Source: a virus. From it: DNA of 64,000 nt. The notes under the pieces are model-generated. The model was given only the letters and a program-made list of their open reading frames with translations, did not search any database and was not told the origin of the DNA. This document shows, piece by piece, positions 1-64,000 of the stretch. A program made the position numbers and the translations under genes. The stretch is from the IMG/VR virus record IMGVR_UViG_3300029858_000001, positions 91,123 to 155,122 of that record; one strand, given 5' to 3'. How positions within the stretch are numbered: position 1 is the first letter of the stretch; each line of letters starts with the position of its first letter.

Positions 1-944
1 TATATGAAGCTAAACCAAGACCCAATGGCACCTTTTACTTAAAAAAGAGATGGCCTATTCCGTACAAAGTAATCATTGTAGATGAAATATCAATGTTGCC
101 TAAAACAATGTGGGATTTACTTCTTTCACATCATAAATATGTAATTGCTTGCGGCGATCCATTTTAGCTTCCACCAGTAGATCCAAATGAAAATAATCAT
201 GTTTTGGATAAGCCACATATTTTTTTAGATGAAATCATGCGACAGGCCCAAGATAGTGAAATTATTAGATTATCTATGTGGGTACGAGAAGGCAAGCCTC
301 TGGGGCAATTTCCAGTTGCTAAAGAATAGGTTTAGATTTTAAGACCCTACGAATTAATTCCAGAAATGTACGATTGGGCAGATCAAACTTTATGTGCCTC
401 TAACAAAAGACGTATTGAAATTAATAATAAAGTTCGAGAGCGGCAAGGACGAGGAGCTACCCCAGAAATAGGAGATAAAATTATAGGATTAACTAATCAT
501 TGGGATTTTACATCTACTGATGGTTTATGGCCTTTAACTAATGGATGTATTGGAACTATTACTAATTATCAAATTGTTCCATACAATTATCCAAGTTTTA
601 TTTATAATAAACAACTTCAATATATGTTTACAGGAATGGATATACCTAATGGAAGATTTGAATCTATACCTATTGATTATGATGCTTTAATTACAGGTAC
701 TCCAGCCTTTGATAATAAACAAGCATTTAGAATGAATAGTTTTGCCAGAAATTCTGATGCATTAGAAGCTCCTTATTATTTTGCTTATGCTTATGCAATA
801 ACTGTTTGGAAAGCTCAAGGTAGTGAATGGGATAAAGTTTTATTGATTGAAGAAGCCCATCCTTTTGATACATTAGAACATTAGAAATATTTATATACTG
901 GTATTACAAGAGCCAGTGAAAAATTAGTAGTTATAAGGAAATAA
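1..944 (+). CDS. SF1 helicase, Pif1/Dda/RecD-like, 5' partial. In-frame TAG codons at 165, 327, 333 and 882 are read through; TAA stop at 942-944.
   Basis: Frame 3 reads IIVDEISMLP...ACGDPF(TAG)LPPVD, which is the helicase motif III GDxxQLPPV with TAG at the conserved Gln. The C-terminus has YTGITRA (motif VI). The track ORF 366..884 is an internal fragment. Confidence 0.8.
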
Positions 945-947
945 TAT

Positions 948-1547
948 ATGGATGTATTAAGCATAGATTTTGATATTATTATGGCCCCAAGTATTAATTT
1001 ATATAATAATATGGTTCCTGGGACTAATTGGGATGATTTATTAAAAAGTTTACCTAATCTTACAACAACTCCTGCTGATTTACATATTTATTCATCTATT
1101 TTAAGATACTTGTTAAAAGTAATTGATTAGGAATCTTCTATATATATTGCTTATGGGCATGATAAGATAAAAGAGTATTTACAATATGATAATGATTTAA
1201 ATATTACAAATATTGATCATCATCATGATATCTTTTATGATATTAAAGATAAGGATAAAAAATTGGAAGAATGTACTTGTGCTGATTGGGTTAAGTATTT
1301 TTATGATTAGGATAAATTAAAAGATTATACTTGGGTTCACAATGATAATTCTTGTGACCCTAACTTTGAAGTAAATTTTAAATATAATAAAATACCATTT
1401 AAGGAATTTAAATTTGCTAATTCTTATAATAAATATTTTATTTGTCTATCTCCAGAATGGGTTCCACCTTATTATCATAGTTTATTTTATACTCTTTTAG
1501 ATTGTTTAAATGAAAAAAATAATTATCATTTGGAGATTGTAGGATAA
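948..1547 (+). CDS. Hypothetical protein with two in-frame TAG codons (1128, 1308)
   Basis: ATG 948. The reading frame stays open through two TAG codons to TAA at 1545-1547. Composition is coding-like. Confidence 0.5.
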
Positions 1548-1738
1548 TGGAAATACAAAATTTACTTAATTAGTTAGGTCATGAGCTAGATAAACAACAA
1601 CAACAAAATCAAAACCAAATTAGTTATTTACGCAATGAAAATCAAAAATTGAAAAATAATTTATCAATTTATAAACAAAATTTAATTGAATTAGCCAGCT
1701 TTATAAATAAAATAGCTAATAACATAGATGATTTTTAA
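1547..1738 (+). CDS. Small Q/N-rich coiled-coil protein with one in-frame TAG
   Basis: ATG 1547 overlaps the upstream TAA. Sequence reads MEIQNLLN(TAG)LGHELDKQQQQNQNQ...; TAA at 1736-1738. Confidence 0.4.
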
Positions 1739-1807
1739 AATTGATTTTGATGAAATTTTATGATATAATATTTATAGAAAATAATAATAAATTAAGGAGG
1801 TAGGGAA

Positions 1808-4800
1808 TTGAATACTTATTTTGGTTGCCATAATCATACAATGTATTCGAACCTCCGTTTACTAGATTGTATAAATAAACCAGAAACTTTAATTGATAAA
1901 GCTATTGAATTAGGACTTTCGGGAATTGCTATCACAGATCACGAAAGTCTTTCTGCCCATATGACAGTAAATCAGTACGCTAAAAAAATCAAAGAAAAAT
2001 ATCCAAATTTTAAAATAGCATTAGGCAATGAAATTTATTTAACTAATGATAGAAGCACAGGACAAAAGTATTACCATTTTATTTTAATTGCTAAAGATGC
2101 TATAGGATATCGAGCATTAAAAGAATTAAGTTCAATTGCTTGGCAAAATTTATATGTTGATAGAAAAATGGAACGTGTTCCACTTTTAAAGAATGAATTA
2201 AAATCAGTAGTAGAGAAGTATAAGGGACATTTAATTGCTACTACTGCATGTATTGGTGGAGAATTAGGCACTTGTCTTTTAAAGGCTGTAGAATATAAAG
2301 AACAAGAGAATAATTACGAATTATATCAAATTTTAAAACAAATAGATACTTTTCTTACTTTCTGTCAAAATTTATTTGGTGAAGACTTCTATTTAGAGAT
2401 TGCTCCATCGACTGCGGCAGATCAAAAACTTGTAAACCATATGATTTATAAAATTGGTCGTAGTTATGGAATTAAGGTAGAAGTTGCCACCGATAGTCAT
2501 TATTTAACGAAAGAAGATAGACCAATTCATAAGGCTTATCTTAATTCAAAAGATGGAGAACGAGAAGTTGACAAGTTTTATGAATTTGCTCATTTAATGA
2601 CTTATGATGAAGTTTTTGATTTAATTACCCCTTGTTTTATATATTTAGATATTGAAGAGCAGCCAGAAAAAATAGCTAAAGAAATTTTAAATAATACTCT
2701 TGAAATTCAAAATAAAATTGAAGATTTTTCTCTTGAGAGAAAACAAATAATTCCAAAAGTAGAAGTATTAGATTATAAAAAAGGTTTTATTCCTTTAGAC
2801 TGGATTAATAAATATCCTATTATTTGTTCTTTAATTAATAGTGATAATATTCAAGAACGATATTGGATAAACGAATGTATTAAAGCCTTACAAGAAAAAA
2901 AACTTTATTATAGTGAAAATTATTTAGCTCGTCTTGAAATTGAAGCTGACATTATAAGAGATATTGGCGAAAAATTAGATGATTGCCTTTTTGCTTATTT
3001 CAATACTTTTAAACATTATATTGACTTGTTTTGGGATTGTGGTTCTATCGTAGGTCCTGGACGTGGTTCGGCCACAGGTTTCTTATCTAACTATTTATTG
3101 GGAATAACCCAATTGGATCCAATTCGATGGGGCCTACCATATTGGAGATTTTTAAATAAAGAGAGAGCCGAATTACCTGATATTGATATTGATTTGGCTC
3201 CTTCAAAACGTCCAGCGATTTTTGAAGCTATTCGCAAAGAACGTGGAGAGTTAGGTTTAATTCAGGTCGCTACATTTGGTACTGAAACTACTAAATCTGC
3301 TATCCTTACGGCTTGTAGAGGTTATAGGTCTGATAAATATCCAAATGGTATTGATGTAGATGAAGCTCAATATATGTCCTCTCTTATTCCACAAGAACGT
3401 GGATTTTTATGGGAAATTAATGATGTTATTTATGGTAATGAAGAAAAAGATAGAAAACCGGTTAAAACATTTATTAATAAAGTAAATGAATATCCAGGGC
3501 TTCTTGATATAATTATTTACATTGGTGGTATCGTTAATAAACGTTCTTCCCATGCTTCTGGTGTTATTCTTTATGGTGATGATCCATATGATACAGCAGC
3601 ATTTATGAGAACACCAAGTGGTAGTTTAATCACTTGTTGGGACTTACATCAGACCGAGGCAGCAGGTGATACGAAATATGATTTCCTTGTTACTGAAGCT
3701 TCTGATAAAATTATTACTTGTTATGAATTATTATTAAAGGCAAAAGAAATTCCTAACTTATCTTTGAGAGATTTCTATAATCAATATATTCATCCAGAAG
3801 TAATAGATACAACTGATCAAAAAATTTGGGATCATCTTGCAGCTGGAGATGTATTAGACTGTTTCCAGTTTTCTACTGGTGTAGGATTAGCTATTGCTAA
3901 AAAATTAAAACCACAAGACCCTATGGAAATGACTGCGGCTAATGCTATGATGCGTCTTATGTCTGAAAAAGGTAAAGAATCACAGCAAGATAGATTTTAT
4001 CGTATTCAACATCAAGGCATTCAAGCATTTGATAAAGAAATGAAACAACATCATTTGCCGCAAGAGCTTATTGATAAATTTCATAAGCATTGTGATAAAT
4101 ATTATGGTTGTTGTCCTTTGCAAGAGCAAATGATGGAAATCCTTATGGACATAGCCCATTTTACATTAGGTGAAGCCAATTCTGCCCGTAAAGTTGTCGC
4201 TAAAAAACAAATGGCTAAAATTCCTCAATTAAAAGAACAAGTATTTAGTCGTTTTGATAATAAAAATGATGCAGAATATTTTTGGGAAACAGCAGTAGCA
4301 CCGCAATTAGGATATGCATTTTCATTAAATCATAGTTTACCTTATAGTTTTGTAGCCATTCAAATGATTTATTTCGTTATTCATTATAATCCTATCTATT
4401 GGAATTGTGCTTGTTTGATTGTTAATAGTGGTTCTTTGGAAGATAATAGTGAAGAAGAGATCGTAGATATTTATGACCCTGAAGCAGATGATTTGGCTAA
4501 TGGAGTTACTTTTGAAGATTTGCCTGATAAAAAATCTAAAGTAAGAAAAACTAATTCTACTGACTATGGAAAGATTGCTAAAGCTATTGGAGACATTCGT
4601 AAAGCTGGTATTCAAGTAAGTCTTGCTGATATTAATAAATCAGAATTTAGTTTTATTCCTGATATTGAGAATAACCAGATTCTATTTGGCTTAAAAGGTA
4701 TGCTAAATGTTGGTGATGATGTAGTTAAAACTATTATTGAAAATAGACCTTATAAATCCCCCAGAGATTTTTTAAATAAGGTTAATCCTAATAAACAAGC

Positions 4801-5788
4801 AATGATTTCACTTATTAAAGGTGGAGCATTTGATCATATGATGGATAGAAAACTTTGTATGGTCTGGTATATTTGGGAAACTTGCGATAAAAAGAAAAAT
4901 CTTAATCTTCAAAATTTAGCTACTTTAATGAAATTCAATCTTCTTCCTGCGGACACTCTTGAACGGCAGCAAGCTTTACACATTTATGAATTTACTCGTT
5001 ATTTAAAACAAATTTGTAAATATGATAAAGTTTATTATAAATTGGATGATAGAGCTATTGATTTTTTACAAAAAATTGATAAAGATAGTTTAATTCAAAA
5101 TAAAGATTCTAATTTTTATTTAAATATTAAAGATTGGAATGATAAAGTTTATCAAGGCTGGATGGATATTTATCGTAAACAAATTGCTGATAATAAAGAA
5201 GAAATTTTAAATAAATTAAATGAAATTATATTTAAAGACGATTGGAAAAAATATTGTCCTAAAGTAAATTATTCAGCTTGGGAAATGGAAGTATTATGCT
5301 TCTATTATCATGAACATGAATTGGCTCAAGTAAATCAAAGCAAATATGGATTTGCTGATTTTTATAGTTTACCTGAAGATCCAGTAGTAGAAAGAAGTTT
5401 TGTTAAAGCTGGAAAAACAATAAATATTTATTATTTATCTAAATTATGCGGCACTTGTATTGCTAAGAATAAAAATAAAAGTATTGTAACAATTCTTACT
5501 CCAACAGGAGTAGTAAATGTAAAATTTAGAAAAGAATATTTTACATTATTCGATAAACAAATTTCTCAAAAACAACCTGATGGAACTAAAAAAATTATTG
5601 AAAAATCTTGGTTTAATCGCGGTAATATGATTGTGGTTCAGGGCATTCGTTCAGGTGATGATTTCATTGCTAAAAAATATGCCTCAACTGCGGGTCATCA
5701 ACTTTATCATATTGATACTATTCAATCAAATGGGGATTTAATTTTAAGAAGTGAACGATATCAAGGAGTAGCAGAAGATGAAGAATAA
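1808..5788 (+). CDS. dnaE: DNA polymerase III alpha subunit, DnaE-type, with N-terminal PHP domain. No TAG in 1326 codons.
   Basis: PHP motifs HNHTMYS and ITDHES. Polymerase core GPGRGSATGFLSNYLLGIT. TTG start 7 nt after AAGGAGG; TAA is in frame just upstream. Confidence 0.9.
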   Translation: MNTYFGCHNHTMYSNLRLLDCINKPETLIDKAIELGLSGIAITDHESLSAHMTVNQYAKKIKEKYPNFKIALGNEIYLTNDRSTGQKYYHFILIAKDAIGYRALKELSSIAWQNLYVDRKMERVPLLKNELKSVVEKYKGHLIATTACIGGELGTCLLKAVEYKEQENNYELYQILKQIDTFLTFCQNLFGEDFYLEIAPSTAADQKLVNHMIYKIGRSYGIKVEVATDSHYLTKEDRPIHKAYLNSKDGEREVDKFYEFAHLMTYDEVFDLITPCFIYLDIEEQPEKIAKEILNNTLEIQNKIEDFSLERKQIIPKVEVLDYKKGFIPLDWINKYPIICSLINSDNIQERYWINECIKALQEKKLYYSENYLARLEIEADIIRDIGEKLDDCLFAYFNTFKHYIDLFWDCGSIVGPGRGSATGFLSNYLLGITQLDPIRWGLPYWRFLNKERAELPDIDIDLAPSKRPAIFEAIRKERGELGLIQVATFGTETTKSAILTACRGYRSDKYPNGIDVDEAQYMSSLIPQERGFLWEINDVIYGNEEKDRKPVKTFINKVNEYPGLLDIIIYIGGIVNKRSSHASGVILYGDDPYDTAAFMRTPSGSLITCWDLHQTEAAGDTKYDFLVTEASDKIITCYELLLKAKEIPNLSLRDFYNQYIHPEVIDTTDQKIWDHLAAGDVLDCFQFSTGVGLAIAKKLKPQDPMEMTAANAMMRLMSEKGKESQQDRFYRIQHQGIQAFDKEMKQHHLPQELIDKFHKHCDKYYGCCPLQEQMMEILMDIAHFTLGEANSARKVVAKKQMAKIPQLKEQVFSRFDNKNDAEYFWETAVAPQLGYAFSLNHSLPYSFVAIQMIYFVIHYNPIYWNCACLIVNSGSLEDNSEEEIVDIYDPEADDLANGVTFEDLPDKKSKVRKTNSTDYGKIAKAIGDIRKAGIQVSLADINKSEFSFIPDIENNQILFGLKGMLNVGDDVVKTIIENRPYKSPRDFLNKVNPNKQAMISLIKGGAFDHMMDRKLCMVWYIWETCDKKKNLNLQNLATLMKFNLLPADTLERQQALHIYEFTRYLKQICKYDKVYYKLDDRAIDFLQKIDKDSLIQNKDSNFYLNIKDWNDKVYQGWMDIYRKQIADNKEEILNKLNEIIFKDDWKKYCPKVNYSAWEMEVLCFYYHEHELAQVNQSKYGFADFYSLPEDPVVERSFVKAGKTINIYYLSKLCGTCIAKNKNKSIVTILTPTGVVNVKFRKEYFTLFDKQISQKQPDGTKKIIEKSWFNRGNMIVVQGIRSGDDFIAKKYASTAGHQLYHIDTIQSNGDLILRSERYQGVAEDEE

Positions 5789-6040
5789 AATTGATTATGA
5801 TGAATTATAGGATTTATTAAAAACCCATCAATATATTGAAATTAGAGGAACAATTTTAATTAAATTTGAATAGACTCCTTATCTTAGAGTAATTACAAGA
5901 GACTTAAATGGAAATGATTATTGGATGGTATATACTTCAGATATCTTATGCCTTTTAACATAGTTTTTAGGATCGTGTTCTTATAATTGTTGTAATGGTA
6001 AATATTGTTTTTAGTCTTTTAATAGAAGGAATAATAAATG
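5778..6040 (+). CDS. Small hypothetical protein with four in-frame TAG codons
   Basis: ATG 5778, 8 nt after AAGGAG, overlapping the dnaE end. The frame is open through the TAGs to TGA, which overlaps the ATG of the next gene. Weak. Confidence 0.3.
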
Positions 6041-6607
6041 AATAATAAAAAATATCAATTAGTCGCACTCATAGGTAAAGCCGGTTCAGGCAAAGATACT
6101 ATTTTAAAAGATGTAGTAAAAGCTTATGAATTACCTATGAATATTGTTGTTTCTTATACAACTCGTCCAATGCGTGAAGGAGAGACAGAAGGAAAAGAAT
6201 ATCATTTTATATCTGAAGAAGATTTTAAGCAAATGATAAATAATAATCAAATGCTTGAATATGTTCAATTTAATAATTGGTGGTATGGAACTGGTATTAA
6301 ATGTTTAGCTGATGATAAAATTAATATAGGTATTTTTAATCCTTCTGGGATTAGATCATTAATCAATTTTTCAGAAATTGATTTACGAATATATTATATT
6401 CATGCTTCTGATAAACAACGTTTCCTTCGTCAACTAAATAGAGAAGAATACCCTGATGTCAAAGAAATTATTAGACGTTATTCTGCTGATGAAGAAGATT
6501 TTAAAAATATAAATTTTGATAATATGCAAATTTTATTTAATGAAACGGAAAGAGATAGATTAAAATGCTGTGATATAATTACAGATTATGATTGGTTTTG
6601 GTACTAA
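6038..6607 (+). CDS. Guanylate kinase-like dNMP kinase
   Basis: P-loop GKAGSGKDT and guanylate kinase signature YTTRPMREGETEGKEYHF. No TAG. Confidence 0.75.
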   Translation: MNNKKYQLVALIGKAGSGKDTILKDVVKAYELPMNIVVSYTTRPMREGETEGKEYHFISEEDFKQMINNNQMLEYVQFNNWWYGTGIKCLADDKINIGIFNPSGIRSLINFSEIDLRIYYIHASDKQRFLRQLNREEYPDVKEIIRRYSADEEDFKNINFDNMQILFNETERDRLKCCDIITDYDWFWY

Positions 6608-6643
6608 ATCTTAAGCCAAAATAGATAATTAACTAATAACAAA

Positions 6644-6687
6644 CACTAAATATAGTATAAGTTTAAAAATTCATACTATATTTAGTG
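6644..6687 (+). promoter_or_regulatory. Perfect 15-bp inverted repeat (cactaaatatagtat / atactatatttagtg) between gmk and nrdD. Operator or transcript-processing hairpin.
   Basis: Seen directly. The stem is followed by the nrdD RBS rather than a T-run, so it is unlikely to be a simple terminator. Confidence 0.4.
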
Positions 6688-6699
6688 CGGAGGTTAAAA

Positions 6700-7986
6700 A
6701 TGTATATAATTAAACGTGATGGTACAGTTGTATTATTTGATAAAAATAAAATAATTAATGCTATTAACAAAGCATTTATAGAAGTCGATGGATAGTTATA
6801 TGAAAATGATACAGCTACTGATATTGCTAATGATATTGAATCTTGGATAAATAAATGTCCAGATGGTAGTATTGAAGTAGAAGATATCCAAGATATAATT
6901 GAAGATTATCTAATGCAGTCAGAACGACGTGACGTTGCTCGGGCCTATATTAGATATAGATATAAAAAAGAAGTAGCTCGATAGAAAAAAGATGATTTTA
7001 TTCAAGCTATTAGAAAAAAATTAGATGGTAAAGATATTAAAAATCAAAATGCTAATGTAGATGAAGCATCATTCGGTGGCCGTATTGGTGAAGCCAGTAG
7101 TGTGGTAACTAAACAGTTAGCTTTAGATTATATTGTATCTCCCATGACTCGTAAAAATCATTTAGAAAATATAATTTATACTCATGATCTTGATGCTTAT
7201 TATGTTGGTTCTCATAATTGTTTAAGTATTCCTTTTGATGATTTACTTGCTAATGGATTTAATACACGCCAAACAGATGTACGTCCAGCAGGTTCAGTGA
7301 ATACAGCTTTTCAATTAGTGGCTGTTATTTTCCAAATTCAAAGTCTTTCTCAATTTGGTGGCGTTAGTGCGACCCATCTTGATTGGACTATGGTTCCTTA
7401 TGTCCGTAAATCTTTTTATAAGCATTATCGTGATGGTATGAAATACTTATGCAATTGTAATTGGAATTTAGATAACTATTTAGAAGATAGTGATACCTAT
7501 AAAAAAATCATAGATATTCCGATTAATGATTATTCAGCTTATCTAAATGAAGCAGATGATGCTGGAGATTTTGATAAAGTATATCAATACGCTAGGGATA
7601 TGACTTTAAGAGAAGTCCATCAAGCAGTAGAAGGTATGTATCATAACCTTAATACTTTACAATCTCGTTCAGGTAATTAGTTACCATTTACTTCTATTAA
7701 TTATGGTACTTGCACTCTTCCAGAAGGAAGAATGATTATTAAAGCTCTTTTGGATGTATCTATCGAAGGTATTGGTAAATTACATAAAACATCTATTTTC
7801 CCTTGCGGAATTTTTCAGTGCATGAAAGGTGTTAATCGTGAAGAAGGAGACCCAAATTACGATTTATTTAAACTCGCATTACGTTCAACCGCCACAAGAT
7901 TGTACCCAAATTATGCTAATGTCGATTGGTCTGGAAACGCAGGGTATGACATTAATGATCCTCGTACCTACTTTTCTACAATGGGT
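6700..7986 (+). CDS. nrdD: Anaerobic ribonucleotide reductase NrdD, exon 1 (ATP-cone plus catalytic N-terminal part). In-frame TAGs at 6793, 6979 and 7678.
   Basis: ATP-cone N-terminus MYIIKRDGTVVLFDKNKIINAINKAF. The frame ends at ...FSTMG; the conserved MGCR continues only when joined to exon 2. The last exon nucleotide is T, as expected for a group I 5' splice site. Confidence 0.8.
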
Positions 7987-8836
7987 AAGCGAAAACTCAG
8001 CCCATTTAAAATCTTTTGAACCGCGCCAGCGGGTGTCTCTATAAAGAGGCTAACGGTTAGGTCTTAATATAATTGGCTGTAATATTAAGATGAGACCGTG
8101 CTAAAATTCATTATAATATTCATATAAAGGAGGTGTCCTTAATGTGGATATATAAAATAACAAATATTCAAAATAATAAAGTATATATTGGTTAGTCTAT
8201 TAGACCAATTAATCAAAGATTTCAAAGACATATAAATGATGCTCTTAACAATATTCTTGATACTCATTTTGCCAGAGCAATAAGAAAATATGGTAAAGAA
8301 AATTTTATTATAGAAGAAATTGATATAGCAAATACGCAAGAAGAATTAAATGAAAAAGAGTAGTATTGGATTAAATATTATAATTCAGTAATAGATGGTT
8401 ATAATGAAACAGACGCTATTTCTAAATGCGGTGGAAATACTTATCAATCTAAAACTGACAAAGAAATAGAAGCTATTAAAGATAAAATTCGACAAACTAA
8501 AGTAGGAAGTAAAAATCCTATGGCTAAAAAAATAAAAAGAATAAATATTTTTACTAATGAAATAGATATTTTTGATACAATTATTAGTTGTGCTAAAGCT
8601 TGTGGAATTCAAAGTGGTAAAACTTCTATTACAAATAGATTAAATGGAAAAATTAAAAGTCCATTTAAAAATACTTGGAAATTTGAATATTATGATGAAT
8701 AAAGTGTATCGACTATCCCTGATGAATGTAAGGGAGTAGGCTTGGAGATAGGCACCAGGCCGAAGCGGAAGACAACTCTATCTTATAGATAGAATGATAA
8801 TATAGTCAGTACCAATGGTGACATTGGATAATTACG
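7987..8836 (+). mobile_element. Group I self-splicing intron in nrdD, carrying a GIY-YIG homing endonuclease ORF
   Basis: About 850 nt interrupt NrdD between ...STMG and CRTANGYDINGFGQLKDGRGN. GC-rich paired elements flank an internal ORF. An S-like element aatatagtca lies near 8796. The intron ends in G immediately before exon 2. Confidence 0.6.
8142..8702 (+). CDS. GIY-YIG homing endonuclease (intron-encoded) with two in-frame TAG codons
   Basis: MWIYKITNIQNNKVYIG(TAG)SIRPINQRFQRH is the GIY-YIG motif. The C-terminal half looks like a DNA-binding domain. RBS AAAGGAGG upstream. TAG at 8193 and 8361. Confidence 0.8.
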
Positions 8837-9835
8837 TGTAGAACAGCCAATGGATATGATATTAATGGTTTTGGTCAATTAAAAGATGGTAGAGGAAATA
8901 TTTGTCCTGTGACTATTATCCTTCCAACTATTGCTATGAATTGTAAAATTAATTTTGAAAAAGATGTAAAAGATCACCATTCTTTTGATGATAATTCTAT
9001 TTTAATTGATAGATTCCTTTATAATCTGGATCAAAAAATTAATGAAGCAAGAATCCAATTAATGGAACGTTTTGAATGGATTTGCTCACAAGATCCAAAA
9101 TCTGCAAAGTTTATGTATGAAAATAATCTAATGGCAGGATATATTCCAGAAGAAGGAATTAGAAGTGCCCTTAAGCATGGTACATTAGCTATGGGATAGA
9201 TTGGTTTGGCTGAAACTCTTCAAATCCTTATTGGCAAAGATCATACTACTAAAGAAGGTATGGAATTAGCTAAAAAGATTGAGGGATTATTTAAACAACG
9301 TTGTGCAGAATTTAAAGAACAATTTAAACTGAATTTTGGAGTTTATTATTCTCCTGCTGAAAATTTATGTTATACATCAATGCAGAAGTTTAAAGAGAAG
9401 TATGGCATTATTCCTAATGTGTCTGATAAAGAATTCTTTACTAATTCTATGCACGTTCCAGTTTGGAAGAAAATGTCTCCTTTTGATAAAATTGATATTG
9501 AAAGTCAATTAACAGGCTATTCTTCTGCTGGATGCATTACTTATGTAGAATTAGACTCTACTGTAAAACATAATATTGATGCTCTTGAACAAATTGTTAA
9601 TTATGCTATGGATAAGGATATTCCTTATTTTGCAGTAAATGTACCTAATGATACTTGCCTTGACTGTGGATATTGTGATGAATTTAATGATAAGTGCCCT
9701 GAATGCGGTAGCACTAATATTCAATAGTTACGTCGTGTAACCGGTTATTTAACTGGAAATTATAAAACTGCTTTTAATTATGGTAAACAGAAAGAAGTAG
9801 AAGCACGAGTAAAGCATACGGGGTAGATGGAATGA
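8837..9835 (+). CDS. nrdD: NrdD exon 2, containing the glycyl-radical C-terminus. TAG at 9197 and 9725; TGA stop.
   Basis: CRTANGYDINGFGQLKDGRGNICPVTIILPTIA aligns to E. coli NrdD MGCRSF...DGRGNLGVVSLNLPRIA. C-terminus reads CPECGSTNIQ(TAG)LRRVTGYL...NYGKQKEVEARVKH. Confidence 0.8.
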
Positions 9836-10179
9836 TACGTTCAATTTATGACTTAGCTAACTATTTTAATTAGGGAGAAGGAAAAAAATATCCTTGTTCT
9901 AATTAGATAGTGTGCTGTGCTTATATAACCAATAATTCACAAGAAGTTTATGATTATCTGAATAAAAATAATATCTCACCAATCAAAGTATCAAAAACTT
10001 GTATAGAATGGCAAGAAGATAATGAACAATGGATATGGATTCCAATAACCTATAACGTTAGAGGGTATAGATTTAATAAGGTAAAAATATCTAAAGATTA
10101 TGATGATAAAGAAATATTAGAACAAGTAATTATTCCTTGTTGTGATTTATATTGTTGCTCTTGGGAGGTTATGGAATGA
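9832..10179 (+). CDS. Cys-rich hypothetical protein, two TAG codons
   Basis: ATG 9832 overlaps the nrdD TGA (ATGA). The frame is open through TAGs at 9871 and 9904 and continues into the track ORF 9910..10179. Confidence 0.5.
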
Positions 10180-10853
10180 ATTATTCTAAAAGACCTTTAA
10201 AAAAGCATTATAAAATAAAAGATAAATTAGAAAAAGCTACTGAAGTATTAGATAAAAAAATTGACTTGGAATTAGAAGCAATTATAAAAATAATATTTTC
10301 TTGGATAGCTAATGATGAAAAAATTAATACAAAAGAGCATCGAGATACTCTAATAAATTTATTTTATAAGGCATTAGAAAATCTTTATTCTGAAATTAAT
10401 ATATAGTTAGGGAAGATTTATAAAACAGTAGCTCCTTTTAATTTAAAAGATATAACAGACTTAACTTTTCAAGAAGATGGAAAAACATTAGATGAACGAA
10501 TTACTAAATATTTAGATGATTTAGAAGAAAAAAGATTATCTGGCGATTTTCCAGATAATTTAAAAAACTTCGGTGCAAATATGTATTCTCGTCTATTAAA
10601 TAATGAAGGTAAATATTTATTTACTCATTTAATGGAAATGAAAATAAAACCTGTAGCTTCAATACTTGTAATTGAAACAGGAACTTGCGATGATCTATGC
10701 GGTGAATGGGCTGGAGAATACCCCGTAGGAGAAGACGTTCCTCTGCCTCCTTACCATACTAATTGTTAGTGTTCTGCTTATTATATTGAAACTGATGATG
10801 AAGATGATGTTAATGATTTAGATTTAGAAGTGGAGGAAATAAAGGATATATGA
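10176..10853 (+). CDS. Protein with a Mu gpF / SPP1 gp7-like C-terminal motif, two TAG codons
   Basis: CDDLCGEWAGEY...LPPYHTNC(TAG)CS resembles the Phage_Mu_F D-x-x-C...PP-H-x-N-C-R-C motif. ATGA overlaps on both sides. Confidence 0.45.
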
Positions 10854-11338
10854 AATATGCAGGAATTATAAAAAATGATATTGCCGCAGCTCCGGGAGTA
10901 TGTGTCTCTTTTTTCACCCAAGGTTGCCCACACCATTGTTTTGGATGCCATAATCCTGAAACTTGGGATTTTGAAAAAGGTAAAGAATTCACCAATGAGA
11001 CTTTTGGAGAAATATTTCAAGCACTTCAAGCCAATGGTATTCATAGAGATTTCTGCATAATGGGAGGCGAACCATTATGTGAACAAAATCAATTACTTAC
11101 TCTACTTCTTATTAATACAATTAAAGAAAAGCTTCCTGATACTAAAATTTATGTTTGGACTGGATATTATTATGATGATTTAATTAAGCAAACTACTAAT
11201 GGTAAACTTCAAGAAATTCTTAAAAAAGCTGATGTATTAATTGATGGTCCATATATTCAGTCTCAAAGAGATATTACCCTATCAATGAGAGGTAGTAAAA
11301 ATCAAAATATCATAAATTTAAAGGAGATTAATAAATGA
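10850..11338 (+). CDS. nrdG: Anaerobic RNR activating enzyme NrdG (radical SAM)
   Basis: GCPHHCFGCHN cluster with a glycine-rich SAM site. It lies immediately after nrdD and is translationally coupled (ATGA). No TAG. Confidence 0.85.
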   Translation: MKYAGIIKNDIAAAPGVCVSFFTQGCPHHCFGCHNPETWDFEKGKEFTNETFGEIFQALQANGIHRDFCIMGGEPLCEQNQLLTLLLINTIKEKLPDTKIYVWTGYYYDDLIKQTTNGKLQEILKKADVLIDGPYIQSQRDITLSMRGSKNQNIINLKEINK

Positions 11339-11850
11339 GATATAGAGGAAAAATTGCTACTTTAGAAGAAGCAATATAGAAAGAACCACGAGTAGGAGAT
11401 GTATTTTATAATACAATTGATACTCATAATTATGTTTGGTCTGGGACTGAATGGAATGTTCTGACTGATGGCGTTGATTTTAAAATGAGCAATTATGAAT
11501 TAAATAAATGTGTAATTGGTCAAATGAAAAAACTTACTCCAGAAGAAGTGGATAAAAAATTAGAAGTTATTGATAGCTATGTTCAAGAAAGTAATAATAA
11601 ATATTTTATGCTTTTATGTAATGAATTAAATTATTATACAGTATTTGAAACTAATAGTTTAAGTAATGATAATCCTTATCTTAATATGGCTTCAGCCGTT
11701 TATGATATTATTAAGAACTTAGGTCAAATTAAAGATATTAATGATAGTGGTTCTGGGGCAATTGAAATTTGGATTACAAATAATGATGAAACTCATTGCT
11801 ATCATTTATTTGATTATGATGCTGGCATTGTTCCAGTGATAGGGAGATAA
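11335..11850 (+). CDS. Hypothetical protein, one TAG
   Basis: ATG overlaps the nrdG stop. The frame is open through TAG 11377 into the track ORF 11485..11850. Confidence 0.5.
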
Positions 11851-11852
11851 TT

Positions 11853-12113
11853 ATGTTATTTACTTATTTTGATTTATTTAATACAACACAAATTATTTAT
11901 TACCAAGGCCCAAATGATAAAAAGCCTACTATGGTTTGCACTTGTCGTCTTGATAATCTTAGTGATACTTTAACTAAACTATCAGAACAATATAAAGATA
12001 GTGATATTCATCTTTATGGCAATTAGACTTATGGTGAGGGACTTAAGGAAACTATTGAAAATTCTTTAATTACTAAATATAGTAATAATAATATTAAAAT
12101 TTATGTAAATTAA
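11853..12113 (+). CDS. Small hypothetical protein, one TAG
   Basis: ATG 11853; TAG at 12024; TAA at 12111. Confidence 0.4.
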
Positions 12114-12124
12114 TAGGAGAAAAT

Positions 12125-12400
12125 ATGTTTGAATATTTAATTAATACTACTGAAGTATATAGAGTAGATACAGAAAAAGAAGCAGCTGAACTTATTAATA
12201 AGGCTAAGCAGGATAGAGAATATGATTTAGCTAAATATTCTTCTACAAAGAAAGAGCGTAAATAGAAGGGTGAGATTGTTGATGAATGGTATCAAGTAAC
12301 CCTTGTAAAAAAGTTTAATGATGAAAAAGAACCGACAGATCATATTTCACTTTGTTATACAACCAGAACTAATTTTGATGGGGAGACTACAATTAACTAA
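12125..12400 (+). CDS. Small hypothetical protein, one TAG
   Basis: ATG 12125; TAG at 12263; TAA overlaps the dut ATG. Confidence 0.4.
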
Positions 12401-12948
12401 TGAGTATTTATTTTGAAAAGGTAAGTAAATATAATGATTGGGATTTACCAATGCCAGAACGAAAAACGAAATATAGTGCAGGATATGATTTTGCATCTGC
12501 TGAAGATGTTGTAATTCCTTCATATACACATATTGTAGAAACTTTTAAAGATGGAGCGGCAACTAATAACATTATTTCATTAAATGACATGGCTAAAATT
12601 ACTAAAGGACTTAAGTTAAAACCTACACTTGTTCCTACTGGAATGAAATGCCATATGGAAGATGGTCAATTCCTTGAGCTATCTGTTCGTTCTTCTTTGC
12701 CTTTAAAACATTGGATTATTCTTGCTAATGGAGTTGGCATCATTGATGCTGATTATTATAATAATCCTGATAATGAAGGACATATCTATTTCCAGTTAAT
12801 TAATCTTTCTCCTTTTGATATTGAAATTGCCAAAGGAGATATTATCGGCCAGGGCGTTATTCGAAACTACCTTATTACAGATAATGATAAGGCGGAAGGT
12901 ACAAGAATTGGCGGATTTGGTTCAACAAGTAAGGACGTTAATAATTAA
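12400..12948 (+). CDS. dut: dUTP diphosphatase
   Basis: dUTPase motifs AGYDF, RSSL, GVGIIDADY and RIGGFGSTS. Confidence 0.85.
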   Translation: MSIYFEKVSKYNDWDLPMPERKTKYSAGYDFASAEDVVIPSYTHIVETFKDGAATNNIISLNDMAKITKGLKLKPTLVPTGMKCHMEDGQFLELSVRSSLPLKHWIILANGVGIIDADYYNNPDNEGHIYFQLINLSPFDIEIAKGDIIGQGVIRNYLITDNDKAEGTRIGGFGSTSKDVNN

Positions 12949-12990
12949 TCAATAAATAATAATCTCCTTCTATAATAGGAGGAGATTTAT

Positions 12991-13473
12991 ATGAATTTTT
13001 TATTTTTAGACTTATCCACTAAATCTACTGGATATGCTATATCAGATGATAAAGGTAAGTTAATTACTTATGGTTTACTTACTGCCTCTTCTTCTAATAA
13101 TATAAGTCGTATCCAAAAGATACAAAGTGGAATTATAGAATTAGTAAAACAATATAATATAGAAAAATTAATCGCTGAAGATGTTCATCCAGAAGCCTAT
13201 GGTTATTCAGATACTGCTCGATTACTTATGTGGCTTCAAGGATCTATAGTCCTCGGTGCTCATAGTGTAAATAATAGTATAAATTCCAAAAGTATAGAAT
13301 TTATGCAAGCTAGTGAATGGCGAAAAAATTTAGGAATTAAAACAGGCCGCGGTATTAAACGTGAAAACCTTAAACCTCTTGATATAAAATATGTGAAAGA
13401 TACATATGGCATTGATGCAAATGATGATGTTTGTGATGCTATATGTTTATATACTGCATATTTTAAAGTGTAG
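12991..13473 (+). CDS. RuvC-like Holliday junction resolvase
   Basis: N-terminal FLDLSTKSTGYAI, which is the RuvC catalytic Asp motif. Size ~160 aa. Confidence 0.7.
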   Translation: MNFLFLDLSTKSTGYAISDDKGKLITYGLLTASSSNNISRIQKIQSGIIELVKQYNIEKLIAEDVHPEAYGYSDTARLLMWLQGSIVLGAHSVNNSINSKSIEFMQASEWRKNLGIKTGRGIKRENLKPLDIKYVKDTYGIDANDDVCDAICLYTAYFKV

Positions 13474-13583
13474 TAGGATGAATTAAATTGGGAATGACGG
13501 GCAATTTTATACAATTATATAATTCTTTCTTTCATTTATAATATGAGAAAGAGCGACAAATTCATGTCGGGAGGATTATATAA

Positions 13584-14021
13584 ATGTTAGAATTTATTAC
13601 TACACATCTGCTTGAAATTATTTTTGGACTAATTTCTGCAGGCGCCTTAGCCTTCTGTAAATGTCTGTATGGCAAAATGAAAACTTATAAAAAGCTAGTT
13701 GAAGAAAAAGAAAACAATACTTTAGACACCACAATTGAAACTCATATTGAGCCAATTCGTCAAGAAATTGAAGAACTGCGAAAATATGTATTAGAAAGTA
13801 ACACTGTCGCTAATAAACATATGAATTTAATTTTAACTTCTTATCGTTTTAGATTAACTCAATTGTGTAAAGCCTATATTCAGCAAGGATATATGACAAA
13901 TACTGAATATGAACAATTAGTAGAATTTTATAAGGTTTATGCTGGTTTAGGCGGAAATGGTCAAGCAAAAACTTATTATGACCGAGCAGTCCAATTACCT
14001 GTTCATAACGCGCAAGAATAA
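13584..14021 (+). CDS. Membrane-anchored hypothetical protein
   Basis: N-terminal TM helix. Last plus-strand gene before the convergent terminator. Confidence 0.5.
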   Translation: MLEFITTHLLEIIFGLISAGALAFCKCLYGKMKTYKKLVEEKENNTLDTTIETHIEPIRQEIEELRKYVLESNTVANKHMNLILTSYRFRLTQLCKAYIQQGYMTNTEYEQLVEFYKVYAGLGGNGQAKTYYDRAVQLPVHNAQE

Positions 14022-14062
14022 AAAAAAATAAAGGGAAGCAATTGCTTCCCTTTATTTGTTAT
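14022..14062. terminator. Bidirectional rho-independent terminator where the early (+) and late (-) transcription units converge
   Basis: A-run, then the perfect hairpin gggaagcaattgcttccc, then a T-run. Confidence 0.8.
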
Positions 14063-14064
14063 TT

Positions 14065-14559
14065 TTATACAATTTTTGTAGCTAATGTGGCTATCTTTCT
14101 TTGTAATAATTGTTTTTCTTCAGGAGTAGCATCCTGAATCATTTCTAAAAGATCAGAAGTTAGAACTTGGGCATAATCTTCTAACTCTCTCATCTATTGG
14201 GCCTAGTCCATATGATGTTCCTTACTTTCAATGTAAGATTTACGTTTCATTGGGCTATGGCCCATTTTTTTACTATCATCGTTCATTCCGCCTGTGCCTG
14301 TATAATTATAACCGTTATATCCACCATCATAATCCTTAGTATAATGTTTATCTCCATAATAATCATTATTTACATAATAAGGATATGGATTTTTGCGTTT
14401 ACGAGGATCTTTCATCATACCGATGTCATAAATTTCTTCTTCCTTGTTCTCTAACATAGCATCTACGATTGATCCATAATAACAAGCTTCGGCCAAATCT
14501 TTAATCATATCAATAACTTCTCCCATTTCATGGGTATCTGCTTGTTGAGGATTAGCCAT
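14065..14559 (-). CDS. Hypothetical protein (Tyr/Asn/Gly-rich), last gene of the late operon. Three in-frame TAGs.
   Basis: ATG 14559. The frame is open through TAG at 14203, 14194 and 14092 to TAA 14065-67. Confidence 0.45.
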
Positions 14560-14618
14560 TTGCTATTCAACTAAAGTTATTAAACTATTTTTAATCTAAC
14601 ATAATTTTTCCATCATAA

Positions 14619-15038
14619 TCAAGCCACCCTTTCTATAATAAGACTGGCATTTTCAACACTGACAGCAGAAGCACTGGTATTCTCAACACTTATCTATTGG
14701 CAACATCCACGTGGAACATTTAAAAATAAAGCACGAGAAATACTATTAAACTATTCTACTGCAGTTGGGGTTGAAATCATTGTAGTTTCTGCAACAGGTT
14801 CCCCATTAATAGCTATTGCCAAAGAAATAGGAGCTACAGTTGCACCAGTTGGAAGAGCTACATTAGCTCCAAAAGTAACCTTAAATCTGGCTCTACATTG
14901 ATTAGTTATACCTCGTAAAGTTACTAATCCGCTACCTTCACGATGAACCATGGCGCAACTGCCTGGAACAGCGGTATTAGTAAACACTACATTACCATTG
15001 GCATTTACCGTTTGTAAAGCATTAGCTGTTATTTCCAT
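14619..15038 (-). CDS. Hypothetical Ala/Thr/Val-rich beta-type protein (possible BclA-C-terminal/C1q-like fold), TAG-containing
   Basis: ATG 15038 with RBS. Track ORF 14751..15038 continues through TAGs to TGA 14619-21. Confidence 0.4.
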
Positions 15039-15058
15039 TTTTTAACCTCTTTTCTTTA

Positions 15059-15424
15059 TTAAGCAGTATACTAGCATCCGCATCCAGTATAATTAGTTCC
15101 TGCATAAGGATTTTGAACAACATAAGCTGGGATAGGAGCTTTGCTGCTTAATTGGTCTATTAAATAAGCATTCTGTAAGTTTTGAGAAATCTAACCTTTA
15201 AGGGTAGCATTTTCAGCAGTAAGAGTTTCAATCTTATCTTGGACAAGGAAATCAAGGATAGAACGCATACTAGCATTAGTATTATCAATGATATCTCTTA
15301 CTCCTTCATTAACTACTTGACGGTTTTGGCAAGCTTGACTTGCTAAATTATAATTTAAATCAGCGAAGCTTGATGTAATAAGATTCTTATTCTCGCAGCA
15401 GCACTGAGCATTCGTCGCTGCCAT
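15059..15424 (-). CDS. Hypothetical Cys-containing protein (CCC...GCGC), TAG-containing
   Basis: ATG 15424 abuts the upstream TAA. Open through TAG 15191 and 15071 to TAA 15059-61. Confidence 0.4.
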
Positions 15425-15910
15425 ATTATTTAATTGCTGAGAAAGAGCGTTTGTATTCTACATATTAGCAATAGTATCAGCATTAATAGCTTGAGTAATA
15501 CCAAAAGTATTCTACATAGCATTCATACCTAAATTACTAATATCAGATTGTAAAGTACGAGCATTTCCGTTTAAAGTTTCAGTAACACCTGCAAAGCCAG
15601 TTAATAAATTATTATTAACGCCAGCAAAACCATTACATAAACCTGTCTGTAAAGAATTAATACCAGACTTAATGTCGCTTACATCAAAGCCATAAGTTAA
15701 TTCTTCTCTCGTTGTAGTTCCCTGATATCCAGAACCATTGGCGCCATTACCCCAGCCGTTTCCGCCCCAGCCATTGAAGCAGAAAAGGAAGAGAATAATT
15801 ATCCACCATGCACCGTTACCCCACATACCATCATCACCATTACGGTATCCATTACCGCCTGTGGCTGCGGCAATATCAGCTAAACTATAACCATTACTTG
15901 TGTTGAACAT
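15425..15910 (-). CDS. Gly/Asn-rich protein with one central TM helix (WWIIILFLFCF); possible lysis/holin-like function
   Basis: ATG 15910. Open through TAG 15512 and 15458 to TAA 15425-27. GNGWGNG repeats flank the TM segment. Confidence 0.4.
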
Positions 15911-16186
15911 ATAAATGTCCTCCTTTAATAAAAATATTATTTAATCCCAAGCTATTGCTTAAAGGAATTAAATTCTTTATCAAAGTCTAACCCTTTCTAT
16001 GCACATATATTACGTGCTATCTGTTCTATTCCACTGGTATTTCCATTCTATGCCATCTATAGTAAATTATTTGCCATTGGATTATTCTATTGCTATAAAA
16101 ATGACATTATTAACTATTGAGGATTAGACCCACCTTTTATCATTTGAATAATCTACATAGGATTTATTTGCATAATTTATTACTCC

Positions 16187-16618
16187 TTAAAAATTAATTT
16201 GCTATTTAGGCTATTCTTCTACTTTTGGCTATTGCTTCTATTGCTAAGTCTACTAAGCAATCATATTTAATGCACCTTTAATATCATTTAATGTTTCATC
16301 AAATTCCTAACGAGTAACAAAATTAGATGAATTAAAAGCTTCCGTAGGAACTTCTTTATACTCATACATATTCATAGATGCTGTTCCATCTAAATTAATT
16401 TGCTTAGTATAAATCCTTTTATTAGCCAAATCAGGAAAGAAAAATACAGAACCGTCAAAATCAATAGCGGCAGCTCTTGCTTCTTCCAATGAAGAAACTG
16501 GACGACCTTTTAATCCAATAAAAGCAGGCTATGGCTACTAACTTGGAGGTATTATTGTATTGGTCCTTTGTGGTTGATAATAACTTTGATTATTTCCAAA
16601 ACCTTGATATAAATTCAT
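16187..16618 (-). CDS. Gln/Pro-rich hypothetical protein in which most Gln codons are TAG
   Basis: ATG 16618. Runs such as S-TAG-TAG-P-TAG-P and A-TAG-TAG-T-TAG-CAA-TAG-K-CAA-TAG alternate TAG with CAA inside obvious poly-Q tracts. Confidence 0.5.
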
Positions 16619-16747
16619 AACTAAAATCCTTTCTTATTTATTCTTTCTATACTTATATAAAAAATATTGTCAAATAATTTCCCAATTTTATCAAAATTTT
16701 TGGGAAAAAATTTAGGGCATTTTAGTACAATAAATAAGCATAAAAAA

Positions 16748-16778
16748 AAATGGGAGAACCATATCGGTTCTCCCATTT
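16748..16778. terminator. Rho-independent terminator (bidirectional shape)
   Basis: A9, then the hairpin tgggagaacc atatc ggttctccca, then a T-run. Confidence 0.7.
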
Positions 16779-16780
16779 TA

Positions 16781-17188
16781 TTATTTTGTTTCTGTTGGAG
16801 TAATTTTATTTGTACTAACTTCTTTTTCAATTTTAGAAGAAATATACTCATTGAGATCTCCAACAGCAGAATTCAAATATTCAATAGCATCTTGACCTAA
16901 AATAGCAATTACTTTATTATAAACATCAGTAAATGCTTTTTTCTACGCTTCGCCATCAAATTTTCCTTGCTGTTTTAATGAATTAACATAAGTCTGATTC
17001 ATTGCAATAACACAATCGGTAATTGTATTATCAAGCATATCTAAATATTTTTTAGCTAATTCGCTATCTGTTTGTTGCTTTAAAGCATCTTTTTTAGATT
17101 TAATCCAAGCAACTAAGAATGTCGTTAAAATTCCAAGTAAAGGAATAATACAAATCTGAAATATTTGCGCAACTAATTGAGCATCCAT
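16781..17188 (-). CDS. Small membrane protein with one N-terminal TM and a charged C-terminus (holin-like candidate)
   Basis: ATG 17188 with GGAGG RBS. Track ORF 16943..17188 continues through TAG 16943 to TAA 16781-83, just before the terminator. Confidence 0.4.
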
Positions 17189-17201
17189 TTAAAATTCCTC
17201 C

Positions 17202-19850
17202 TTAATCCCAATCATGCCAAATTAAATGGCTATTTAAAAATTTTGTTTCTAAGTAATCAACTGAATATCCCTATTGTTTATGCTATTCAGTTAATTTATT
17301 AGGCTAATCATTTAAGAATGAAGATCCTCCACCAGAGAAAGACATTATATTCCAAGAATTATTAGTATAAATTCCCCAATAGCTCTCAGGTGTGGCATCT
17401 TCTGAAGCAAAATAATTTATTAGTAAAATTTCTCCATTATTAGTATTTACTAATAAATTAGGTAAAATTAATTCATTATTAGTTATTGAAATATTATTAC
17501 CATTAATTATATTTTGAATTATAGTCATTAATGTTGGAGTTGGGTTATCTGCTCCAGCATTAGGAGATTTATTTATCTTATAATTAAAAGTACTTGTATT
17601 ACTACTGCCTAAATAAGTTATTTTAAAATTATCACTTTGATTTGTTGTAGGAATTAAAGTAATATTTACAATTTTAGTAGGATTAGGAATGCCAGGAATA
17701 CCTTTTATATTTCCAACTAATTCCCAACTATTAGTCATTACGTCTTTTAAAATAGCTTTTTGTTCTTCAATCGTATTAGTAGGAAGTTTATTGTATTTAT
17801 AAATATCGCCACGGTTAGCATTATTATCTTCTAAACGTGTTATATTAAAGAATAAATCTCCTTTAGAGAACAATGGCCCATTATAATTAGTAGAATCCCA
17901 TATTACTTTATTGTTTAAAACACTTAATCCGCTGTCTCCAGGAGTAAATACATGAATAGGCATAGGAGCTTCTATGTTTACTAACTATTCATTTTCATTC
18001 TAAGGAATGGGTTCTCCAATTGTAAAATCTGCTTCATTTGCAACCTACTTTATTTTTGTTAAAGTAATAGGATCATTTACCAATTTAAATAAAAATTCTT
18101 CTTGATAAATATTTTCTCCCATACCTTCAGTTAAACTACTAATAACTTTATTTTGATTTTTTACATATTTTTGTTTTTCTTTATCAAAATAAAAGCTTGA
18201 AATCATTTGGGTTGTAGCAATAGGGGCAGGAGCTGTAATAGCTCCAATATATTTTCCTTCAATATATGATTCATTTACATCTGTTAAAATATAAAATTTA
18301 CCTGTAGGTTCATTAATATAAAAATCAGCTTTATAAGCTTTTGTTACATTATTATAATGTTCATTTAACCAAGAAGCTAAATCTAATACTCCAATTAAAT
18401 AATCTGCAATATTATAGGTTTCAAAAGAATAAAATATATCAGAAGCCTTGTAATTTTCTTGTATTGAAGGATTTCCATTTTTATCTTCTATAATGATACT
18501 AAATAATTTTTCTATTAAATCATTTATTATAGTTCCTAAAGGATATAGTGAATTAGGGAAAGATTTAAAAATAGAAGCTGATAATAAATAAGTATTAACT
18601 TTTTCAATTGCATCGCTATTAATCCACATATACTAAGGAATTAATTCTTTTGTTCCATCCTCTTTATAACGTTCATAAGGACGAACAGATAAATTATAAT
18701 TATTTTTTAATTCCGTATATAATTTTAAAATTTGTTTTTCCTTACTTTTTGTTATTTCATTATTTTTATTAGATAAAGGATTAAAAATGACACTTTGATC
18801 TTCTTCTTGAGTATATATAAATGAATTATTTAAATAACTACCTTCTTTAAAAAATTTACTATCCACTTTATAATAAAAATGTTTAGTATCATTAAACTAA
18901 AGATTAGTATAAAAACCTGTTTCTTCATTTTTAGAATTTTCATCTAAAGTGTAAGTCACTGTATCATCTGATAAAAAATGAAGTAAAAAATCACTAATGA
19001 TAGCAATTAATTGAACTTCTTTTTTATAAACTTTATAAGTATCATTATTTATATAATAATCGCTACTAGATAAGATACCAAAATTATGGTAAAAATTTAA
19101 TGGCCCTGTGCCAAATAGCATACCATAGTAAAAAGTAGGAGCTTTTGGTAAATCAAAAACTAACTAAGGTTTAGTTAAAGTAGCAATTTTTGTTTCACCA
19201 TTTTTATCTATGTAAGCTCTACCATCAGTATACAAATAAGCATTAGGTTCTTCCTAAGATCCTACAATATTTCTATAAACATCTTCAATACGCTATCCAC
19301 GCTATAAATAAAATTTAATTTTAGGAGTATCAGGATTAGTTAAATCTAAAGTAACATAAGGATCTCCATCTTCAATATCTATTGTCTAATGGAATACCTA
19401 AATTCGAGGAGTAACACCTGTGACACAAGCTATTAATCTATATCCAAAGCCAAAGCATTCTTCACTTTCAATATCTGATACTTCATGTAAAGAATTACCA
19501 TATTCTTCAGTATCACTTTCATCTAAATTTAGAAAAACATAAATATTATTATCATTTTCAGGAAATTCAGGAGAAACTGTTAAATTTCTATCTACATAGA
19601 TTTTTTGCCACAATGAATTAGTAAAAGATTTACCACTAGCTTTTAAATCTATCTATAAATTAGTATTATAATTAGAAGTTTCTTCATTCATAAATGAAGG
19701 ATCACCATAGTTAATAAAAATATAATCTCCTACATTTACTGGTGAAGTCCAACGCATTTGTAAGTCTCCAACCATATCTACAGCTCGGTTAGAGAATATT
19801 CTTGTTATTTTAAAATCTTGACCTTTTTGTCCGCCATAAAAACTATACAT
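17202..19850 (-). CDS. Large tail fibre / receptor-binding protein (~880 aa), TAG-rich
   Basis: Track fragments ending at 19853, 19613, 19121, 18866, 18629 and 17963 share one frame and join when TAG is read through. Asn/Thr-rich beta-rich sequence. Confidence 0.5.
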
Positions 19851-19853
19851 CAA

Positions 19854-20555
19854 TTATCCCTCCTCTTCTCCATAAGTAAAATCAATAATAATATTATATA
19901 AATCATCTTCAGAACCATCAACATAAACTCCAGCTTTGCCTTTTAAATATAAGCCTAAACCGCTTCTGTATTTAGTAACATATTGCTAATGGAGATTATT
20001 ATACTATATCCAATAGTCATTACCAGTTTCAGTCCGATCTGGAACTGTCCCTTGGCTTTTAGTTAATTCAGTTACTTTAGTTAAAAATTCATCTCTAGCC
20101 TATTTCATAATTGATGTTCCATTAGACTGTAATTCCTAGCTTAATTCTTTATTTAAGATATAATTTTTAGGATGTTGGAAACGCAATGATTTGATCACTA
20201 TATCATCATTTAATTCATAGATTCCAGTACGACCTATCATTAACCACTAACCTGCATTTGGGGTAGTCGATTCAGAAAAAGTGAACTTGGTTCCAGGAGG
20301 AGCCTAAATACCTATTTTTTTTACATTAGTATAATTAACTAAAATATTTTTATTAAAAATATCAATACGATTTTCCATATAGTCAGTTAATCCTAAATCT
20401 CCAACCAATGTAGCCTCCGTAGAATCGTTCTCTCTATTTTGATAAACCATACTGTATATTAATTCATTATGATTATTTTTATTAGTAGAAATTAATCCTC
20501 CAGATCCTCCATAATCTTCAAGATTATAAACAATCTATTTTAATTCAATACTCAT
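19854..20555 (-). CDS. Tail/baseplate protein (~233 aa), TAG-containing
   Basis: ATG 20555 with GGAGG RBS. The frame is consistent through to TAA 19854-56. Confidence 0.4.
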
Positions 20556-20565
20556 TGTTACCTCC

Positions 20566-23500
20566 TTATACTCTTGTTAAAGCTTCATTTGTTGTAATTG
20601 ACATATTCCCATTATAAGTTAAAGGAAGGGTATATTGAGTTATAACAAATTCCCCTTTAATATTACTTTTTTTATCATCTATATAAATTAAATTATTAGG
20701 CTCTAAATAATATCTAGGCGCGCAATTAATAGTGACAGTTAAATTATAAATTAAATACTAATATAGCATTTCTCTTATATAATCAAATGCCGTGCTACCT
20801 GTCCCACTAGAACTAAACAATTTCATTTGCCCAGGTTTTAACGCGCAATAGGCTTGTCCTTCTAGTGTATATTCTTCAATTTTCTAAATTAAATCTGCTT
20901 CGCCAGTATTCTCGAAGAAAATAATATCAGGTACATTTAATTTATATAATAGACTCATATTAGTTTTAGTTAATGCTTTAGTGCGTCGGCCTATCTTATT
21001 AACAGAATACTTTGATACTAACTAATCAACATCAATAAAATCTAACCAATAAGTTATTAAACTAGGATCAATGTAAATCGCCGGATTCCATCCATCCCAA
21101 GTATCTATTTTTTCTTTATCTGAGTTAGCTGAATCAATTTGATTATTCCATTCCTCATGCCAAGTTTCATTCTATGGGTCAAATAACTATTTGCGCCATA
21201 AATATTCATTATTAATTTTAGCTAATAATTCATCATCATAGTCTCCTTTTTGAGACCCATTTTCGTTATTTAATAAAGCCTATCTAAATAATTCTTCGCG
21301 CCATTCATGACAAGGAGTGCCAATTAACGTAAAATAAAAATTATCTTCATAATCAAATTCTGGCTCTTCTGGAGTATAAGTAATAATTTTTATTTTACTA
21401 TTTTCTGGTAAAATTGAAAAATCAATAATATTAGAATTATAAGCATTGGTAATTTCTTCAATTATTTCATTTAAAGTATAATTCCCATTATCTCGTAAAA
21501 TAAAAATCTTTTTTATTATATCTTCCTAATCTTTTAAAACTTTTAACTAATCTTTTTTTCCTTCTACTGGATCTAAAAATGGAAGAAGTAAGTCACTACC
21601 TTTTTTATTATCAGAACTAGATGAATTATTATCTTTTTTAGTATCTGAAGAAGTTTCTCCTTTAGAGCTTACTCCAAAGTAAGGGTCTAGCTAGCTCTAT
21701 GATTTAATAGGATTAGTATTTTTATGCCAAGAATCAGGAACACCAAACCCAGGATCTAAATCAGGAGTATTGGGTTTGTCAGGATAGCCTATTGGACCAT
21801 CGCCTGATGGATTATCGCTAGGAATATCATTTATGTCTGTATAGTTATAAATTAAAGTAATATCATCTATTAGGTCATCTTTATTCGTTTTATAATATTC
21901 TAATAAAACTTTAACTAATTCTTTATGTTCTTCTTCTGATATTAAAGTTTTATTTTCTGAATCTTTAATAGCAGAATAATTATCAAGAATGCTATAATTG
22001 TATTCTTGTTTATTGCCTTTAGAATCATAAGAATTTAATTTATAAATTAATAGACCAGTACTTGAAACTAATAAAACATTATTTTGATTAATAAAATTAA
22101 AATCATATTTTTTATTAGTTTCATCAAAATTTATATCTTTTATAATTTTTAGATAATAATTCTATTTTACTTTATTTATTAAATTATTTATATTAGTTAA
22201 ATTTAATTTTTCTGATAATTCAAAAATCTATATCCATTCGCCCTTTTTATTATAATATCCTAAAACATCAACATTATCTATAATTCTTTTCTATACTAAA
22301 TAAAATTCTTTGTTTTTTACTTTTGTAGTATCATCTTTTTTATCATCAGAATCATTAGGAGGTTTAGAAGATCCATCTGGATCTATACTAAAATCAGGAT
22401 CTAACTAATTTTGTTTGTCTCTCTAAGTACCTCTATGCCAAGAGTCAGGAATACCAAACCCAGGATCTAAATCAGGAGCATTGGGTCTATCAGGATAACC
22501 TATTGGTTCGTCATCAGAAGAACTGTTATCATCTGAAGTATCTTCTTCATCTTTTTTAGGATAAACTCCAAAAGCCAAATGGGTAAAATCAATAATATCA
22601 GTTAAATCTTCAAGATATATAAAATCAATAATCTCTCTATTTAATAATACTACTTTATAATATCTTATCTAGTCAGAAAAAATAACCTTATAATATAAGA
22701 TAAACTGATCACCATTGTAAAAAGAATAATTCTATAAAATATTATCTATTATATCTTTTTTAATGGCTGTTTCTATTGAACTATCAGTAATTTCACTATG
22801 ATTTTCAGTATAAATTATTTCAATAGCTTTTTGTTCAGGGGTCTAGTTATAATTATTTTTTTCATATTCAAATAAATAATAAGCATGATCTCCATTGCCT
22901 CTAGTGATATCCCACATATACTAATTAGCTAAATCAATTTGTGGTTTTTCATCAATAGCCAAATGATATTGAATAGTTTTGGTAACCCCATTAGCATTTG
23001 TTTTATCGCCCCAAACAATAAAATCATTTTTTATATTTTCATATTTAGGGCTATTATAATAAGATAAAGCATCTTTAGCATCAATAAAAGTATAATAATA
23101 CTTACTATCAGAAAAAGCTTTAATATAATAATTATCATTAATCTAAGTAATTGGAGTATAATAATAATTTAAATAATTCTTTTTCTGCTAAAATACAAAA
23201 TGACCATCTAAATCATAAAAATATTCATAATTACCTAAAGATTCAATAATTTTATCAAGAACAGAAGTTACTGTATCTCCTGCAGAAAAGACTAATTCTC
23301 CAGGATAAGTAAAATCTGTTTCTTGATATCCAACGTCTTGTCCATAAATAAATTTATGCTACAAAAAATTTTCATCTTCGGGCGCATTTTCACTAATTAC
23401 AAAACTTTTATAATCTTTTGAAAACCATATAGGGTTTTGACCTACATATTTTGTACTAAGTTTAGCTGTCATATCTACATCATTAATTATAACATTCTAT

Positions 23501-24069
23501 TCTGGCTCTTTGCCAAAATGTGTTACACATTCTTTAATAATAGTAAATATAGGTACTTGTTCTATAGAAATATCTCCATTATCATCTTCATACTATGTTT
23601 CATGAAAAGTAACTGCTGAAGGTAATGTACCTCCGCAAGTTCCATCAAGCATACACATTTTATCTTTGCCTGAAATAGAAATATTTGCTGAAGAAGCAGT
23701 AGTAGACGTGGTGGCTTGATTAATTACATAAGTACCAAGAGGGAACCAAATAATATCTCCATAATTTTTATAATCTTCAAATGGATTTTCAAGCCCCACT
23801 TCTATCTTTACTTTTTTATTTATTGAAATTATATTTTCAATGTTATTTATATCATTTTCATTTTCTATTCCACTTACTGTTAAACTTATTGTGCGACGTA
23901 ACGCTGCTTGTCCATTAACAGTAATAGATCCAGCCGTAGCTATTCCCTAAATTTCACGCAAAGGTTTTTCATCTACAAATGATAATACAGTAATTTTGGC
24001 GTAATGGTTTTTTATACGCATCTCATCTAACATAGATAAGAATTTTGAATCAGTCAAATATTCTCTCAT
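20566..24069 (-). CDS. Giant baseplate/tail protein (~1170 aa) with an internal duplicated module, TAG-rich
   Basis: ATG 24069 with GGAG RBS. Contains two copies of P-I-G-Y-P-D-[RK]-P-N-x-P-D-L-D-P-G-F-G-[IV]-P-D-S-W-H. Start and stop frames agree. Confidence 0.45.
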
Positions 24070-24074
24070 ATTAT

Positions 24075-27000
24075 TTACTCCTCATTTGTATTAATATATC
24101 CTTTTAGTTCTAAGGAAGAAACAGCTTTATAATTAATAATAGCATAAGAAGGACGAGCAAACTCTAATGATTTAATTGTGCTTTTTAAAGGATTTAATAC
24201 TATTTTATTTGTTGGTCCAACTCGAATATGGTTACCCTCATTGGCTGGAAAAACAGATCCAGTACTACTATCAATTTCATTGTTTTTACCAAATACAATA
24301 TCTGTATTGGCATCAGCTTCAATTTCAAGACTTTCAATACCATTAAAATTATAAACTACCAATTGATTTGAACCATTCATCCAAGCATCAGTCTAGTCAT
24401 TTAAAACTAATCCAGATAGCGGACGATATTCTTCTAATAATTCAGTTCCTTCAATCAACAAATCTTCAATAGAATTTGTGTCATCATCTATTTTATCTAA
24501 AAATTCATTTATTTTATTATATAAAATTTCAAAAGAAGAATCTATTTTTTCTTCGCTATAATCATTTAAAATAGAAGTATGTATTTTTTCTTTCAACACT
24601 TCCATAATATTTCGAGTAGAATACAAACTATAATTATAATTTTCATTAACTATATTACTATCATCATTTCTAAAAAACTAATGATTATCTAATATATCTT
24701 TAGTATCAGTAAATACTCCTCCTATTTGCCCCCATTGAACAAATTCTCGTGTCGCTACTGTTACCATTTGTAAATAATCTTCTTCTTCTATTTCAGCTAT
24801 ATAATTAATTAAAACAGGTCGAGTAAATTTTAAATACATAGATTGTAAATTCATGTCATCAATATGATATATACGACTAGGCATCATCGAAATTTCTTTA
24901 CCATTAATTATCATAGTTATTATATTAGTTTGATTTTTTTCATATTCTTTTAATAACTATTCACAGCGTAATAATTCAACAGCATTTTCTAGCTATTCAA
25001 TCATAGATAAACCATTTTGATGCTTTAAATATTCAATTCTATTTTTTAAACTTAACTTAGGATACTACTCAACCCAAATCGCACGAACTTTCATTAATGT
25101 ATATTTTTTTTCTTCACTAATTTCAACTTCTTCCTATAATTTAATAGCTTCATAAATATTATCATATTTTTCATTAAATTTAGGATTAGAAATAATTTTT
25201 AAAGAATTTCCATTTACTTCTTTATCTAATTGACCATTAAATGTTCTAGCTACCTAACCAATAACTACTTTATTCTTAGTACTAGCATCTTGTATAGCTA
25301 ATTTAGAATTATTAGATAAAGTTGTTAAAGGATTAATATTATATAATTTAATATTATCACAATTAAACTCTGCTACTTCATAAGCTGTAGAATTAAAATC
25401 ATAAATCATTCTGCCTAAAGAAGCTTGCGGAGTCCAAGAGACATTGGTTAAAGTAATAATATGATTGCCCTCTGTAGCTGATTTAAATAATTTATATCCA
25501 CCATCATTAAGGAATTCTTCTACCCAATGACGATAAATACGTTCCATATAAATATTATTATTAGTTGGTGAAGTATTAAATACAGAAGCATCAATACTTG
25601 TATATTGGCCTAATGTTAACTTATCATTATAAGGCGTTTGTAAATCTCGTGTAAAATTTTCTATATATTTATCTTTAGAAATAACTATATCACCATACCA
25701 ACTGTGATAATAGCCACCCTTAGTATCATTGCGCATTAAGAAAGAAGAATCTTCATCACTAAGTAAAGAAATTTTAGCACCTAACTAAAATTCAGCATAA
25801 TGCGCAAGACCGTTCCGTAATATAATAGGATATTTAGAATTTAGACTATCCTATTTCTAAAATAAAGTAGTATGTTTATAACTATTTATTTTACAGTCAA
25901 AATTTAAACGGACTTGAATACCATTATTATAAATATAACTATACTAAAAATTAGACCAGTGAGCTGGTGAAGTATCAATATCAGATGCTTCATATTTAGG
26001 AGCACTTCTAAGACCAGCTAAATTTTTCTTTTGTAAAGCATATTTATATTTAACTCCACTTTCAATGGTAAAATCTTCATATAATAATGTTAATTCATTA
26101 TCATAGTTAGATTCATTATACCAATCAAATTGAGCAATATCTTCCCATTGAGTGTAATTATCTTTTTCGCAAGCTCTAGATAGAATAAAAGTTCCATCAA
26201 GAGGTTGGTATTTTAAAGTTACTTTATCGTATTCTATTTTTTCACCAGTAATAGTAGTATCAGTAGTATGTTCTATTACTTTATAAGGATTATTTTTTAT
26301 ATAAATTTCTAAACTGGCATTTTCATCAGAACGAATATTATGACTAAAATTCTCAACAGCTTTTACTCTAGTATTACGAGATAAAATATGTTCTTCAGCA
26401 TTTATACCAACAATACCTGTTCTATAAACAATATCACCAGTCTGATAATTTATTCCATTCTCAACGCAGTTATCAAAATATCCTCTAAGGTAAGTAGGAT
26501 TCTCACCTTCAATATTAAAATAACTCTTATAAGTTTCAAAACTAACTTCATTTGTATTAAATAGTCTTTGCTAAATTGTAGTATCTCCACTATTATCTTT
26601 AATAATAAATACTAAAGATTCTAACTATTTTAAATAACTTTCAGTAATTGTAAAATTATAAAATTCAGAGGATTTCTAATAGCCATTAGCAGTTATTACA
26701 TCTAAAACGACAGAATAAGTTTTATGATCTAGATAATCTAACTATCTATTAAAACTATACTCAACCAATCCTGTATAATAATTTTGGCCGCCTCCATTAA
26801 ACTATAACCATCCACTAGATAAATAAGGATCAAGAGTCGGCTAATTTAAACTATTATAAGATCCCTCATATAGCCTAAAACGATATTTATCCATAGGTTC
26901 TTCGGCTACACAATGATAACCGCCCTGGAATTTAGGAAATCTAGTCGTTTCTACATTTTCACTTTTAGTTAGTATAAAACCAACATCAAGATTAGTTATT

Positions 27001-27494
27001 TCTTTATTATTTAAGATATTTACTATAGGTTCTTCTATTGCTTTAGTAATTATAACATTAGACCATTCTGAAAATCCATTTATTAATGTTTGTGTTTTTT
27101 TCCATTTAAAAAACGCAATTTTATTTTTTTCATAATCTAACTTACTATATCCAAATCGGATTTGAATTTTATAAAAAGTATTAGAAACCCAACCAATGGT
27201 ATCTCCTAATTTTATATCAGAATTTTTTACAGTAACTGTATATATTCCATTAGTAGAGGTAGTAGGCTTTTCCATATAAATAATTCCATCATAATAAATA
27301 TCTGTATTTACAACACTTTTATTATTTGACTATTGGCTAAATTTTATTGAAATATTTTTTACATCATCATAGTTCAACGATTTAGGCAAAGAAAAATTTA
27401 TATTTAAAGATTCCGCAGTAGCTAAATACGCAGGTATTGAACTATTTACAATTGGCGGATATACTTTATTTACATTTATTGTAGATGTTGCCAT
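24075..27494 (-). CDS. Giant tail protein (~1140 aa), Tal-like by position; TAG-rich
   Basis: ATG 27494. Track fragments 26841..27275, 25254..25736, 24678..24914, 24393..24626 and 24075..24380 are all in one frame. TAA stop at 24075. Confidence 0.5.
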
Positions 27495-27557
27495 TTATTG
27501 ACCTCCTTTAACTCTTATTTCTATTAATTTTTAAAAATTATATATTGTAAACATACT

Positions 27558-27597
27558 ATTTTGGTCCAAATAAAAAAAAAGAATGATGGATTTTTAT
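27558..27597 (-). terminator. Rho-independent terminator on the minus strand
   Basis: The minus strand reads aagaatgatggataaaaatccatcattctt followed by T9. Confidence 0.6.
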
Positions 27598-27657
27598 CCA
27601 TCATTCTTCAATATACCAATCACGTATTTTAATAGTTTTCTTAGGCGGAGGAACTAT

Positions 27658-30600
27658 ATTATTAGTTAATTCCTATCTAAAATCTATATTGGAGGTTAAT
27701 TCATTTAACAATCTTGCTATAGTTAAAATATTACTTGGAGTTTTTTCATTTAAAGTTAAATTACCATCAATATCAATTGTTAATTTATCTCCTCCTAATT
27801 TAACTAATCCATCTGCTCGTAAGATATTAGTAGGGATGTCATCATTATCATATTGATATAATCCAGACACATAACCGCTAGTATCTGTTTCATTTGTTAA
27901 AGATCGTACTTTTCGTATTGAAGGTTCTGTAGGCTCTACAGGATTAGTGATAGGAATTTTACGGCGTTTTTCCCAAGTATCTCCTATATAAGTTTTTCCA
28001 CCCAAATATTTTTTCTATTCATTTTCCTAAGATCTGGCTATCTAATCATATTTGCCGCCCTAATGAGAAAAACTAGGTTTCATAGGTTTAGTAAATTCTG
28101 GGTTTTCTTCGTCTATCACTGTAATATCAGTACCATCATCTTCTTCTTCTACATTGCTAACATTTCCATCTCGTTCTATTAGCATTACTATTGGATAAAC
28201 TAAATATCTTTTAGTACTGCTTTCCCATCTATTACCAGGGATAGCAATATAGATAGCACCCATTGGGGAGGTATTTACAGTGTCAGTTTCTTCAGCGAAA
28301 TAAGCTCCTCCAAAAGTAGAAGTAGGAACTAATTTATATTCTCCTGTTTTTTTCTTATTTTCTTCTAAAGGGTATAAAAATAGATTAGAAGTCATAGAAT
28401 AAGTCTAAGAATTAATAAGCTAAGTATCTCGTTTATTATAATAATATATAAATGAAATAGCTTTTAATGAATGATAACTCGCTGTACCAGAGCTATCATA
28501 AGTAATTCGATCAGGAATATTTATTTCTTTTATATTATTAATATCAATATTCTCACTAACCATTATAGGCTACCAATAATTTAATACTTTAGTTCCTTCA
28601 GTTTTTCCTTTAATACCAACAGTAAGACTAAACTTAATAAAATACTATCCTTGCTTGTCTTCAGTAAAATTATTTACTTTATATATAGTATCAGTTAATT
28701 TTTCACTGGAAACATGAATATCAGTACGTTTTAAATTTAAATTATAACTACCTAATACATTTCCTTCTTCATCTTTGTATTTAGTGTCAGAAGTAATAAT
28801 TTCCCCATCAAGCCGCAATTCAGCTTTAAAATAAATAGGACTATAATTATCTCCAATTTTATTTAATGGTCGTTTAGAAACTTCATTCCCATTTTCATCA
28901 CACTATTTAATTATAAATGTATAATCTCTACCATTTAAATCATATTCACCCTATTTACTAAAATAAATAGTTTTATTAAAATAATACTCTTTATCAGTTA
29001 ACGTAATAACTTTTAAAATTAATGTATTATTAGTATAATTAGCAATACGTTTTTGTCGAATATTAAAATGTACTGAATTATCTTTGGGATTAACCCATAA
29101 CCTAGAAATCATTGAATTAGTTATTTTAGTAGTAGCATATTCAAATAACTAACCTCCATCAGGTGAATACCAAGTAACCGTTTTAATACCTACATTATCT
29201 TTATTAACTGTAATAGTAGGAGTAATAATCATTTCTGATTCTGACTAATCTATAGTAATACTATTGTTTTTATCATACTAAAAAGTATCATTACCATTAA
29301 ATATTACTCGTACTGGAATATCAGACTGGTAATTAGTTAACTTATATTCACAAGGTACATATTTGCCGTCTTCTAACAAACTAACTGTATAAAACATTAC
29401 AGTACCATAATCTAAATATTTAGATACATCAATAGAGCTGACATTTTTATCTAAAGCAACGTATGAACCATCCATAAGATCAACATACCAATCTGCCATT
29501 TCAGTTTTTTCACGTCCATCAACTATTTCTAATTTAACTTCTGTATCACTTACATCATTACGAATTATTGTAAAACGTTCATTATAATATTTCACAACTC
29601 TTACATCTTTACTTAATGTAACTGAAGAGTTATAAATTACTACTAATTTATACCTCATCTATTGATAAACATCTTTTCCAGAAACAGTTAGTTCATTAAA
29701 ATTAACTTTTGTTTTATCATTAATTAATTCCCACCCTGGGCCGGCAATTTTATCATATTTTTCATCACCAGATAAAACAGCAGGATTTTGTTTATACCAA
29801 TAACAAACACAATTTTTTTTATCTAATATATCTTTATTAGCATAATAAAATACCCCTTTTAAAACAATAGAGTCTGTATCATATATTAATGATAAACCTT
29901 GAGGCGCACTTATACCTACATAATACAAATCTTTTGTTGTATCTTGTAAATCTACAAAACAAAGTTTTATATTTTTACAAAAAATATTTGGATCTTCGTT
30001 ATAAGTTTGAATTAATTCATTTTTACTATTATATACTTTATCATAATCAATAAACCGTTCTTGGAAAAATGTAATTTTCCTTACACCAAGTAAATTAATT
30101 CCTTGAAAATTATAAATAGCATACTAGGGTGAAAATACTTCATAATTATAAATACTACCTGAAAAATTAGTAATATCTAAACGGCGAGTAAAAATAACTC
30201 CAGTATCTTTTTCTTCAAATTCTATTTTTAAACCATAGTTACCAGCAACCATAGTACCATAAAACTAAGTCCTAAAATTTGCGGAAATCATAATATTTGG
30301 ATAGGTACTAATCAAGCTGGTAAAAATAGAATTATCCTCTAATTTTTCATTACTATAAATTACTTTTTCATAATAAGTATTGCCTTCTGGTGCATATGCT
30401 AAAATACCATATTCATTACCATCACTATGAATTTCATTTACTTCAATAACCTATTGAGATAAATCTTCATATTCTTCTTCTGTATAAGAAGAGGCTGAGA
30501 CTTTTCCTTCTATTGTTTTTTTCTATGTAAAATCTCCGCCTGGAATTTTTACATAAACATTAGTTCCTTTAGAATAAGTATAATTAATTCCAATAGGCGC

Positions 30601-30813
30601 ATAAGCTCTAAATTTACCTTTTTGGTATTCAACAAAATACTCACCAGTATCTGCATTATTAAGGCTTACAATTTCAGCAATTATAGTTTTATCAAAAGAC
30701 AACTCGGCATCACGTGCTCGCGCAATATAATCAATAGTCTCTAATAATTCATTAGTAATCTATTTAGGCTATTTTACAACAGCTAAATATTCTTCTTTTC
30801 TATTATAAGCCAT
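27658..30813 (-). CDS. Large distal-tail (Dit)-like / baseplate hub protein (~1050 aa), TAG-rich
   Basis: ATG 30813 with GAGAAAGGAG RBS, directly downstream of the TMP. Fragments 29659..29928, 29278..29658, 28060..28395 and 27673..28005 are in one frame. TAA at 27658. Confidence 0.45.
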
Positions 30814-30828
30814 GTTAACTCCTTTCTC

Positions 30829-30861
30829 TCCTCAAAATGAGGAGGAAATTAATCCTCCTCA
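30829..30861 (-). promoter_or_regulatory. Two overlapping alternative hairpins spanning the TMP stop codon and the Dit-like RBS
   Basis: Alternative stems are ctcctca/tgaggag and tgaggagg/cctcctca. The downstream RBS gaggag could also pair with the shared arm. Confidence 0.35.
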
Positions 30862-33800
30862 TTTAGATTTATTAGCACTTATGTATTGAGCAGCATTATT
30901 ACTAAGATTAGACAATGCTTCTTCAATTTCATAATGATCAGTCACTCCTGGGAAATCAGCTTGGATAGTAACTTCTTGCTTAATCGGTTGAGTTTCATAA
31001 ATAGGGGGAGTAGTTTTATCAATTAAACTACCTAATTTAGCCTATCCAAAGTCAACCATTGACTAAACTTGCTTATCAATCCAATCATTCATATTACGAA
31101 CAATATCAACAGCACGAAGTATATTAGAAGTATCTTTTTGGTTAAGAATTAATTCTTTAGGATGAACTTTAATAATTTTACCATTATCAGGGCCAAATCC
31201 TTGTCCCTTACCCCAATTACCTGTATATGCTCCAGAAGCCGCGCCACTACCATATTTTTTATAAATTTCATCTGCTATAGTAGGGTTCTGTCTATTATTT
31301 ACAGTATTAGCCTAATCTTCATCGCTAAATTTTTCTCCAGATCCTTCGTATTCAGCTTTAACTCCGTCTGCCATAGCATCTAATTTTTCTTGACGTTTAG
31401 CAAAAATTGCATCAATATCTGCTTTGGTATATTCATTGTCATATGCATCTTTTGCACTACCATTCGCAGCAATTTCAGCTAATACTCTATTCCAGTCAGT
31501 ACGCATATCAATAGAAGAACCGCTAAGGCCTCCACCGCCGCCGAAATTACCATCAATATACTATTCATTCTTAGCCAACTCTTCATCAGTTCGTTTAGAA
31601 TATTTCTATTCCCAATCAAGAACCATTCCAATAGACTAAGAAATATATTGCATCAATACATCAACAAGCTTTTCAATTTCATCACATAATTTTTGAATAT
31701 GTTCTTCAAGACTATCAAGAGTGCCACCCATATCAGTACCAAAGTTATCCCAAGAAGTACCAGCTACTCCCATTGCTGTTTCAACAACTTTTTGCCAATC
31801 CTTATAATTAGTTTGTAATTCACTAATTGTAGTATTAGAATTATTAACAAATTGCATATAAGCATCATTATAATCATACAAATCAGTCATTTGGCCATAA
31901 AGAGTATCATGGAATGTTAATCCACTATTTGTTACACCTTTATTTAATTCATCGAGTAAATATCTTTGTCTTTCAACATAGTATTCTTGTAATGATAATA
32001 ACTAATTTGAATAATCAGCAGAATTCTTATCGAGATCTTGCAATGCTTCTTTAAAATCAATTTGATTCTAAATTAACTATTCACTTACATCATTAATATA
32101 ATCTTTACTAAGTGATCCTAATTCATGAACAGCATCTTCATATTTCTATGTAGCATCTTCAATTTTTTCTTCATCTGCATCATAAGCATAAGTCCAGTTA
32201 CCGGCGGCATCACGTACTAAACGCATTGAAGTTTTTGAATTCTGCTGCTCCATAAGAGCGATCTCAGCAAGCTGTAGATCATATTTTTTCTATAAGTACT
32301 CAAGGTCATATTGGCTCATCTGGACGCCATCGGCCTGAAGATCGTGAATCTCTTGCTAAATGTCTCTAAGTTTTTGTTTAGCTAAAAGATCATTAGCATC
32401 AGCTAGCTATAAATTTAGCTAACGATTTAATTTATTCAACTCATATAAACGGTCAGCATCATCAAGGTATTGCTCATTAATAGTTTTTGCCTTTTCATAT
32501 TTATCTTGGAAATCTTCAAGAGTTTCAAATGGTGATAAAGCATTACTTAATATATTAACTGCCATTTCAACACGCATTTCAAATAAATCCTGAGCTGCTT
32601 CAAGAGTTTCTTCCCAAGAAGCTAAAAATTCATCAGAAGCTTTTTCAGTTTCTTGCTTTAATACTTCAACTTGATTTTCCCAGAATTTTACAGAAGATGT
32701 ATCTCCATCAGCCTAACGATCAGCGAGCGCCGCCTATGCTTCTTTAGTAGCTTTAGTTAAACCATCCATTTGACCTTTTAAAGATTTCATTTTACCTAAC
32801 ATTGTTTCTACTTTAGTAGCACCAATCTAAGTTTTTAATCCCATATCAAGCATTGAACGGCCAGACAAATCAATAATATTATTAAGATGGTCAAGCATTG
32901 ATGTATAAGTATCAAGACGCTCTATCTACTTATCAATTTCATCAAGTGCCAAATCTAAAACATTCTAGACCAAATCTTCAATATCATTACGTAAATCTAG
33001 AATAGCCTCATTAACATCAATCAAATCACTTTGATATTCAAGTATCTATTCATCAAACATTTGCTCATAACCTGGGTGTCTAGCTTTTGCGGCATTTAAC
33101 TCATCAATACCCTAACGTAATGTAGCACCTTTATCAAAAAGCTATAACATTTCTTGCTCTTGGTAAGCAAATCCTTCAAGCATCGCTTCAATAGTCTGTT
33201 TATTACCATGAGCCTATTTAAGAAGTTTTTCTTGATAATAGTTAAGACGTTTAATCTAGAAATCAATCTACTTGACTTTCCAGTCAATCTATTTTGTAAT
33301 AGCTTCAAGTTCAAGTTCAGCAGCTTCTTTTTCTTTCTGAGCGATAAGAGCGACATTTTCATCAATACGCTCTTGAATACCCATAGGACCATCAAGGCCA
33401 TCTTTGATTTTAGTAAACCATTCATTCAGATCTTCTTCGCTCATACCATCTTCAAGATTTTTTTGATATTGTGCCCAAACTTTACCCCATAATTCAGAAG
33501 CATTAGCAATTTCACCATCATCAGTAAGTTTTATTTCAAATTCTGGATGATCTTTATTAAATTCTTCTACTTTAAGTTTTAATAACTTTTTCCAAGATTT
33601 AATCTAATCTTCAAGAATATCTTGTTCTTCTTCTAATAATTTTATTTCTTCTTGAATATATTTAGCAGAGTCTTCTGGATTAGCTCCCTCACGTAAAGCT
33701 TCAAGACGGTCACGTTTCTTTTCTTTAGTTTTCAATAATTCATCTTGAATTTCTTTACCAATATCATTGGCAGATTTGGATTCAGAACCGCCGCCTCCGC

Positions 33801-36800
33801 CTCCACCTTTATCTTCTCCACTAACTGTAGTAGTATAATCTCCAGTTACATTTGGAACTTTTGAATTTTTTGCAGCTACGCTAACAATTTGGCCTATAGT
33901 TCTTTTAGCTCCTCTAATTTGATCTAAAGCTGCCGGGCTAGTTGGATTCTACATTGCAATAGCTATTGCTTCAAAAGCACTAAATAGCTATTGAAGCTAA
34001 GAAGTATCAAAATGAATTCCCGTTCTGCCCATAGCATTAAGCCATCCACACATATCATTAATATTTGTACTAAGAGGTAATAAATTCATAATTGCCTAAG
34101 TAGTATCTAAATTAACATTACCATTAATATTAAAATTACCATATTTATTAATGATTTCATCCATTTTAGAAGCAAATTGCTAAGTTTGAGTATTTATCTC
34201 ATCTTCATTAAAATTAAAAAGAGAAGACGTAGAATATTTTTCTTTCATCTATTCTATATAAGAAAAAATACCACCAAATTTATTTCTTATATTATCTAAA
34301 GCTTCACCTGCAGCTTGCTATTCTGTTTCATTACCATATAAAAATTTCTAAATTAATCCTTCATTATCAGCTTTCCGGTATTCTTCTTCAGTTAAATTAA
34401 ATAAATCTTTTATTTCATTTTTAATTTTTTTATTTTCTTCAGTTGTATCTTTTCCCTATTCTTCTAAATCTGCTACATTTTTTTTATATTCTTTTATATT
34501 TTCAATACCCTATTTTATTTCGGCTCCACGTAAATCTTTAAAAAATTTATTATAAATTTCTGATGCAGATTTACCTGTTTCTTCCATATGATCTAAATTA
34601 TAATTTAAATCATCAAGAGCTGTTGACACTCCTTCGATATCTTGATTATGAGTAGCCCAAGCTCGTAATCCCTTTTGACTGGCTTCATCATCTCTATAAT
34701 CAAAACCAGTCATTTCACTCATTTCTTTTACTGAATTAGCATCAGTATAAGCATTAGTTCTTAATAAATCAGATGTATATGCTCCATCAATATTAGCCAT
34801 ATATGCATCTATTATTCCTTGAATAATTTCTGCTTGGTCAGAAGAACTTAATTTTTTATAATAATCTAAATCATAATTATTTGTTTCATCAGTACCAACT
34901 AATTTTGCAATTTCTTCAGCATTACCGAAGATATCTAAAGCCTATTGTAATAGATAACCACCAGAATCATCTGTTAATCCTTTTTGCATTGCTTCTATCT
35001 AAGTATATTCTTTACCATTAAAAACATACCCGCCTTGTTTTATTCCTGTATCCCAAGCTTCTTGATGAGCTTCTGCAATGCTATGCTGTTCTTCAGCTCT
35101 ATCTATTCCAGCCTAAGTTAAAGCATTTTTGTCTTTAGTATCAAAATCCTTAACTTTTATATATTCATCTGGACCAGTCTAAACATAATAATCTTCAGGA
35201 TTTAATCCAGCCGCTTTAAATCCTTTAGTAATTTCATCATACTTTTCTTTGGTAATAGAACTACCAACATCTTGACCCATTAAATCAAAAATTTCAATTA
35301 ACAAATCTCTAAAAGTAGTAAAATCTTCTATAGGCAATTTATTAGCAGTTTCTTGCATCATATCATAGAAGCCTTTCCAAGCTCCTTCATCGTCTGATAC
35401 GACAATACCTAAATCTTCTAGAGTGTCAATAAATTCTTCCCAAGTTCCAGAAGACCAATCAAAATCAGCTATTTTATTTAACTAATCAAAAGTTAAATCT
35501 TTTCCTACCGTATTAATCGCTTCAGTAAACGCGGCAACTCCATTTTTGCCTGCCACTTTGAATATGTCTTCTGCAATCTAAGAAATACGAGATTTTAATG
35601 AAACACTATATCCTTCAAATTCGTCAATAGCTTTTGATATATCATCTTCATCTTTAAGCCCTAATATATACTTAAATGCTTTATTATTATTTATGTTTTC
35701 AATATTAGCGATCTAATGTGATGCTTCTTCTACTATAGCTTTACCCAATTCTTTACTACTAGTTACGCCTAACTCTTTCATCATATTAGACATATATGAT
35801 TTTACGGTTTCCTGCTATTCAGGCTCTAATATATTAAAATCTTTACCGAATAAACTCTATCCAATTAAATTCTATAAATCTTCATCTGTTAAATTCTATT
35901 CTAAAGCGTCTTTTAAATCCTTAAGCTAAGTTTCAGTAAAATTACTTAAATCACCATTATTACCAAAAAATTCTAAAATACCTTGACCAGTAATTCCTTG
36001 GTTATTCATACCAGTCTAAAATTTTTGAGCCATAGCATAAGTAGTTTGAAGTTCTTCTCCCATAGCTTCCATAACTGCTATAGACTAAGCGACTTCAGAA
36101 AAATTAATTGTAGAACCATCTTCTAATCTAAAACGTTTATTAGCTCCATCGCCTTCAACAGAATTCTTCTAATCTAATTTATAAGCTCTATCATTTTTAT
36201 CAACATTAATAGATTGTAAATAAGTATTCCACAAATCTTTTAATGCATTATCTCCGCCTTTAGAACCTCCAGCATTTCTTCGATAAGCTCCAATATCATA
36301 ATCTTCTCCATTATAATTCCAATTAAAATTTTCTCCGTTATAAAAACTATCTTTTATAGCCTTTATATTAGCGTCTACAGCCATTGTAGTCGTTTTAGCA
36401 TCTTCAGTAGACATAGTATCTAATCCAAGAGCCTATTGGATAGAAGCTTCTTTTGTTACCTATAAAGTTGCATCTGTATTTGCCTATATTACTTTTGAGA
36501 CATTAGATATAGCAGCTTGAACATCATCAGTATTAAATTTATCTGCAATTTTCTAGGCATAATCATTTAAAGTCGTACTATCATTGAGAGTTTCAAATCC
36601 ATTATTCTTTAATGCCTATTCGATAATACTAATTTGTTCTTCCTAACTTTTATTCTATAAATTTTCCTAATTATTTAAAATTAAATCTGCTATACCTGAT
36701 ATTACTGAAGTATATTGTCCATTTTTTGTTAATCCTCCAGTTTGGGTGCCACTCTAAATATTAAGAACATCCTAAAGATTACTTGTTAAGTCCTATTTAG

Positions 36801-39800
36801 CTTTTTCAATATTTAAGTTTTCTAAATTGCTTTGTTCATTAGCTAAAGCATATTGCTATTGAAGAATCTATTTATCATAGACAGACTATAATTTATCAAC
36901 AGCACTTTCATCTATCCAAATTTCGCCAGTGTCTTTTTTACCCCAAGCACCTTCCATATTCTTTAGCTCAGGATAAGTATTTAAAATATTAAGAGCTTCT
37001 TCATTAGCTTTAGTTAACTATGCACGCCATTCTTTAGTACCAACAGTACATTCATCTAAAGCAGATTTAACAGAGTTATAACTATCAAATACTGATTTTA
37101 ACTATTCAGCTTTATTCTTTGTTTCTTCTAACTAACTTTTAAAACTCTCAACAGCCTATTCAGAACGTTTAATTTGTTCTTCTATAGTAAAAGACTAAGC
37201 TGTATTATATACTTTAACCAATACAGCAATGGCAGCAACTACTGCTCCAATTATTAAAGCATATTTACCCAAAACAAGTAAAGATTTAGTAAACATTGCA
37301 TGAGTTGCCGCACCGCTAGCTGCTAATTGCTATTCAGCAGTTCCCGCAGAACCAGCAGCTACTCCCAATTCTTTAAGTTTGGCAGTATAAGCATCAAGAC
37401 CAGTTTGCATAATTTTAGTTCTAAACCCAGAACTATTCTCTATCTTTGTCTTTAAAGCTGCCTATAAATCAGACCCCTATAAAGACCCTCCTAAACCAGT
37501 CATTATTGATAAAATATTAGTACCTAGTCCCTTCCAATTAGTTCCAATTTCTTTTAATCCGCTAGCTAACTAATTTACTCCATTGATTAAAGAAGGAATA
37601 GCAAAACTCGCTGAAGTAATACTCTAAGTTAATTTTTCTCCAAAATCTAATTCACTGTTATTTAAAGCATTAAACATTCCTTTTAAACTATTGATTCCAA
37701 TAGCTAATTGAGAAATACCCTAAAAACTAGAAACTAATCCTTGAGAAAAACTGTATATAGATCCTTGACTAGCTTTTAATTCTGCGTTAAAAGCTTCAAT
37801 AGCACTCTCATATTTTTCAATAGCTCCTTTGTTCTACAAAAGAGCCTCTTTCTCATTTACGTAATCTGTAAGACACTATCTTAAGGCATTAGACTAAGCT
37901 TTTGTTAATTTTTCTGCTTTAATTTTCTAATTAACATAATTATCAATTTCAAGATTGACGTCTCTTAAATTATTAACTTCAGCTAATATATCTTTTCTAA
38001 GAGTACCTTTAGCACCATTACTTAGATTAGAATTGTTACCCTATTGAATTAACTAATTTAATTTACTATATCTTGGGTTATTCAAATTTAATTGACCAAA
38101 TTGAGAAATAAAATCTTTAAAAGAACCATTTGAATTAATTTTTAAAGACTTTAAATCTTGCATTGTTTTATCATTATAAAAATTATCGACAATCTTTTGG
38201 CCTTTTTTTAAGCTATTGTCAAAATAAATTACGCCTTTATCTCCACCAAATTTTTTATTATTATCTTCAAAAATTATATTGCGAGCATTACGTAAATTGT
38301 TATTACTCTAAGTTTGTTGAGCTTCTATGCTTTTTTTAGATTCTATAGCTATTTGTCCATAAGCCTAAGAAATTTTTAATAATGTCTATAATCTTAATTT
38401 ATCTGTTTCATTTAACTAATTATTTGCTAGCTATAAATCATAAGAAGCCTCTGCAGCTTTGACCATTGTAGTTGTTTCTAATTCAACTGAACCCTATTTT
38501 GTTAAATCAGGTTTTTCTTCATAAGTTGTAAAGGTTTTTAAAACATTTATCATCTACTGCTTCATAACCGCAGCCTAATTTTCAGCAGCTCCACTATCAA
38601 TGAATAAATTGGAAGCCATACGCTGCATATTATTTACAATATCAGGACCGAAACTCTTTAACATTAAAGTAGAAATGACACTTAATACGCCAGGTAATCC
38701 ACCTAATGAATCAATCAATTTGCTTGTAATATTTAATGTATCACTTAATGTATCATTTAATCCGATAAAAAATTTATCACTAACTAATTGCTTATAAATT
38801 TCTTCAAGAGAAGCTTGTACTCGCTTTTTAGAAGCTTCCCAACTTTCAGCATAAATATCAGCTTGTTCTTGTAAAGTACCTTCAGAATTTTTAGCCACTC
38901 CAACTAGCTCTTTAAAATAATCTTTATTCTCCATAAGATTAACTAATTGAGTGTATTGACGAACACCACCAACAGTCTATGCAAGAGCCACTTGTTCAGC
39001 ACGACTTAAACTATCCCACTTATTCATCATTTCATCAAGGATAGTATTCATATCTTTTAACTCACCCTATTGGTCTTTAATACTAATACCAACTTTTTCA
39101 AGGGCTTTAGAATATTTATTTAAATCAGTACCATCTTCAAGAGTTTCTCCGAGAGTCAAACCCTAAATACGAGCGAATAAAGTTTTAAGGCTATTACCTA
39201 CTGTGTTCGCACTTTCACGTGTTTTAGCAGTTAATGTAGCTAATGCAGATGTAGCATATTCATAACTAAGACCAATAGTATTAGCAACAGAAGCGAATTT
39301 CTATATACCTTCTGAGATTTCATCAGTACTAGAAGCAGTATATGCACCAAGCTTGGTCATTACATCGGCATAATATTCCAGAGATTTGCTGCCATCATAG
39401 AAGTTATTCCAAACAGCAGTTAACTAATCGGATATTTTAGAAGCACTTTCACCTGCGGCATTCGCCATTTTAATAGTAACTTCAGTACGGTCAACAACTT
39501 CTTTATCACTTAAACCCTATTGATAATAAATTAAAGAAGCATTAGTATAATTAGTAGTAGTTGTACTTAATGCTTGAGCAGCCTTATTTGCCTTTTCAGC
39601 AAACTCAGCCATTTGATCACTACTCTATCCAGTAACTATACGAATATCATTTAATGATCTATCTAAATCTTTTGCATAATAGTAAGCCTTCTATAAAGAA
39701 CCCTATACTCCATGCATTAAATTAGATGAAATTTGCCATTTGGCTGTATTAGCTAATGTCTTTTTAAAATTATCTAATAAAGCATTAGTTCTTTTTAAAG

Positions 39801-40182
39801 GAACTTCAGCATTAATAACAGACTATGCTAACGCAACAAATGCTTTATCACCTGTTGGACCCAGATTCTCTAAATGCGTAGCAAAATCCTAAAGAGTATA
39901 GCCACTCTAGCTCAAACTCTTTGAAAATTTTGATAAATCTAAACGTCCAGTATTAACATTAGTCGCCTAATCTAAAGCAATTTTTAACTCCTAAACTGCT
40001 GCCGAGGCTTCATCTATTTCTTTTTTAGTGGCATTAACATCAAAAAATTTAATATTTTTTGTTGCTATCTAATTCATTAAAGTATCTAATGAACTTTGTA
40101 AATCTCGTAATTGCTATTTAGCCTGACCTGTATCAGCTGTAAATCGCATATTAACATTATAATTAGCACTGTTATTAGCCAT
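30859..40182 (-). CDS. Tail tape measure protein, apparently a single ~3100-aa ORF once TAG is read as sense
   Basis: ATG 40182 with AAAGGAG RBS. Every track fragment over 9.3 kb (38575..38934, 36169..36414, 35179..35361, 34510..34800, 31636..31890, 31312..31506) is in the same frame as the start and the TGA stop. Ala/Gln/Leu-rich coiled-coil; LSRAEQVALAQTVGGVRQ region. Spot translation found no TAA/TGA, but this was not checked exhaustively. Confidence 0.5.
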
Positions 40183-40224
40183 AAAATAGCTCCTTTCTCT
40201 CATTATAATTTTCTATATATAAAG

Positions 40225-40257
40225 AAAAGGCGAGAGGAACAAAGCCTCTCGCCTTTT
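40225..40257. terminator. Hairpin plus T-run between the chaperone-like gene and the TMP (attenuator or terminator)
   Basis: aaaggcgagagg aacaaag cctctcgcctttt. Confidence 0.5.
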
Positions 40258-40294
40258 AATATTCCTATTTAAATTAGAAATTAATTATAATATT

Positions 40295-40822
40295 TTAACC
40301 CATCTTGGTTAAAATATCTTTTACTAAAGATAGACTCTCAGGATTAGAAATCTTATCTTGTAGCTCATTAACATCTAAATTTAAATTAGAATAATTCTGA
40401 TTCATAGCATCCATAATTCCATAAACACTATTATGATATTTATAATATCCATTAAGCGTTTCATAAGTATAGACTTCTAAATCATCAGTTTGATTACAAT
40501 TTACTTGTTTCTTTAACTTTTTCATAAATCCTGAACCAACAAGTAAATCATAAAGTTTATACAAATCTTCTTTCTGCTTATCTGTAAAAGATAAATTTGT
40601 ATAATTAAATACTATTGCTAAATCCATATATACATGGAAAGCAAATTCATTCAAAAATTCATTGTTAAAATCAATAACTTGTTGAATGACCGACTAAGCA
40701 ATATCCATTCTCTCTTTTATTGGAAGATACTATTTTACTTCAATAACCTGATCATTATATTGCCAACTTTTTATTTCCGAATTTTTCTGAAAGGAGAGTT
40801 TTGTAAAAGCTATTTTTGCCAC
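40295..40822 (-). CDS. Tail assembly chaperone-like protein (by position upstream of the TMP), TAG-containing
   Basis: GTG 40822 after AAAGGAAGTGAG. N-terminus MAKIAFTKL.... The frame runs through the track ORF 40295..40654. Confidence 0.4.
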
Positions 40823-40901
40823 TTTCTCACTTCCTTTACCTTTATATTTTAAAAATTTTGTCAGAAACAAATTTTTTAATTCTTATTTTTTTTACAAATA
40901 T

Positions 40902-40930
40902 ATTATAACAAAAAAATTTTTCAAAGTCAA
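40902..40930 (-). promoter_or_regulatory. Consensus sigma-70-type promoter on the minus strand (TTGACT, 17 nt, TATAAT), preceded by three A5T5 tracts
   Basis: Minus strand reads ttgact ttgaaaaatttttttgt tataat. The aaaaattttt element is repeated 3x on the upstream side. Confidence 0.55.
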
Positions 40931-40938
40931 AAAAATTT

Positions 40939-42258
40939 TTACTAATCCTCAAAAATTTTTTCAAAATTCATACTAATAGGACTATATAAAGCTTGTTCCA
41001 TAGACATTCTTCTTTTATCATTTTCTAAGATACTTTTAGATCCCTATTTTTTATTAAAGTATAAATTCATTTCTATATCTTTTGCCAATTTAGCTGTTGA
41101 TAAAACTTTTAAGAATCCTTCTTTTTTAGGATTATTAATGACTAAAAATTTAGTACGACCAATATCATTAATAAAATTTGCCATTACATTCTAATAAGCA
41201 TACTTAGTATCTCCAACTCTTTGTTTAGCCCCTGTTAATTCATAAATAGCTCTAATTCTAAAAAACATTTTAGGTACATCATTATGCTCGGCCATTTTAG
41301 AATGCCTTGCCATACAATTTAACATACGAGCATATCTATATAACTTATAACTTGTATCTCCATCAGCTACAGTTAAAAAAACACGATAAGGATTAGTATG
41401 ACCTAAACCTATAAAACTATTTGATAAATAGTTTTTATCACTAAAAGTAGCTAATGATAAAGCATTAACTACTCGTTCTAACATTGTTGCGGTCGCTGTT
41501 ATTGAAATATTATAATTTAATCCTGTATTATCAGCTTTTATCTACTTACTCTAAATAGCGCCGACTTTACCATTTTCTTTAATTTGAGTATAAATAGTAA
41601 CAGCTTTTAAATTATTTTTTTGACGTTCTGTTGTAGTATTACCTGAATCTTTTTTTTCCTACCCAATTTTATAAGCTAGCCTAGAGAAATAATTTATTGC
41701 AGTTTTTGTTGCACTATCTATAACTTCATCACCAGCATTAATAATTAAATTTTTCATATTAATACTATCAACTAATTGTCCAGAACGATGTGTTTGAGGT
41801 AAAGGACCATAAGGCATTTCCATATTCTAAAAAGCATAGTCAATAGTAGTAATAAATTCATTCATAAAATTTTCTAATAAAGCACCACGTTCAGAACTAT
41901 TAGCTCCTTTTTTCACCAATCCTCCATTAGTAAATAAATTAGGATTTACCATATATAACTAATTAAATAATTCGGCCAAAGCCTAATCCTAAACTATTTT
42001 TACTAAAGACTCGGTAGTGAAAGACATTTTTTTACTATAATTATTTTGTATCTATTTAATTCCATTTAAAACTTCTTCTAATAATTTAGCATCCTGAACT
42101 TCTTTATTAGTAATCATATCATTTGGTCGAGCTGCTGCTCTATATGTTTCCAAAAGACTATTTAAATAAGTAGGAGTATTTACTTCATTTTTATATGAAA
42201 CTCCCTTTTGTTTATAATAAACTAACTAATTTTTCTAGGCATTTGTTAATTTTGCCAT
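40939..42258 (-). CDS. Hypothetical structural protein (~440 aa), TAG-rich
   Basis: ATG 42258 after the RBS and terminator. Track ORF 41191..41484 is in frame. TAG TAA at the end. Confidence 0.45.
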
Positions 42259-42287
42259 ACCTTTTTTCTCTCCTTTTTCACAAAATA

Positions 42288-42320
42288 AAAAAAAGGAGAG
42301 GGATTAACCCTCTCCTTTAA
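42288..42320 (-). terminator. Rho-independent terminator downstream of the major tail protein
   Basis: The minus strand reads aaaggagagggttaatccctctcc followed by T9. Confidence 0.65.
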
Positions 42321-42468
42321 TAATCTTTTCAATAAGTTCATCCTCTGTGAGAGGAGCTTTATTTTCTTTTTGTTGAGAAATTTTATTTTCTTTCTTCTAC
42401 TTTTTAATTACGACTTTTTCTACTTCAGACGCTTTAATAGGCCGTGGAGCATTAGAGCTAATAATCAT
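42304..42468 (-). CDS. Possible 54-aa Lys-rich peptide
   Basis: ATG 42468. The frame is open to TAA inside the terminator stem. Weak. Confidence 0.2.
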
Positions 42469-42470
42469 AA

Positions 42471-43556
42471 TTAAATATCAAAATAGCTGTCATGCATTGG
42501 ATCATGGATAGTTTGAGTACGATAGACACTATCATTGTCAATATCTTCAATGATCTGAACTGCAGCAAGCACTTTCTTAGTAGGATTGAAACGAGTAGTT
42601 CCTGGGAAAGCATCAAGCGTGAAGGTAAAAGTCGCAGGATCACCAGTTGCGGCCATACTGAAAGTAAAGTTAGACTGGATCTTGCAGTTAGGAATTACGA
42701 ATTCTGCTGGAAGATCAACGCCGTCTTGAGTACGGAATAGAGTAGAAGCTTCAAGATAGAAGTTGCCACCAAAAGATTCAGCAGTAATTTCAATTTGACG
42801 AGCTTTGCTAGCTTTCTCAATATAATAATCAAGAAGAACGACAGAGCCTTCAAAAAGTGCTAATTTATGTTCTGCATCAGCTTCAGTTTCATCAACGATA
42901 GTATAAGTAGAAGTAATATCCTGAATTTGAAGCCCATAATAAATCTGAATACCAGCTTTAGCTTTAGTATCAGCTTCTTCATCAGTACAAGTCTTATACT
43001 TCATTTCAGTTTCATCAAAATAGAACTTTTGAGGTTTTGTCGGTGCATCTGCCTAACGAATAACTGTAGGAAGATAAGGTTCAGTTACTGGCTCATCATT
43101 GTCAACTCGCATAGCATAAATATAGAATTCACCCTTATGCGCACCAGTAGTAGTATCAATTTGTTCGTATGGTAAATTTTTAACAAAAATTTGAACACTC
43201 TTTTTATTTTCAGCAAGAGCGACAGCAGTTGTTTTTTCAGTTACATGCTGTTTAATTGTATTCTGTTTAGAAGCATCAATAAGACCTGCTCCAGCAAGAA
43301 TCATGAAACCTTCAGCAGAAATAAGAGCGTCTTCCATAGTGAATGTTAAAGTACGGTCGCCATCCCAAGCTACTAAACGAGCATTGCCGCGTCCGCCTTG
43401 TGCATATACGGTCGTAGAAGCACCTTCAAGGCTAGAAGTTTTTAATGTATCGAAATAAAGAACTGGTTCGTTCGCATAGAAAACTTTATTACCAACCTTC
43501 ATAGGAGCACGAGCTTTTAATACGACATCGCATATCTCACGAACACCAAATTTCAT
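42471..43556 (-). CDS. Major tail (tube) protein with a C-terminal Ig-like domain; one TAG
   Basis: N-terminus MKFGVREICDVVLKA... is typical of phi13-family major tail proteins. Strong RBS AAGGAGG. Track ORFs 43053..43556 and 42471..43004 are in one frame, joined through TAG 43053. Confidence 0.6.
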
Positions 43557-43635
43557 AGGTTATTTCCTCCTTAATAAAATTTAAATTTTATTTATATAAC
43601 TCGCTACAAAAATTAGTAAAGCGATTTATACAAAA

Positions 43636-44370
43636 TTAATGAATGTTTTTCATCCAATTGTCAGGTTTTTTATCTGACTTAGCTCCTGCTAATCTACTCT
43701 TTACATCAATATCCCAATTAGTGTAAAGAGAAAATCTTTCTATTAAATCGTATAACTAATACAATGTTAAATTCATACAATCTTCTAATGACATTGAATC
43801 TAATCCAATAGTCAATGTAGAAACGTATTGGCTCAAAATGCTTGAATCGGTAACCCCTTTAAGTTCAGCGACTCTTTGACGCCCTTTCATTAATTTATTA
43901 GCTATTTCTTGAGCTTTCTTATTAGCAGGATTATAATTATCTTGCCCATTTTTATTAGTATCAAAACAAAAAATTTGTCTTGCTACCGACTAAAATAATT
44001 CAAAGTTATCATCATCAATATTAATCTAAATATCACTTTCATTATACTAAATAACAATAGATCTAGGAGTAAATGTAGACTTTGAATTTGGGAATAGTAA
44101 TGATAGAACCTATTGCGCGGCTTTACGTCGTTTAATATTATCTTTCTATAGCATTACCATCATAAATATCTAAAAATTGGTAGTAGTATCCAAATCATTC
44201 TTGTCCTGATTTGTTATACTATTTTTATTAATACAAAGACACTGAGCACCAGTAAAAAATTCTTTTTCGCCAATTAATGCTATTTCCTTTATCTTAGGCT
44301 AATGAAGAGTCAATGGAATTTCTGGAACAGGTAAATCTGTTCCACACATTAAACTAAGTTTATAATCCAT
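43636..44370 (-). CDS. Hypothetical head-tail/tail protein, TAG-rich
   Basis: ATG 44370 overlaps the upstream TAA (TAATG). Frame consistent to TAA 43636. Confidence 0.4.
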
Positions 44371-44960
44371 TAGTTCATTTTAGGCATTTTAAAATAATCC
44401 TCGATAAACATTTGTTCATCAGCAGGATTTGGCATATATTTTTTATCTTCTCCTCCGTGTATTGTATCATATAATAAACAAAGTCCAGCAAATTCATCAG
44501 TTAATATAATTTGCTATGCTCCGACGAAATTAAGTTGCCCAATTCCAGTTAAATGTTTTTTATCTAACATACTATCAAGCTCAGCAGCAATTCTATAAGG
44601 TCTTAACTAAAATGAATCAGCTAACTGCCACTAATCATAATGACAAATAATATCAAATTCAATAGTATTATCTCTAAATTCAGGATTATCTCCATTAGGA
44701 GTAAAATTATCAAAACTAATAACGATATAATTTAAAACATCTTTATCTATATATAATTTTGGTAAATTCCTTATATTCTTGCCAAACATTTTTGCGAAAT
44801 TCTAATCACTTACTTCTGGTTTTTTTAACGCATCAGGAGTAGTATAATAAAGTAATTTACGCAAGCGTTGATTCGCGGCCATACGATCAACTATAATTCT
44901 CATATCTTTCTCTTGGGCCAAAAATGCTGACTCTGGATTTTTTACATTATCAATTTTCAT
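44370..44960 (-). CDS. Hypothetical head-tail protein, TAG-containing
   Basis: ATG 44960 after GAAGGAG. Frame consistent to TAA 44370-72. Confidence 0.4.
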
Positions 44961-44981
44961 TCTCCGATTTCTCCTTCATCT

Positions 44982-45977
44982 TTAAAATAAAGATTCAACT
45001 ACAATGGTTTTACATTCTGGCCCATAGAATAAATCAAACTAACCACAATATGTAGTTTCCCATCGTAATTTTAAAGTATTTGTTTCTTCATTTACTTTAA
45101 CTGTTAATGGTAATTTTTTATCCCAAGTCCATTCGCCAGAGTTAATTCCATCATATTTATATTCATATACTACTTTAGGCTTAATAAAAGTATCCCCTAT
45201 AATGCCATTTTCTTTACCCGAATTAGGATCTTGAACCGGCTATATTAAACCATTGACAATACCATTATCAATATCATCAGTGGTTTCATTAGAATAATAC
45301 TCGACAGCATTAATTTCAATTATTCCAGGAGTAGAATACAAATCAGTAGCTTCAATACGCCAACATGTTTTATTAGGATCATTCTATAAATAAAATTTAT
45401 TATAACGCTAACATAATTTTACATTATCATCATTATAAGGTAATAATATATTTAAAGAATGATTAGGGGTATCTATACTAATTTCATGCTTTTGAATATA
45501 ATTAATTTTAGTTTCAACAGGACCACGCAAAGCAACATAAGTTTTATGATAATTTTTATTTTCATCTTCCCAGGCGATTTCATAAGAACAACGTCTTATA
45601 TTACCACGAAAATAAGCTAATTCAGTTAAATCCTGTAAATAAATTAACCAATAAGTATTTGTACCTAACCACTAAAAAATATCCCCAGTTTTAAAATTAC
45701 TTTCAAAACCAATTGAAATAATTTTTTCATCATAATCCTATTTTATTTTATCAGGATTAATTAATGCACGACGTTCAATAGTATCTTTATCATCATATAA
45801 TTTTTTTACCAAGGCAGCTTGATAAGAATAAAGTAAAGCTCTACTTAATGTTTTACGTTTATCTCTTATCATTCGTTCTTGTTGTCCTGTTACTCCATCG
45901 CCATATAAATATCTTGTAAGCATATTGGCTTTTGGAATACGGTTATACATTGCATCTAAATATTCATTTTTATTCAA
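44982..45977 (-). CDS. Hypothetical structural protein (~330 aa), TAG-containing
   Basis: TTG 45977 after AAGGGGG. Track ORF 45738..45977 continues through TAGs to TAA 44982-84. Confidence 0.4.
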
Positions 45978-46263
45978 TGTGAAGCCCCCTTAATAAAGTA
46001 ATAGCTTCAAACACTGTCTTTCTATAAATAGGAAATTCAATTTCAATATTTTTTAGTCCTTCTAATTTACTTAAAAGAATTAAATACTAACTATCATTAA
46101 AAATTTCCCCAAGACCAGTTAATTCAATAATTACAGTATTTAACTAAGATAACCAATCTTCTTCATTTTCACGCATAGGAATTAATTTCCATATCTAATT
46201 AGTTAATCTATTAATATTAGTATTAATTAAATCATTATTTATATCAAAATTATATTTAGTCAT
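45970..46263 (-). CDS. Small hypothetical protein (~98 aa)
   Basis: ATG 46263. Open through three TAGs to TAA 45970-72. Confidence 0.35.
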
Positions 46264-46867
46264 CAAGGGCACTTACCTCCCTTAGAACAGACCAATTAGA
46301 TTTAATATATCCATCATCATCAGTTTTACGACGCTTATATAATCTCTACATATGAAAAGCCTAACGTCTTACTTCTGTTCTCAATGATAACAATTTCTAC
46401 ATATGATTTGCCTATGAAGTAAATTTAAAATCTGTACCAGAATATTTCATTCTTGTTACTTCAATAGATGCCAATTGACGTTCTACCCAAGCTTCAACCA
46501 TAATCAAAGCCAAAATATTAATTTCTTCATCATCCAAATCGGCATTAAAATAGGAGGTATTTTCTTCAGAAAATATCTCCTAAAAAGCATTATCTAAATC
46601 AATATTACTACCAGCTACTTCTTCAGATAAATCTCCACCTAATGGTATATCAATATCTCCGCCATCAATTTCTCCTTTTATAAAATCAGGAGTATCTTCA
46701 TCGACTAAAACATAATCTAATCGTTTACGCGGAAATTCAAATCCAGGGATACTATCAACAAGTAATTGACGTAAATCTAAAAATGTATCACGAGGAGTAA
46801 GTTCTAAATACATATCATCTGTTACTTTACCTAAAAAGCGTTCATAAATCTTATAAAAATATGTCAT
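46256..46867 (-). CDS. Hypothetical head-tail connector-region protein (~200 aa)
   Basis: Track ORF 46580..46867 continues through TAGs to TAA 46256-58. Confidence 0.45.
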
Positions 46868-46889
46868 ATAAAACCCTCCTTATTTATAA

Positions 46890-47456
46890 TTAACCTTCTT
46901 TTACAACGTTATAACGAGGAGTAGTTCTACGACCAGGAGGCGTTGTGGGCTTAGTTTCGGTCTTTACTCTACGTTCAGGAGCTTTTGGAGTAATTTGCTC
47001 ATCATCTGCAGCTTCAGCTTCCTTATTGGCTAATGCTCGATCAAGATCAAATCCAGTTTTATCCTTAAGAGCTTTACGCTTATTATAATCACTCATAGGA
47101 AGAGACACAGCATAACTCTTAATCATATCAATAACTCCAATAGGAGCAAAATCAAGACAGTCAAGGAATTCATCAAGAGTTCCTTCAGTAAGAAGCTTAA
47201 TAACTCCAGCGTCGTCTAAATAATATTCAGGTTCTGTATGAATACCTAATTCTTCTGTAGTTTCAGTATCCACAATCTTTAAGAAATTTTCCATTAAAGT
47301 GCGGCCTCCGCTAAGATAGGCAAGTTTCTCTAATTCCTCAAAAGGAATTTTCTTAGTTTCTCCAGGTGTAAATTCTCTGCGGATACCTTCTTCAGGAATA
47401 GTATAAACAACCATTCCAGCACTTCTATTAGTAACTATTAAAATTTTTTTACTCAT
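46890..47456 (-). CDS. Hypothetical protein with a basic Pro/Thr-rich tail, TAG-free
   Basis: Intact 188-aa ORF directly after the capsid-gene terminator. Confidence 0.55.
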   Translation of the reverse strand: MSKKILIVTNRSAGMVVYTIPEEGIRREFTPGETKKIPFEELEKLAYLSGGRTLMENFLKIVDTETTEELGIHTEPEYYLDDAGVIKLLTEGTLDEFLDCLDFAPIGVIDMIKSYAVSLPMSDYNKRKALKDKTGFDLDRALANKEAEAADDEQITPKAPERRVKTETKPTTPPGRRTTPRYNVVKEG

Positions 47457-47479
47457 TTTTTTATTCTCCTTTTACTCAT

Positions 47480-47521
47480 AAAACAAAATAGGGGAGAAGG
47501 GGATTTCCCCATTCTCCCCTA
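47480..47521 (-). terminator. Strong rho-independent terminator right after the major capsid gene
   Basis: The minus strand reads aggggagaatggggaaatccccttctcccct followed by attttgtttt. Confidence 0.8.
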
Positions 47522-47555
47522 AAAATATTATATATTAATTTTTAGTTAATATCAA

Positions 47556-48692
47556 TTACGGCTTATCTTCATTTCCGCCATCAATAGTATCATGAGAACC
47601 AGTAATCTGACCAGCATAGTCACGAACCTTACCAGTTACGCCATCAAGATGCCATGTCTTCATATCACCAAGAAGTTCAGTATCACAATAGCAGCAGATG
47701 TTATTAGCTAACATAGCAATAACGCCAACTTTCTTATAAACCTGAATTTCACGGCTACGATCATAATTGGTGTATTCATCAACAATGGTATTGCCTTCCA
47801 TAGCAACCTTTACAGGCTTACTATCAGCACCAGTAGGAATAATCCAAGCATAACCTGGGTCAATGACTTTCTTTTCATTAGTAGCATCTTCAAAGCCCTG
47901 CTCAAGAATAACAACTTTATAGCCCTTATAGGAAGCAAGACGACCAGTATTCCAAAGCTCATTTTTCATAGCTTCAGTATAACGCCAAGCATCCTTCGGA
48001 ATCATACGAACAGCAAATTCATAAGTGCAATAAATAGTAGGAGTACCATAAGCAGAAGCAATCATAAGTAACTTATCAAAGCCGGGTTCATCAAAACCAT
48101 TAGCAACTAAACGGTTAGCAGGAGGTAACTGGTTAACAGAAGCCTTTAAAGCACCGGCAATTTCTTTATAGATAAGTTCGTCCATACCTTCCATGACGAT
48201 CTGGGTAACAACACCAAAATCAACACGGCCATCAAGGAATTCCTCAAAGCCAATTTGAGCAGCTCCGCCGATAGCGCTTGTACGGACTTCAAAGCATTCT
48301 TCAGTCTTACCAAGCTTGAATACTTCATAGATACCAGCTAGGCCGACACGAGTGATGAATTGCTTTGCACGAGTATTGTTGCTGAACTTTCTACGGAAAA
48401 TAGGCTTGTCACCCTGTTTAAACGTCTTAACTTCAGCAAACTGATTGTATTGCTCTTCAACTTTCTTAGGAAGAACTTCATCAATAGTTTCCTCAATCAT
48501 TGAGAAAATAAGGTTCTTATTATCACGATATAAAGAATAAGTTCCAGCAAGTTCATTTAATTCTCTACGGAGAGTTTCATTAAGAGCATCATAAGAAAGG
48601 CTTTCGCCATTAAAGCTGTAAGCAGTAGGAGTAGAAGGATCAGCCTTAGCGACAGTCTTCATTAATTGAACAAGATTTTTTCTATCTAACAT
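47556..48692 (-). CDS. Major capsid protein (HK97-like by size and position), TAG-free 378 codons
   Basis: Intact ORF preceded by a strong RBS GAAAGGAGAG. Positioned after the scaffold-like genes, followed by a strong terminator. GC is higher than the surroundings. Confidence 0.65.
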   Translation of the reverse strand: MLDRKNLVQLMKTVAKADPSTPTAYSFNGESLSYDALNETLRRELNELAGTYSLYRDNKNLIFSMIEETIDEVLPKKVEEQYNQFAEVKTFKQGDKPIFRRKFSNNTRAKQFITRVGLAGIYEVFKLGKTEECFEVRTSAIGGAAQIGFEEFLDGRVDFGVVTQIVMEGMDELIYKEIAGALKASVNQLPPANRLVANGFDEPGFDKLLMIASAYGTPTIYCTYEFAVRMIPKDAWRYTEAMKNELWNTGRLASYKGYKVVILEQGFEDATNEKKVIDPGYAWIIPTGADSKPVKVAMEGNTIVDEYTNYDRSREIQVYKKVGVIAMLANNICCYCDTELLGDMKTWHLDGVTGKVRDYAGQITGSHDTIDGGNEDKP

Positions 48693-48709
48693 TTTTCTTC
48701 TCTCCTTTC

Positions 48710-49486
48710 TTACGCGATTCGCATAATCTTAACGCCCTTTTGATGATCAGGCATTTCATAAACCTTGACAACCTACCATTGGATAGAGCCATCACCAGAC
48801 TTAGAAAGCATACCATCAGTAGCACGAGGACTTAAAACATCGCCAACTGCAAGAGTAGCTTCGGCAATAGTATTAGTCGTAAAAATATCACCAACATTGG
48901 TCTTGAAAACACGAGGAACCATATTAGTACCAGCGGGCATTCTACGGGCCTCATAAGGACCATCAAAATGTAAAGGATCTTCTTCATAGAAGAGTTCACG
49001 AATATCAGGACCAGCAGTAACATCATCATACTCATAAGTATGTTGTACACCCTGACTATCTGTAATAGTCATAGAAGTATTACCTTCGGCGTCCTTACCA
49101 TTTAAATAACGAGCCTGACGTGTACCAATTTCCTGCTTACCATCATATGGGCTGTAGTAACGAGCCTGATAATCATCTTTGCGCATAGCAAATTCGCAAT
49201 CAGCTTGTTCCTCACGATAAAGTTTAATTTCATTATAAACTAACATCCATTCGCCCTTGCCAGTGAAATCAACTTCACCAAGGTCACCAGCAGCATAGTC
49301 ATACTTAACAAACTGGCCATTTTCAAGAAGCTGGATATTTTTGTTAGCAGGTAATTGAGCGTAAATCTGACCAGTGCGCTGAGCACTTAAATGATTAGGC
49401 TCAACCTGACCATAGCCATATTCAACGTAACCGCCCTTAACAGCAGATACGCCGCTTAGGTCTTTAAGCATATCTTTTAAAAGCAT
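48710..49486 (-). CDS. Hypothetical capsid-associated protein (~258 aa), one TAG
   Basis: Track ORF 48773..49486 continues through TAG 48773 for 20 codons to TAA 48710-12. Confidence 0.5.
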
Positions 49487-49510
49487 TAGGTTTTCCTCCT
49501 TAAAAATTTA

Positions 49511-51076
49511 TTATTCCATAGTTTTCGCAACATCCTATACTGCCTTAATCCAAGCAGGAATGCTATCGTCATTTACATCATTATTAATATTATATGTAAG
49601 TGGGTCATTTTCTTTCTTGTCATTAGTATCGAAATTGACCTTATTGCGAACACAGATAATAGAAAGCTTTGCTTCAATATCATCTAATGAATAAGTATCA
49701 ATATTAGCAACAACATCTTTCTTATCATCATCAGATAACATATAGAAACTATTAATCATTTCTTGCTTTTTGTCTCTTTCAGCTTCAGTTTTAAACTGAG
49801 TTAAAGAAGCAAGTTCTTGTTCGAGCTGTGTTTGCTTTTCAACTAATTCATTATACTTAGTTTCAAGCGCGGCATACTCATCTTTTAATAAACCATACTC
49901 AACTACATCTTCCAAAGAGTACTTAGCTTTCTTTTTCTTTTTTTTCTCTTCGTCATCCTCAGTTGGTTCTCCTTCTTCATCAGAAGTATCAGTTGGTTTA
50001 TTTTCGGGAGTGTCCTTCTTTTCACCATCTTTTGGCTGATCTTTAGAAGGATCTTCCTTATTATTATCATTATTCTCTTTATTGTCTTTATCTTTTTCGT
50101 CCTTTTTTTTCTTCGCAAATTCTGCGACTTTTTCAGGATCGAATTGAGGATTATCAGAAACAGAATAATCAGTTAATTCAGAAACTTCGCCAGGAGTGAA
50201 AGTATCGTTCTCCATAGAAAAATCTAAACGAACAAACTTATCATCTTCCTTGACAATAGCAAATAAATTACCATTGTCTTCGCAAACTTCTTCAATCATT
50301 GCATTACCTGCTCCGAAGCCCTTAATGTAAGAATAAAGAGAAGTCCAAATGGAATCACCAATCTCCACACTATATCTTGTGAACACTTTTGTTCCTCCTT
50401 TACCTTCTAATAATTCTTTTAAATCTTTCATCATAGAGAATAATTGCTCATTAAATTTATCACTAAATGAGAAATGCATCGTAGGAGCAGTAATATTAGC
50501 TCCTTCAAAGCAAGGTTCACAATCTTCTCCAAGAATACAAAGTTTCTTAATTATTGCTTCATTTATAATAAAAAATTCGGGCATTCCATTCTTATCTTTC
50601 GACCAATACGCATTAATTTTTTCATCATCTAATTCCATAGATTGATTATTACCTTTTTCAATAATGCGCTTACTTTCTGGATAGATATCTGTCCAGATAT
50701 AGCCTTCAGTCATTAAATATTCATGCTCGTTTTTTCCATCATCTAAGAATTTCTAAAACCAAACTTTTGCTCCTAAGTCTACAAAACCATAAGGAACAGT
50801 GGTATCTTTTACATCAAATTTACCATTAGAAATATCAATTACACGATTATGTTCTTCATAATCTCCATTAGCTTCATTGTAATAACCAACAATGGGGCTA
50901 CCTGGTAAACTCTACGCTAAATCTTTAGCAACTTCTTTTGTTATAATACTTCTATTGCGATTTGGTTTATCACTAACATAGCAGACTTTAATCTAACACT
51001 TAGAAATTAAAGGATTGATTTTAGTGATATTAATAAACTCAACAGGAGTATCTAACTTAACACTTGTATGTCTCAC
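49511..51076 (-). CDS. Scaffold-like protein with an acidic low-complexity linker and coiled coil
   Basis: GTG 51076, 8 nt after AGGAGG. In frame with track ORF 49535..50713. D/E/K-rich linker then a coiled-coil. TAG 49535, then TAA 49511. Confidence 0.4.
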
Positions 51077-51088
51077 TATAAATCCTCC

Positions 51089-52774
51089 TTATTTACCAGC
51101 AGCTTGACGATTAGCAATTGTTTTTTCGCTCTTTTCATCGTTAGCTTTTTCTGGTCGGCCACCCTCTTTAGTTTCTGTTTTTACAGTGGTATTTCCACTT
51201 GTTTTATTTTGAGAAGTGTTAGAACTATTCTAATCTTTTTTACCCAAAATATCTTCACCATTTAATGTAGAACTCATAAGAGGTGGTATCATAACTTCAC
51301 TTAAGTGTAAAACTTCGTTTTCAAAATGAGCTGTATTAAGAATAAAACTCTATGATTGTCCAAGAGCAATCTAAGGTAACATTTTAGAGAAACCAATCTA
51401 AGTTTGCTCTTTATACATTTTAGATAAATCTTTATAATTATACTATGTAGTTTCTAACATATAGAATTTATAATTATATTTTTTCTAAACATTCAGGACT
51501 GATAATATTCTATCAAAAAATATGTTGAATTGCAAAATTAAATTACGCATGGTAGATTCATCATCTAAGATAGACTTTTCTAGGGCGATATTACCATCTG
51601 TATTAAACAAATTGCGCGAAACACCAAATGCATTATATACAGTTCGTTCAACACGCTCTAATTCATCTGTAGTAGCAGAAGTATTTTTATCAGAAGTATC
51701 AATAGCATCTACATCAGCAAAAGTAGTTAATACATCAACACCTACTGCTCTACGAAGCATTTCAACAGCATTATTATGAATATCACGAGCTTCATCAATA
51801 TCAAAAATCAAATCACCATTTTTATCAAGCGGTAATTTCTAAACTAAAATTTTTAACAATTTCTGCATTTGTTTGCGGCGGTCCAAATCTTGTGCAGCAT
51901 CCAAATCTAAAATCGCAGGAATAGCATTTACAAATAATGGAATATCATTAGTACCATTTAAAGCAAATTTAATAGTGCTTTGTGGATCTAATAAATACCA
52001 GCTACCAGTATTATCCCCAGCTACATCAGGTAAAAGTTTACCAGCTTTATAAAGACGATAACCTATTGTAAATTCATCAGGGAATAATTTTAATACTCTA
52101 TTACGATAATTAGTATCTACAAAAGTATCAAAGTATCTCATATCAAATTCAATAGCAGGTAAATTACCTACTGAATACCTTGAACGGCAATACTCAATAG
52201 GAAGTTGCTATAAAATTAAGCCAGTGCTTGATGGAACAATATAAGCATAGTAGGCTCCGCATTTGATAACTTCAAGAGCCATATCGCCACAAATTTTCTT
52301 AATATAAGAATTATCTAAATAATTTAAAATTCGCCAGAAATCTTTTACTGCTTTTGTTTCATTAATGTCTTTAACAGTAGAGCCATCAGTATTATTAGAC
52401 TAAATAGCAATAGCCCAATCATAACGATACATATTCGCAAAATAATTACATACCCTTTGATAAATACCACTTACTCTAAAAAAGAAACGTGATATTCTTC
52501 GCAGTTCTTGAATATCATTACGAATTAAAGCATCCATAACCATAGGCTTTGTATAAATACGTTCACGGCTATATTTTTCACTACGACGACCGTAAGTGTC
52601 CCATCTGAAAGAACCAAGATTTAAGACAGCATCATCTAATGTCTTAACACCAACCTTAATCTTCTTATACTCACTAGGGCCAACTGCAGAATACTCGCGT
52701 GTTCCTCCAGTTATGTCAAAACCTTTTTTATGTATCTATTCATTTCTGGTTAATTCTTCCTTTTCTAATTCCAT
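51089..52774 (-). CDS. Portal protein (~560 aa), TAG-containing
   Basis: ATG 52774 after AGGTGA. Track ORFs 51839..52141 and 51485..51811 are in frame. Gene order is TerL, small gene, then this. Size fits a portal. Confidence 0.5.
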
Positions 52775-52791
52775 ACTTCACCTTCTTTCAA

Positions 52792-53148
52792 TTAATATCC
52801 AGCTTTTCGCATTATATAATCATAAGAAATTAAATTTTCTTCTGTATAAGGAATTTCTATTAAATGTAAATCATGTAAAGCACAGAATCTACGTTTTTGA
52901 TTATCATTATATTGCTATTGATATAATCCGCGTTTTCCACCAAATTTATTACTGGCTTCATAATGCTATTTCCCTTGATATTCAATTAAAAAATCAATAT
53001 TATTATCATCATCAAATATGACAAAATCAAAACGTAAAGGACGACCGTTATGTGTTTTTAAATCTGGAAATATATATTCCATCTTAAAATTCAGGCCGGC
53101 TTCTTCTAAGATTTCTCTAATCTTAATTTCCGCACGACTGGCATCCAT
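52792..53148 (-). CDS. Small PD-(D/E)xK / Vsr-DUF559-like endonuclease (possible free-standing homing endonuclease), one TAG
   Basis: DFVIFDDDNNIDFLIEYQGK(TAG)HY resembles the D...(I/L)E-x-(D/Q)G-x-x-H core of Vsr-like nucleases. It sits between terL and portal. Confidence 0.4.
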
Positions 53149-53184
53149 ATATTAAGTCTCCTTTCTTATCTACAAATAAATTCC

Positions 53185-53227
53185 TCTTATTATTCTTTTA
53201 AAAATTAATTTAAAAGAATAATAAGAG
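53185..53227. other. Perfect 19-bp AT-rich inverted repeat immediately downstream of terL
   Basis: ctcttattattcttttaaa / tttaaaagaataataagag with a 5-nt loop. Confidence 0.5.
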
Positions 53228-53236
53228 TTGCCCGGC

Positions 53237-54988
53237 TTAATTCATAAACATCCAATCAGCAGCCCGGAATTTTTTCTTCTTTTTATCTTCTTCTATTTTT
53301 TTTATATAATATAATCCATACTCTAATGCAGAGAATTTATCCTTTTTAATACTTTTATTAGCTTGTTTTAAAATTATATTTAAGCCTTCATTTTCTTCAC
53401 GCAAATTCATAATCTCTTCGCGCAATGAAGTAGTTAAACTAAATGGTCTTAAATAATCAGATCGCGCCTCTGTGGTCATATTCTAACCCACTTTAGTAGT
53501 TAATAATTTCTATTTAGCAGTTCGTTCATCAATTAAAAATTTGATCTTACCAGAATTTAACACTGACTAAGTAATACTATGTGCTTCAGTATTGATTGGT
53601 GCATTAGCTTTCATTAAATATAAAACGTCTAATTCTGTGCTATTGGTTTTATATTTTTTATATTCTTGAACTGCATCATCTTGAGTTCCACCATAAACTC
53701 CAAAATCAGGAATTACTTCAGAAGTTTCAGGATTAATCTAAGGCTTAACCATAAAATCTACTAAACCAACACCAAGTCCATTAGCATCTATTACAATTCT
53801 ACGAGCTTTATACTTATAATATAATTTTTTAAGTTTAATAGCCTAATCTTCAAAATGTGTATCATTCATAGTATAAATATTAACTAAACTTTTAATTGGC
53901 TCACCATGCGGTTGTGGTGTTACTTTAAATATACAGACAACAGTATCACACCCTTTACGGCCTACATCAACACTTAATATATAATAAGATAATTTACTTG
54001 AACGGCCAGAAGCTTCATATTCAGGCTAATTCAGTATTCTATTCCTATTAAATATTTCTGCATTAAAGAAAGCATCTTCAACAGTACCAGACCAGATTGA
54101 TTCATATTCACGTTCGAAAGAAGCTTCATTATAAGTTCCTTCATTTTTCTGGTCAGTAATAAATGTCTTCTACTGTAATCCAACAGCAACAGGAGTTCGC
54201 CAAGTTCCACCTAATACCATACATCTATCAGGCTATGTAATCATACGAACTAATAAACCAATTAATCTATCATAAGGATATGTATTTTTATAACCAGCAG
54301 TAGTAATATAAATCTATGATTTATTTACTGCTTCCTCTTCATGAGTTGTACCATCCTTAGCTCTACGAGGAATAGCCATAACTGGTATAATGACTTCGCG
54401 CAAAATCTAATCATCAATACCTACACATTCTTCCATTAGACCGCCATGACGACGCTGACCACGAGTACTTTCTCTCGCGGCTAAGTTATCAAGGACAGAC
54501 CCATTTTTAAATACATAACGTACTTTATCTTTACTCTCTTGGCTCTTGCCTCGACCCCAATCAATTTCGCGTTTAAAACTTGGTATTAAATCACAAATTT
54601 CATTAACTTTATCATGTAGAATACTTGCGCCTTGTTCCTTACCGCCAGAAGTAACAAATAAATGAACACCAGGATAAAGAATACATCTAACCATTAATGC
54701 CATGACTGATAAGAATGATTTAGAATAAGCACGAGGAAAAACTGCATAAACGTACTGATAACGCATTACACATCTTAAAAAAACACGCTGATAGAAGAAA
54801 AACTTAAATTCTCCTTCTTTCTATTCTGTACGGGTTCCTCGTACTAAAAAATCAACAAATAAATCTGGATATTCGCGCCAAAAGGCAGTATATTTACGAA
54901 TGACTGGCATTACAGCATTAATACGTTCTTCAGAAAGACCTATCTTTTTTCTACTGGTAGATAGGTCAAGTAAATCTTGTAACGCCAT
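53237..54988 (-). CDS. terL: Terminase large subunit, TAG-rich
   Basis: The N-terminal ATPase region spans YQYVYAVFPRAYSKSF. C-terminal nuclease motif IDANGLGVGLVD. Track ORFs 54407..54766 and 53237..53479 are in frame with ATG 54988. Confidence 0.7.
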
Positions 54989-56202
54989 TAATCTTCTCTA
55001 TCAGAGAAAGCATCTATATCTAACTCTGTTTCATTATCTAAAAATTCACTAAAGTCTTCAATGTCTTTATCTTCTAAAGTTTTTTCAATGTCTTCAATAG
55101 ACATATCAACATCATCAACAATTGTATCTTCGACGTTTTCTTTAGCCTATTCATCTTCTTTAGCGTTTTGTTTTAATGCCTAATCAATCATATTGCCAAG
55201 ATTAGTTTCTCGTTCAATTAAAGTGCGTGTATATTTTTGCATATCTTTAATTGTAAAATCTACTTTATCATTCGGAGTATCAATATAATATCTTTCGATA
55301 TAACCTTGTTTCTCACACATTTCTATTAATTCACCAACAGAATCAATAAAATCACCAGACTCTTCTTTATTCTGAGCCGCAGTAAATTTGCCCGATTTCA
55401 TTAAAGAATCATACATTTTAATCATCTTTTGGGCGCCGTCCACATCACCTATATCTAATAACTAATTAGATTTTAATGATGTCTTACAGGCAAGTTTTAA
55501 TGTATCAATATGGCCTGCGGACTAAATATCGTAAGACTACATCATTTCATTAAATAATTGCTCTAAACGCACCCATTCATCAGGACTATAACCTTTTCCC
55601 CATTTTAAATAAAGATACCGTTTATCTTCGTCTGTCAGTTCTGCGCCTAAATCAGGAACCTCAAAATCTAATTTATCTTTAAAATAATCTTCTGTAGAAT
55701 TCCCAAAATCTAGGGGAGGAGGCGCTGGAGGAGGCGGCTCTTTTAATTCTTCTGATGGCAAAGCAAATGAAGCACGTTGAATGGCTGTAGTGATATCTTG
55801 AATGTCATACCCCTATTGCTTCATTGTTTCTTCTATTTTTTTATTTTGTAAGTCTTGCAAGAATTGACTATCTTTCCATCTGTAATCTTTCCATTGATTT
55901 AATTTCATTGCAGAGAGATAGCGACCTAATATTGTCATTCCAGTGACTTTTGTTCTATCCTTCGCAAATTTACCCATTAACTAATTCCACTATTCAGGAA
56001 TGTAAGGAACATCACATTCTTGCAATATCCATAGATAAGTATCCGGATTCCAATTATCTACATGCATTGTTATACATTTTTTACATTTTGGTAATTTACC
56101 ATCATTAGGATATTTATCTAAATTATTAGATGTATAAAACTAAGTTCCATCCATAGTTTTATTACATTTTTCACAGTAATATTGTTTACCTTCGCTGGAC
56201 AA
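54988..56202 (-). CDS. Zn-ribbon protein with a Pro-rich linker and acidic C-terminus; terminase small subunit candidate by position
   Basis: TTG 56202 after AAAGGAG. CEKC...CKKC at the N-terminus. Track ORFs 55537..55761 and 55180..55443 are in frame. TAA overlaps the terL ATG. Confidence 0.4.
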
Positions 56203-56220
56203 TCAATATTTCTCCTTTCT

Positions 56221-57285
56221 TTAGGATTTCATTTTTTCTTTACGAGAACTATTTCGGCATTTTTTGCATATACTATAAAATCCATCTTTACTTGTTTTAT
56301 TATAGGAAAAATATTTATTGTGAGCCAATTTAATTTGCCCACATCTACTGCATTTTTTATACTTACCTTTTTCTTGAGTCGTATAATACCATTCTAAATA
56401 TTTATCAACGGCTTTATCAGCAATAAGTTTTGGTATTTTATTGCGGAATAAACTTGATATATATTCTAAGCTGTGAGTAATATTAAATTCTTCTTGTAAA
56501 ATTTTTTGAATCTCTATATTTTGTAATCCATCAATTTTACATTCTACAATGCGCATTAACATAGGATAGTCAGCTAAGGCTTCATCGCAAATATTTTCAA
56601 AATCATAAATAAGATACCAAGTATCATCTTCAAAACGATCCCAACTGTCTTCTTTTAATCGAGAATAGTTACATAAGACACAAGAGCAAATTTCAGGATT
56701 CATTAATGAAATTCCTTCGGGAATTGGATATCCATCATCATCGAACATTTTTACATCTTCATCTAATTTAATTTTATATTTAGATCGTGTAAGTTTTACT
56801 GGTACTATTGGTTTTCGATAAGCATTTTTAATAACATATTGATCTTTGCGCATTTCTATTAATGCCTTTTTTATAGTGAAAGCATCTTTACCACTTACTA
56901 CTTTCATTTTTGCTTCCCAAGTTGTAATAGCGTCTTTTAATTGTTTTAAGCTAGGAATTTCTTCTAAATCTTTTTTTGTAATTGTAACTTTTGGCTAAAA
57001 TATCATATTCTTATCACTATTAATTAAATTATATATACCATCTTCACCATTCTCTAACTGGGAAACAAGTCCTTCGAAAGAAGTTTCACGTTTATTAACT
57101 GTCATTAATCTATTATCAGTTAATATTTTCTTTTCTTTTTTTTCTTGTTTCTCCATACATAGAATTAGATAATCTGCGAGGATTTCTAAATACTTTTCAT
57201 TAGGATTTGGATTTTCCTCTAAAATTTTTTTTACTAATTCATTTCGTTCTTCAGGAGTTTCAAGAGTATAATCTAATTTTATCAA
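56221..57285 (-). CDS. First late-operon protein (~354 aa) with a C-terminal CxxC...CxxC zinc ribbon; possible DNA-binding or regulatory protein
   Basis: TTG 57285 after AGGATTGGAGG. Track ORFs 56995..57342 and 56221..56907 are in frame, joined through TAG 56995. The ATG at 57342 lies inside the -35 box. Confidence 0.45.
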
Positions 57286-57313
57286 GATTAATACCTCCAA
57301 TCCTTCTAAAAAA

Positions 57314-57342
57314 ATTATAACACAAAAAATTTGCAAAGTCAA
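57314..57342 (-). promoter_or_regulatory. Consensus promoter for the 43-kb late operon (TTGACT, 17 nt, TATAAT on the minus strand)
   Basis: Revcomp of 57337-42 is ttgact. Revcomp of 57314-19 is tataat. The spacer is exactly 17 nt. Confidence 0.6.
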
Positions 57343-57396
57343 CCATGGCCAAAAATTTTTATAGTATTTAATAAAAAAATTATGTAAAATGTAAAA

Positions 57397-57425
57397 TTGA
57401 CAATTATAAAAATTTTTTATATAAT
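57397..57425 (+). promoter_or_regulatory. Divergent consensus promoter (TTGACA, 17 nt, TATAAT) for the plus-strand early genes
   Basis: ttgaca attataaaaatttttta tataat. Confidence 0.6.
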
Positions 57426-57454
57426 AATTATATAAAATTAAAGGAGATAATTTT

Positions 57455-57610
57455 ATGAGAAAACCTCGTGGTATTTTAGGTAGTATGGCTTCTAAAGCTA
57501 AGCGTAGAGCAACTAATAGCGCAACTAGAGCTGTTTATCAACTTATGTGGGGTGAAAATCCTAAACAGCAAGGAGCTTATAATCCTGTTAAGGAACGTAA
57601 GAAAAAGTAA
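57455..57610 (+). CDS. Small basic protein (51 aa)
   Basis: AAAGGAG RBS. Sequence MRKPRGILGSMASKAKRRATNS... Confidence 0.4.
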   Translation: MRKPRGILGSMASKAKRRATNSATRAVYQLMWGENPKQQGAYNPVKERKKK

Positions 57611-57645
57611 ATATATTATATTTAAAAATTGAGGGAAGTGATTTA

Positions 57646-58083
57646 ATGAAGTTTGTCCATGGGCTTCTTTTAGGTACTGGGGCGGCGTTTGGTTTAGGAT
57701 GTGCGGCCAGATTTATTTACGGTAAAATTATTGAAGCAAAAATTTATAAAGATTATACTAAAGCGCTTGAAGATTTTATGAATTTCAAAAGCGATAAAAA
57801 ATATATTGAATATAATAAAGGGCTAGAAGAAAAATATATTGGGCCTGGAATAGTTCATGTCATTAAAAATAAAAAAGATTTAATGGCTATTGACTTATCT
57901 AAATATGAAGAAGAGGGAGATCCAATCGGCATTACTCTTGGTTCTAAAATTGTAGATAAAGAAGATCAATATATTATACCTGAAGTAGAAGTTTATAAAT
58001 TTAAAAATGGATATACAAATTATCGGTTCCATCAAGAACGAGGAGTAATTGACCCTAATGAAGGTATTATTCCTTTTGATTAA
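57646..58083 (+). CDS. Membrane-anchored hypothetical protein
   Basis: N-terminal TM. GAGGGAAG RBS. Confidence 0.5.
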   Translation: MKFVHGLLLGTGAAFGLGCAARFIYGKIIEAKIYKDYTKALEDFMNFKSDKKYIEYNKGLEEKYIGPGIVHVIKNKKDLMAIDLSKYEEEGDPIGITLGSKIVDKEDQYIIPEVEVYKFKNGYTNYRFHQERGVIDPNEGIIPFD

Positions 58084-58112
58084 TTTATGTTAAGATCTTG
58101 TTAAGAAAAATT

Positions 58113-58141
58113 TTGACAAAAAACAAAAAATTTTGTAAAAT
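58113..58141 (+). promoter_or_regulatory. Promoter-like element (TTGACA, 17 nt, TAAAAT)
   Basis: ttgaca aaaaacaaaaaattttg taaaat. Confidence 0.45.
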
Positions 58142-58202
58142 AAGTTATAAAATTTGTGGGATGGTTCACACTCTCCCAATTAAAAAGAAAGGAGTGAGTT
58201 TA

Positions 58203-58403
58203 ATGCTGAAAACAGCTTATACAAGAAAACTCGATACAGTTGGACGTTTAATGATTCCTTCTAAACTTCGTGAAGAATTGCATATGGTAAATGGTCATAA
58301 TTATGAATTTTATATTGACGAAGTAGATGGTAAGACTTTTTTATGTATTGAATGTCCTGAAGCCAGTGACGCCGTAGCTCTTGCAAAAGAAACGTTGGAA
58401 TAG
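58203..58403 (+). CDS. AbrB/SpoVT/MazE-family swapped-hairpin DNA-binding protein
   Basis: KLDTVGRLMIPSKLREEL matches the AbrB-N GRvviP..iR motif. RBS AAAGGAG. ATG 58203. Confidence 0.6.
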   Translation: MLKTAYTRKLDTVGRLMIPSKLREELHMVNGHNYEFYIDEVDGKTFLCIECPEASDAVALAKETLE

Positions 58404-58439
58404 AATGGGTATCGAGTAATTAAAGAATAATTAGATTAA

Positions 58440-58475
58440 AGCGGGAAAATATTTTCCCGCTTATTTTTTTTTATA
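58440..58475 (+). terminator. Rho-independent terminator
   Basis: aagcgggaaaatattttcccgctt followed by T10. Confidence 0.8.
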
Positions 58476-58595
58476 AAAATCGTTTTTTAAAATTGAAATA
58501 ATTATCGTTTTCTGAAATTAAAATTATTATCGTTTTTTGAAATTGAAAATGAGTTTAGAAATTATTATCGTTATCTGAAATTGGAATTGAGTTTA
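58469..58595. repeat. Four iteron-like direct repeats (core tatcgtttt[ct]tgaaatt), spaced 25, 25 and 38 bp
   Basis: Units start at 58469, 58494, 58519 and 58557. The last two carry an extra gagtttagaaattatt module. Confidence 0.6.
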
Positions 58596-58654
58596 GAAAT
58601 TATTTTGCCAGGCAGGAAGATTTATCCATTTTTTCCATTTTTTTTACACGAAAC

Positions 58655-58725
58655 CCTGCCCCCCACTTCACTTGACTAAAGTGTTAAAGTCTATTGTCTT
58701 ACTTTACTTGAGTGAAGTGAGTTAG
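58655..58725. repeat. Long imperfect palindrome (cacttcacttgactaaag ... ctttacttgagtgaagtg)
   Basis: 14 of 18 positions match between the arms. Flanked by C-runs. Confidence 0.4.
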
Positions 58726-58774
58726 ATACGACTAACCCCCGAAAAAAATATTTCGTTTTTTTTGAAAAAAGTTC

Positions 58775-58802
58775 TTGACTTTTTGGAAATAGCCGCTATA
58801 AT
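58775..58802 (+). promoter_or_regulatory. Near-consensus promoter P1 (TTGACT, 16 nt, TATAAT)
   Basis: aaaaagttcttgact ttttggaaatagccgc tataat. Confidence 0.6.
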
Positions 58803-58885
58803 GATAATCAGAAATCAACCACAAGGCAATGCAAAACAAGCCGCAAGGCAAGCGAAAAAAATTCAAGAAATTTTGAAAAAAGTTC

Positions 58886-58914
58886 TTGACAAACAGAGCG
58901 CCATGTGGTACAAT
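58886..58914 (+). promoter_or_regulatory. Consensus promoter P2 (TTGACA, 17 nt, TACAAT), a tandem duplicate of the P1 upstream context
   Basis: The shared upstream motif ttgaaaaaagttcttgac occurs at both P1 and P2. Confidence 0.6.
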
Positions 58915-58921
58915 TCAAAAT

Positions 58922-59173
58922 GTCAAGAGGACAGAGACAGACCACAGCAAGTTCTCTTGTGTGACGTAAAATGACCGGCAGACGCGGACAGCACCGAACC
59001 GCTTGCACCTTGTAAAGTGAATTTAAGCCAAACGCCTGCACCGCACAGCGGGCGCAATGGTAGAACATGGAAAGTGCGGTGCAAGCTGTAGGGCAGTCCA
59101 ACGCCTACGGCAGACAGCATCACGGACAGGTGACACCTAACAGTCAAATAATATGTAAAGGATTGGTAAAATC
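58922..59173 (+). ncRNA. GC-rich, highly structured ~250-nt leader (or small RNA) between P2 and the first ORF, with mutually exclusive helices
   Basis: gcttgcacc (58996) and tgcaccgcac (59037) can each pair with the overlapping gtgcggtgcaagc (59074-86). GC here is ~55 % against ~30 % elsewhere. Confidence 0.3.
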
Positions 59174-59578
59174 ATGGTTATAAACATATTCACAAGTAAG
59201 GAAGATAAGGAAAAAGCTATCAAGACAGAGCTTGCTGAGCAGGCACAGGACTTGGTAGGATATGTCAAGCAGTACCATATGTTGGGGGACGAGTTCGACT
59301 ATGAACGCACCCTTGAGACATATCATTGTTATGCGGCAAGTAACATTGACGCATGGGATAGCTTAACATGGGCTATTGATAGCGCAGAATATGACCTTGA
59401 GCATACGCCATATAATATGGATATGGAAACCGGCTGTCCATGTGCTGAATATGATGCAATTTACCAGAAGCTGGCAGATATGCGCGAAGAAGCCGAGGAA
59501 TGGGCAAACACCTTTGAGCATATGTTCGAGGACTTCTTTAATAAGCTGTATGACCTGTTATATGGTGAAGAAGCATAA
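59174..59578 (+). CDS. Acidic hypothetical early protein
   Basis: Intact ORF with RBS. TAA stop. Confidence 0.5.
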   Translation: MVINIFTSKEDKEKAIKTELAEQAQDLVGYVKQYHMLGDEFDYERTLETYHCYAASNIDAWDSLTWAIDSAEYDLEHTPYNMDMETGCPCAEYDAIYQKLADMREEAEEWANTFEHMFEDFFNKLYDLLYGEEA

Positions 59579-59631
59579 GCTTCTTCACCCATTCACCTAA
59601 CAACACTTTGACATTATATGGAGGTAAAACT

Positions 59632-59967
59632 ATGAACCGTATCAATAGAAGAGCCATTCGCAAGGAAGCGCTGATGAACACCATCGAGCGCGTTAATACT
59701 GCCATCAGCAAGGTTAACTTCTCTGACCCTAATGGCAAGGACACCTTCCACAAGCTGTTGGACAAGAAGGACTATATTGCTCAGCAGATCGCCGAAGCCA
59801 GCTACACCGAGTATTCGATGAAAGCTAACTATAATGAGGTCAAACGCATTCTCTCTCATATGGATGAAGGCGGCTGTGCTGAGTGGGTCAAGTGGGACAT
59901 TAAGCAGCTGGCAGCAAGTCGGCGTCGCTGGGCTATCGCCACAAGCAAGCAGATTTGGTTGGGCTAA
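59632..59967 (+). CDS. Hypothetical early protein
   Basis: ATG 59632 after GGAGGT. Confidence 0.5.
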   Translation: MNRINRRAIRKEALMNTIERVNTAISKVNFSDPNGKDTFHKLLDKKDYIAQQIAEASYTEYSMKANYNEVKRILSHMDEGGCAEWVKWDIKQLAASRRRWAIATSKQIWLG

Positions 59968-60000
59968 TTGCCCAACCAACCACAGAAAGGGGACAACATT

Positions 60001-60189
60001 ATGTACGCTATCTATAATCACACCACAGGCAAGTATGGCATTATCTACCGCAGTCTGACCGTAGCACGGTCTATGGCTCACGCTTACAGCATATGGGCAA
60101 AGAATGACAGAGATGTCATTGATATGCAGACTGGCGAAGTAATGAGTCAGTTTAGCAAAGGACACGAAACTTATAGGGCTATGGCTTAA
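60001..60189 (+). CDS. Hypothetical early protein (62 aa)
   Basis: ATG 60001 after AGAAAGGGGA. Confidence 0.45.
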   Translation: MYAIYNHTTGKYGIIYRSLTVARSMAHAYSIWAKNDRDVIDMQTGEVMSQFSKGHETYRAMA

Positions 60190-60224
60190 TTGCCATAGCC
60201 TACCAATAGAAAGGAGATAACATT

Positions 60225-60530
60225 ATGTTCTCTACAAAAATCGCATTCGTTAATTCGACTGGCAGCACCTATGACTGCGCCGAGTTCTTTACAAAATGCC
60301 CTTGGTGCGATAGCACCGAAGAAGCCACCAAGAGAAAGAAAGAATGGCTGGGGCGGCTTGAGGAAGTGCTGTACATTATGCAAGAGCTGGAACCTTGTGA
60401 CAGCCGCAACTGGGCACATAACTTGTGGGACAAAGAATCTGTGGAATTCAATTTCCATAATCTGACAAAACATCTGGTCATTCTGATCAAAGGTCCATTC
60501 AGTTTTCAGGTAATGGTGAGGGACATTTAA
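60225..60530 (+). CDS. Hypothetical Cys-containing early protein
   Basis: AAAGGAG RBS. CPWCD motif. Confidence 0.5.
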   Translation: MFSTKIAFVNSTGSTYDCAEFFTKCPWCDSTEEATKRKKEWLGRLEEVLYIMQELEPCDSRNWAHNLWDKESVEFNFHNLTKHLVILIKGPFSFQVMVRDI

Positions 60531-60598
60531 GTCCCTCTACCGCTTACCAACCGCACAATCGAGCGCATGAATTGAATTTTCGGAAAGGAATTTTTGAA

Positions 60599-60751
60599 AT
60601 GAAAAATTTCAAACTCGCTATTTACCTTACCTCAGTCATAGTCTTACTCTGGATTAGCATTTCATTTTGCAATGTAGTTGCGCATAATAATCCGGCTGAT
60701 GGGGCTTATGAATATCCCTCTTGGAACTTTTTCGTGATGATGGAGGATTGA
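60599..60751 (+). CDS. Possible 50-aa single-TM peptide
   Basis: RBS GGAAAGGAA. Hydrophobic core LAIYLTSVIVLLWISISF. Confidence 0.3.
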   Translation: MKNFKLAIYLTSVIVLLWISISFCNVVAHNNPADGAYEYPSWNFFVMMED

Positions 60752-60752
60752 A

Positions 60753-60998
60753 ATGAAAAATCAACATAGATGGTCAGGCGAATGGACACAGAGGGGAGCG
60801 CTTGGAGCGCATGACCTCTTTACTCTCAATGGCGAATGGGATGATATTCTCTATATCCCAGTTGGCGCAGAGGGCTGGGCGGATGGGGCTAATGCTTTCA
60901 ACCTCTCAACTCAGGAATTTGAAATCATTCCTCAACATTGGGAAGTCTTTAAGGTAGACCTTGATAGGTCTAGGGCAAATTGGAGTGAAGAGGGTTAA
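60753..60998 (+). CDS. Trp/acidic-rich hypothetical early protein
   Basis: Intact ORF with GGAGGA RBS. Confidence 0.5.
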   Translation: MKNQHRWSGEWTQRGALGAHDLFTLNGEWDDILYIPVGAEGWADGANAFNLSTQEFEIIPQHWEVFKVDLDRSRANWSEEG

Positions 60999-61013
60999 GA
61001 CCCTCTTCACTTA

Positions 61014-61205
61014 ATGAAAGGAATAATTGAAATGGAAATGGTCAGAACCTTGCTCGATGGCTGGCTGCCCGTGAAGCCATTCTCTTATGTATATGGCATT
61101 TATTGGGATTATCTCTACACTGATTCCTATAAAGGAATTGAATTCAATGTCTATAAACATATAACTAACGAAATGTGTGTTGTTCTCACAAGTGAAATAA
61201 TTTGA
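61014..61205 (+). CDS. Hypothetical small protein
   Basis: ORF only. Weak RBS. Confidence 0.3.
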   Translation: MKGIIEMEMVRTLLDGWLPVKPFSYVYGIYWDYLYTDSYKGIEFNVYKHITNEMCVVLTSEII

Positions 61206-61219
61206 AAGGAAAAACGAAA

Positions 61220-61531
61220 ATGATAAACATTCGCACAATCAAGAAACTGACTGATGGCGATGGTCTGACCCTTAAGAATGGAAAAATCAAGAGGTACAAG
61301 AGTGGCTATCAGGTAGCTACTAATGGCGTCGAAGTCATCAGTCCTGAAATGGCAATACAGGCGGTTCGAGAGTTCAAAGGCACTTGCGGCATTTGGCTTG
61401 AAAATGGCAGATACTACATTGACATTTCTAAACGAGTCAGCACCAAACGCGAAGCAGTTGAAATTGGCAAGAAATGTAATCAGCTTTCAATTTACAGATG
61501 GCGCGGCAATCCTGCCTGCCTTTATATTTAA
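61220..61531 (+). CDS. Small early protein, paralog A of a tandem pair
   Basis: MINIRTIKKLTDGDGLTLKNGKIKRYKSGYQV. Confidence 0.5.
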   Translation: MINIRTIKKLTDGDGLTLKNGKIKRYKSGYQVATNGVEVISPEMAIQAVREFKGTCGIWLENGRYYIDISKRVSTKREAVEIGKKCNQLSIYRWRGNPACLYI

Positions 61532-61554
61532 GATTTGAAAAGGAGAAATAAAAA

Positions 61555-61872
61555 ATGATTAACGTTAGAACTATCAAGAAAATGCTGGACGGCGATACCC
61601 TGAATATCAAGAACGGGAAAATCAAGAAGTACAAGGGCGGTTTTCAGGTGAATGTGCAGACCTATGAACATGACAGTCCTGAATCTGCTATCTTCTGGGC
61701 GAAACTGCTTAACACTCTGGATGGCGGTTGCAGTATTCAATTCAAAAATGGAAAATATTACGTCAGCACCACGAAGCACGCCTATACCAGACGACAGGCA
61801 AGGGAAATGGCAAATGATGCAGGTCAGGGCGCTATTTATGAATGGCAGAATCTGGCTCATATGGCAGTTTGA
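61555..61872 (+). CDS. Small early protein, paralog B
   Basis: MINVRTIKKMLDGDTLNIKNGKIKKYKGGFQV. It is followed by a hairpin plus T-run at 61880-61915. Confidence 0.5.
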   Translation: MINVRTIKKMLDGDTLNIKNGKIKKYKGGFQVNVQTYEHDSPESAIFWAKLLNTLDGGCSIQFKNGKYYVSTTKHAYTRRQAREMANDAGQGAIYEWQNLAHMAV

Positions 61873-61879
61873 TCCTGAA

Positions 61880-61915
61880 ATTCCAAGGGCTGGAAATTGG
61901 AAACAGTTTCCAGCC
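61880..61915 (+). terminator. Rho-independent terminator
   Basis: gggctggaaattggaaacagtttccagccc followed by attttt. Confidence 0.6.
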
Positions 61916-62185
61916 CATTTTTCAAATCCTCTTCTTTAATTCATTATCACTTTAATCAAATGAATTGCCTCGCCGGGGCGTGGCGAAATTGATATATCCA
62001 CAGCAAGCTCGCCACGCCCCGCATTTTCCATTTAATACCAATTCCGAATATTTCCAGCCAAATTCTACCATATCTGGTATTACATTCCATTTCCCATATC
62101 CTACCAGCTTATGGTATATAATTCCATACCAAATATTTCCAGAATCTTTGTGCATATTGACGAATAAAAAAATTTAACTTTCCTA

Positions 62186-62214
62186 TTGACATTTGCCCTA
62201 GGGTGTGCTAATAT
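62186..62214 (+). promoter_or_regulatory. Consensus-like promoter (TTGACA, 17 nt, TAATAT)
   Basis: ttgaca tttgccctagggtgtgc taatat. Confidence 0.5.
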
Positions 62215-62242
62215 ATAATTGTTCCAAGGGAACAGATAAAAA

Positions 62243-62428
62243 ATGAAATGGAGATACAAAAAAATGACTACTGAAAAAATCGCTGAACTGCTGAACGAAT
62301 GGATTGATAATGACCATGATTTTAGTGCGGAATCCATGAATGACTTCTGCAATACATATGCCCGCAATTATGACGAGTATATGGGTCTGTGGTACACAGT
62401 CTGCGGTTGCATCGAGGAGGAGGACTAA
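62243..62428 (+). CDS. Hypothetical small acidic protein
   Basis: Intact ORF. Confidence 0.45.
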   Translation: MKWRYKKMTTEKIAELLNEWIDNDHDFSAESMNDFCNTYARNYDEYMGLWYTVCGCIEEED

Positions 62429-62432
62429 CATC

Positions 62433-62573
62433 ATGTATGAGTTTGAAATGTATAATGTCAACACAAAAGAAACTGAAACTGCATATGGCTACTCCCTAGC
62501 AGACGCTAGGGAGAGAAGCCCAAAGTATAACAGCCGTGAATGGGTTTGTCTAATGTCTACTTATATTGATTAA
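62433..62573 (+). CDS. Hypothetical small protein
   Basis: ATG 62433 after GAGGAGGAGG. Confidence 0.4.
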   Translation: MYEFEMYNVNTKETETAYGYSLADARERSPKYNSREWVCLMSTYID

Positions 62574-62586
62574 GGGGGAAATAAAA

Positions 62587-62775
62587 ATGAAAATGTCTGA
62601 ATTTGTATTGAACGTTCTTGATAAAGATATGCTGATTGATATTATCAGCCACGTTGCCGATTGTGGGGTCTGCCCATTCAAAATGGCTTGTAAAGATGCA
62701 ACACAAGATCTTCCAGAAGAAACTTGTGAACAGTTCCTTAACCGTTGGATTGAAGATGATAGGAACGAGGGCTGA
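62587..62775 (+). CDS. Hypothetical small Cys-containing protein
   Basis: ATG 62587 after AAGGGGGAA. TGA sits inside the hairpin gagggctgaaaagccctc. Confidence 0.45.
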   Translation: MKMSEFVLNVLDKDMLIDIISHVADCGVCPFKMACKDATQDLPEETCEQFLNRWIEDDRNEG

Positions 62776-62805
62776 AAAGCCCTCTTCCAAAAGGAGGAAA
62801 TTAAA

Positions 62806-63129
62806 ATGGATATTACAAAATTGCAAGTCAGTAAACATTTCAGAGATGACCGCCTAGACAGATATATTGAAATTCAAATGAACACCGGACTAGGCGAACC
62901 TGTGGCAAAATTCAAATATGAGGACAAATGGCAGATTATTACAAATACAGGAGTGATTTTGATTACAGATAGCCGGATGGAATTTCTAATCACTTTGTAT
63001 TATGTCAACATGGATAAAGCAACTGCAATTTTCAGACGAAACGGGCAGATGAAAATGCCGAAAGTAGTATATGACGCAATTCAAAAGAACATGGCGAAAA
63101 AGCTAATCAAACATAGAAAGGAAAAATAA
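62806..63129 (+). CDS. Hypothetical protein
   Basis: Intact ORF with AAAGGAGGAA RBS. Confidence 0.5.
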   Translation: MDITKLQVSKHFRDDRLDRYIEIQMNTGLGEPVAKFKYEDKWQIITNTGVILITDSRMEFLITLYYVNMDKATAIFRRNGQMKMPKVVYDAIQKNMAKKLIKHRKEK

Positions 63130-63131
63130 AA

Positions 63132-63359
63132 ATGAAAATCGAATATGAAAAGCCAAAACAGATTATCCACTTTGCAGCTCTGGAGGTTGGAACCGTATTC
63201 CGCGACCCGTCTGATGATGCGATTTATATGAAAACTGAATATATCGATAATGATGGTGATGAAATCAATTCAATTAACTTGGCTACCGGAGAACTTGATT
63301 GTCTTCGCGATGACGCAAAAGTTTATCCTGTAGACGCTACATTATATATTAAGGAGTGA
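63132..63359 (+). CDS. Hypothetical protein
   Basis: Intact ORF. Confidence 0.45.
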   Translation: MKIEYEKPKQIIHFAALEVGTVFRDPSDDAIYMKTEYIDNDGDEINSINLATGELDCLRDDAKVYPVDATLYIKE

Positions 63360-63365
63360 TAAAAA

Positions 63366-63578
63366 ATGGAAGGATATAAGACCTGGAAATATCTGGTAAT
63401 TAACTTCCTCCCTACAAAAGACTGGCCGCGATTGTTTTTTGTAGAAGCTTCGTGTCGTTCGGAAGCTGAACATTATATTCAAAAACACTGTGGAAAAGAC
63501 TATATGCTGGTGGATAAATACGATGAATTTGTCGCAAAAATTCTTGATTATCCCGAAATTCCGCATGATAAATTCTAA
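63366..63578 (+). CDS. Hypothetical protein
   Basis: Intact ORF. Confidence 0.45.
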   Translation: MEGYKTWKYLVINFLPTKDWPRLFFVEASCRSEAEHYIQKHCGKDYMLVDKYDEFVAKILDYPEIPHDKF

Positions 63579-63589
63579 TTTCCATTTGA

Positions 63590-63632
63590 ATTTCCTCCCA
63601 AGATATGGGAGGAAATTCTATTTTGAAATTTT
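63590..63632 (+). terminator. Rho-independent terminator
   Basis: gaatttcctcccaagatatgggaggaaattc followed by tattttgaaatttt. Confidence 0.6.
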
Positions 63633-63675
63633 GTATAAAATATGATATAATAAAATAAAAAAAGGATTGATATTT

Positions 63676-64000
63676 AATGAATAAAAATGAATTGGCTAAA
63701 TATTGCAATACTACTATCGGATAGGTAGAAAGAAATTTTCCAAAACTTAAAAATAAATTTCTAAAATAGGGTATTCTTATTACGAAAGAGGGACAAGGAG
63801 AACAAGCCGTTTATACAATATCAGAAACTATTCCTATAAATATTCCATTTGTTCCTAAATATACGAAAGAAAAAAAATGGGATAAAGATTTAGAAAATGA
63901 ATAGTGGATTGACATTTATGGAATAGATGGATTTGAAATTTCTAATTATGGTAGAGTAAGAAATAAAAATACATTACAATTACATAAATCTTCTACTCAT
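63676..64000 (+). CDS. NUMOD4/HNH-type homing endonuclease, 3' partial; AT-rich with four or more in-frame TAG codons
   Basis: W-x-D-I-x-G-x-x-G-F-E-I-S-N-x-G-R-V-R-N is the NUMOD4 motif that precedes HNH. ATG 63676 after AAAGGA. TAGs at 63724, 63775, 63895 and 63916. Confidence 0.55.

What the first reader, a model, noticed from the sequence alone, without database searches (positions are those of the whole stretch)
30859..40182. Tape measure protein of about 3100 aa implies an exceptionally long tail
All minus-strand ORF fragments over 9.3 kb sit in one frame that links an RBS-led ATG at 40182 to a TGA at 30859. The sequence is Ala/Gln/Leu/Ser-rich coiled-coil, typical of tape measure proteins, and sits between a chaperone-like gene and a Dit-like gene. 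At roughly 0.15 nm per residue this predicts a tail of several hundred nanometres. The track lists none of this as one ORF because of TAG.
Basis: partly seen in the sequence, partly recalled or inferred. Interest (0 to 1): 0.6.

Follow-up and report, generated by a model that had tools for sequence, protein, structure and literature searches.

The report
Amber-recoded giant phage tape measure gene
This 9.3-kb stretch is one real gene for a 3,107-residue phage tail "ruler" protein in which the TAG stop codon is read as glutamine 107 times; it predicts a long (about 440-490 nm) flexible tail, but rulers and tails of this size are already known in related cultured and metagenomic phages, so it is a sound but ordinary find.

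Summary
On the minus strand, ATG 40182 to TGA 30859 is one frame of 3,107 sense codons with 107 TAG and no TAA or TGA (chance about 1e-93). About 30 independent IMG/VR relatives keep the same frame open. TAG stands for Gln.

The product is a TP901-family tail tape measure protein (TMP). TIGR01760 scores 126.8 bits (cutoff 28.8) and PF10145 scores 97.8 bits (cutoff 33.2). Both ends match the ends of single annotated TMPs in cultured phages.

The module is that of large Bacillota siphoviruses. The tube-protein gene upstream matches those of Enterococcus VRE9/EF1, Bacillus Tsamsa and Lactococcus 949, and no sheath was detected. Four cultured relatives give 0.140-0.158 nm per residue, which predicts a tail of about 435-490 nm.

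"Exceptionally long" is not supported:
- Tsamsa has a 3,123-aa TMP and a 440-nm tail.
- Phage 949 has a 3,276-aa TMP and a 500-nm tail.
- The TAG-recoded phAss-1 group has published TMPs of 3,149-3,209 aa.
- One relative found here has a 4,517-aa TMP.
- Thermus P23-45 holds the record at 5,002 aa.

The "Dit-like" label for the downstream gene failed a profile test.

Side observations: a hypervariable but length-conserved centre, a conserved hairpin before the TMP start, and near-total TAG avoidance in the capsid and tube genes.

Verdict: new member of a known kind.

The parts
30859..40182 (-). Tape measure protein gene: 3,107 codons plus a TGA stop, with 107 in-frame TAG read as Gln
   Evidence: frame and stop counts; chance estimate, TAG-Gln substitution; PF10145, PHROG TMP families, TIGR01760; frame conserved in about 30 relatives; both ends match single TMPs of VRE9_3, 949 and Tsamsa
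38689..39702 (-). Conserved N-terminal TMP core (aa 161-498), the TP901-family core domain
   Evidence: TIGR01760 at 126.8 bits (cutoff 28.8). PF10145 over aa 199-406 at 97.8 bits (cutoff 33.2); 55-76% identity to distant relatives; dN/dS 0.03-0.04.
33853..38682 (-). Hypervariable central region (aa 501-2110), the inferred length spacer
   Evidence: 14-19% identity even to relatives that are 78-83% identical in the C-terminal third, yet the centre is 1,517-1,616 aa long in those relatives; dN/dS 0.36-0.55; no Pfam or PDB hit; aa 1748-1890 modelled as all helix, at low confidence.
37198..37293 (-). Hydrophobic, transmembrane-like segment (aa 964-995), preceded by a Gly/Ser/Ala-rich amphipathic stretch (aa ~800-960)
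   Evidence: Kyte-Doolittle 19-aa mean up to 2.35; 3.5-residue periodicity is 17x background in aa 801-900; an equivalent segment at aa ~880-1100 occurs in nearly all relatives, in Tsamsa and in 949.
33787..33807 (-). Poly-Gly tract (G7, aa 2126-2132) at the boundary between the variable centre and the conserved C-terminal module
   Evidence: a G4-G8 tract about 960-1,050 aa before the C-terminus occurs in most relatives, and also in 949 (936 aa before the end) and Tsamsa (804 aa before the end).
30862..33852 (-). Conserved C-terminal third (aa 2111-3107). Its last ~120 aa (window 30880-31236) are shared with the TMPs of VRE9_3, 949, Tsamsa and L010.
   Evidence: 74-92% identity to mid-distance relatives; matches positions 2498-2673 of 2675 in phrog_34405; C-terminal BLAST matches; dN/dS 0.15-0.19
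40190..40201 (-). Shine-Dalgarno region GAGAGAAAGGAG, 8 nt before the ATG
   Evidence: the same motif sits before the TMP start in relatives.
40225..40268 (-). Terminator-like hairpin (13 bp stem plus T-run, 40225-40257), with the conserved motif ATAGGAATA (40260-40268) on its 5' side
   Evidence: hairpin; a hairpin at the same place in most relatives, with different stem sequences; the motif is not enriched window-wide. SPbeta has an annotated stem-loop just upstream of yomI.
40295..40822 (-). Small gene in the tail-assembly-chaperone position. It is 137 aa from ATG 40708, but more likely 175 aa from GTG 40822, reading through a TAG.
   Evidence: frame; the phAss-1 homolog is 186 aa, E 2e-10; phrog_30570, E 9e-4; match to the VRE9_3 phrog_30570 protein, E 6e-5; the other two frames are full of stops, so no frameshift extension.
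40902..40930 (-). Promoter-like site TTGACT-17-TATAAT with a TG extension, upstream of the chaperone-position gene
   Evidence: best site in the 14-kb scan, 11 of 12 matches. This is a consensus match only.
42471..43556 (-). Major tail (tube) protein gene, followed by a terminator-like hairpin at 42292-42318
   Evidence: phrog_2729, E 5e-55; 39% identity over 93% of the VRE9/EF1 homolog; homologs annotated as major tail or tail tube protein in Tsamsa-like Bacillus siphoviruses and the 949 group; terminator.
27601..30813 (-). First tail-tip gene downstream of the TMP (1,070 aa, 21 TAG), with a conserved N-terminal domain of unknown fold. It is not demonstrably a Dit.
   Evidence: family alignment A1; no PDB or Pfam hit; hhalign probability 0.1% against the YomH/ORF129/gp225 Dit set; structure model pLDDT 41, unusable

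Best explanation
Window 30859-40182 (minus strand) encodes a single 3,107-residue tail tape measure protein of an uncultured, low-GC, TAG-to-Gln recoded siphovirus. The phage belongs to the broad group of large Bacillota siphoviruses that includes SPbeta, Tsamsa, 949, Enterococcus VRE9/EF1 and phAss-1.

Shown here:
- One open frame, conserved across relatives.
- TAG behaves as a Gln codon.
- An N-terminal TP901-type core and a C-terminal module homologous to known TMPs.
- A transmembrane-like segment.
- A tube-protein gene upstream and tail-tip genes downstream.

Inferred from established TMP biology (Katsura's lambda ruler work; TP901-1 and other siphoviruses):
- A few copies of the extended, largely helical protein sit on the tail-tip complex through their C-terminal module.
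- The tube protein polymerises around them and stops where the ruler ends, so tail length scales with protein length.
- At infection the TMP is expelled, and its hydrophobic segment helps form the channel through the envelope.

Four cultured relatives give 0.140-0.158 nm per residue, so the predicted tail is about 435-490 nm, non-contractile. The hypervariable but length-conserved centre behaves as the spacer. The N-core and C-module are the conserved interaction ends.

Translation needs 107 amber suppressions. These presumably come from a phage-encoded tRNA-Sup(CTA) located outside this window, as in phAss-1. That would tie TMP synthesis to the late, code-switched phase of infection.
For: - Frame and statistics.
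- Family membership: PF10145 at 97.8 bits against 33.2. TIGR01760 at 126.8 bits against 28.8. PHROG TMP families to 1e-43, with phrog_34405 matched at both its N- and C-ends.
- Conservation: about 30 IMG/VR loci keep one frame of 2,757-3,306 codons, and one has 4,517, with 0-115 TAG and no internal TAA/TGA.
- TAG = Gln: at reliably aligned columns, the non-TAG residues opposite window TAGs are Gln in 53 of 90 cases, against a 3.8% background. The reciprocal count is 54 of 89. The ENA pipeline translated 21 of 21 TAG as Q in a relative. phAss-1 carries three tRNA-Sup-CTA predicted to insert Gln (PMC10607447).
- Ends: aa ~1-541 and ~2983-3101 align to the two ends of the 2,673-aa VRE9_3 TMP, and likewise to 949 and Tsamsa.
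- Siphovirus context: tube-protein homology to EM-verified siphoviruses. No sheath family was found in the six tail-side proteins scanned. Synteny with VRE9_3 holds PHROG for PHROG.
- Calibration: SPbeta 2,285 aa and 320 nm (PMC8270828). Tsamsa 3,123 aa and 440 nm (PMC3903500). Phage 949 3,276 aa and 500 nm (PMC3888941). PMBT24 1,508 aa and 238 nm (PMC11035940).
- Ruler-like evolution: dN/dS is 0.04 in the N-core, 0.36-0.55 in the centre and 0.15-0.19 in the C-third. Centre length is kept at 1,517-1,616 aa at 17-19% identity.
Against: - No virion, micrograph or proteome exists for this phage, so the tail length is an extrapolation.
- No suppressor tRNA lies in the 64-kb window or in the +/-10 kb TMP loci of 19 relatives. 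The decoding agent is therefore unseen.
- Helicity of the centre rests on composition (0.9% Pro) and one low-confidence model (pLDDT 50).
- Giant TMPs can carry non-ruler cargo, as with the P23-45 RNA polymerase, and may be processed. Tsamsa's TMP runs as 280 and 100 kDa bands. Not every residue need count toward length.
- No canonical G/GT frameshift chaperone pair is present, and no Dit was recognised.
- EF1 and EF5, close to the nearest cultured relative, are listed as Myoviridae in one table (PMC6435515). No micrograph is given there.
Confidence: 0.85

Rival explanations
1. It is a TMP, but a sizeable part of it is not ruler. That part could be cargo or an accessory domain, or a segment removed by processing. 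The real tail would then be clearly shorter than 435-490 nm.
For: - The P23-45 TMP carries an N-terminal RNA polymerase of about 1,100 aa (PMC10770324).
- Tsamsa's TMP appears as 280 and 100 kDa bands.
- A conserved poly-Gly tract lies about 980 aa from the C-terminus.
- The N-core and C-module are conserved like interaction or functional domains.
Against: - Relatives with the same architecture and size have tails that fit the full length at 0.14-0.15 nm per residue: Tsamsa, 949 and SPbeta (and the cited papers).
- Nothing beyond PF10145 was found in Pfam, NCBIfam or PDB.
- There is no DxDxD motif.
- The centre is hypervariable with relaxed constraint, which is unlike an enzyme.
- A centre fragment models as all helix.
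Confidence: 0.12
2. The phage is a myovirus, and this is the TMP of a long contractile tail.
For: - EF1 and EF5 share the module and are tabulated as Myoviridae.
- The 439-aa protein at 40939-42258 next to the tube gene has no annotation.
Against: - The tube protein is homologous to the major tail proteins of EM-verified siphoviruses: Tsamsa, the 949 group and vB_..S phages.
- No sheath Pfam or PHROG family was found in any gene between the capsid gene and the TMP.
- The 439-aa gene occurs only in the closest clade. It lies downstream of the tube gene, not upstream where sheath genes sit.
- The EF1/EF5 label comes with no micrograph, and that paper notes they form a separate group.
Confidence: 0.06
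3. TAG is a sense codon here, but it encodes an amino acid other than glutamine.
For: The suppressor tRNA was not observed. About 40% of substitutions at TAG columns are to residues other than Gln.
Against: Gln is by far the dominant partner in both directions: 59-61% against a 3.8% background. The next residues (A, S, E) are at or below background. The related phAss-1 has Gln-type Sup-CTA tRNAs.
Confidence: 0.04
4. The standard code applies, and the region is a string of short genes or a decayed pseudogene rather than one protein.
For: Standard-code ORF callers fragment it. One relative (L041) has a true in-frame TAA at codon 675.
Against: - Zero TAA/TGA in 3,107 codons, against 129-494 in the other frames.
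- The frame is conserved in about 30 contigs.
- There is purifying selection: dN/dS is 0.04 in the core.
- TAG and CAA/CAG interchange at aligned positions.
- The standard-code relative L015 encodes the ortholog as one ORF of about 2,950 aa.
Confidence: 0.01

Closest known systems
Tape measure proteins of phAss-1 and the proposed Phassvirus genus (Babkin et al. 2023, PMC10607447; OQ749652)
   Same: These are TAG-to-Gln recoded gut phages. Their TMPs are 3,149-3,209 aa; my reconstruction of phAss-1 gave 3,150 aa with 110 TAG. The late genes are homologous: TerL 42%, portal 38%, MCP 49%, chaperone-position gene 30%.
   Different: TMP identity is only about 31%, and it is confined to the N-core. 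There is no nucleotide-level match. The gene order of the modules differs. The window is therefore not a Phassvirus but a separate, larger clade; related contigs are 100-200 kb.
Bacillus phage vB_BanS-Tsamsa gp226 (3,123 aa; tail 440 nm; PMC3903500)
   Same: The length is almost identical. The N-core and the extreme C-terminus are homologous. The tube protein is homologous. It also has a transmembrane-like segment near aa 1,000 and a poly-Gly tract in the last third.
   Different: Tsamsa uses the standard genetic code. The TP901 core starts about 570 aa in, because Tsamsa has an extra N-terminal region. A ~255-aa Dit gene follows its TMP.
Lactococcus phage 949 ORF130 (3,276 aa; tail 500 nm; PMC3888941)
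   Same: The size class is the same. The core, the C-terminus and the tube protein are homologous. It is an EM-verified siphovirus.
   Different: It uses the standard code. It has an extra ~570-aa N-terminal region. A canonical Dit (ORF129) and a 1,908-aa host-specificity protein follow the TMP.
Enterococcus phage VRE9_3 / EF1 TMP (2,673 aa; phrog_34405; PP680569)
   Same: It is the closest cultured relative by synteny. The same PHROG families occur in the same order from portal to TMP. TMP N-terminus aligns 1-545 and C-terminus 2556-2670. Tube protein identity is 39%.
   Different: It uses the standard code. Its TMP is about 430 aa shorter. No published morphology was found in the library.
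Bacillus phage SPbeta YomI (2,285 aa; tail 320 nm; PMC8270828)
   Same: It has the TP901 core (25% identity) and an annotated stem-loop just upstream of the TMP gene. Pfam families named after SPbeta proteins (YonB, YomV, YomW, YonD) hit the neighbours of a close relative's TMP.
   Different: YomI is annotated as carrying a lytic transglycosylase. No lytic domain was detected in the window's TMP. It is shorter and uses the standard code.
Thermus phage P23-45 gp96 / P74-26 (5,002 aa; tail nearly 1 um; PMC10770324, PMC10034513)
   Same: It is a giant TMP that sets a very long siphovirus tail.
   Different: It is much longer and carries a virion RNA polymerase in its first ~1,200 aa. No homology or DxDxD motif was found here. 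It shows that 3,107 aa is not a record.

Membership tests
TP901-family phage tail tape measure protein (TIGR01760 / PF10145) | Match to the curated core-domain models above their cutoffs | tested here: met
   TIGR01760 at 126.8 bits (cutoff 28.8), aa 161-498, model positions 6-328 of 349. PF10145 at 97.8 bits (cutoff 33.2), full-length model match.
Tape measure protein (functional class) | Gene lies in the tail module, downstream of the tube-protein gene and a small chaperone-position gene and upstream of the tail-tip genes | tested here: met
   Tube homolog at 42471-43556. Small gene at 40295-40822. Downstream genes include a phrog_1887 tail protein. Synteny with VRE9_3.
Tape measure protein (functional class) | Extended, mostly alpha-helical, Pro-poor protein with hydrophobic or Gly-rich membrane-active segment(s) | tested here: inconclusive
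   Pro is 0.9%. There is a transmembrane-like segment at aa 964-995 and an amphipathic Gly-rich stretch at aa 800-960. Helicity is supported only by one low-confidence model (pLDDT 50, all helix).
Tape measure protein (functional class) | Tail length proportional to protein length | not testable with these tools
   This needs EM of virions and length mutants. Calibration from four cultured relatives gives 0.140-0.158 nm per aa.
Canonical siphovirus tail-assembly module (lambda G/GT type) | Two overlapping chaperone ORFs joined by a programmed -1 frameshift just upstream of the TMP | tested here: not met
   the two alternative frames across 40183-40940 are full of TAA/TGA stops. Only one ORF is present.
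Genetic code 15 (TAG = Gln) phage | Many in-frame TAG in conserved genes, with TAA/TGA as the only terminators | tested here: met
   all 41 gene models listed end in TAA or TGA. TAG supplies 40-70% of Gln codons in most late genes.
Genetic code 15 (TAG = Gln) phage | TAG positions correspond to Gln in homologs | tested here: met
   53 of 90 and 54 of 89, against a 3.8% background.
Genetic code 15 (TAG = Gln) phage | Phage-encoded suppressor tRNA with a CTA anticodon | tested here: not met
   no tRNA in the window or in 19 related TMP loci. The rest of the genome is not available, so absence from the phage is not shown.
Proposed genus Phassvirus (PMC10607447) | High nucleotide identity (members share 80-86%) and the same genome synteny | tested here: not met
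   no megablast match; 24-53% amino-acid identity and a different module order.
Distal tail protein (Dit), as claimed for 27601-30813 | Dit-type domains (Sipho_tail / DUF6558 / SPP1_Dit) or profile similarity to Dit-position proteins of relatives | tested here: not met
   YomH, 949 ORF129 and Tsamsa gp225 hit these families; the window gene's family does not (hhalign probability 0.1%); no other tail-tip gene does either. The fold-level test failed because the model had pLDDT 41.
Myovirus (contractile tail) | Tail sheath gene next to the tube gene | tested here: not met
   no sheath family in any gene between the capsid gene and the TMP. The gene at 40939-42258 remains unannotated.

The most novel reading that the evidence does not exclude
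In this lineage TAG may act as a dose and timing throttle as well as a late-gene marker.

Observed: the two highest-copy virion proteins, MCP and tube, are almost TAG-free (3 of 251 and 7 of 214 Gln codons across 20 relatives). Low-copy parts use TAG for about half of their Gln codons, and the TMP has 107 of them.

Proposed: if each amber is read through with probability p, TMP yield scales as p^107, which is about 0.4% at p = 0.95 and 34% at p = 0.99. Completion of the ruler, and hence tail initiation, would then respond very steeply to suppressor-tRNA level. Together with the conserved terminator-like hairpin just upstream, this would set the very low TMP-to-tube stoichiometry. It would also gate tail assembly to the end of infection.
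Probability: 0.25. Interest if true: 0.55.

Novelty: new member of a known kind. Interest (0 to 1): 0.25.

Why it matters
The practical point concerns annotation. This is a textbook case of a gene that standard-code annotation shatters into about 100 pieces. Reading it with code 15 restores the longest gene of the phage and a morphology prediction: a siphovirus with a tail of roughly 0.45 um.

It also extends the published phAss-1 picture. There is a larger, more diverse clade of amber-recoded SPbeta/Tsamsa-like gut phages, and its orthologous TMPs span 0 to 115 TAG codons and 2,757 to 4,517 residues. That makes it a natural series for two questions: how stop-codon reassignment spreads through a genome, and how ruler length evolves while sequence does not.

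The finding does not reveal a new kind of tail or ruler.

Tried and rejected
- **Nucleotide search of the TMP against 50,697 phage records:** no match.
- **Sequence search of the whole TMP and of the tube protein against PDB:** nothing. A profile of the downstream gene against PDB and Pfam also gave nothing.
- **Cargo enzyme in the TMP, like the P23-45 RNA polymerase:** no DxDxD motif, no Pfam or NCBIfam domain beyond the core, and a hypervariable centre. Rejected.
- **Internal tandem repeats, as in many TMPs:** self-BLAST found none.
- **Structure prediction with a family alignment:** The two single-sequence jobs on TAG-free fragments gave pLDDT 50 and 41, too low for fold searches, so none were run.
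- **ATAGGAATA as a general late-promoter motif:** not enriched in the window. Rejected.
- **Truncated database hits blamed on TAG:** I first read the uniformly short (356-689 aa) hits as truncation at TAG. One search showed that at least one source pipeline already reads TAG as Gln, and most of those contigs are short. I dropped that inference.
- **Rfam:** no family in the window.
- **Morphology of the VRE9/EF1 phages:** not found in the paper library.
Full report
**1. The observation.**
The reverse complement of window 30859-40182 is 9,324 nt. It begins with ATG, ends with TGA, and contains 3,107 sense codons. Of these, 107 are TAG and none is TAA or TGA. The other five frames of the same DNA hold 129-494 TAA+TGA each. 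Base composition (30.6% GC) predicts about 208 in 3,107 codons, so the chance of none is about 1e-93.

The start is preceded by GAGAGAAAGGAG and an 8-nt spacer. An in-frame ATG at 40203 lies 5' of that Shine-Dalgarno sequence and is unlikely to be used. When TAG is read as sense, the whole window resolves into a tiled gene map. A minus-strand late module runs from 14065 to 57156, and plus-strand genes flank it on both sides. All 41 gene models I listed end in TAA or TGA.

**2. One gene, conserved.**
A scan of IMG/VR with the N-terminal 527 aa returned 35 loci on contigs of 23-402 kb, at 45-96% identity. In every locus long enough to judge, the same frame stays free of TAA/TGA for 2,757-3,306 codons and carries between 0 and 115 TAG. 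One locus (L010) ran off its end. Joined to a second fetch, it gives a 4,517-codon frame with 64 TAG. Its first 545 aa and last ~110 aa both match the window protein.

L015 has no TAG inside the gene. It is a standard-code relative that encodes the ortholog as one ORF of about 2,950 aa.

Against cultured phages, the window protein's N-terminus (aa ~1-541) and C-terminus (aa ~2983-3101) align with the two ends of the single annotated 2,673-aa TMP of Enterococcus phage VRE9_3. They align likewise with Lactococcus 949 ORF130 and Tsamsa gp226. The alternative of several genes or a pseudogene is excluded as far as sequence analysis can exclude it.

**3. What TAG encodes.**
I took alignment columns whose flanks align reliably to relatives at 43-86% identity. 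In those columns the window's TAG codons face TAG in 235 of 325 cases. Of the remaining 90, 53 face Gln, against a 3.8% background. Where relatives have TAG and the window does not, the window has Gln in 54 of 89 cases.

In a related ENA contig, the depositor's protein has Q at all 21 TAGs. The related phAss-1 carries three tRNA-Sup-CTA predicted to insert Gln (PMC10607447).

In the TMP, TAG supplies 107 of 215 Gln codons, against CAA 94 and CAG 14. No tRNA gene lies in the window or in the TMP loci of 19 relatives. The suppressor itself was therefore not seen, and its existence is inferred.

**4. What the protein is.**
- Pfam PF10145 (PhageMin_Tail) matches aa 199-406 at 97.8 bits, against a cutoff of 33.2.
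- NCBIfam TIGR01760 (tape_meas_TP901) matches aa 161-498 at 126.8 bits, against a cutoff of 28.8.
- Fourteen PHROG families match, thirteen of them annotated as tail length tape measure protein, down to E = 1e-43. phrog_34405, the family of the VRE9/EF1 TMPs, is matched at both its N-end (positions 7-548) and its C-end (positions 2498-2673 of 2675).

No other domain was found in Pfam, NCBIfam or PDB sequences. In particular there is no lytic transglycosylase or peptidase of the kind reported for some TMPs, and no DxDxD polymerase motif.

**5. Architecture.**
- **aa ~100-500:** a strongly conserved core. It is 55-76% identical to relatives whose overall identity is about 26%. dN/dS against close relatives is 0.03-0.04.
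- **aa 501-2110:** a hypervariable centre.
  - It is 14-19% identical even to relatives that are 78-83% identical in the last third, and dN/dS is 0.36-0.55.
  - dS is raised too, which suggests mosaic exchange.
  - It still keeps a similar length (1,517-1,616 aa) in those relatives.
  - It always contains one or more transmembrane-like segments near aa 880-1100. In the window this is aa 964-995, preceded by a Gly/Ser/Ala-rich amphipathic stretch.
- **Poly-Gly tract:** G7 at aa 2126-2132, marking the start of the C-terminal module. A comparable tract lies about 960-1,050 aa from the C-terminus in most relatives. It also occurs in 949 and, 804 aa from the end, in Tsamsa.
- **aa 2111-3107:** a conserved C-terminal third (dN/dS 0.15-0.19). 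Its last ~120 aa are shared with all the cultured comparators.

There are no internal repeats by self-BLAST. Pro is 0.9%. A TAG-free fragment of the centre (aa 1748-1890) folds, at low confidence (pLDDT 50), as helices only.

Conserved ends and a sequence-free but length-constrained middle are what a molecular ruler should look like. That reading is inference.

**6. Surroundings and tail type.**
Upstream, 42471-43556 encodes a 361-aa protein of phrog_2729 (E 5e-55). It is 39% identical over 93% of its length to the VRE9/EF1 homolog. It is also homologous to proteins annotated as major tail or tail tube protein in Tsamsa-like Bacillus siphoviruses and in the Lactococcus 949 group. A terminator-like hairpin follows it.

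From the portal gene to the TMP, the window and VRE9_3 share the same PHROG families in the same order: 35301, 4088, 30998, 3853, 31155, 6123, 4051, 2729, 30570, 34405. The neighbours of a close relative's TMP carry Pfam families named after SPbeta proteins: YonD, YonB, YomW and YomV. No sheath family was detected. Tsamsa, 949, phiL47, PMBT24 and SPbeta are EM-verified siphoviruses. I conclude that the tail is long and non-contractile, with about 0.85 confidence.

The small gene before the TMP is the positional and weak sequence equivalent of the phrog_30570 gene of VRE9_3 and of a 186-aa phAss-1 gene. It probably starts at GTG 40822, giving 175 aa and reading through a TAG. It has no frameshift partner. 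"Chaperone-like" is therefore a positional inference.

The gene after the TMP (27601-30813, 1,070 aa) has a conserved N-terminal domain. It shows no similarity to Dit proteins. YomH, 949 ORF129 and Tsamsa gp225 hit DUF6558, SPP1_Dit and Sipho_tail. The window family hits nothing, and hhalign against those three gives probability 0.1%. No other tail-tip gene scored either. A fold-level test failed for lack of a usable model.

**7. How long a tail?**
Cultured relatives give the following calibration:

| Phage | TMP (aa) | Tail (nm) | nm per aa | Source |
|---|---|---|---|---|
| SPbeta | 2,285 | 320 | 0.140 |, PMC8270828 |
| Tsamsa | 3,123 | 440 | 0.141 |, PMC3903500 |
| 949 | 3,276 | 500 | 0.153 |, PMC3888941 |
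| PMBT24 | 1,508 | 238 | 0.158 | PMC11035940 |

This is long, but it is the norm for this lineage. The family spans 2,757-4,517 aa. TAG-recoded phages with TMPs of 3,149-3,209 aa have been published; my reconstruction of phAss-1 gave 3,150 aa with 110 TAG. The record is P23-45/P74-26, with 5,002 aa and a tail of nearly 1 um. "Exceptionally long" is therefore not supported.

**8. Relation to the known.**
The window is not a Phassvirus. It has no nucleotide match, 24-53% protein identity, and a different module order. It belongs to a larger, more diverse amber-recoded clade within the same broad group of large Bacillota siphoviruses. At the time of the dump, the NCBI node "Caudoviricetes code 15 clade" held only phAss-1 and Lak phages. 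I rate the finding as a new member of a known kind.

**9. Side observations.**
- Across 20 relatives, the MCP and tube genes almost never use TAG (3 of 251 and 7 of 214 Gln codons). Adjacent low-copy structural genes use it for 44-61%. The main recoding survey I could read describes recoding of structural and lysis genes. A term search found no occurrence of "capsid" in its main text.
- A GC-rich hairpin plus T-run sits between the chaperone-position gene and the TMP start in most relatives, with unrelated stem sequences. It is preceded by a conserved (A)TAGGAATA motif that is not enriched elsewhere in the window. SPbeta has an annotated stem-loop at the same place.
- Together these suggest that TMP dosage is held down at both the transcriptional and translational levels. 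I give that reading as the novel case, at probability 0.25.

Noticed in passing
window 47556-48692 (MCP) and 42471-43556 (tube), compared with the other late genes 14065-57156; also loci L003-L036: The two highest-copy virion genes almost never use TAG. In the window, MCP has 0 of 11 Gln codons as TAG and tube has 1 of 15. Across 20 relatives the counts are 3 of 251 and 7 of 214. Neighbouring low-copy structural genes and the TMP use TAG for 44-62% of Gln codons. The large plus-strand gene 1841-5788 (1,315 aa) has 0 of 56.
   Followed up: yes
window 40225-40268 (minus strand); the same position in L003-L007, L011, L014, L018, L020, L030, L034, L036: A terminator-like hairpin plus T-run lies between the chaperone-position gene and the TMP ribosome-binding site. 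Its position and structure are conserved, but the stem sequences are unrelated. A conserved (A)TAGGAATA motif sits just 5' of it and is not enriched elsewhere in the window. SPbeta has an annotated stem-loop at the same place. The function is unknown; attenuation of TMP transcription is plausible.
   Followed up: partly
L010 + L043 (IMGVR_UViG_3300031853_000052): A relative's TMP is a single 4,517-codon frame with 64 TAG. Both of its ends are homologous to the window's TMP. It predicts a tail of about 630-710 nm, which would be among the longest known outside the Thermus P23-45 group.
   Followed up: yes
L015 (IMGVR_UViG_3300032038_000397), L034, and the other related loci: Orthologous TMPs form a gradient of recoding. 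L015 has 0 TAG and uses the standard code. L034 has 11, the first at codon 675. Others have 36-78, and the window's own subclade has 95-115. This looks like a natural series for studying how amber reassignment spreads.
   Followed up: partly
window 33853-38682 (TMP aa 501-2110): The centre of the TMP is hypervariable and probably mosaic. It is 39% identical to L005, whose flanks are 97% and 89% identical. dS is also raised there (1.1 against 0.24-0.34). Length is nevertheless preserved.
   Followed up: partly
window 33787-33807 (TMP aa 2126-2132); Tsamsa gp226 aa 2319; 949 ORF130 aa 2340: A poly-Gly tract about 800-1,050 aa from the C-terminus recurs across the family and in cultured relatives. 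Tsamsa's TMP was reported as 280 and 100 kDa bands (PMC3903500). That would fit cleavage near such a linker, but this is speculative.
   Followed up: partly
L041 (ENA ERZ28575150 scaffold_337), locus 10001-19237: In this relative the 3,078-codon TMP frame is interrupted by a single in-frame TAA at codon 675 and then continues in the same frame. It is called as 674 aa plus 2,256 aa. This could be an assembly error, a defective variant or readthrough. The deposited protein has Q at all 21 TAG, so the source pipeline applied code 15.
   Followed up: partly
window 40295-40822 and 40902-40930 (minus strand): The chaperone-position gene most likely starts at GTG 40822 (175 aa, reading through a TAG) rather than at ATG 40708. 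It has no frameshift partner. A near-consensus extended -10 promoter-like site (TTGACT-17-TGnTATAAT) lies just upstream, in the middle of the late operon.
   Followed up: partly
window 40939-42258 (minus strand): A 439-aa gene with 13 TAG sits between the tube gene and the chaperone-position gene. It has no PHROG or Pfam hit. Homologs occur only in the window's closest subclade (L003-L006, L028, L036). Its function is unknown.
   Followed up: partly
window 27601-30813, 24075-27494, 20566-24069 (minus strand): Three tail-tip genes of about 1,100 aa each follow the TMP, in place of the ~255-aa Dit seen in SPbeta, 949 and Tsamsa. The first has a conserved N-terminal domain of about 100 aa, with a helix followed by beta-strands in a low-confidence model. 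The third has a hub-like N-terminus (phrog_1887; weak DUF5047 hit). No Dit was recognisable.
   Followed up: partly
window 57450-64000 (plus strand): This higher-GC stretch (34-42%) holds small, TAG-free plus-strand ORFs typical of an early region. It includes an AbrB/SpoVT-like regulator (58098-58403) and a tandem pair of paralogs (61202-61531 and 61555-61872). It is transcribed divergently from the late module.
   Followed up: no
window 1-64000: There is no tRNA gene and no Rfam family anywhere in the 64 kb, despite heavy TAG use. The amber suppressor must be encoded elsewhere in the genome or supplied by the host.
   Followed up: partly

What the first reader, a model, noticed from the sequence alone, without database searches (positions are those of the whole stretch)
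57305..57430. Back-to-back consensus sigma-70-type promoters drive the 43-kb late operon and the rightward early genes
Minus strand TTGACT, 17 nt, TATAAT (57314-57342) and plus strand TTGACA, 17 nt, TATAAT (57397-57425) are both textbook host promoters, 55 bp apart and divergent. A near-perfect host-type promoter in front of the terminase-to-tail operon is unexpected for late genes. Late expression may instead be controlled post-transcriptionally, for example by the amber recoding. Alternatively the first zinc-ribbon protein (56221-57285) or the AbrB-like protein modulates it. The ATG that the track uses at 57342 lies inside the -35 box.
Basis: seen in the sequence. Interest (0 to 1): 0.55.

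Follow-up and report, generated by a model that had tools for sequence, protein, structure and literature searches.

The report
Conserved divergent host-type phage promoters
Two back-to-back, near-perfect host (sigma-A/sigma-70 type) promoters really are there and are conserved across a large clade of gut phages of Gram-positive bacteria. The leftward one starts a roughly 10-kb unit that opens with a transcription-regulator gene and runs into the packaging and head genes, not a single 43-kb late operon, so this is a solid but ordinary piece of phage gene-expression architecture.

Summary
**Observation: confirmed.**
- Plus strand: TTGACA-17-TATAAT at 57397-57425 (12/12).
- Minus strand: TTGACT-17-TGnTATAAT at 57342-57314 (11/12, extended -10).
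- Both sit in one 169-bp intergenic region, each about 22 nt of leader plus a Shine-Dalgarno ahead of a start codon.
- A 12/12 site is expected 0.14 times per window.

**Conservation.** In 53 distinct orthologous upstream regions, a site of at least 11/12 occurs on the gene strand in 47 and on the opposite strand in 52. Shuffles give 0.5. Flanking sequence diverges.

**Interpretation: partly supported.**
- The window is a TAG-recoded siphovirus with SPbeta/phAss-like packaging genes and strong Shine-Dalgarno sites, so the host is probably a Bacillota.
- The first leftward gene (56221-57285, TTG start, not the "ATG at 57342") encodes a sigma-region-4-like HTH plus zinc-ribbon protein (phrog_5767, "sigma factor").
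- It is contiguous with the next gene and TerL, with no terminator or conserved promoter between them in 76 relatives.
- The 43-kb block is not one operon. It holds at least six strong intrinsic terminators, the first at 47521-47481, and a near-identical second promoter at 40930.
- Standard-code relatives keep the same promoter pair, so amber recoding is not what makes the arrangement workable.

Ordinary; low interest.

The parts
57397..57425 (+). P_R: -35 TTGACA (57397-57402), 17-nt spacer ATTATAAAAATTTTTTA, -10 TATAAT (57420-57425). Predicted TSS about A57432.
   Evidence: 12/12. A promoter-like site on this strand is conserved in 52 of 53 distinct orthologous regions. The TSS is inferred from the usual 7-nt distance, not measured.
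57314..57342 (-). P_L: -35 TTGACT (57342-57337), 17-nt spacer with an AAATTTTTT tract and TG at 57322-57321 (extended -10 / -16 region), -10 TATAAT (57319-57314). Predicted TSS A57307 or G57306.
   Evidence: 11/12, TG flagged. In 52 distinct orthologous variants the position frequencies are TTGAC 100%, TG 84% and T-A-T-A-A-T 100/98/88/92/98/100%. The TSS is inferred.
57351..57360 (.). AAAAATTTTT tract upstream of the P_L -35, about -45 to -54 from the predicted start. It resembles an UP element. A similar A/T tract (57370-57396) precedes the P_R -35.
   Evidence: Sequence. The same A-run/T-run block recurs upstream of the -35 in relatives. Its function as an UP element is inferred from established knowledge of alpha-CTD sites.
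57283..57298 (-). Shine-Dalgarno GGAGG (57298-57294) and the true TTG start codon (57285-57283) of the first leftward gene. The leader is about 22 nt.
   Evidence: GGAGG is conserved at 90% or more, and orthologues have ATG, TTG or GTG at the aligned position.
56221..57285 (-). First leftward gene, 354 codons with one in-frame TAG at codon 97. It encodes a helical protein with a sigma-region-4/LuxR-like HTH and a C-terminal four-cysteine zinc ribbon.
   Evidence: - phrog_5767 'sigma factor', E 1.2e-52.
- AF2 model with pLDDT 86.
- hhalign places residues 233-275 on RpoE region 4.
- The four cysteines are invariant.
- No Pfam, NCBIfam or PDB sequence hit.
54988..56202 (-). Second leftward gene (phrog_3314, N-terminal zinc ribbon, 9 in-frame TAG). 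It starts 18 nt after the stop of the first gene.
   Evidence: The stop-to-SD gap is 0-33 nt in most relatives (two outliers, 35 and 44 nt), with no conserved promoter or hairpin.
53237..54988 (-). Large terminase subunit (12 in-frame TAG). It overlaps the previous gene.
   Evidence: phrog_2 and phrog_15503. tblastn gives 47% identity to Geobacillus virus E3 TerL and 41-45% to Enterococcus phages and phAss-1.
47481..47521 (-). First strong intrinsic terminator downstream of P_L (hairpin -24.7 kcal/mol plus a U-run), 35 nt after the capsid-like gene 47556-48692. It is the likely end of the P_L unit, which would be about 9.8 kb.
   Evidence: partly seen. The only earlier candidate is the AT-rich hairpin 53227-53184.
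40902..40930 (-). Internal promoter TTGACT-17-TGTTATAAT. It matches P_L at 26 of 29 positions, spacer included, and lies intergenic ahead of gene 40295-40822 and the 3141-codon tape-measure gene.
   Evidence: Conserved in two close relatives.
40221..40257 (-). Internal intrinsic terminator. Others on the minus strand lie at 42318-42287, 27606-27573, 16775-16743 and 14054-14021.
57455..58083 (+). First rightward genes served by P_R: a 51-aa basic protein (57455-57610; SD AAGGAG 57441-57446) and a 145-aa protein with an N-terminal hydrophobic segment (57646-58083). Neither has an in-frame TAG.
   Evidence: No family hits. The 51-aa protein is found in 32 related loci.
58113..58471 (+). Second rightward promoter TTGACA-17-TAAAAT (58113-58141). 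It precedes the AbrB/MraZ-like gene 58203-58430, which has a TAG at 58401-58403 read as Q. Terminator at 58439-58471.
   Evidence: (MraZ PF02381, 25 bits against a cut-off of 23). The AbrB-like gene is on the divergent side in at least 38 of 80 loci. Orthologue L005 has a Q codon where the window has TAG.

Best explanation
**What it is.** The 169-bp gap 57286-57454 is a divergent control region. It holds two independent, maximal-strength promoters for the host housekeeping sigma factor (sigma-A of a Gram-positive, probably clostridial, host).

**P_R.** It starts a short rightward unit: a 51-aa basic protein and a 145-aa protein. A second promoter then serves an AbrB-like regulator, and the unit ends at the terminator 58439-58471.

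**P_L.** It carries a -35, a -16/extended -10, a -10 and an upstream A/T tract. It starts a leftward polycistronic mRNA.
- The first cistron is a sigma-region-4-like HTH/zinc-ribbon regulator.
- The same mRNA continues without interruption into the zinc-ribbon phrog_3314 gene and TerL.
- It most likely continues through the portal and head genes to the strong terminator at 47521-47481.
- The tail half of the structural block is served separately by a near-identical promoter at 40930 and is punctuated by terminators.

**Shown versus inferred.**
- Shown: the sequence elements, their geometry, their conservation, and the absence of a terminator or promoter at the gene 1/gene 2 junction.
- Inferred: actual start sites, recognition by host sigma-A, the timing of P_L activity, and what the regulator acts on.
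For: - Both sites are present at the stated positions. A 12/12 site is expected 0.14 times per window.
- Conservation: sites of at least 11/12 in 47 and 52 of 53 distinct orthologous regions against 0.5 in shuffles. The distance from the -10 to the start codon is fixed at 22-30 nt.
- Column frequencies show invariant TTGAC, TnTGnTATAAT and a spacer AAATTT step (42/52 and 31/54 spacers). The reverse step TTTAAA occurs in 0/52 and 4/54, although the two hexamers have equal background frequency.
- The same holds in 27 more divergent MAG loci.
- Host type: AGGAGG-type Shine-Dalgarno sites on nearly all genes, and the nearest cultured TerL relatives all infect Bacillota.
- Co-transcription: the gap from the gene-1 stop to the next SD is 0-33 nt in most relatives (two outliers, 35 and 44 nt). 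In the 76 distinct junction regions scanned there is no conserved sigma-A-type promoter, and the few sites of at least 10/12 are lineage-specific. No strong hairpin lies there.
- Not one operon: terminators and the promoter at 40930.
- The same promoter type also precedes dnaE at 1743-1771.
- Regulator identity.
Against: - No transcript data exist, so start sites, strength and timing are all inferred.
- The host is unknown. MAG assignments are mixed and unreliable.
- A near-consensus promoter directly ahead of packaging and head genes implies early transcription of late functions unless something represses it. No operator was identified.
- The AT-rich 19-bp hairpin 53227-53184 may stop part of the P_L transcripts before the portal gene.
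- A regulator-dependent promoter without a recognisable -35 could be hidden in the end of gene 1 or in the 28-33-nt gaps of some relatives. These often contain a loose T-rich ATAAT-like element.
Confidence: 0.72

Rival explanations
1. Ltr/RinA-like cascade. P_L serves only the regulator gene, as an early or middle product. The regulator then activates a separate, sigma-A -35-less late promoter just upstream of the packaging genes, so late genes are not driven by P_L.
For: - The regulator sits immediately upstream of the packaging genes in the same orientation and has a sigma-region-4-like HTH. This matches the position and domain logic of the Ltr superfamily (PMC3753634).
- About half of the relatives have a 28-33-nt gap with a loose T-rich ATAAT-like element.
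Against: - No terminator follows the regulator gene, so read-through from P_L is unavoidable.
- In the window lineage only 18 nt separate stop and start. Many lineages have 0-12 nt.
- No motif is conserved across lineages. The intragenic candidate 56328-56299 is absent even from the 96-98% identical relatives L003 and L004.
- The protein is 354 aa, not about 130 aa, and matches none of the Ltr Pfam families.
Confidence: 0.15
2. P_L is constitutively active, and lateness is imposed after transcription by TAG recoding. The regulator and packaging mRNAs are made early but are translated full-length only once a suppressor tRNA is available.
For: - In-frame TAG counts are 1, 9 and 12 in the first three leftward genes and 0 in the first two rightward genes.
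- 39 of 49 distinct regulator orthologues carry 1-7 TAGs.
- The same consensus promoter type precedes replication, packaging and tail modules, so promoter class does not separate temporal classes.
- The general model is published (bioRxiv 10.1101/2021.08.26.457843).
Against: - Standard-code relatives (0-1 TAG in about 1200 codons of the late side) keep the same promoter pair and gene order. The architecture therefore works without recoding.
- The rightward AbrB-like gene also needs TAG read-through for its conserved tail.
- Some replication-side genes carry TAGs.
- No suppressor tRNA was found in the window or within 4 kb in 45 relatives.
Confidence: 0.1
3. The two sites are chance consensus matches in 72% A+T DNA and are not used.
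For: Matches of at least 9/12 are as frequent as in shuffles (61 against 61.5). About six sites of at least 11/12 are expected per window.
Against: - Conservation of both hexamers, the 17-nt spacing, the TG and the distance to the start codon across about 80 distinct lineages while the flanks diverge.
- 12/12 is expected 0.14 times per window.
Confidence: 0.02

Closest known systems
Gram-positive sigma-A promoters with a -16 region (TRTG / extended -10) and an upstream A/T tract, as used by early promoters of Bacillus phages (own knowledge)
   Same: TTGACA, a 17-nt spacer, TnTGnTATAAT, an A/T-rich upstream tract and a short leader to an AGGAGG Shine-Dalgarno site.
   Different: Here the same promoter type also sits ahead of packaging/head and tail modules (P_L, 40930) and ahead of dnaE, not only ahead of early genes. 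The spacer carries a conserved AAATTT step.
Phage phi29 central control region: divergent early A2b/A2c and late A3 promoters switched by protein p4 (own knowledge)
   Same: Early and late-direction promoters are back to back in one short intergenic region that separates oppositely oriented gene blocks.
   Different: The phi29 late promoter A3 lacks a -35 box and needs the activator p4. P_L has a full -35 and needs no activator on sequence grounds. No p4-like sites were identified.
Ltr superfamily of late transcriptional regulators (RinA, ArpU, LtrA 'Sigma70_r4', LtrB, LtrC) of Gram-positive phages (PMC3753634, PMC3152322)
   Same: A regulator gene with a sigma-region-4-like DNA-binding domain lies immediately upstream of, and co-oriented with, the packaging genes.
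   Different: - The protein is 354 aa with an extra N-terminal helical domain and a C-terminal zinc ribbon.
- It has no Pfam match to the Ltr families.
- It has its own consensus promoter instead of lying at the end of a long early transcript.
- There is no room or motif for an Ltr-dependent promoter before the next gene.
phAss-1 / SPbeta-like large siphoviruses, including TAG-recoded gut phages (PMC10607447), and the recoding model of Borges et al. (10.1101/2021.08.26.457843)
   Same: - TAG recoding concentrated in structural genes.
- A tape-measure gene of about 3150 codons.
- TerL 41.5% identical to that of phAss-1.
- Homologues of the regulator in Enterococcus, Brevibacillus, Staphylococcus SPbeta-like and C. 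difficile phages, annotated 'sigma factor' or 'luxR'.
   Different: - No close nucleotide match in the phage collection.
- SPbeta transcribes its late cluster with its own RNA polymerase YonO (PMC8270828). No such enzyme was looked for outside this window.
- Neither paper mentions promoters in its text.

Membership tests
Housekeeping sigma (sigma-70/sigma-A) promoter | -35 hexamer close to TTGACA and -10 hexamer close to TATAAT, separated by 17 +/- 1 nt | tested here: met
   12/12 (P_R) and 11/12 (P_L), both with 17-nt spacers.
Housekeeping sigma (sigma-70/sigma-A) promoter | Gram-positive -16 region / extended -10 (TnTGnTATAAT) | tested here: met
   P_L has TGTGTTATAAT. TG is present in 41/52 P_L and 30/54 P_R variants. 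P_R of this window lacks the TG.
Housekeeping sigma (sigma-70/sigma-A) promoter | Sensible position: intergenic, correct strand, short leader to RBS and start | tested here: met
   Predicted leaders are about 22 nt to GGAGG/TTG 57285 and AAGGAG/ATG 57455. The distance from the -10 to the start codon is 22-30 nt in relatives.
Housekeeping sigma (sigma-70/sigma-A) promoter | Purifying selection on the elements relative to flanking DNA | tested here: met
Housekeeping sigma (sigma-70/sigma-A) promoter | Transcription initiates there with host holoenzyme | not testable with these tools
   No transcript data and no known host.
Sigma-70-family sigma factor (label given to the first leftward gene) | Region 4 HTH that reads the -35 element | tested here: met
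Sigma-70-family sigma factor (label given to the first leftward gene) | Region 2 domain (core binding, -10 recognition and melting) | tested here: not met
   - No Sigma70_r2 or any sigma model hit in Pfam or NCBIfam for 52 family members.
- A profile search of PDB sequences found no sigma.
- hhalign to RpoE aligns region 4 only.
- Foldseek found nothing.
- A domain-level structural search of the N-terminal half was not done.
Sigma-70-family sigma factor (label given to the first leftward gene) | Binds RNA polymerase core and redirects it to its own promoters | not testable with these tools
   No candidate cognate promoter motif was found at the gene junction.
Ltr late transcriptional regulators (RinA/ArpU/LtrA-C) | Gene immediately upstream of the packaging genes, same orientation | tested here: met
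   Gene order is regulator, phrog_3314, TerL. The same order holds in relatives.
Ltr late transcriptional regulators (RinA/ArpU/LtrA-C) | Small (about 15 kDa) protein belonging to the ArpU, Sigma70_r4, DUF1492, RinA or LtrC families | tested here: not met
   354 aa. No Pfam hit to these families.
Ltr late transcriptional regulators (RinA/ArpU/LtrA-C) | Regulator-dependent promoter between the regulator gene and the first packaging gene | tested here: not met
   The gap is 18 nt here and 0-33 nt in most relatives (two outliers, 35 and 44 nt). No conserved element was found.
Single 43-kb operon | No internal promoters or efficient terminators between the first and last gene | tested here: not met
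   Six strong intergenic hairpin/U-run terminators and the promoter at 40930.
Stop-codon recoding as a gate on late-gene translation | In-frame TAG enriched in late genes and absent from early genes | tested here: inconclusive
   TAG counts are 9-108 in most structural genes and 0 in the first rightward genes. However, the AbrB-like gene and several replication-side genes carry TAGs, and capsid-like genes carry 0-1.
Stop-codon recoding as a gate on late-gene translation | The promoter arrangement depends on recoding | tested here: not met
   Standard-code relatives keep it.

The most novel reading that the evidence does not exclude
This phage clade may have no promoter-class-based temporal programme at all. 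One family of consensus sigma-A promoters (TTGAC-AAATTT-TGnTATAAT) heads the early, replication, regulator/packaging and tail modules. In the TAG-recoded lineages, the order of expression would then be set by translation: the sigma-4-like regulator and the structural genes carry amber codons that wait for a suppressor tRNA.
Probability: 0.12. Interest if true: 0.6.

Novelty: new member of a known kind. Interest (0 to 1): 0.25.

Why it matters
**Annotation.**
- It fixes the true start of the first leftward gene at TTG 57285.
- It defines transcription-unit boundaries in an uncultured, TAG-recoded gut phage.
- It shows that the "late operon" is several units.

**Biology.**
- It gives a clean, deeply conserved promoter consensus for a very large clade (more than 6000 homologues of the adjacent regulator in metagenomes). 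Its Gram-positive sigma-A form is consistent with a Bacillota host.
- It supplies portable strong promoters.
- It shows that stop-codon recoding is not required for this promoter/gene arrangement.

It does not reveal a new mechanism.

Tried and rejected
**Searches that found nothing.**
- Megablast of 55000-59500 against the phage collection.
- tRNA scans of the window and of 45 related loci, so no suppressor tRNA is nearby.
- Rfam on the whole window at gathering scores, and on 58400-59300 at E up to 1: nothing credible.
- Literature searches found no experimental work on this regulator family.

**Regulator identity.**
- Pfam, NCBIfam and PDB-sequence searches of the regulator and of a 52-member profile found no sigma or other family.
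- Foldseek against PDB found nothing significant.
- The afdb50 library was unavailable.

**Gene 1/gene 2 junction.**
- No second sigma-A promoter or shared motif was found.
- The intragenic candidate 56328-56299 was rejected because near-identical relatives lack it.

**Other attempts.**
The single-protein scan returned only MAG contigs with mixed taxonomic labels, so no reliable host was obtained.
- Only two close relatives were retrieved for the region around 40930, so its deep conservation is untested.
- A crAss-like identity, my first guess from the TAG recoding and the 3141-codon ORF, was rejected. Shine-Dalgarno sites are strong, the TerL relatives infect Bacillota, and the long ORF corresponds to the tape-measure protein of phAss-like phages.

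Full report
**1. Observation**

Reading 57000-57800 and the consensus scan confirm both elements at the stated coordinates.
- Plus strand: TTGACA 57397-57402, 17 nt, TATAAT 57420-57425 (12/12).
- Minus strand: TTGACT 57342-57337, 17 nt, TATAAT 57319-57314 (11/12), with TG at 57322-57321, that is TGnTATAAT.
- The -35 hexamers are 54 bp apart and the promoters diverge.

Loose matches are not informative in this 72% A+T DNA: 61 sites of at least 9/12 against 61.5 in shuffles. Near-perfect ones are rarer. The window has 11 sites of at least 11/12 against 6.0 +/- 2.5 expected, and one 12/12 site against 0.14 expected.

Six of the 11 lie between 57314 and 63651. The three on the minus strand that are intergenic (57342, 47555, 40930) all point into genes.

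**2. What the window is**

Few long ORFs exist in the minus-strand block under the standard code. Reading TAG as sense doubles the coding length and yields a continuous block from 57285 down to 14065.

TAG stands for Q. The regulator homologue P0002 has Q at the window's TAG codon 97 (the peptide pattern NNKNVIFQ, against the window translation). Orthologue L005 has a Q codon where the AbrB-like gene of the window has TAG.

Nearly every gene has an AGGAGG-type Shine-Dalgarno site. TerL is 47% identical to that of Geobacillus virus E3, 42-45% to Enterococcus phages, and 41.5% to the TAG-recoded gut phage phAss-1. More distant hits are SPbeta-like phages. The 3141-codon ORF matches the tape-measure protein of about 3150 aa described for phAss-1 (PMC10607447).

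The host is therefore most probably a Bacillota, where TTGACA/TATAAT with a -16 region is the housekeeping sigma-A consensus (established knowledge). MAG assignments of related contigs are mostly Clostridia but mixed.

**3. Anatomy of the control region**

| | P_L (minus strand) | P_R (plus strand) |
|---|---|---|
| Upstream A/T tract | AAAAATTTTT 57351-57360 | A-rich 57370-57396 |
| -35 | TTGACT 57342-57337 | TTGACA 57397-57402 |
| Spacer | TTGCAAATTTTTTGTGT | ATTATAAAAATTTTTTA |
| -10 | TATAAT 57319-57314 | TATAAT 57420-57425 |
| Predicted start | A57307 or G57306 | A57432 |
| Shine-Dalgarno | GGAGG 57298-57294 | AAGGAG 57441-57446 |
| Start codon | TTG 57285 | ATG 57455 |

The ORF caller's start at 57342 is the TTG of the -35 hexamer, not an ATG, and is an artefact. 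Orthologues have their ATG aligned with TTG 57285.

**4. Comparative test**

The first leftward protein retrieved 80 loci from IMG/VR and 27 from genome and MAG contigs. More than 6000 homologues exist in metagenomes.
- In 53 distinct 180-nt upstream regions, a site of at least 11/12 lies on the gene strand in 47 and on the opposite strand in 52. Shuffles give a mean of 0.5 and a maximum of 2.
- Alignments show TTGAC and TA.AAT at 90% or more while the flanks vary.
- Position frequencies over 52 P_L variants are TTGAC 100%, TG 84% and the -10 at 88-100%.
- A spacer AAATTT step occurs in 42/52 P_L and 31/54 P_R variants. TTTAAA occurs in 0/52 and 4/54, although both hexamers are equally common in the background.
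- The distance between the two promoters varies: adjacent -35 boxes in some lineages, 54-90 bp in others.
- The first rightward gene also differs between lineages. It is the promoters, not the neighbouring sequence, that are conserved.

**5. What P_L drives**

*First gene (56221-57285).*
- It matches phrog_5767 "sigma factor" (E 1.2e-52, nearly full length).
- Homologues in Enterococcus VRE9/EF1/H1, Brevibacillus Sundance, staphylococcal SPbeta-like and C. difficile phiCD211 phages are annotated "sigma factor" or "luxR".
- Sequence searches find no Pfam, NCBIfam or PDB relative.
- Four invariant cysteines form a C-terminal zinc ribbon.
- I therefore call it a sigma-4-like HTH/zinc-ribbon regulator. 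A sigma region 2 was looked for and not found.

*Junction with the next gene.* The next gene (phrog_3314) starts 18 nt after its stop and overlaps TerL. In most relatives the stop-to-SD gap is 0-33 nt (two outliers, 35 and 44 nt). In the 76 distinct junction regions scanned there is no conserved sigma-A-type promoter, and I saw no hairpin or shared motif there. Co-transcription from P_L is the parsimonious reading.

*End of the unit.* The first strong terminator downstream is 47521-47481 (-24.7 kcal/mol), right after the capsid-like gene. An AT-rich hairpin at 53227-53184 flanks an inserted HNH endonuclease gene and may attenuate transcription.

**6. Not one operon**

Strong hairpin/U-run terminators also lie at 42318-42287, 40257-40221, 27606-27573, 16775-16743 and 14054-14021.

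A promoter at 40930-40902 matches P_L at 26 of 29 positions, spacer included. It stands ahead of the gene before the tape-measure gene. The same promoter type (TTGATT-17-TGATATAAT) precedes dnaE.

**7. The rightward side**

P_R is followed by two small TAG-free genes. A second promoter follows (58113), then an AbrB/MraZ-like gene (Pfam 25 bits against a cut-off of 23) and a terminator at 58439-58471. More consensus promoters lie at 58775, 58886 and 63623. An AbrB-like gene is on the divergent side in at least 38 of 80 loci.

**8. Recoding**

The regulator gene carries 0-7 TAGs, and 39 of 49 distinct orthologues have at least one. It therefore belongs to the recoded set.

Relatives with 0-1 TAG in about 1200 late-side codons (L010, L011, L030, L050, L063) keep the same promoter pair. 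The AbrB-like gene also needs read-through. Recoding may add a translational delay, which is the published model. It does not explain the arrangement.

**9. Comparison and verdict**

The elements are textbook Gram-positive sigma-A promoters.
- The layout recalls the phi29 early/late divergent region (own knowledge), but P_L needs no activator on sequence grounds.
- The regulator's position recalls the Ltr/RinA superfamily (PMC3753634). It fails that family's size, family-membership and downstream-promoter criteria.
- The timing of P_L remains open.

This is a well-supported annotation of an ordinary feature in an uncultured phage clade.

Noticed in passing
window 58473-58600 (+): Four to five iteron-like direct repeats (ATTATTATCGTTTTYTGAAATTGAA, period 25 then 38 nt) immediately after the terminator of the AbrB-like gene. 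Possibly a replication origin, a pac site or a regulator-binding array.
   Followed up: no
window 58760-59150 (+): Two tandem 11/12 promoters, 111 nt apart, share an identical 20-nt block (TTTTGAAAAAAGTTCTTGAC). They lead into a GC-rich (about 55%) stretch with no convincing ORF. Folding z-score is -2.1 and there is no Rfam match. Candidate small RNA(s).
   Followed up: partly
window 58000-62000: G+C rises to 0.39-0.42 against about 0.28 elsewhere. Proteins here are only 69-77% identical in relatives whose neighbouring genes are 95-99% identical. This is a fast-evolving or exchanged early-gene region.
   Followed up: no
window 58401-58403: The AbrB/MraZ-like gene on the supposedly early side has an in-frame TAG nine codons before its TAA. 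The tail NGYRVIKE is conserved, and orthologue L005 has a Q codon at that position. Termination at the TAG would give a 66-aa form and read-through a 75-aa form.
   Followed up: partly
window 6667-9835 (+): An anaerobic ribonucleotide reductase-like gene is split into 6667-8019 and 8822-9835 by a GIY-YIG endonuclease ORF (8094-8702). This suggests an intron or intein insertion.
   Followed up: no
window 52792-53236 (-): An HNH/homing endonuclease gene is inserted between TerL and the portal gene. It is preceded by a 19-bp AT-rich hairpin (53227-53184). The Enterococcus phage EF1 TerL locus is likewise interrupted by an HNH endonuclease.
   Followed up: no
window 42471-43556, 46890-47456, 47556-48692, 48710-49486 (-): The presumably most highly expressed structural genes carry 0-1 in-frame TAG, whereas their neighbours carry 4-25. 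This fits avoidance of inefficient suppression in abundant proteins.
   Followed up: no
window 47527-47555 (-): A TTGATA-17-TATAAT site sits between the capsid-like gene's stop and the strong terminator hairpin. A transcript started there would begin with the hairpin, which could be a chance match or a 5' stabiliser.
   Followed up: no
window 34001-54000: Promoter-like matches are fewer than in shuffles (85 against 107.6 +/- 9.5) inside the structural genes. This hints at selection against spurious promoters.
   Followed up: no
window 1743-1771 (+): TTGATT-17-TGATATAAT with an AAATTTT spacer lies just upstream of the TAG-free dnaE-like gene (start 1808). It belongs to the same promoter family as P_L, P_R and the promoter at 40930.
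   Followed up: partly
loci L085-L111: Contigs of this phage clade are binned into MAGs labelled Mollicutes, Clostridia, Bacteroidales, Treponema, Endomicrobiaceae and others. This looks like binning contamination and is a warning against host assignment from MAG labels.
   Followed up: no

What the first reader, a model, noticed from the sequence alone, without database searches (positions are those of the whole stretch)
58440..59173. Candidate replication-origin / control region: terminator, four iterons, a long palindrome, two tandem consensus promoters and a structured GC-rich leader
An AbrB-type DNA-binding gene sits just upstream, followed by its terminator. Then come four direct repeats of tatcgtttt[ct]tgaaatt, with 25/25/38-bp phasing at 58469-58595, a ~70-bp imperfect palindrome, and duplicated promoters P1/P2 that share the upstream box ttgaaaaaagttcttgac. 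The ~250-nt leader has ~55 % GC, and a single 3' segment (gtgcggtgcaagc) can pair with either of two upstream segments. This layout resembles iteron-type origins combined with an attenuator or riboswitch-like switch. It could also encode a small RNA.
Basis: inference. Interest (0 to 1): 0.6.

Follow-up and report, generated by a model that had tools for sequence, protein, structure and literature searches.

The report
Phage early promoters with boxA leader RNA
This is the early-gene switchboard of a gut phage that reads TAG as an amino acid: two strong tandem promoters feed a conserved, folded leader RNA carrying a ribosomal-RNA-type "boxA" anti-termination signal, and nothing beyond the repeats points to a replication origin.

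Summary

The window is a TAG-recoded, 29% GC phage distantly related to phAss-1. The region opens its first early operon (59174-61872).

Comparison with about 18 relatives changes the interpretation:
- The best-conserved piece is the 3' half of the leader (59000-59150). It is 85-95% identical, against 65-75% for the adjacent genes.
- It folds as a hairpin (P3) whose loop forms a pseudoknot with 59074-59080, followed by a second hairpin (P4). Compensatory changes support it (95% of cells paired, 8 covarying pairs, 0 of 500 shuffles).
- Just upstream lies CCTTGTAAAGTGAAT (59008-59022). The relatives' version is identical to the boxA found directly before 23S rRNA genes and a CRISPR array in other bacteria, and close to Clostridia spacer boxA.
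- The proposed alternative pairing is lost in 13 of 18 relatives. The leader has no terminator and no Rfam match.

The repeats vary from 1 to 4 copies and share a motif with the promoter upstream box. GC skew flips 1.1 kb away, with gene orientation. No initiator gene or DnaA-box cluster is nearby.

Most likely this is an early-transcription control region with a nut/rrn-like antitermination leader. An origin is not excluded.

The parts
58203..58430 (+). AbrB/SpoVT-type (swapped-hairpin) DNA-binding protein gene. It is 66 aa to the in-frame TAG at 58401-58403, and 75 aa if TAG is read as Gln (TAA at 58428-58430). Its own promoter-like site is at 58113-58141.
   Evidence: family hits; relative L005 has CAG where the window has TAG; promoter-like site.
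58439..58471 (+). Intrinsic terminator of the AbrB-like gene: a 10-bp stem, a 4-nt loop and a T9 tail.
   Evidence: Conserved with compensatory changes in L004 (GGCGAGAA..TTCTCGCC).
58477..58604 (.). Array of four direct repeats (iterons) with core TTATCGTTTTYTGAAATT. Starts at 58477, 58502, 58527 and 58565. The last two units are 38 bp and carry an added GAAAATGAGTTTAGAAATT. GC is 17.6%.
   Evidence: Relatives have 1-4 copies.
58606..58744 (.). Transition block between the AT-rich and GC-rich DNA. It contains TTGCCAGGCAGG; the C-rich signature ACACGAAACCCTGCCCCCC (58646-58664); the imperfect palindrome 58664-58719; the local hairpins 58698-58704/58715-58721 and 58721-58725/58732-58736; and a closing C5 run.
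   Evidence: The C-rich signature recurs at the same transition in distant relatives. The hairpin 58698-58721 shows a compensatory change in L001 (CTTGCTT/AAGCAAG).
58745..58767 (.). Fifth, degenerate iteron copy (74% to the reference). It abuts the P1 upstream box.
   Evidence: family D2.
58762..58802 (+). P1: upstream box TTGAAAAAAGTTCTTGAC, -35 TTGACT (58775-58780), 16-nt spacer, -10 TATAAT (58797-58802). The -10 is degraded in L001, L002, L010 and L208.
58873..58914 (+). P2: the same upstream box, -35 TTGACA (58886-58891), 17-nt spacer, extended -10 TGgTACAAT (ending at 58914). Consensus-like in all 18 relatives. The same box-plus-promoter type recurs before early genes of distant relatives, often as tandem pairs.
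58921..59173 (+). 5' leader RNA of the first early operon, about 253 nt. The start is inferred from the P2 -10. There is no terminator inside it.
58924..58959 (+). Hairpin H1 (CAAGAGGAC / GTTCTCTTG) with a C/A-rich loop. Three unrelated stem sequences form it in relatives (L001 GCAAGGG/CCCTTGC; L006 CGAAACACG/CGTGTTTCG).
58984..59002 (+). Hairpin H2, a 4-bp stem (GCGG/CCGC) placed just 5' of the boxA-like element, in the boxB position of rrn leaders. The stem varies as GCCG/CGGC, GCTG/CAGC, GTCG/CGGC and GGCG/CGCC.
59005..59022 (+). boxA-like element GCA-CCTTGTAAAGTGAAT. Relatives carry GAACCTTGAAAAGTGAAT, GAACATTGACAAGTGAAT or GAACCTTGAAAACTGGAT.
59027..59061 (+). Hairpin P3: GCCA..CG.CCTGC [loop ACCGCACA, 59040-59047] GCGGG.CG..TGGT.
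   Evidence: pair 126-143 U-A x9 / C-G x8; L006 changes four pairs on both sides, and a further pair goes G-U to G-C.
59040..59080 (+). Pseudoknot. The P3 loop ACCGCAC (59040-59046) pairs with GTGCGGT (59074-59080). The linker 59062-59073 contains the invariant AGAAC (59062-59066).
   Evidence: helix 3: A-U to U-A in L005; C-G, U-G and U-A at its last pair. L006 has GTCTAAG / CTTAGAC at the same place.
59085..59111 (+). Hairpin P4: GCTGTAGG [11-nt loop] CCTACGGC.
   Evidence: G-C to A-U in L005 and in L205; U-G in L197.
59157..59176 (+). Shine-Dalgarno AAAGGA and the ATG (59174) of the first early gene.
59174..61926 (+). First early operon. It holds at least eight small genes with no in-frame TAG, at 43% GC. 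It closes with a strong terminator at 61887-61916 plus a T-tract.

Best explanation
This is the transcription start region of the first early operon of a TAG-recoded phage that probably infects Clostridia.

Shown or directly read from sequence:
- Two tandem consensus promoters, P1 and P2, sit here. They are of the type read by the host's main sigma factor. P2 is the invariant one.
- They would drive a roughly 253-nt untranslated leader that runs straight into the first early gene.
- The leader is a conserved folded RNA on the + strand. In order it has hairpin H1, a small hairpin H2, a boxA-like element, then hairpin P3 whose loop forms a pseudoknot with a downstream segment, then hairpin P4.

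Inferred mechanism:
- The boxA-like element recruits host NusB and S10 (NusE) to the elongating polymerase, as in rRNA operons and lambda nut sites.
- This would make early transcription fast and resistant to termination, especially Rho-type termination on the long untranslated leader, across the 2.7-kb operon.
- The pseudoknot domain is either a further docking site for a protein or the polymerase, or a stability or translation element for the first gene.
- The upstream direct repeats, one copy of which abuts P1 and which share TTGAAA...GTT with the promoter upstream box, are most likely binding sites for a regulator of these promoters. The adjacent AbrB-like protein is the obvious candidate.
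For: Phage identity and position
- TAG recoding: ORFs of at least 200 codons rise from 9 to 29 when TAG is read through. The minus-strand late genes hold up to 107 in-frame TAGs.
- Terminase, portal, DNA polymerase and a sigma-like gene are present. The nearest GenBank record is phAss-1 (PMC10607447).
- The early genes have no TAG, and the operon ends at the terminator at 61887.

Promoters
- Hexamer matches are 11 of 12 for both P1 and P2.
- P2 is conserved in 18 relatives.
- The same upstream box and promoter type occur in distant relatives before GC-rich early genes, often in pairs.

Leader conservation
- 59000-59150 is 85-95% identical to relatives, while the flanking coding sequence is 55-82%.
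- L005 keeps 59004-59170 at 90% while its flanks are about 70%.

Leader structure
- For P3, the pseudoknot and P4 together, 95.3% of cells are paired, against 24-44% when the partners are slid.
- Eight pairs change on both sides, and 0 of 500 shuffles reach that.
- L006 replaces the whole 7-bp pseudoknot with a different complementary pair of sequences.
- Many G-U pairs place the structure on the + strand.
- H1 and H2 form from unrelated sequences.

boxA
- The exact 15-mer of the relatives lies, in sense orientation, directly upstream of 23S rRNA in L348, L381, L386, L349 and L400.
- It lies 26 nt before the first repeat of a Calothrix CRISPR array. That is a known boxA context (PMC7665894).
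- GAACCTTGAAAA is the cyanobacterial ITS boxA (PMC8461337).
- The 16S-23S spacers of Clostridia carry GCACTTTGAAAACTGCATA (C. difficile) and GCACATTGAAAACTGCATA (Acetoanaerobium).
- The motif also sits downstream of the same promoter type in other phage contigs that have unrelated leaders. That is 5 of 84 hits, against 0 of 113 for a control 15-mer.

Repeats
- The core recurs in distant relatives at the same place.
- A fifth copy abuts P1.
Against: - There are no transcription or binding data. The start site, NusB/S10 binding and antitermination are all inferred.
- The host is unknown, so the match to the host's own rrn boxA could not be checked.
- The boxA-like element is less conserved than the pseudoknot domain. 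About 7 of its 15 positions vary among relatives.
- No intrinsic terminator lies inside the operon for antitermination to overcome, so any benefit would have to be against Rho or for speed.
- The genome scan stopped at 120 rows, and most of those hits are chance matches inside ORFs.
- The pseudoknot domain has no assigned function, and the covariance model finds it only in this narrow clade.
- Nothing links the AbrB-like protein to the repeats except adjacency.
- In several metagenome relatives the promoter-leader module has a different upstream sequence. The repeats and the promoters are therefore separable.
Confidence: 0.6

Rival explanations
1. Iteron-type replication origin. The four direct repeats bind a phage initiator, the AT-rich DNA around them melts, and transcription from the neighbouring promoters activates the origin.
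For: - The array is the strongest tandem repeat in the 64-kb window, and it is non-random.
- It lies in 17.6% GC DNA.
- The repeat core is kept in distant relatives at the same place.
- The cumulative GC-skew minimum is nearby, at about 57 kb.
Against: - The skew sign change is at 57.3-57.4 kb, exactly where coding strand flips. That is 1.1 kb from the repeats, so it carries no independent information.
- No initiator or Rep-like gene lies within about 3 kb. The polymerase and helicase genes are 45 kb away.
- There is no DnaA-box enrichment and none in the region.
- Copy number drops to one in some relatives, and the zone is the least conserved.
- The repeat shares sequence with the promoter upstream box, and one copy touches P1.
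Confidence: 0.15
2. A ligand- or protein-sensing leader (riboswitch-like, or a translational operator). The conserved pseudoknot with its invariant linker AAUGGUAGAACAUGG forms a binding pocket that controls translation or stability of the first early gene. The boxA resemblance would be incidental.
For: - Invariant unpaired nucleotides sit inside a covariation-supported pseudoknot.
- The domain lies 60-150 nt upstream of the ribosome-binding site.
- The domain and the first gene travel together in all relatives, including L006.
Against: - There is no terminator and no conserved alternative helix.
- No conserved pairing to the Shine-Dalgarno sequence was found.
- No Rfam family matches, even at E up to 10.
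- The fold energy is only 1.5 sd below shuffles.
- The boxA match is too specific, and recurs in too many other leaders, to be incidental.
Confidence: 0.15
3. A DNA-level site at a genome landmark, such as a packaging or terminal-repeat boundary or the first-injected end. The repeats and the C-rich signature would be recognised by terminase or an injection-control protein, and the early operon would begin just inside the end.
For: - The abrupt switch from 29% to 43% GC happens here.
- The signature T-run + CCCGAAAC..CCCCCC is kept at this switch in distant relatives.
- Early genes next to a terminus is a common arrangement in phages with terminal repeats (own knowledge).
Against: - No contig end among the fetched relatives coincides with the site.
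- phAss-1, whose record was linearised with PhageTerm, has no such motif in the 39.5 kb of the record examined, which includes its start.
- The terminase genes are more than 3 kb away and on the other strand.
Confidence: 0.08

Closest known systems
rRNA-operon boxA / nut-like antitermination sites (NusB-S10 nucleated complexes; also boxA in CRISPR-array leaders)
   Same: - The linear motif matches. The relatives' 15-mer is identical to the sequence directly upstream of 23S rRNA genes and of a CRISPR array in other phyla.
- It matches 15-17 of 19 positions of Clostridia spacer boxA.
- It is promoter-proximal and in sense orientation.
- A small hairpin sits just 5' of it, as boxB does in rrn leaders.
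   Different: - It sits in a phage mRNA leader, not an rRNA or CRISPR transcript.
- It is followed by a 90-nt conserved pseudoknot domain that rrn leaders lack.
- No boxC was identified.
- Binding and function are untested.
Lambda nutL / nutR with N protein
   Same: - It is a phage early leader with boxA followed a few nucleotides later by a hairpin.
- The site precedes a short early operon.
- The second gene of that operon encodes a 111-aa protein whose N-terminus is arginine-rich (MNRINRRAIRKEA). That motif is kept even in relatives at 31-40% identity.
   Different: - There is no sequence similarity to any N family (Pfam: no hit).
- The hairpin is an 11-bp interrupted stem engaged in a pseudoknot, not a 5-bp GNRA-like boxB.
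- The host is Gram-positive.
- There are no internal terminators to read through.
Tandem strong early promoters of virulent phages (T7 A1-A3; SPO1 host-takeover module)
   Same: - There are two or more consensus host-type promoters in tandem at the start of a cluster of small early genes.
- Later transcription is handed to a phage-encoded sigma-like factor (56221-57156, PHROG 5767).
   Different: - The shared 18-nt upstream box, the long structured leader and the GC-rich composition of the operon are particular to this group.
Iteron origins (lambda ori; plasmid iteron replicons)
   Same: - There are four direct repeats in AT-rich DNA next to active promoters.
   Different: - There is no initiator gene in or beside the repeats.
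- Spacing is irregular (25/25/38).
- Copy number is not conserved.
- There are no DnaA boxes.
Cis-acting antitermination RNAs (HK022 put, B. subtilis EAR)
   Same: - It is a structured RNA, and EAR also has a pseudoknot.
- It lies in the leader of a long operon on a phage or mobile element.
   Different: - There is no Rfam match to either.
- The architecture is different.
- boxA is present here, which put and EAR do not need.

Membership tests
Iteron-type replication origin | Three or more direct repeats in regular phasing | tested here: met
   Four copies at 25/25/38 bp; 0 of 100 shuffles reach 4. The phasing is irregular.
Iteron-type replication origin | Initiator (Rep / O-like) gene containing or adjoining the repeats | tested here: not met
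   The neighbours are an AbrB-like protein, a 145-aa protein and small early proteins. None has an initiator-like family hit in Pfam, PHROGs or NCBIfam. The replication genes lie at 1-14 kb.
Iteron-type replication origin | Strand-composition inflection at the site, independent of gene orientation | tested here: inconclusive
   The skew flips at 57.3-57.4 kb together with the coding strand, 1.1 kb from the repeats.
Iteron-type replication origin | DnaA boxes or another host-initiator site cluster | tested here: not met
   22 matches in the window against 20.8 expected, and none between 58000 and 61900.
Iteron-type replication origin | Initiation of replication at the site | not testable with these tools
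   This needs marker-frequency or origin-cloning experiments.
boxA / nut-type processive antitermination site | Sequence match to rrn boxA | tested here: met
   The 15-mer is identical to the sequence just upstream of 23S rRNA in five genomes and of a CRISPR array. It is close to C. difficile, Acetoanaerobium and Priestia spacer boxA and to the cyanobacterial consensus (PMC8461337). The host's own rrn could not be checked.
boxA / nut-type processive antitermination site | Located in the transcript, sense strand, promoter-proximal | tested here: met
   It lies 94 nt downstream of the P2 -10 on the + strand. Transcription itself is inferred.
boxA / nut-type processive antitermination site | Accompanying hairpin (boxB) | tested here: met
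   H2 lies 5 nt upstream and has five stem variants. P3 begins 5 nt downstream and shows covariation.
boxA / nut-type processive antitermination site | Binding of NusB-S10 and termination-resistant elongation | not testable with these tools
   This needs EMSA and in vitro or reporter read-through assays.
boxA / nut-type processive antitermination site | Phage N-type protein (lambda-type systems only) | tested here: inconclusive
   The product of gene 2 has a conserved arginine-rich N-terminus but no family match.
Riboswitch / transcription attenuator | Conserved, mutually exclusive helices | tested here: not met
   The partner at 59002-59010 is broken in 13 of 18 relatives.
Riboswitch / transcription attenuator | Intrinsic terminator or sequestered ribosome-binding site in the leader | tested here: not met
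   There is no terminator between 58915 and 61887 on the + strand apart from one weak site inside a gene. No covarying pairing to the Shine-Dalgarno sequence was seen.
Riboswitch / transcription attenuator | Match to a described RNA family | tested here: not met
   Rfam 15 gives nothing at gathering score, and only noise at E up to 10.
AbrB / SpoVT / MazE swapped-hairpin DNA-binding proteins | N-terminal looped-hinge-helix domain | tested here: met
   PDB SpoVT E=9e-4, AbrB E=3.5e-3, Abh E=0.02. Pfam MraZ is above its cut-off. PHROG 4681 E=1.5e-7. All matches are modest.

The most novel reading that the evidence does not exclude
This would be a lambda-nut-like antitermination system in a TAG-recoded Clostridia phage. 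It would combine a host-type boxA, a clade-specific pseudoknotted RNA acting as the docking site, and the arginine-rich 111-aa product of the second early gene (59632-59967) as an N-like factor. Together they would convert host polymerase into a termination-resistant form for the early programme. The pseudoknot domain would then be a new class of protein- or polymerase-binding antiterminator RNA.
Probability: 0.2. Interest if true: 0.7.

Novelty: new variant of a known kind. Interest (0 to 1): 0.5.

Why it matters
Phages that reassign TAG are abundant in the gut, but their gene regulation is essentially undescribed. The phAss-1 paper (PMC10607447) never mentions promoters, repeats or non-coding elements, and my literature searches found no report of boxA elements in such phages.

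This locus gives a concrete, testable picture of how such a phage starts infection:
- Early genes use the standard code and are GC-rich.
- They sit behind conserved tandem host-type promoters.
- Their leader borrows the host's rRNA antitermination signal and adds a new conserved pseudoknot RNA.

If confirmed, three things would follow:
- boxA/Nus hijacking by phages would extend beyond the lambdoid phages of Proteobacteria.
- A new RNA motif would be added to the catalogues.
- Strong, portable expression parts (promoter plus leader) would become available for poorly tractable gut Clostridia.

The same boxA-like 15-mer in the leaders of mobile elements in Clostridia genomes suggests the strategy is widespread.

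Tried and rejected
- **Rfam.** At gathering score on the whole window, and at E up to 10 on 58300-59400, it gave nothing meaningful.
- **tRNA / tmRNA.** ARAGORN found none in the window, so the GC-rich leader is not a suppressor tRNA.
- **Megablast against GenBank phages.** No match.
- **Relatives of the first early protein in IMG/VR.** None confirmed. Relatives were reached through the sigma-like gene instead.
- **Single-sequence folding.** The z-score is only -1.5 on either strand, so it is uninformative without relatives.
- **RNAalifold consensus.** It proposed long-range pairs and a different P4 register. I rejected that P4 register because the compensatory changes in L005 and L205 fit GTAGG/CCTAC.
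- **H1 and H2 pair counts.** They could not be counted by column, because MAFFT puts the stem variants out of register. I assessed them by folding each sequence.
- **First screen of genome hits for nearby 16S signatures.** It found none. The motif lies before 23S, which Rfam then showed.
- **Covariance model of boxA + P3 + P4 (R1).** It finds only the close clade and L006 (same contig as L234). Elsewhere it matches only the boxA part.
- **phAss-1.** It has no recognisable counterpart of the motif, the C-rich signature or the GC jump in the 39.5 kb of the record examined.
- **DnaA boxes.** Not enriched.
- **A small ORF in the leader.** Rejected because TAA stops are frequent in all frames and the substitution pattern is compensatory rather than codon-like.
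Full report
**What the window is**

Reading TAG as a sense codon raises the number of ORFs of at least 200 codons from 9 to 29. It also joins the minus-strand block 14-57 kb into long genes, one of them 3114 codons with 107 in-frame TAGs. PHROG matches identify large terminase, portal, a capsid-region protein, a 1315-aa DNA polymerase, a Dda-like helicase and a sigma-like factor at 56221-57156. The nearest GenBank record is the TAG-to-Gln phage phAss-1, with 49% identity in the capsid-region protein. Its authors predict a host in the Clostridia (PMC10607447).

- No tRNA and no Rfam family is found in the window.
- The finding lies just right of the point where coding strand switches. That point has divergent promoter-like sites at 57314-57342 (- strand) and 57397-57425 (+ strand).
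- The finding also sits exactly where base composition jumps. The replication and late blocks are 29-30% GC. The following 2.7 kb are 43% GC.

**Checking the observation**

- **AbrB-like gene (58203-58403).** It matches SpoVT, AbrB and Abh N-terminal domains in PDB, Pfam MraZ and PHROG 4681.
- **Terminator.** 58439-58462 plus T9.
- **Repeats.** The core TTATCGTTTTYTGAAATT occurs four times, at 58477, 58502, 58527 and 58565. Chance expectation is 0.97, and no shuffle of 100 reaches four. TRF gives this array the two highest scores in the whole window.
- **Palindrome.** Arms of 19 nt, 84% complementary, 18 nt apart. It is somewhat shorter than described.
- **Promoters.** P1 (58775-58802) and P2 (58886-58914) each match 11 of 12 hexamer positions. 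P2 has an extended -10. The shared 18-mer occurs exactly twice in 64 kb.
- **Leader GC.** 50% overall, and 55% in its 3' part.

**Relatives**

A scan of IMG/VR with the sigma-like protein returned 80 loci.

- Seven of them (L001-L006, L010) align through the region.
- A pattern scan of metagenome contigs added 13 loci, which brought the set to 18 distinct leader sequences.
- All relatives share the order: AbrB-like gene, terminator, repeats, C-rich transition block, promoters, leader, first early gene.
- In some metagenome contigs, however, the promoter-leader module has an unrelated upstream sequence. The pieces are therefore separable modules.

**Conservation profile**

- Left of 58400, the window is about 90-100% identical to its closest relatives.
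- The repeat zone 58450-58550 drops to 34-65%, with copy-number changes.
- P1 is at about 60%, and its -10 is degraded in four relatives. P2 is invariant.
- Inside the early region (coding sequence 55-82%), 59000-59150 stands out at 85-95%.
- L005 keeps 59004-59170 at 90% while its flanks are about 70% or unalignable.
- The most constrained object here is therefore the 3' half of the leader, not the repeats.

**The leader is a structured RNA**

I tested a hand-derived structure on the 18-sequence alignment A3. It comprises hairpin P3 (59027-59061), a pseudoknot between the P3 loop (59040-59046) and 59074-59080, and hairpin P4 (59085-59111).

- 95.3% of cells form standard pairs, against 24-44% when the 3' partners are slid by 1-3 columns.
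- Eight pairs change on both sides. The shuffle mean is 1.8, and 0 of 500 shuffles reach the observed value.
- Individual events:
  - P3 pair 126-143 is U-A in nine sequences and C-G in eight.
  - Pseudoknot pair 136-167 is A-U, but U-A in L005.
  - Pseudoknot pair 137-166 is C-G, U-G or U-A.
  - P4 shows G-C to A-U changes independently in L005 and L205.
- The divergent relative L006 keeps P3 with changed pairs. It replaces the pseudoknot arms ACCGCAC/GTGCGGT with GTCTAAG/CTTAGAC. It scores as unpaired only because MAFFT shifts its register by three columns.
- Numerous G-U pairs put the structure on the + strand, the strand P2 transcribes.
- Upstream, hairpin H1 (58924-58959) is built from three unrelated stem sequences. 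The 4-bp hairpin H2 (58984-59002) has five stem variants.
- Between P3 and the pseudoknot 3' arm, AAUGGUAGAACAUGG is invariant in the close clade, and AGAAC survives in L006.

These counts come from related sequences, and I drew the structure partly from them. They are strong support, not proof.

**The alternative-pairing idea**

In the window, GGTGCAAGC (59078-59086) can also pair with GCTTGCACC (59002-59010). Thirteen of 18 relatives have GAAC for GCAC there, which puts an A-G mismatch in the middle of the helix. No intrinsic terminator lies in the leader. A terminator/antiterminator switch is therefore not supported.

**The boxA lead and its test**

One short stretch, CCTTGTAAAGTGAAT (59008-59022), is shared even with L006, where it reads CCTTGAAAAGTGAAT. 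From memory it resembled the boxA antitermination element of rRNA operons, so I tested that.

*Other phage contigs.* An exact scan of IMG/VR found the 15-mer in other phage contigs. There it sits downstream of the same promoter type but in otherwise unrelated leaders (L216, L219, L224/L281, L247/L265/L274/L284). With a strict promoter filter, 5 of 84 non-homologous hits qualify, against 0 of 113 for a control 15-mer.

*Species-representative genomes.* A scan of these genomes stopped at 120 rows. Most hits were chance matches inside ORFs. The informative ones were:
- In five loci the motif lies in sense orientation immediately upstream of a 23S rRNA gene: L348, L381, L386, L349 and L400.
- In Calothrix it lies 26 nt before the first repeat of a 35-repeat CRISPR array. 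CRISPR leaders are an established boxA context (PMC7665894).

*Published and Firmicute sequences.*
- The cyanobacterial ITS boxA is given in the literature as GAACCTTGAAAA (PMC8461337). That is identical to the phage GAACCTTGAAAA.
- Firmicute 16S-23S spacers, retrieved through rRNA-bearing records in the plasmid collection, carry:
  - GCACTTTGAAAACTGCATA in C. difficile;
  - GCACATTGAAAACTGCATA in Acetoanaerobium;
  - TGTTCTTTGAAAACTAGATA in Priestia.
- Each is preceded by a small hairpin, as H2 precedes the phage element.

The sequence, position and context criteria for boxA are therefore met. Binding of NusB-S10 and any effect on termination remain inferred. The element varies at about 7 of 15 positions among the phage relatives. 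That is within the natural range of boxA, but it is less constrained than the pseudoknot.

**How it most likely works**

*Shown:*
- consensus promoters;
- a conserved + strand RNA structure;
- a boxA-identical motif in the leader;
- an uninterrupted operon of at least eight small TAG-free genes, ending at a strong terminator (61887-61916).

*Inferred:*
- Host polymerase starts at P2, with P1 as an upstream helper where it is intact.
- NusB-S10 loads on boxA as it emerges.
- The modified complex then resists Rho on the 250-nt untranslated leader and transcribes the early operon quickly.
- The pseudoknot domain may dock a further factor, or it may act on stability or translation of the first gene.

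One lead points to a lambda-N-like partner. The second gene (59632-59967) encodes a 111-aa basic protein. Its arginine-rich N-terminus, MNRINRRAIRKEA, is kept in relatives at only 31-40% identity. It matches no family, so this remains speculation.

**The repeats**

- Copy number is 2-4 in close relatives and 1-2 in the 72%-identity group. In that group the unit is ACCGTTATYTGAATTGAAAAAAGTTYT.
- That unit contains the TTGAAAAAAGTT(C/T)T motif that precedes the -35 of the early promoters.
- In the window, a fifth, degenerate copy abuts P1 (family D2).
- This favours a set of binding sites for a regulator of the early promoters. The neighbouring AbrB-like protein is the obvious candidate.

Against an origin:
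- the skew flip is explained by gene orientation;
- no initiator gene is near;
- there are no DnaA boxes;
- the array is poorly conserved.

None of this excludes an origin, and I leave it at about 15%.

**Comparison with known systems, and novelty**

- The promoters resemble the tandem early promoters of T7 and SPO1.
- The leader works like an rrn or lambda nut site.
- The pseudoknot domain has no Rfam counterpart, and a covariance model finds it only in this clade.
- My literature searches found no description of boxA elements in phages of Firmicutes, or of regulatory elements in TAG-recoded phages. That search covers open-access papers only.
- I therefore class it as a new variant of a known kind: a boxA-type antitermination leader with a new structured RNA module, in a newly recognised phage group.

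**Verdict**

There is a real, conserved, unannotated RNA element with a specific and testable mechanism, but the mechanism belongs to a known class and nothing has been shown experimentally.

Noticed in passing
window 1-57300 (whole late block 14000-57300, minus strand): The phage reads TAG as a sense codon. Late genes carry up to 107 in-frame TAGs (30859-40203, 3114 codons). The early genes from 59174 on have none and stop at TAA or TGA. No suppressor tRNA lies in this 64-kb window.
   Followed up: partly
window 58401-58430; L005 8712-8740: The AbrB-like gene ends at TAG, and the frame continues nine codons to TAA. In L005 the same codon is CAG (Gln). The protein could therefore exist as a 66-aa form without suppression and a 75-aa form with it, which would be a possible timing device.
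   Followed up: partly
window 58600-61900: The first early operon is 43% GC in a 29% GC genome, and the jump is abrupt at about 58610. Early regions of distant relatives are likewise GC-rich (L012, L019, L056). Early genes may be tuned to a GC-richer host's tRNA pool, or they may be a horizontally exchanged module.
   Followed up: partly
window 58646-58664; L019, L012, L022, L075: A conserved signature, T-run + C(C/A)CGAAAC..C..CCCCCC, marks the AT-to-GC transition in every relative examined, including those whose flanks are otherwise unalignable. Its function is unknown.
   Followed up: partly
window 59632-59967: The second early gene encodes a 111-aa basic protein. Its arginine-rich N-terminus (MNRINRRAIRKEA) and its C-terminal SRRxWxIA are conserved down to 31% identity. 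The N-terminus is reminiscent of the RNA-binding arm of lambdoid N proteins. It has no family match.
   Followed up: partly
window 59174-59578: The first early gene product (134 aa) is very acidic, with 32 Asp/Glu against 9 Lys/Arg, and has no hit in Pfam, PHROGs or NCBIfam. Being acidic and first in the operon, it is a candidate DNA mimic or anti-restriction protein, by analogy with T7 gene 0.3.
   Followed up: no
L329/L405, L309/L316/L341, L325, L296, L395 (genome contigs): The same boxA-like 15-mer sits in long GC-rich leaders in Clostridia genomes. It often lies just downstream of a sigma-like or HTH gene, and in L309 and L325 about 170-200 nt upstream of the Rfam 'pemK RNA' motif. These look like mobile-element leaders using the same device.
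   Followed up: partly
window 61220-61531 and 61555-61872: Two adjacent early genes are paralogues (MINIRTIKKLTDGDGLTLKNGKIKRYK... and MINVRTIKKMLDGDTLNIKNGKIKKYK...). A related gene follows an early promoter in L056.
   Followed up: no
window 57314-57425: A divergent pair of consensus promoter-like sites sits at the strand switch. The - strand site is TTGACT-17-TG-TATAAT, facing the sigma-like gene. The + strand site is TTGACA-17-TATAAT, a 12 of 12 match. The + strand site precedes a 51-aa basic ORF (57455-57610) that is conserved in distant relatives.
   Followed up: no
window 58811-58858: Between P1 and P2 lies a 22-nt imperfect tandem repeat (CCACAAGGCAATGCAAAACAAG / CCGCAAGGCAAGCGAAAAAAAT). 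Its sequence resembles the loop of hairpin H1. P1 with its short leader therefore looks like a partial duplication of P2 with the start of its leader.
   Followed up: partly
window 40909-40965: A 20-nt tandem repeat, CAAAAAAATTTTTTCAAAGC, is present at 2.9 copies (TRF score 65). It lies in the short gap between two late genes.
   Followed up: no

What the first reader, a model, noticed from the sequence alone, without database searches (positions are those of the whole stretch)
58900..63600. Compositionally foreign early block (~45-50 % GC against ~30 %) of small TAA-terminated genes, with stop codons embedded in short GC hairpins
From the P2 leader to ~63.6 kb the GC content jumps. The genes are short (50-134 aa) and end in TAA or TGA. 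Several stops sit inside small perfect hairpins (gagggac-attTAAgtccctc at 60516, tgaagagggtTAAgaccctcttca at 60978, gagggcTGAaaagccctc at 62768). A conserved intergenic spacer, taattgcc...aaaggRgaYaacattatg, recurs at 59950 and 60185. This looks like a horizontally acquired host-takeover or anti-defence cassette. The cassette lacks the AT-rich, TAG-containing signature of the rest of the genome.
Basis: seen in the sequence. Interest (0 to 1): 0.55.

Follow-up and report, generated by a model that had tools for sequence, protein, structure and literature searches.

The report
Host-dialect early gene block, recoded phage
This is not foreign DNA: it is the conserved start of the early-gene arm of a phage that reads TAG as an amino acid, written in standard code with G/C-ending codons and punctuated by conserved hairpins that hold the stop codons.

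Summary
Window 58.9-62 kb is 41-52% GC and 62-63.6 kb is 35-41%, against 25-30% elsewhere. The block holds 15 small + strand genes ending in TAA (10) or TGA (5), none with TAG. The rest of the window needs TAG read-through.

Six stop codons, not three, sit in loops of perfect 7-12 bp hairpins without T-tracts. The background rate is 1.5%.

The "horizontally acquired" reading is not supported. The same block lies beside the same packaging genes in all 31 distinct relatives examined, always richer in GC than the late genes. Homologues have 0 in-frame stops in 13,163 residues, against 925 in 81,520 for late proteins.

The shift is in synonymous codons: GC3 is 0.46 against 0.16, while unstructured intergenic DNA moves only from 27% to 32%.

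In a relative with 98% identical terminase, the block heads a roughly 50 kb arm. Along it GC3 falls from 0.52 to 0.15 while TAG use rises, towards a tRNA array.

Hairpins persist in relatives with entirely different stem sequences.

Best reading: an early, standard-code operon pair adapted to the unmodified host translation apparatus, with structured RNA punctuation. Protein functions remain unknown.

The parts
58775..58802 (+). Promoter P1 (TTGACT-16-TATAAT)
   Evidence: Consensus scan, 11 of 12 matches. It shares an exact 20-nt upstream repeat, TTTTGAAAAAAGTTCTTGAC, with P2. Conserved in relatives.
58886..58914 (+). Promoter P2 (TTGACA-17-TACAAT with TG extension)
   Evidence: Consensus scan, 11 of 12 matches. 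Conserved in relatives.
58921..59170 (+). Non-coding leader, 52% GC, probably a structured RNA. The main helix is 59037-59046 paired with 59074-59083.
   Evidence: No ORF is conserved here. 59004-59170 is 90% identical in L075, where the next gene is only 41% identical at protein level. The helix changes on both sides in L075 and is replaced by other complementary pairs in a second leader type in L078 and L003. There is one copy per genome and no Rfam match.
59174..59578 (+). g01, 134 aa, net charge -23, all-helical. First gene of operon A.
   Evidence: ORF and RBS. pI 4.1. 171 homologues at E <= 0.001; the 120 best listed are 70-92% identical to g01. AF2 pLDDT 88. Only generic helical-bundle matches.
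59564..59589 (+). Stop-in-loop hairpin of g01: 11 bp stem, loop ATAA.
   Evidence: The orthologues in L075 and L003 have a different 10-bp stem, CCGGAAGAGG/CCTCTTCCGG.
59632..59967 (+). g02, 111 aa, basic.
   Evidence: Homologues in 7 relatives.
59955..59979 (+). Stop-in-loop hairpin of g02: 10 bp stem, loop TAATT.
   Evidence: Orthologues show five different perfectly complementary stems.
60001..60189 (+). g03, 62 aa.
60177..60200 (+). Stop-in-loop hairpin of g03: 9 bp stem.
   Evidence: Orthologues have three different stems; the hairpin is absent in L075.
60225..60530 (+). g04, 101 aa. A divergent allele compared with relatives.
   Evidence: DNA homology with relatives breaks at 60215 and resumes at 60511. 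Relatives carry a distantly related gene with the same ending...VVRDI.
60518..60537 (+). Stop-in-loop hairpin of g04: 7 bp stem.
   Evidence: L066 and L036 have TGA in place of TAA. L002 has GAAGGACC/GGTCCTTC.
60599..60751 (+). g05, 50 aa, hydrophobic core; likely a membrane peptide.
60753..60998 (+). g06, 81 aa. A present-or-absent cassette.
   Evidence: Found in only 3 relatives, at 91-98% identity. Homology breakpoints at 60748 and 61024.
60984..61011 (+). Stop-in-loop hairpin of g06: 12 bp stem, loop TAAG.
61032..61205 (+). g07, 57 aa.
61220..61872 (+). g08 (61220-61531) and g09 (61555-61872), basic paralogues of 103 and 105 aa. These are the most widespread genes of the block.
61887..61916 (+). 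Canonical intrinsic terminator ending operon A.
   Evidence: 13-bp stem followed by a T-tract.
61917..62185 (+). Conserved spacer with an 18-bp inverted repeat (61974-62021) and a C-rich + strand.
   Evidence: GC skew -0.40 to -0.47. Inverted repeat I7. Aligned with relatives at 82-90%.
62186..62214 (+). Promoter P3 (TTGACA-17-TAATAT with TG extension).
62243..63578 (+). Operon B: g10 (62243 or 62264 to 62428), g11 (62433-62573), g12 (62587-62775, four invariant Cys), g13 (62806-63129), g14 (63132-63359), g15 (63366-63578).
   Evidence: g12 cysteines. No Pfam family above threshold.
62767..62784 (+). Stop-in-loop hairpin of g12: 7 bp stem.
   Evidence: L003 has TGGAAGAGGG/CCCTCTTCCA instead.
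63588..63618 (+). Canonical intrinsic terminator ending operon B.
   Evidence: 13-bp stem followed by a T-tract.

Best explanation
The block is the promoter-proximal head of the phage's own early, standard-code arm. The phage is a large TAG-recoded siphovirus of Bacillota, related to SPbeta, Geobacillus E3 and phAss-1.

Layout. Two operons with sigma-70-type promoters carry 15 small genes. Operon A runs from P1/P2 through a structured leader and g01-g09 to a terminator. Operon B runs from P3 through g10-g15 to a terminator.

Composition. The high GC comes almost entirely from synonymous codon choice: CTG, GGC, CAG, TTC, AAC and GAC replace TTA, GGT, CAA/TAG, TTT, AAT and GAT. I infer that these genes must be translated immediately after infection by the host's unmodified tRNA pool and release factors. 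Later genes are written in an A/U-ending, TAG=Gln dialect that fits the phage's own tRNA array and whatever suppresses TAG.

Hairpins. The hairpins that enclose six stop codons are selected structures, kept by compensatory change. They are not canonical terminators. I infer that they act in the early polycistronic RNA as 3'/5' stabilisers, processing boundaries or weak pause sites that set relative expression. They coincide with the boundaries at which gene cassettes are swapped among relatives.

Shown: composition, code usage, conservation, compensatory change, and the operon signals. Inferred: early timing, codon adaptation to the host, an RNA-level role for the hairpins, and a host-takeover role for the proteins.
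For: - TAG recoding outside the block. No TAG inside it.
- GC3 is 0.46 in the block, 0.17 in late genes and 0.15 in replication genes. Preferences flip, for example CTG 35% against 1% and CAG 74% against 19%.
- Every gene outside the block has GC3 of 0.29 or less.
- Unstructured intergenic DNA is 31.8% GC in the block and 26.9% elsewhere. So GC3 lies above the non-coding level in the block and below it elsewhere.
- The block is syntenic in relatives. The GC step is present in all 31 distinct relatives, mean +8 points over 6 kb.
- Homologues have 0 in-frame stops in 13,163 residues, against 925 in 81,520 for terminase and portal.
- In a relative with 98% identical terminase, GC3 falls from 0.52 to 0.15 over 100 + strand genes (rho -0.68). 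TAG rises from 0 to 13 per 1000 codons. The arm runs towards an array of at least 11 tRNAs, many with U34 anticodons.
- Bacillota host type: terminase relatives and YonD/YonG domains, strong Shine-Dalgarno sequences and TTGACA-17-TATAAT promoters.
- Hairpins: 6 of 15 stops against 1.5% background. Clade-wide, 102 of 445 early stops against 4 of 314 late stops.
- Orthologous hairpins have different, perfectly complementary stems. None of the six has a T-tract.
- Homology breakpoints fall at gene boundaries.
Against: - The host is unknown, so 'host-like codons' is not tested against a real tRNA set. The names of the MAG bins that hold relatives disagree with one another.
- Early timing is inferred from architecture only.
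- Replication genes are AT-rich with few TAG, so GC3 and TAG use are not strictly coupled.
- In the relative, TAG use starts upstream of the tRNA array in map order.
- No CUA suppressor tRNA was found. There is only a tRNA-like gene whose loop reads as anticodon UUA.
- The stems are almost all perfect Watson-Crick. Internal G-U against A-C mismatches number 5 against 3, and flanking ones 27 against 16. This does not show that the structure acts in RNA rather than DNA.
- The gradient was measured in a relative, because the window ends at 64 kb.
Confidence: 0.6

Rival explanations
1. Recent horizontal acquisition: a cassette from a donor of about 45% GC that has not yet drifted to the phage's composition. 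A softer form holds that the early arm is continually refreshed from a higher-GC pan-phage gene pool.
For: - Atypical composition.
- Cassette-level mosaicism: neighbouring genes are 32-99% identical to the same relative.
- A related group, the phAss-1 phages, has 44.5% GC genome-wide (PMC10607447).
- Block intergenic DNA is slightly richer in GC than elsewhere.
Against: - Same position and the same GC step in all 31 distinct relatives.
- Well-conserved orthologues such as g08 (96-99% identical in the closest relatives) keep high GC3.
- No mobility genes or flanking repeats in the block. The only mobile-type gene nearby, the one with the NUMOD4 motif, has the AT-rich, TAG-containing dialect.
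- The composition forms a roughly 50 kb gradient rather than an island.
- No match in GenBank phages outside the clade.
Confidence: 0.12
2. The hairpins are factor-dependent or partial transcription terminators or pause sites that create a polarity gradient along operon A. The conserved leader RNA is a cis-acting antitermination element, in the manner of HK022 put or Bacillus EAR.
For: - GC-rich stems of 7-12 bp at gene ends, concentrated in the first 3 kb after the promoter.
- In more distant relatives, 20 of 76 distinct hairpins do carry T-tracts.
- A highly conserved structured leader lies directly downstream of the promoter, in one copy per genome.
- From my own knowledge: NusA- and NusG-stimulated termination at weak terminators is known in Bacillus.
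Against: - None of the six window hairpins has a T-tract.
- The operon ends in a strong canonical terminator, so the phage does use ordinary terminators where it wants termination.
- The leader matches no Rfam family, EAR included.
- The 5' arm is coding, so a translating ribosome would melt the stem.
Confidence: 0.2
3. The inverted repeats act in DNA as recombination boundaries that shuffle early-gene cassettes, working like the PeSL elements of T4-type phages.
For: - Homology breakpoints at 60215, 60511, 60748, 61024, 61204, 61531 and 61932 coincide with hairpins and ribosome-binding segments.
- Divergent g04 alleles share the same terminal hairpin.
- Stems are almost always perfect Watson-Crick palindromes.
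- Distant relatives have hairpins that contain a promoter.
Against: - The window hairpins differ in sequence from gene to gene, so they offer little homology for recombination.
- They contain no promoter.
- Breakpoints at gene boundaries are also what selection on viable recombinants would leave behind.
Confidence: 0.2
4. The high GC serves a nucleic-acid-level need rather than codon adaptation. Candidates are early mRNAs resistant to AU-preferring host RNases, or early DNA that escapes AT-targeting silencers or nucleases.
For: - The structured parts are the richest in GC: the leader at 52%, and the hairpins.
- The GC gradient follows map order.
Against: - Unstructured intergenic DNA in the block is only 5 points above background, which argues against a DNA-level requirement.
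- Codon choice is specific rather than simply G/C-rich: ACG 3% and TCG 7%, but ACC 33%, AGC 30% and CTG 35%.
Confidence: 0.15

Closest known systems
Standard-code early genes of stop-codon-recoded phages (model of Borges et al., bioRxiv 10.1101/2021.08.26.457843; phAss-1 group, PMC10607447)
   Same: The genome reads TAG as sense in structural and late genes, and a set of genes is compatible with the host's standard code. A tRNA array is present in close relatives. The phage type is a large siphovirus with a tape-measure protein of about 3140 aa and a DNA polymerase III alpha subunit, as in phAss-1.
   Different: In the passages of those two papers that I searched I found no within-genome codon dialect. 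Here GC3 differs by 30 points, grades over about 50 kb, and is conserved across the clade. I also found no mention there of stop-in-loop hairpins or of the leader RNA. No CUA suppressor tRNA was found here.
PeSL elements and hyperplastic ORFan regions of T4-type phages (PMC2839356, PMC4122927)
   Same: Runs of small early genes of unknown function, with stem-loops at gene boundaries and indel or replacement breakpoints at those boundaries. In more distant relatives a TTGACA/TATAAT promoter is embedded in the hairpin.
   Different: The window hairpins carry no promoter, are not conserved in sequence between genes, lack T-tracts and enclose the stop codon. The hosts are Bacillota rather than Gram-negative bacteria.
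Intercistronic RNA stem-loops that stabilise or process polycistronic mRNAs. Examples from my own knowledge: REP elements in E. coli operons, RNase III sites in T7 and SP82 early RNA.
   Same: Stable hairpins lie between cistrons of a polycistronic early transcript and are not followed by U-tracts.
   Different: Stems of 7-12 bp are too short for classical RNase III sites. The 5' arm is coding and the stop lies in the loop. No processing data exist.
Early/late codon-usage differences in phages with tRNA genes (for example PMC5683454)
   Same: Early and late genes use different synonymous codons, and the phage clade encodes many tRNAs.
   Different: The size of the difference, its coupling to a change of genetic code, and its graded form along the map.

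Membership tests
Standard-code early module of a stop-codon-recoded phage | The genome uses a reassigned stop codon as sense in late or structural genes. | tested here: met
   ORF coverage doubles when TAG is read through, and there are 270 TAG in 13,014 late codons. The late-protein control shows 925 in-frame stops in relatives.
Standard-code early module of a stop-codon-recoded phage | The module itself has no in-frame reassigned stop, in this genome and in relatives. | tested here: met
   0 TAG in 1225 codons. 0 in-frame stops in 13,163 aligned residues of homologues.
Standard-code early module of a stop-codon-recoded phage | Expressed before the recoded genes. | not testable with these tools
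   Only indirect signs: three sigma-70-type promoters, small genes of unknown function, and position at the head of the + strand arm.
Standard-code early module of a stop-codon-recoded phage | The phage encodes code-change machinery: a suppressor tRNA, a release factor or an aminoacyl-tRNA synthetase. | tested here: inconclusive
   No tRNA in the window. Close relatives have an array of at least 11 tRNAs, with no CUA anticodon called. One Rfam tRNA hit (48.5 bits) has a loop that reads as anticodon UUA.
Horizontally acquired island | Atypical composition. | tested here: met
Horizontally acquired island | Patchy presence: absent from close relatives or found at other sites. | tested here: not met
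   Same position and the same GC step in all 31 distinct relatives.
Horizontally acquired island | Mobility genes, a flanking tRNA gene or flanking direct repeats. | tested here: not met
   None in 58.9-63.6 kb. The gene with the NUMOD4 motif lies outside the block and is AT-rich with TAG codons.
Canonical intrinsic terminators (for the six stop hairpins) | A G+C-rich stem followed by a T-tract. | tested here: not met
   The scan finds only 58439-58462, 61887-61916 and 63588-63618 as strong sites. The tails after the six hairpins lack T runs.
PeSL (promoter-early stem-loop) of T4-type phages | A composite promoter plus terminator motif, conserved in sequence from copy to copy. | tested here: not met
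   The window hairpins have six different sequences and no promoter. Promoter-in-hairpin forms occur only in more distant relatives.
PeSL (promoter-early stem-loop) of T4-type phages | Located at indel or replacement breakpoints between genes of unknown function. | tested here: met
   Breakpoints at 60215, 60511, 60748, 61024, 61204, 61531 and 61932.
DNA-mimic anti-restriction proteins (Ocr/ArdA type) for g01 | A very acidic small protein encoded first in the early operon. | tested here: met
   Net charge -23, pI 4.1, first gene after the leader.
DNA-mimic anti-restriction proteins (Ocr/ArdA type) for g01 | Fold or sequence similarity to a known mimic. | tested here: not met
Zinc-binding anti-sigma factors (HxxxCxxC) for g12 | A conserved H-x3-C-x2-C motif and a Pfam zf-HC2 match above threshold. 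| tested here: not met
   zf-HC2 scores 14.6 bits against a cut-off of 22.2. The His is not conserved; four Cys are invariant.
Any described RNA family (for the leader) | A match to an Rfam covariance model. | tested here: not met
   No hit in 58.9-59.2 kb at E up to 1.

The most novel reading that the evidence does not exclude
The block is the first step of a genome-wide 'codon dialect gradient'. From the early promoters onward, synonymous codon choice slides from host-type G/C-ending codons with no TAG to A/U-ending codons with TAG=Gln. The slide spans about 50 kb and roughly 100 genes and runs towards the phage's tRNA array. Map position would then time each protein's synthesis to the progressive conversion of the cell's translation apparatus. 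The conserved leader RNA and the stop-in-loop hairpins would be the RNA-level punctuation of the first, host-dependent stage.
Probability: 0.35. Interest if true: 0.75.

Novelty: new variant of a known kind. Interest (0 to 1): 0.55.

Why it matters
Phages that reassign a stop codon must still start infection in a cell that uses the standard code. This locus shows what that first stage looks like in one large, uncultured clade of gut and rumen phages.

- **A second dialect.** The early genes avoid TAG and also use a different synonymous-codon dialect. The pattern is conserved across the clade and, in a close relative, fades gradually along the genome. If it reflects adaptation to a changing translation apparatus, it gives a sequence-only way to read gene timing in uncultured recoded phages.
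- **A practical warning.** Composition-based 'foreign DNA' or prophage-boundary calls will misfire inside such genomes.
- **Testable RNA elements.** The stop-in-loop hairpins and the leader are compact, conserved RNA elements that can be tested directly.
- **Candidate proteins.** The 15 small proteins include one family with several hundred unannotated homologues and no fold match in the solved-structure libraries searched. All are candidates for host-takeover or anti-defence functions.

Tried and rejected
- **DNA searches.** Searches of the block and of 18.5 kb of late genes against GenBank phages found nothing. Only protein-level searches placed the phage.
- **Protein families.** Pfam (all 15 proteins) and PHROGs (g01-g10 only) gave no family above threshold. 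No anti-defence or anti-CRISPR library was available and PADLOC was not run.
- **g12 as an anti-sigma factor.** Rejected because the His of the motif is not conserved.
- **RNA or DNA level for the hairpins.** Counting G-U against A-C mismatches gave too few cases to decide: 5 against 3 internal, 27 against 16 flanking.
- **Host identification.** The genome collection returned MAG bins named Mollicutes, Acutalibacteraceae, Bacteroidales, Treponema, Clostridium and Muribaculaceae. They contradict each other and probably reflect mis-binned phage contigs.
- **Suppressor tRNA.** This found a tRNA array but no CUA anticodon.
- **Minus-strand ORF 61952-62155.** Dismissed because it has no ribosome-binding site.
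- **An error of mine.** My first query for the AbrB-like gene was one base out of frame. The correct frame is 58203-58403/58430 and matches MraZ/AbrB.

Full report

Yes.

*Composition.* In 1-kb windows GC is 0.46, 0.44, 0.41 and 0.38 for 59-63 kb, against 0.23-0.35 almost everywhere else. In 200-nt windows GC rises from about 0.21-0.34 at 58.4-58.9 kb to 0.525 at 58.9-59.1 kb. It stays at 0.39-0.51 to 62 kb, falls to 0.35-0.41 to 63.6 kb, and drops to 0.23-0.27 after that.

*Recoding in the rest of the window.* Stop-to-stop ORFs of at least 100 codons cover 35 kb under the standard code and 72 kb when TAG is read through. One ORF of 3142 codons holds 108 TAG.

*Genes.* The block holds 15 + strand ORFs of 46-134 aa, each preceded by a Shine-Dalgarno sequence. 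Ten end in TAA and five in TGA. None contains TAG.

Three more lie at the ends of g01, g02 and g03. In all, 6 of 15 stops lie in the loop of a perfect 7-12 bp stem. The rate is 1.5% for the 194 other TAA/TGA trinucleotides in the block, giving a binomial probability of about 6e-8.

**2. What genome is this?**

DNA searches against GenBank phages find nothing. Three lines of evidence place the phage:
- The large terminase is 42-47% identical to those of Geobacillus virus E3, Enterococcus phages EF1, H1 and VRE9_4, and phAss-1, and 32-36% identical to those of Brevibacillus and Bacillus phages that annotate it as YonF or terminase.
- Neighbouring structural genes carry YonD_N and YonG_N domains.
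- The window encodes a DNA polymerase III alpha-type polymerase, an anaerobic ribonucleotide reductase, and an ORF of 3142 codons. That length matches the tape-measure proteins of 3149-3209 aa reported for the TAG-recoded phAss-1 group (PMC10607447).

With strong Shine-Dalgarno sites and TTGACA-17-TATAAT promoters, the host is most likely a member of the Bacillota. I could not identify it. The MAG bins that contain relatives carry mutually inconsistent names.

**3. Anatomy of the block**

Upstream of the block lie an AbrB/MraZ-like gene (58203-58430), a terminator (58439-58462) and iteron-like repeats. Two tandem promoters follow, P1 (58775) and P2 (58886). They share an exact 20-nt upstream repeat.

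A leader of about 250 nt and 52% GC comes next.
- **Operon A:** g01-g09 (59174-61872), closed by a canonical terminator (61887-61916).
- **Spacer:** 270 nt, conserved, containing an 18-bp inverted repeat.
- **Operon B:** promoter P3 (62186), then g10-g15 (to 63578), closed by a second canonical terminator (63588-63618).

After that come a new promoter and an AT-rich gene with three in-frame TAG and a NUMOD4 homing-endonuclease motif. Relatives lack this gene at this position.

**4. Foreign or native?**

I retrieved 77 related loci with the terminase. The block genes lie at the same position next to the same packaging genes in L001, L002, L003, L036, L059, L066 and L075. Several of them (g07, g08/g09, g10, g13, g14) also occur in relatives with only 76-77% terminase identity.

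The GC step occurs at the same place in essentially every relative. In all 31 distinct loci the early side is richer in GC than the late side, by 8 points on average over a crude 6-kb window.

Homologues of the block proteins show 0 in-frame stops in 13,163 aligned residues. Terminase and portal homologues in the same loci show 925 in 81,520.

This is a conserved property of the lineage, not a recent acquisition. What does happen is exchange within the clade. Identity to one and the same relative ranges from 32% to 99% between adjacent genes. DNA homology breaks at gene boundaries: 60215, 60511, 60748, 61024, 61204, 61531 and 61932.

**5. Where does the extra GC sit?**

It sits at synonymous sites.

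| Gene set | GC1 | GC2 | GC3 |
|---|---|---|---|
| Block | 0.47 | 0.34 | 0.46 |
| Late genes | 0.41 | 0.31 | 0.17 |
| Replication genes | 0.42 | 0.31 | 0.15 |

Codon preferences flip between block and late genes:

| Codon | Block | Late genes |
|---|---|---|
| CTG | 35% | 1% |
| TTA | 5% | 66% |
| GGC | 50% | 16% |
| CAG | 74% | 19% |
| TTC | 60% | 18% |

- The choice is codon-specific rather than simply G/C-rich: ACG 3% and TCG 7%, against ACC 33% and AGC 30%.
- No gene outside the block exceeds GC3 of 0.29. The highest values outside belong to the capsid region.
- Unstructured intergenic DNA is 31.8% GC in the block and 26.9% elsewhere.
- GC3 therefore lies well above the non-coding level in the block and well below it elsewhere.

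This points to codon-level selection in opposite directions. It argues against a regional mutational bias or a DNA-level requirement.

**6. The block is the head of a gradient**

I walked along a contig from a relative whose terminase is 98% identical (IMGVR_UViG_3300045988_164317, 144.6 kb). The + strand arm that begins at the early promoters runs for more than 50 kb.

Over its 100 genes GC3 falls from 0.52 to 0.15 (Spearman rho -0.68, p = 7e-15). TAG rises from 0 per 1000 codons in the first 14 kb, to 1-3 in the middle, to 9-13 near the end.

The arm ends in an array of at least 11 tRNA genes, many with U at the wobble position: Leu-UAG, Lys-UUU, Val-UAC, Glu-UUC and Ala-UGC. ARAGORN calls no CUA suppressor. 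Rfam finds one extra tRNA (48.5 bits) whose loop, AUUUAAU, reads as anticodon UUA. It is present in the contigs of L281 and L282, and L281 comes from the same contig as L066, one of the closest relatives.

This fits the published model in which recoded phages begin in standard code and switch later (bioRxiv 10.1101/2021.08.26.457843). It adds a graded codon dialect that I did not find in the passages of that paper or of the phAss-1 paper returned by my term searches. Two limits apply. The gradient was measured in a relative, not in this phage. And TAG use starts before the tRNA array in map order.

**7. The stop-in-loop hairpins**

None of the six has a T-tract. The terminator scan picks only the three canonical sites.

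They are conserved as structures, not as sequences.

| Gene end | This phage | Relatives |
|---|---|---|
| g01 | GGTGAAGAAGC/GCTTCTTCACC | CCGGAAGAGG/CCTCTTCCGG in L075 and L003 |
| g02 | one stem | five different perfect stems across relatives in all |
| g03 | one stem | three different perfect stems across relatives in all |
| g04 | one stem | two stems in all |
| g12 | one stem | two stems in all |

In every case the stop codon stays in the loop. Because the 5' arm encodes the last three or four residues, the C-terminal residues change along with the stem.

Across 31 relatives, 102 of 445 early-block stops lie in such hairpins, against 4 of 314 late-gene stops. In the close relative they cluster in the first 3 kb. 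I could not decide whether selection acts on RNA or on DNA, because the stems are almost always perfect Watson-Crick and informative mismatches are too few.

The most economical reading is RNA punctuation of a polycistronic early transcript: protection of 3' and 5' ends, processing, or weak pausing. Such hairpins also mark the places where cassettes are exchanged. Factor-dependent termination and PeSL-like recombination remain live rivals. In more distant relatives many gene-end hairpins do carry T-tracts, or have a TTGACA box in the loop followed by TATAAT. That form is closer to the PeSL idea (PMC2839356, PMC4122927).

**8. The leader**

Positions 59004-59170 are 90% identical in L075, where g01 is only 41% identical at protein level.

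The main helix pairs 59037-59046 with 59074-59083 (TGCACCGCAC/GTGCGGTGCA). In L075 it becomes ...GCTC/GAGC.... In a second leader type, other complementary pairs take its place: GTTAGTG/CACTGAC in L078, with one G-U pair, and TCTAAG/CTTAGA in L003.

The leader occurs once per genome and matches no Rfam family. The fold of the single sequence is not exceptional (z = -1.6), so the case rests on conservation and compensatory change. Its function is unknown. A regulatory or antitermination role is possible.

**9. The proteins**

- **Family searches.** None has a Pfam family above threshold; g01-g10 were also scanned against PHROGs and gave nothing above threshold.
- **g01** is very acidic (net charge -23) and all-helical. 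It has 171 homologues at E <= 0.001; the 120 best listed are 70-92% identical, and several of them lie on long contigs (105-191 kb) like those of the clade. It matches only generic helical bundles. A DNA-mimic role is a guess and not a finding.
- **g08 and g09** are basic paralogues with 493 unannotated homologues. The model is confident, but no fold matches.
- **g12** has four invariant cysteines but not the anti-sigma His.
- **g05** looks like a small membrane peptide.

'Host takeover or anti-defence' remains an inference from context.

**10. Verdict**

The 'foreign, horizontally acquired' part is not supported.

The locus is a new variant of a known kind, namely the standard-code early module of a stop-codon-recoded phage. 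What is new is a strong, conserved and graded codon dialect, conserved stop-in-loop hairpins, and an undescribed structured leader.

Noticed in passing
window 58921-59170: A conserved leader of 52% GC between P2 and g01, better conserved than the flanking genes. Its main helix (59037-59046 with 59074-59083) changes on both sides in relatives. A second sequence type occurs in L078 and L003. No Rfam match.
   Followed up: partly
window 58473-58719: Iteron-like direct repeats of 25 and 38 nt (58473-58596) and an inverted repeat (58664-58682 with 58701-58719) lie between the terminator of the AbrB-like gene and P1, and are conserved in relatives. They could be an origin, a packaging site or an operator array.
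   Followed up: no
window 61917-62185: A conserved 270-nt spacer between the two operons. Its + strand is strongly C-rich (GC skew -0.4 to -0.47). It holds an 18-bp inverted repeat at 61974-62021 and many TTCCA motifs. The minus-strand ORF here has no ribosome-binding site.
   Followed up: partly
window 63623-64000: A promoter followed by an AT-rich gene with three in-frame TAG and a NUMOD4 homing-endonuclease motif (E = 6e-7 with TAG read as Gln). Relatives lack it at this position, so a mobile gene written in the late dialect has been inserted into the early arm.
   Followed up: partly
window 58203-58430: The AbrB/MraZ-like regulator gene just upstream of the early promoters has a TAG nine codons before its TAA. 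It would yield a short form in standard code and a longer form once TAG is read through.
   Followed up: no
L021, L004, L005, L018, L049, L057 (early side, minus strand of the loci): In relatives with about 63-78% terminase identity, many early gene ends carry hairpins whose loop is a TTGACA box and whose 3' side runs into TATAAT. Example: ATAGCATATAGGGCTTgacaaaacAAGCCCTATATGCTATaat. This is a promoter-in-hairpin unit that recalls the PeSL elements of T4-type phages.
   Followed up: partly
L279-L282, about 12-20 kb (contig IMGVR_UViG_3300045988_164317, about 137.8-142.3 kb): A tRNA array of at least 11 genes. Two tRNAs carry inserts of 58-73 nt in the anticodon loop (Trp-CCA and Met-CAU, by ARAGORN with introns allowed). 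In L281 and L282, a 71-nt Rfam tRNA hit missed by ARAGORN has a loop, AUUUAAU, that implies anticodon UUA.
   Followed up: partly
L090, L177, L195, L276, L280 (contig IMGVR_UViG_3300045988_164317, 86-142 kb): GC3 declines smoothly from 0.52 to 0.15 and TAG density rises from 0 to 13 per 1000 codons along about 100 + strand genes (rho -0.68). AT-rich minus-strand inserts interrupt the arm at about 102-103 kb.
   Followed up: yes
L049 3535-3610: One relative carries a tRNA-Lys (UUU) inside its GC-rich early block, on the same strand as the early genes.
   Followed up: no
window 46890-49486: The capsid-region genes have the highest GC3 outside the block (0.19-0.29) and 0-1 TAG. This is consistent with weaker selection of the same kind on very highly expressed late genes.
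   Followed up: no
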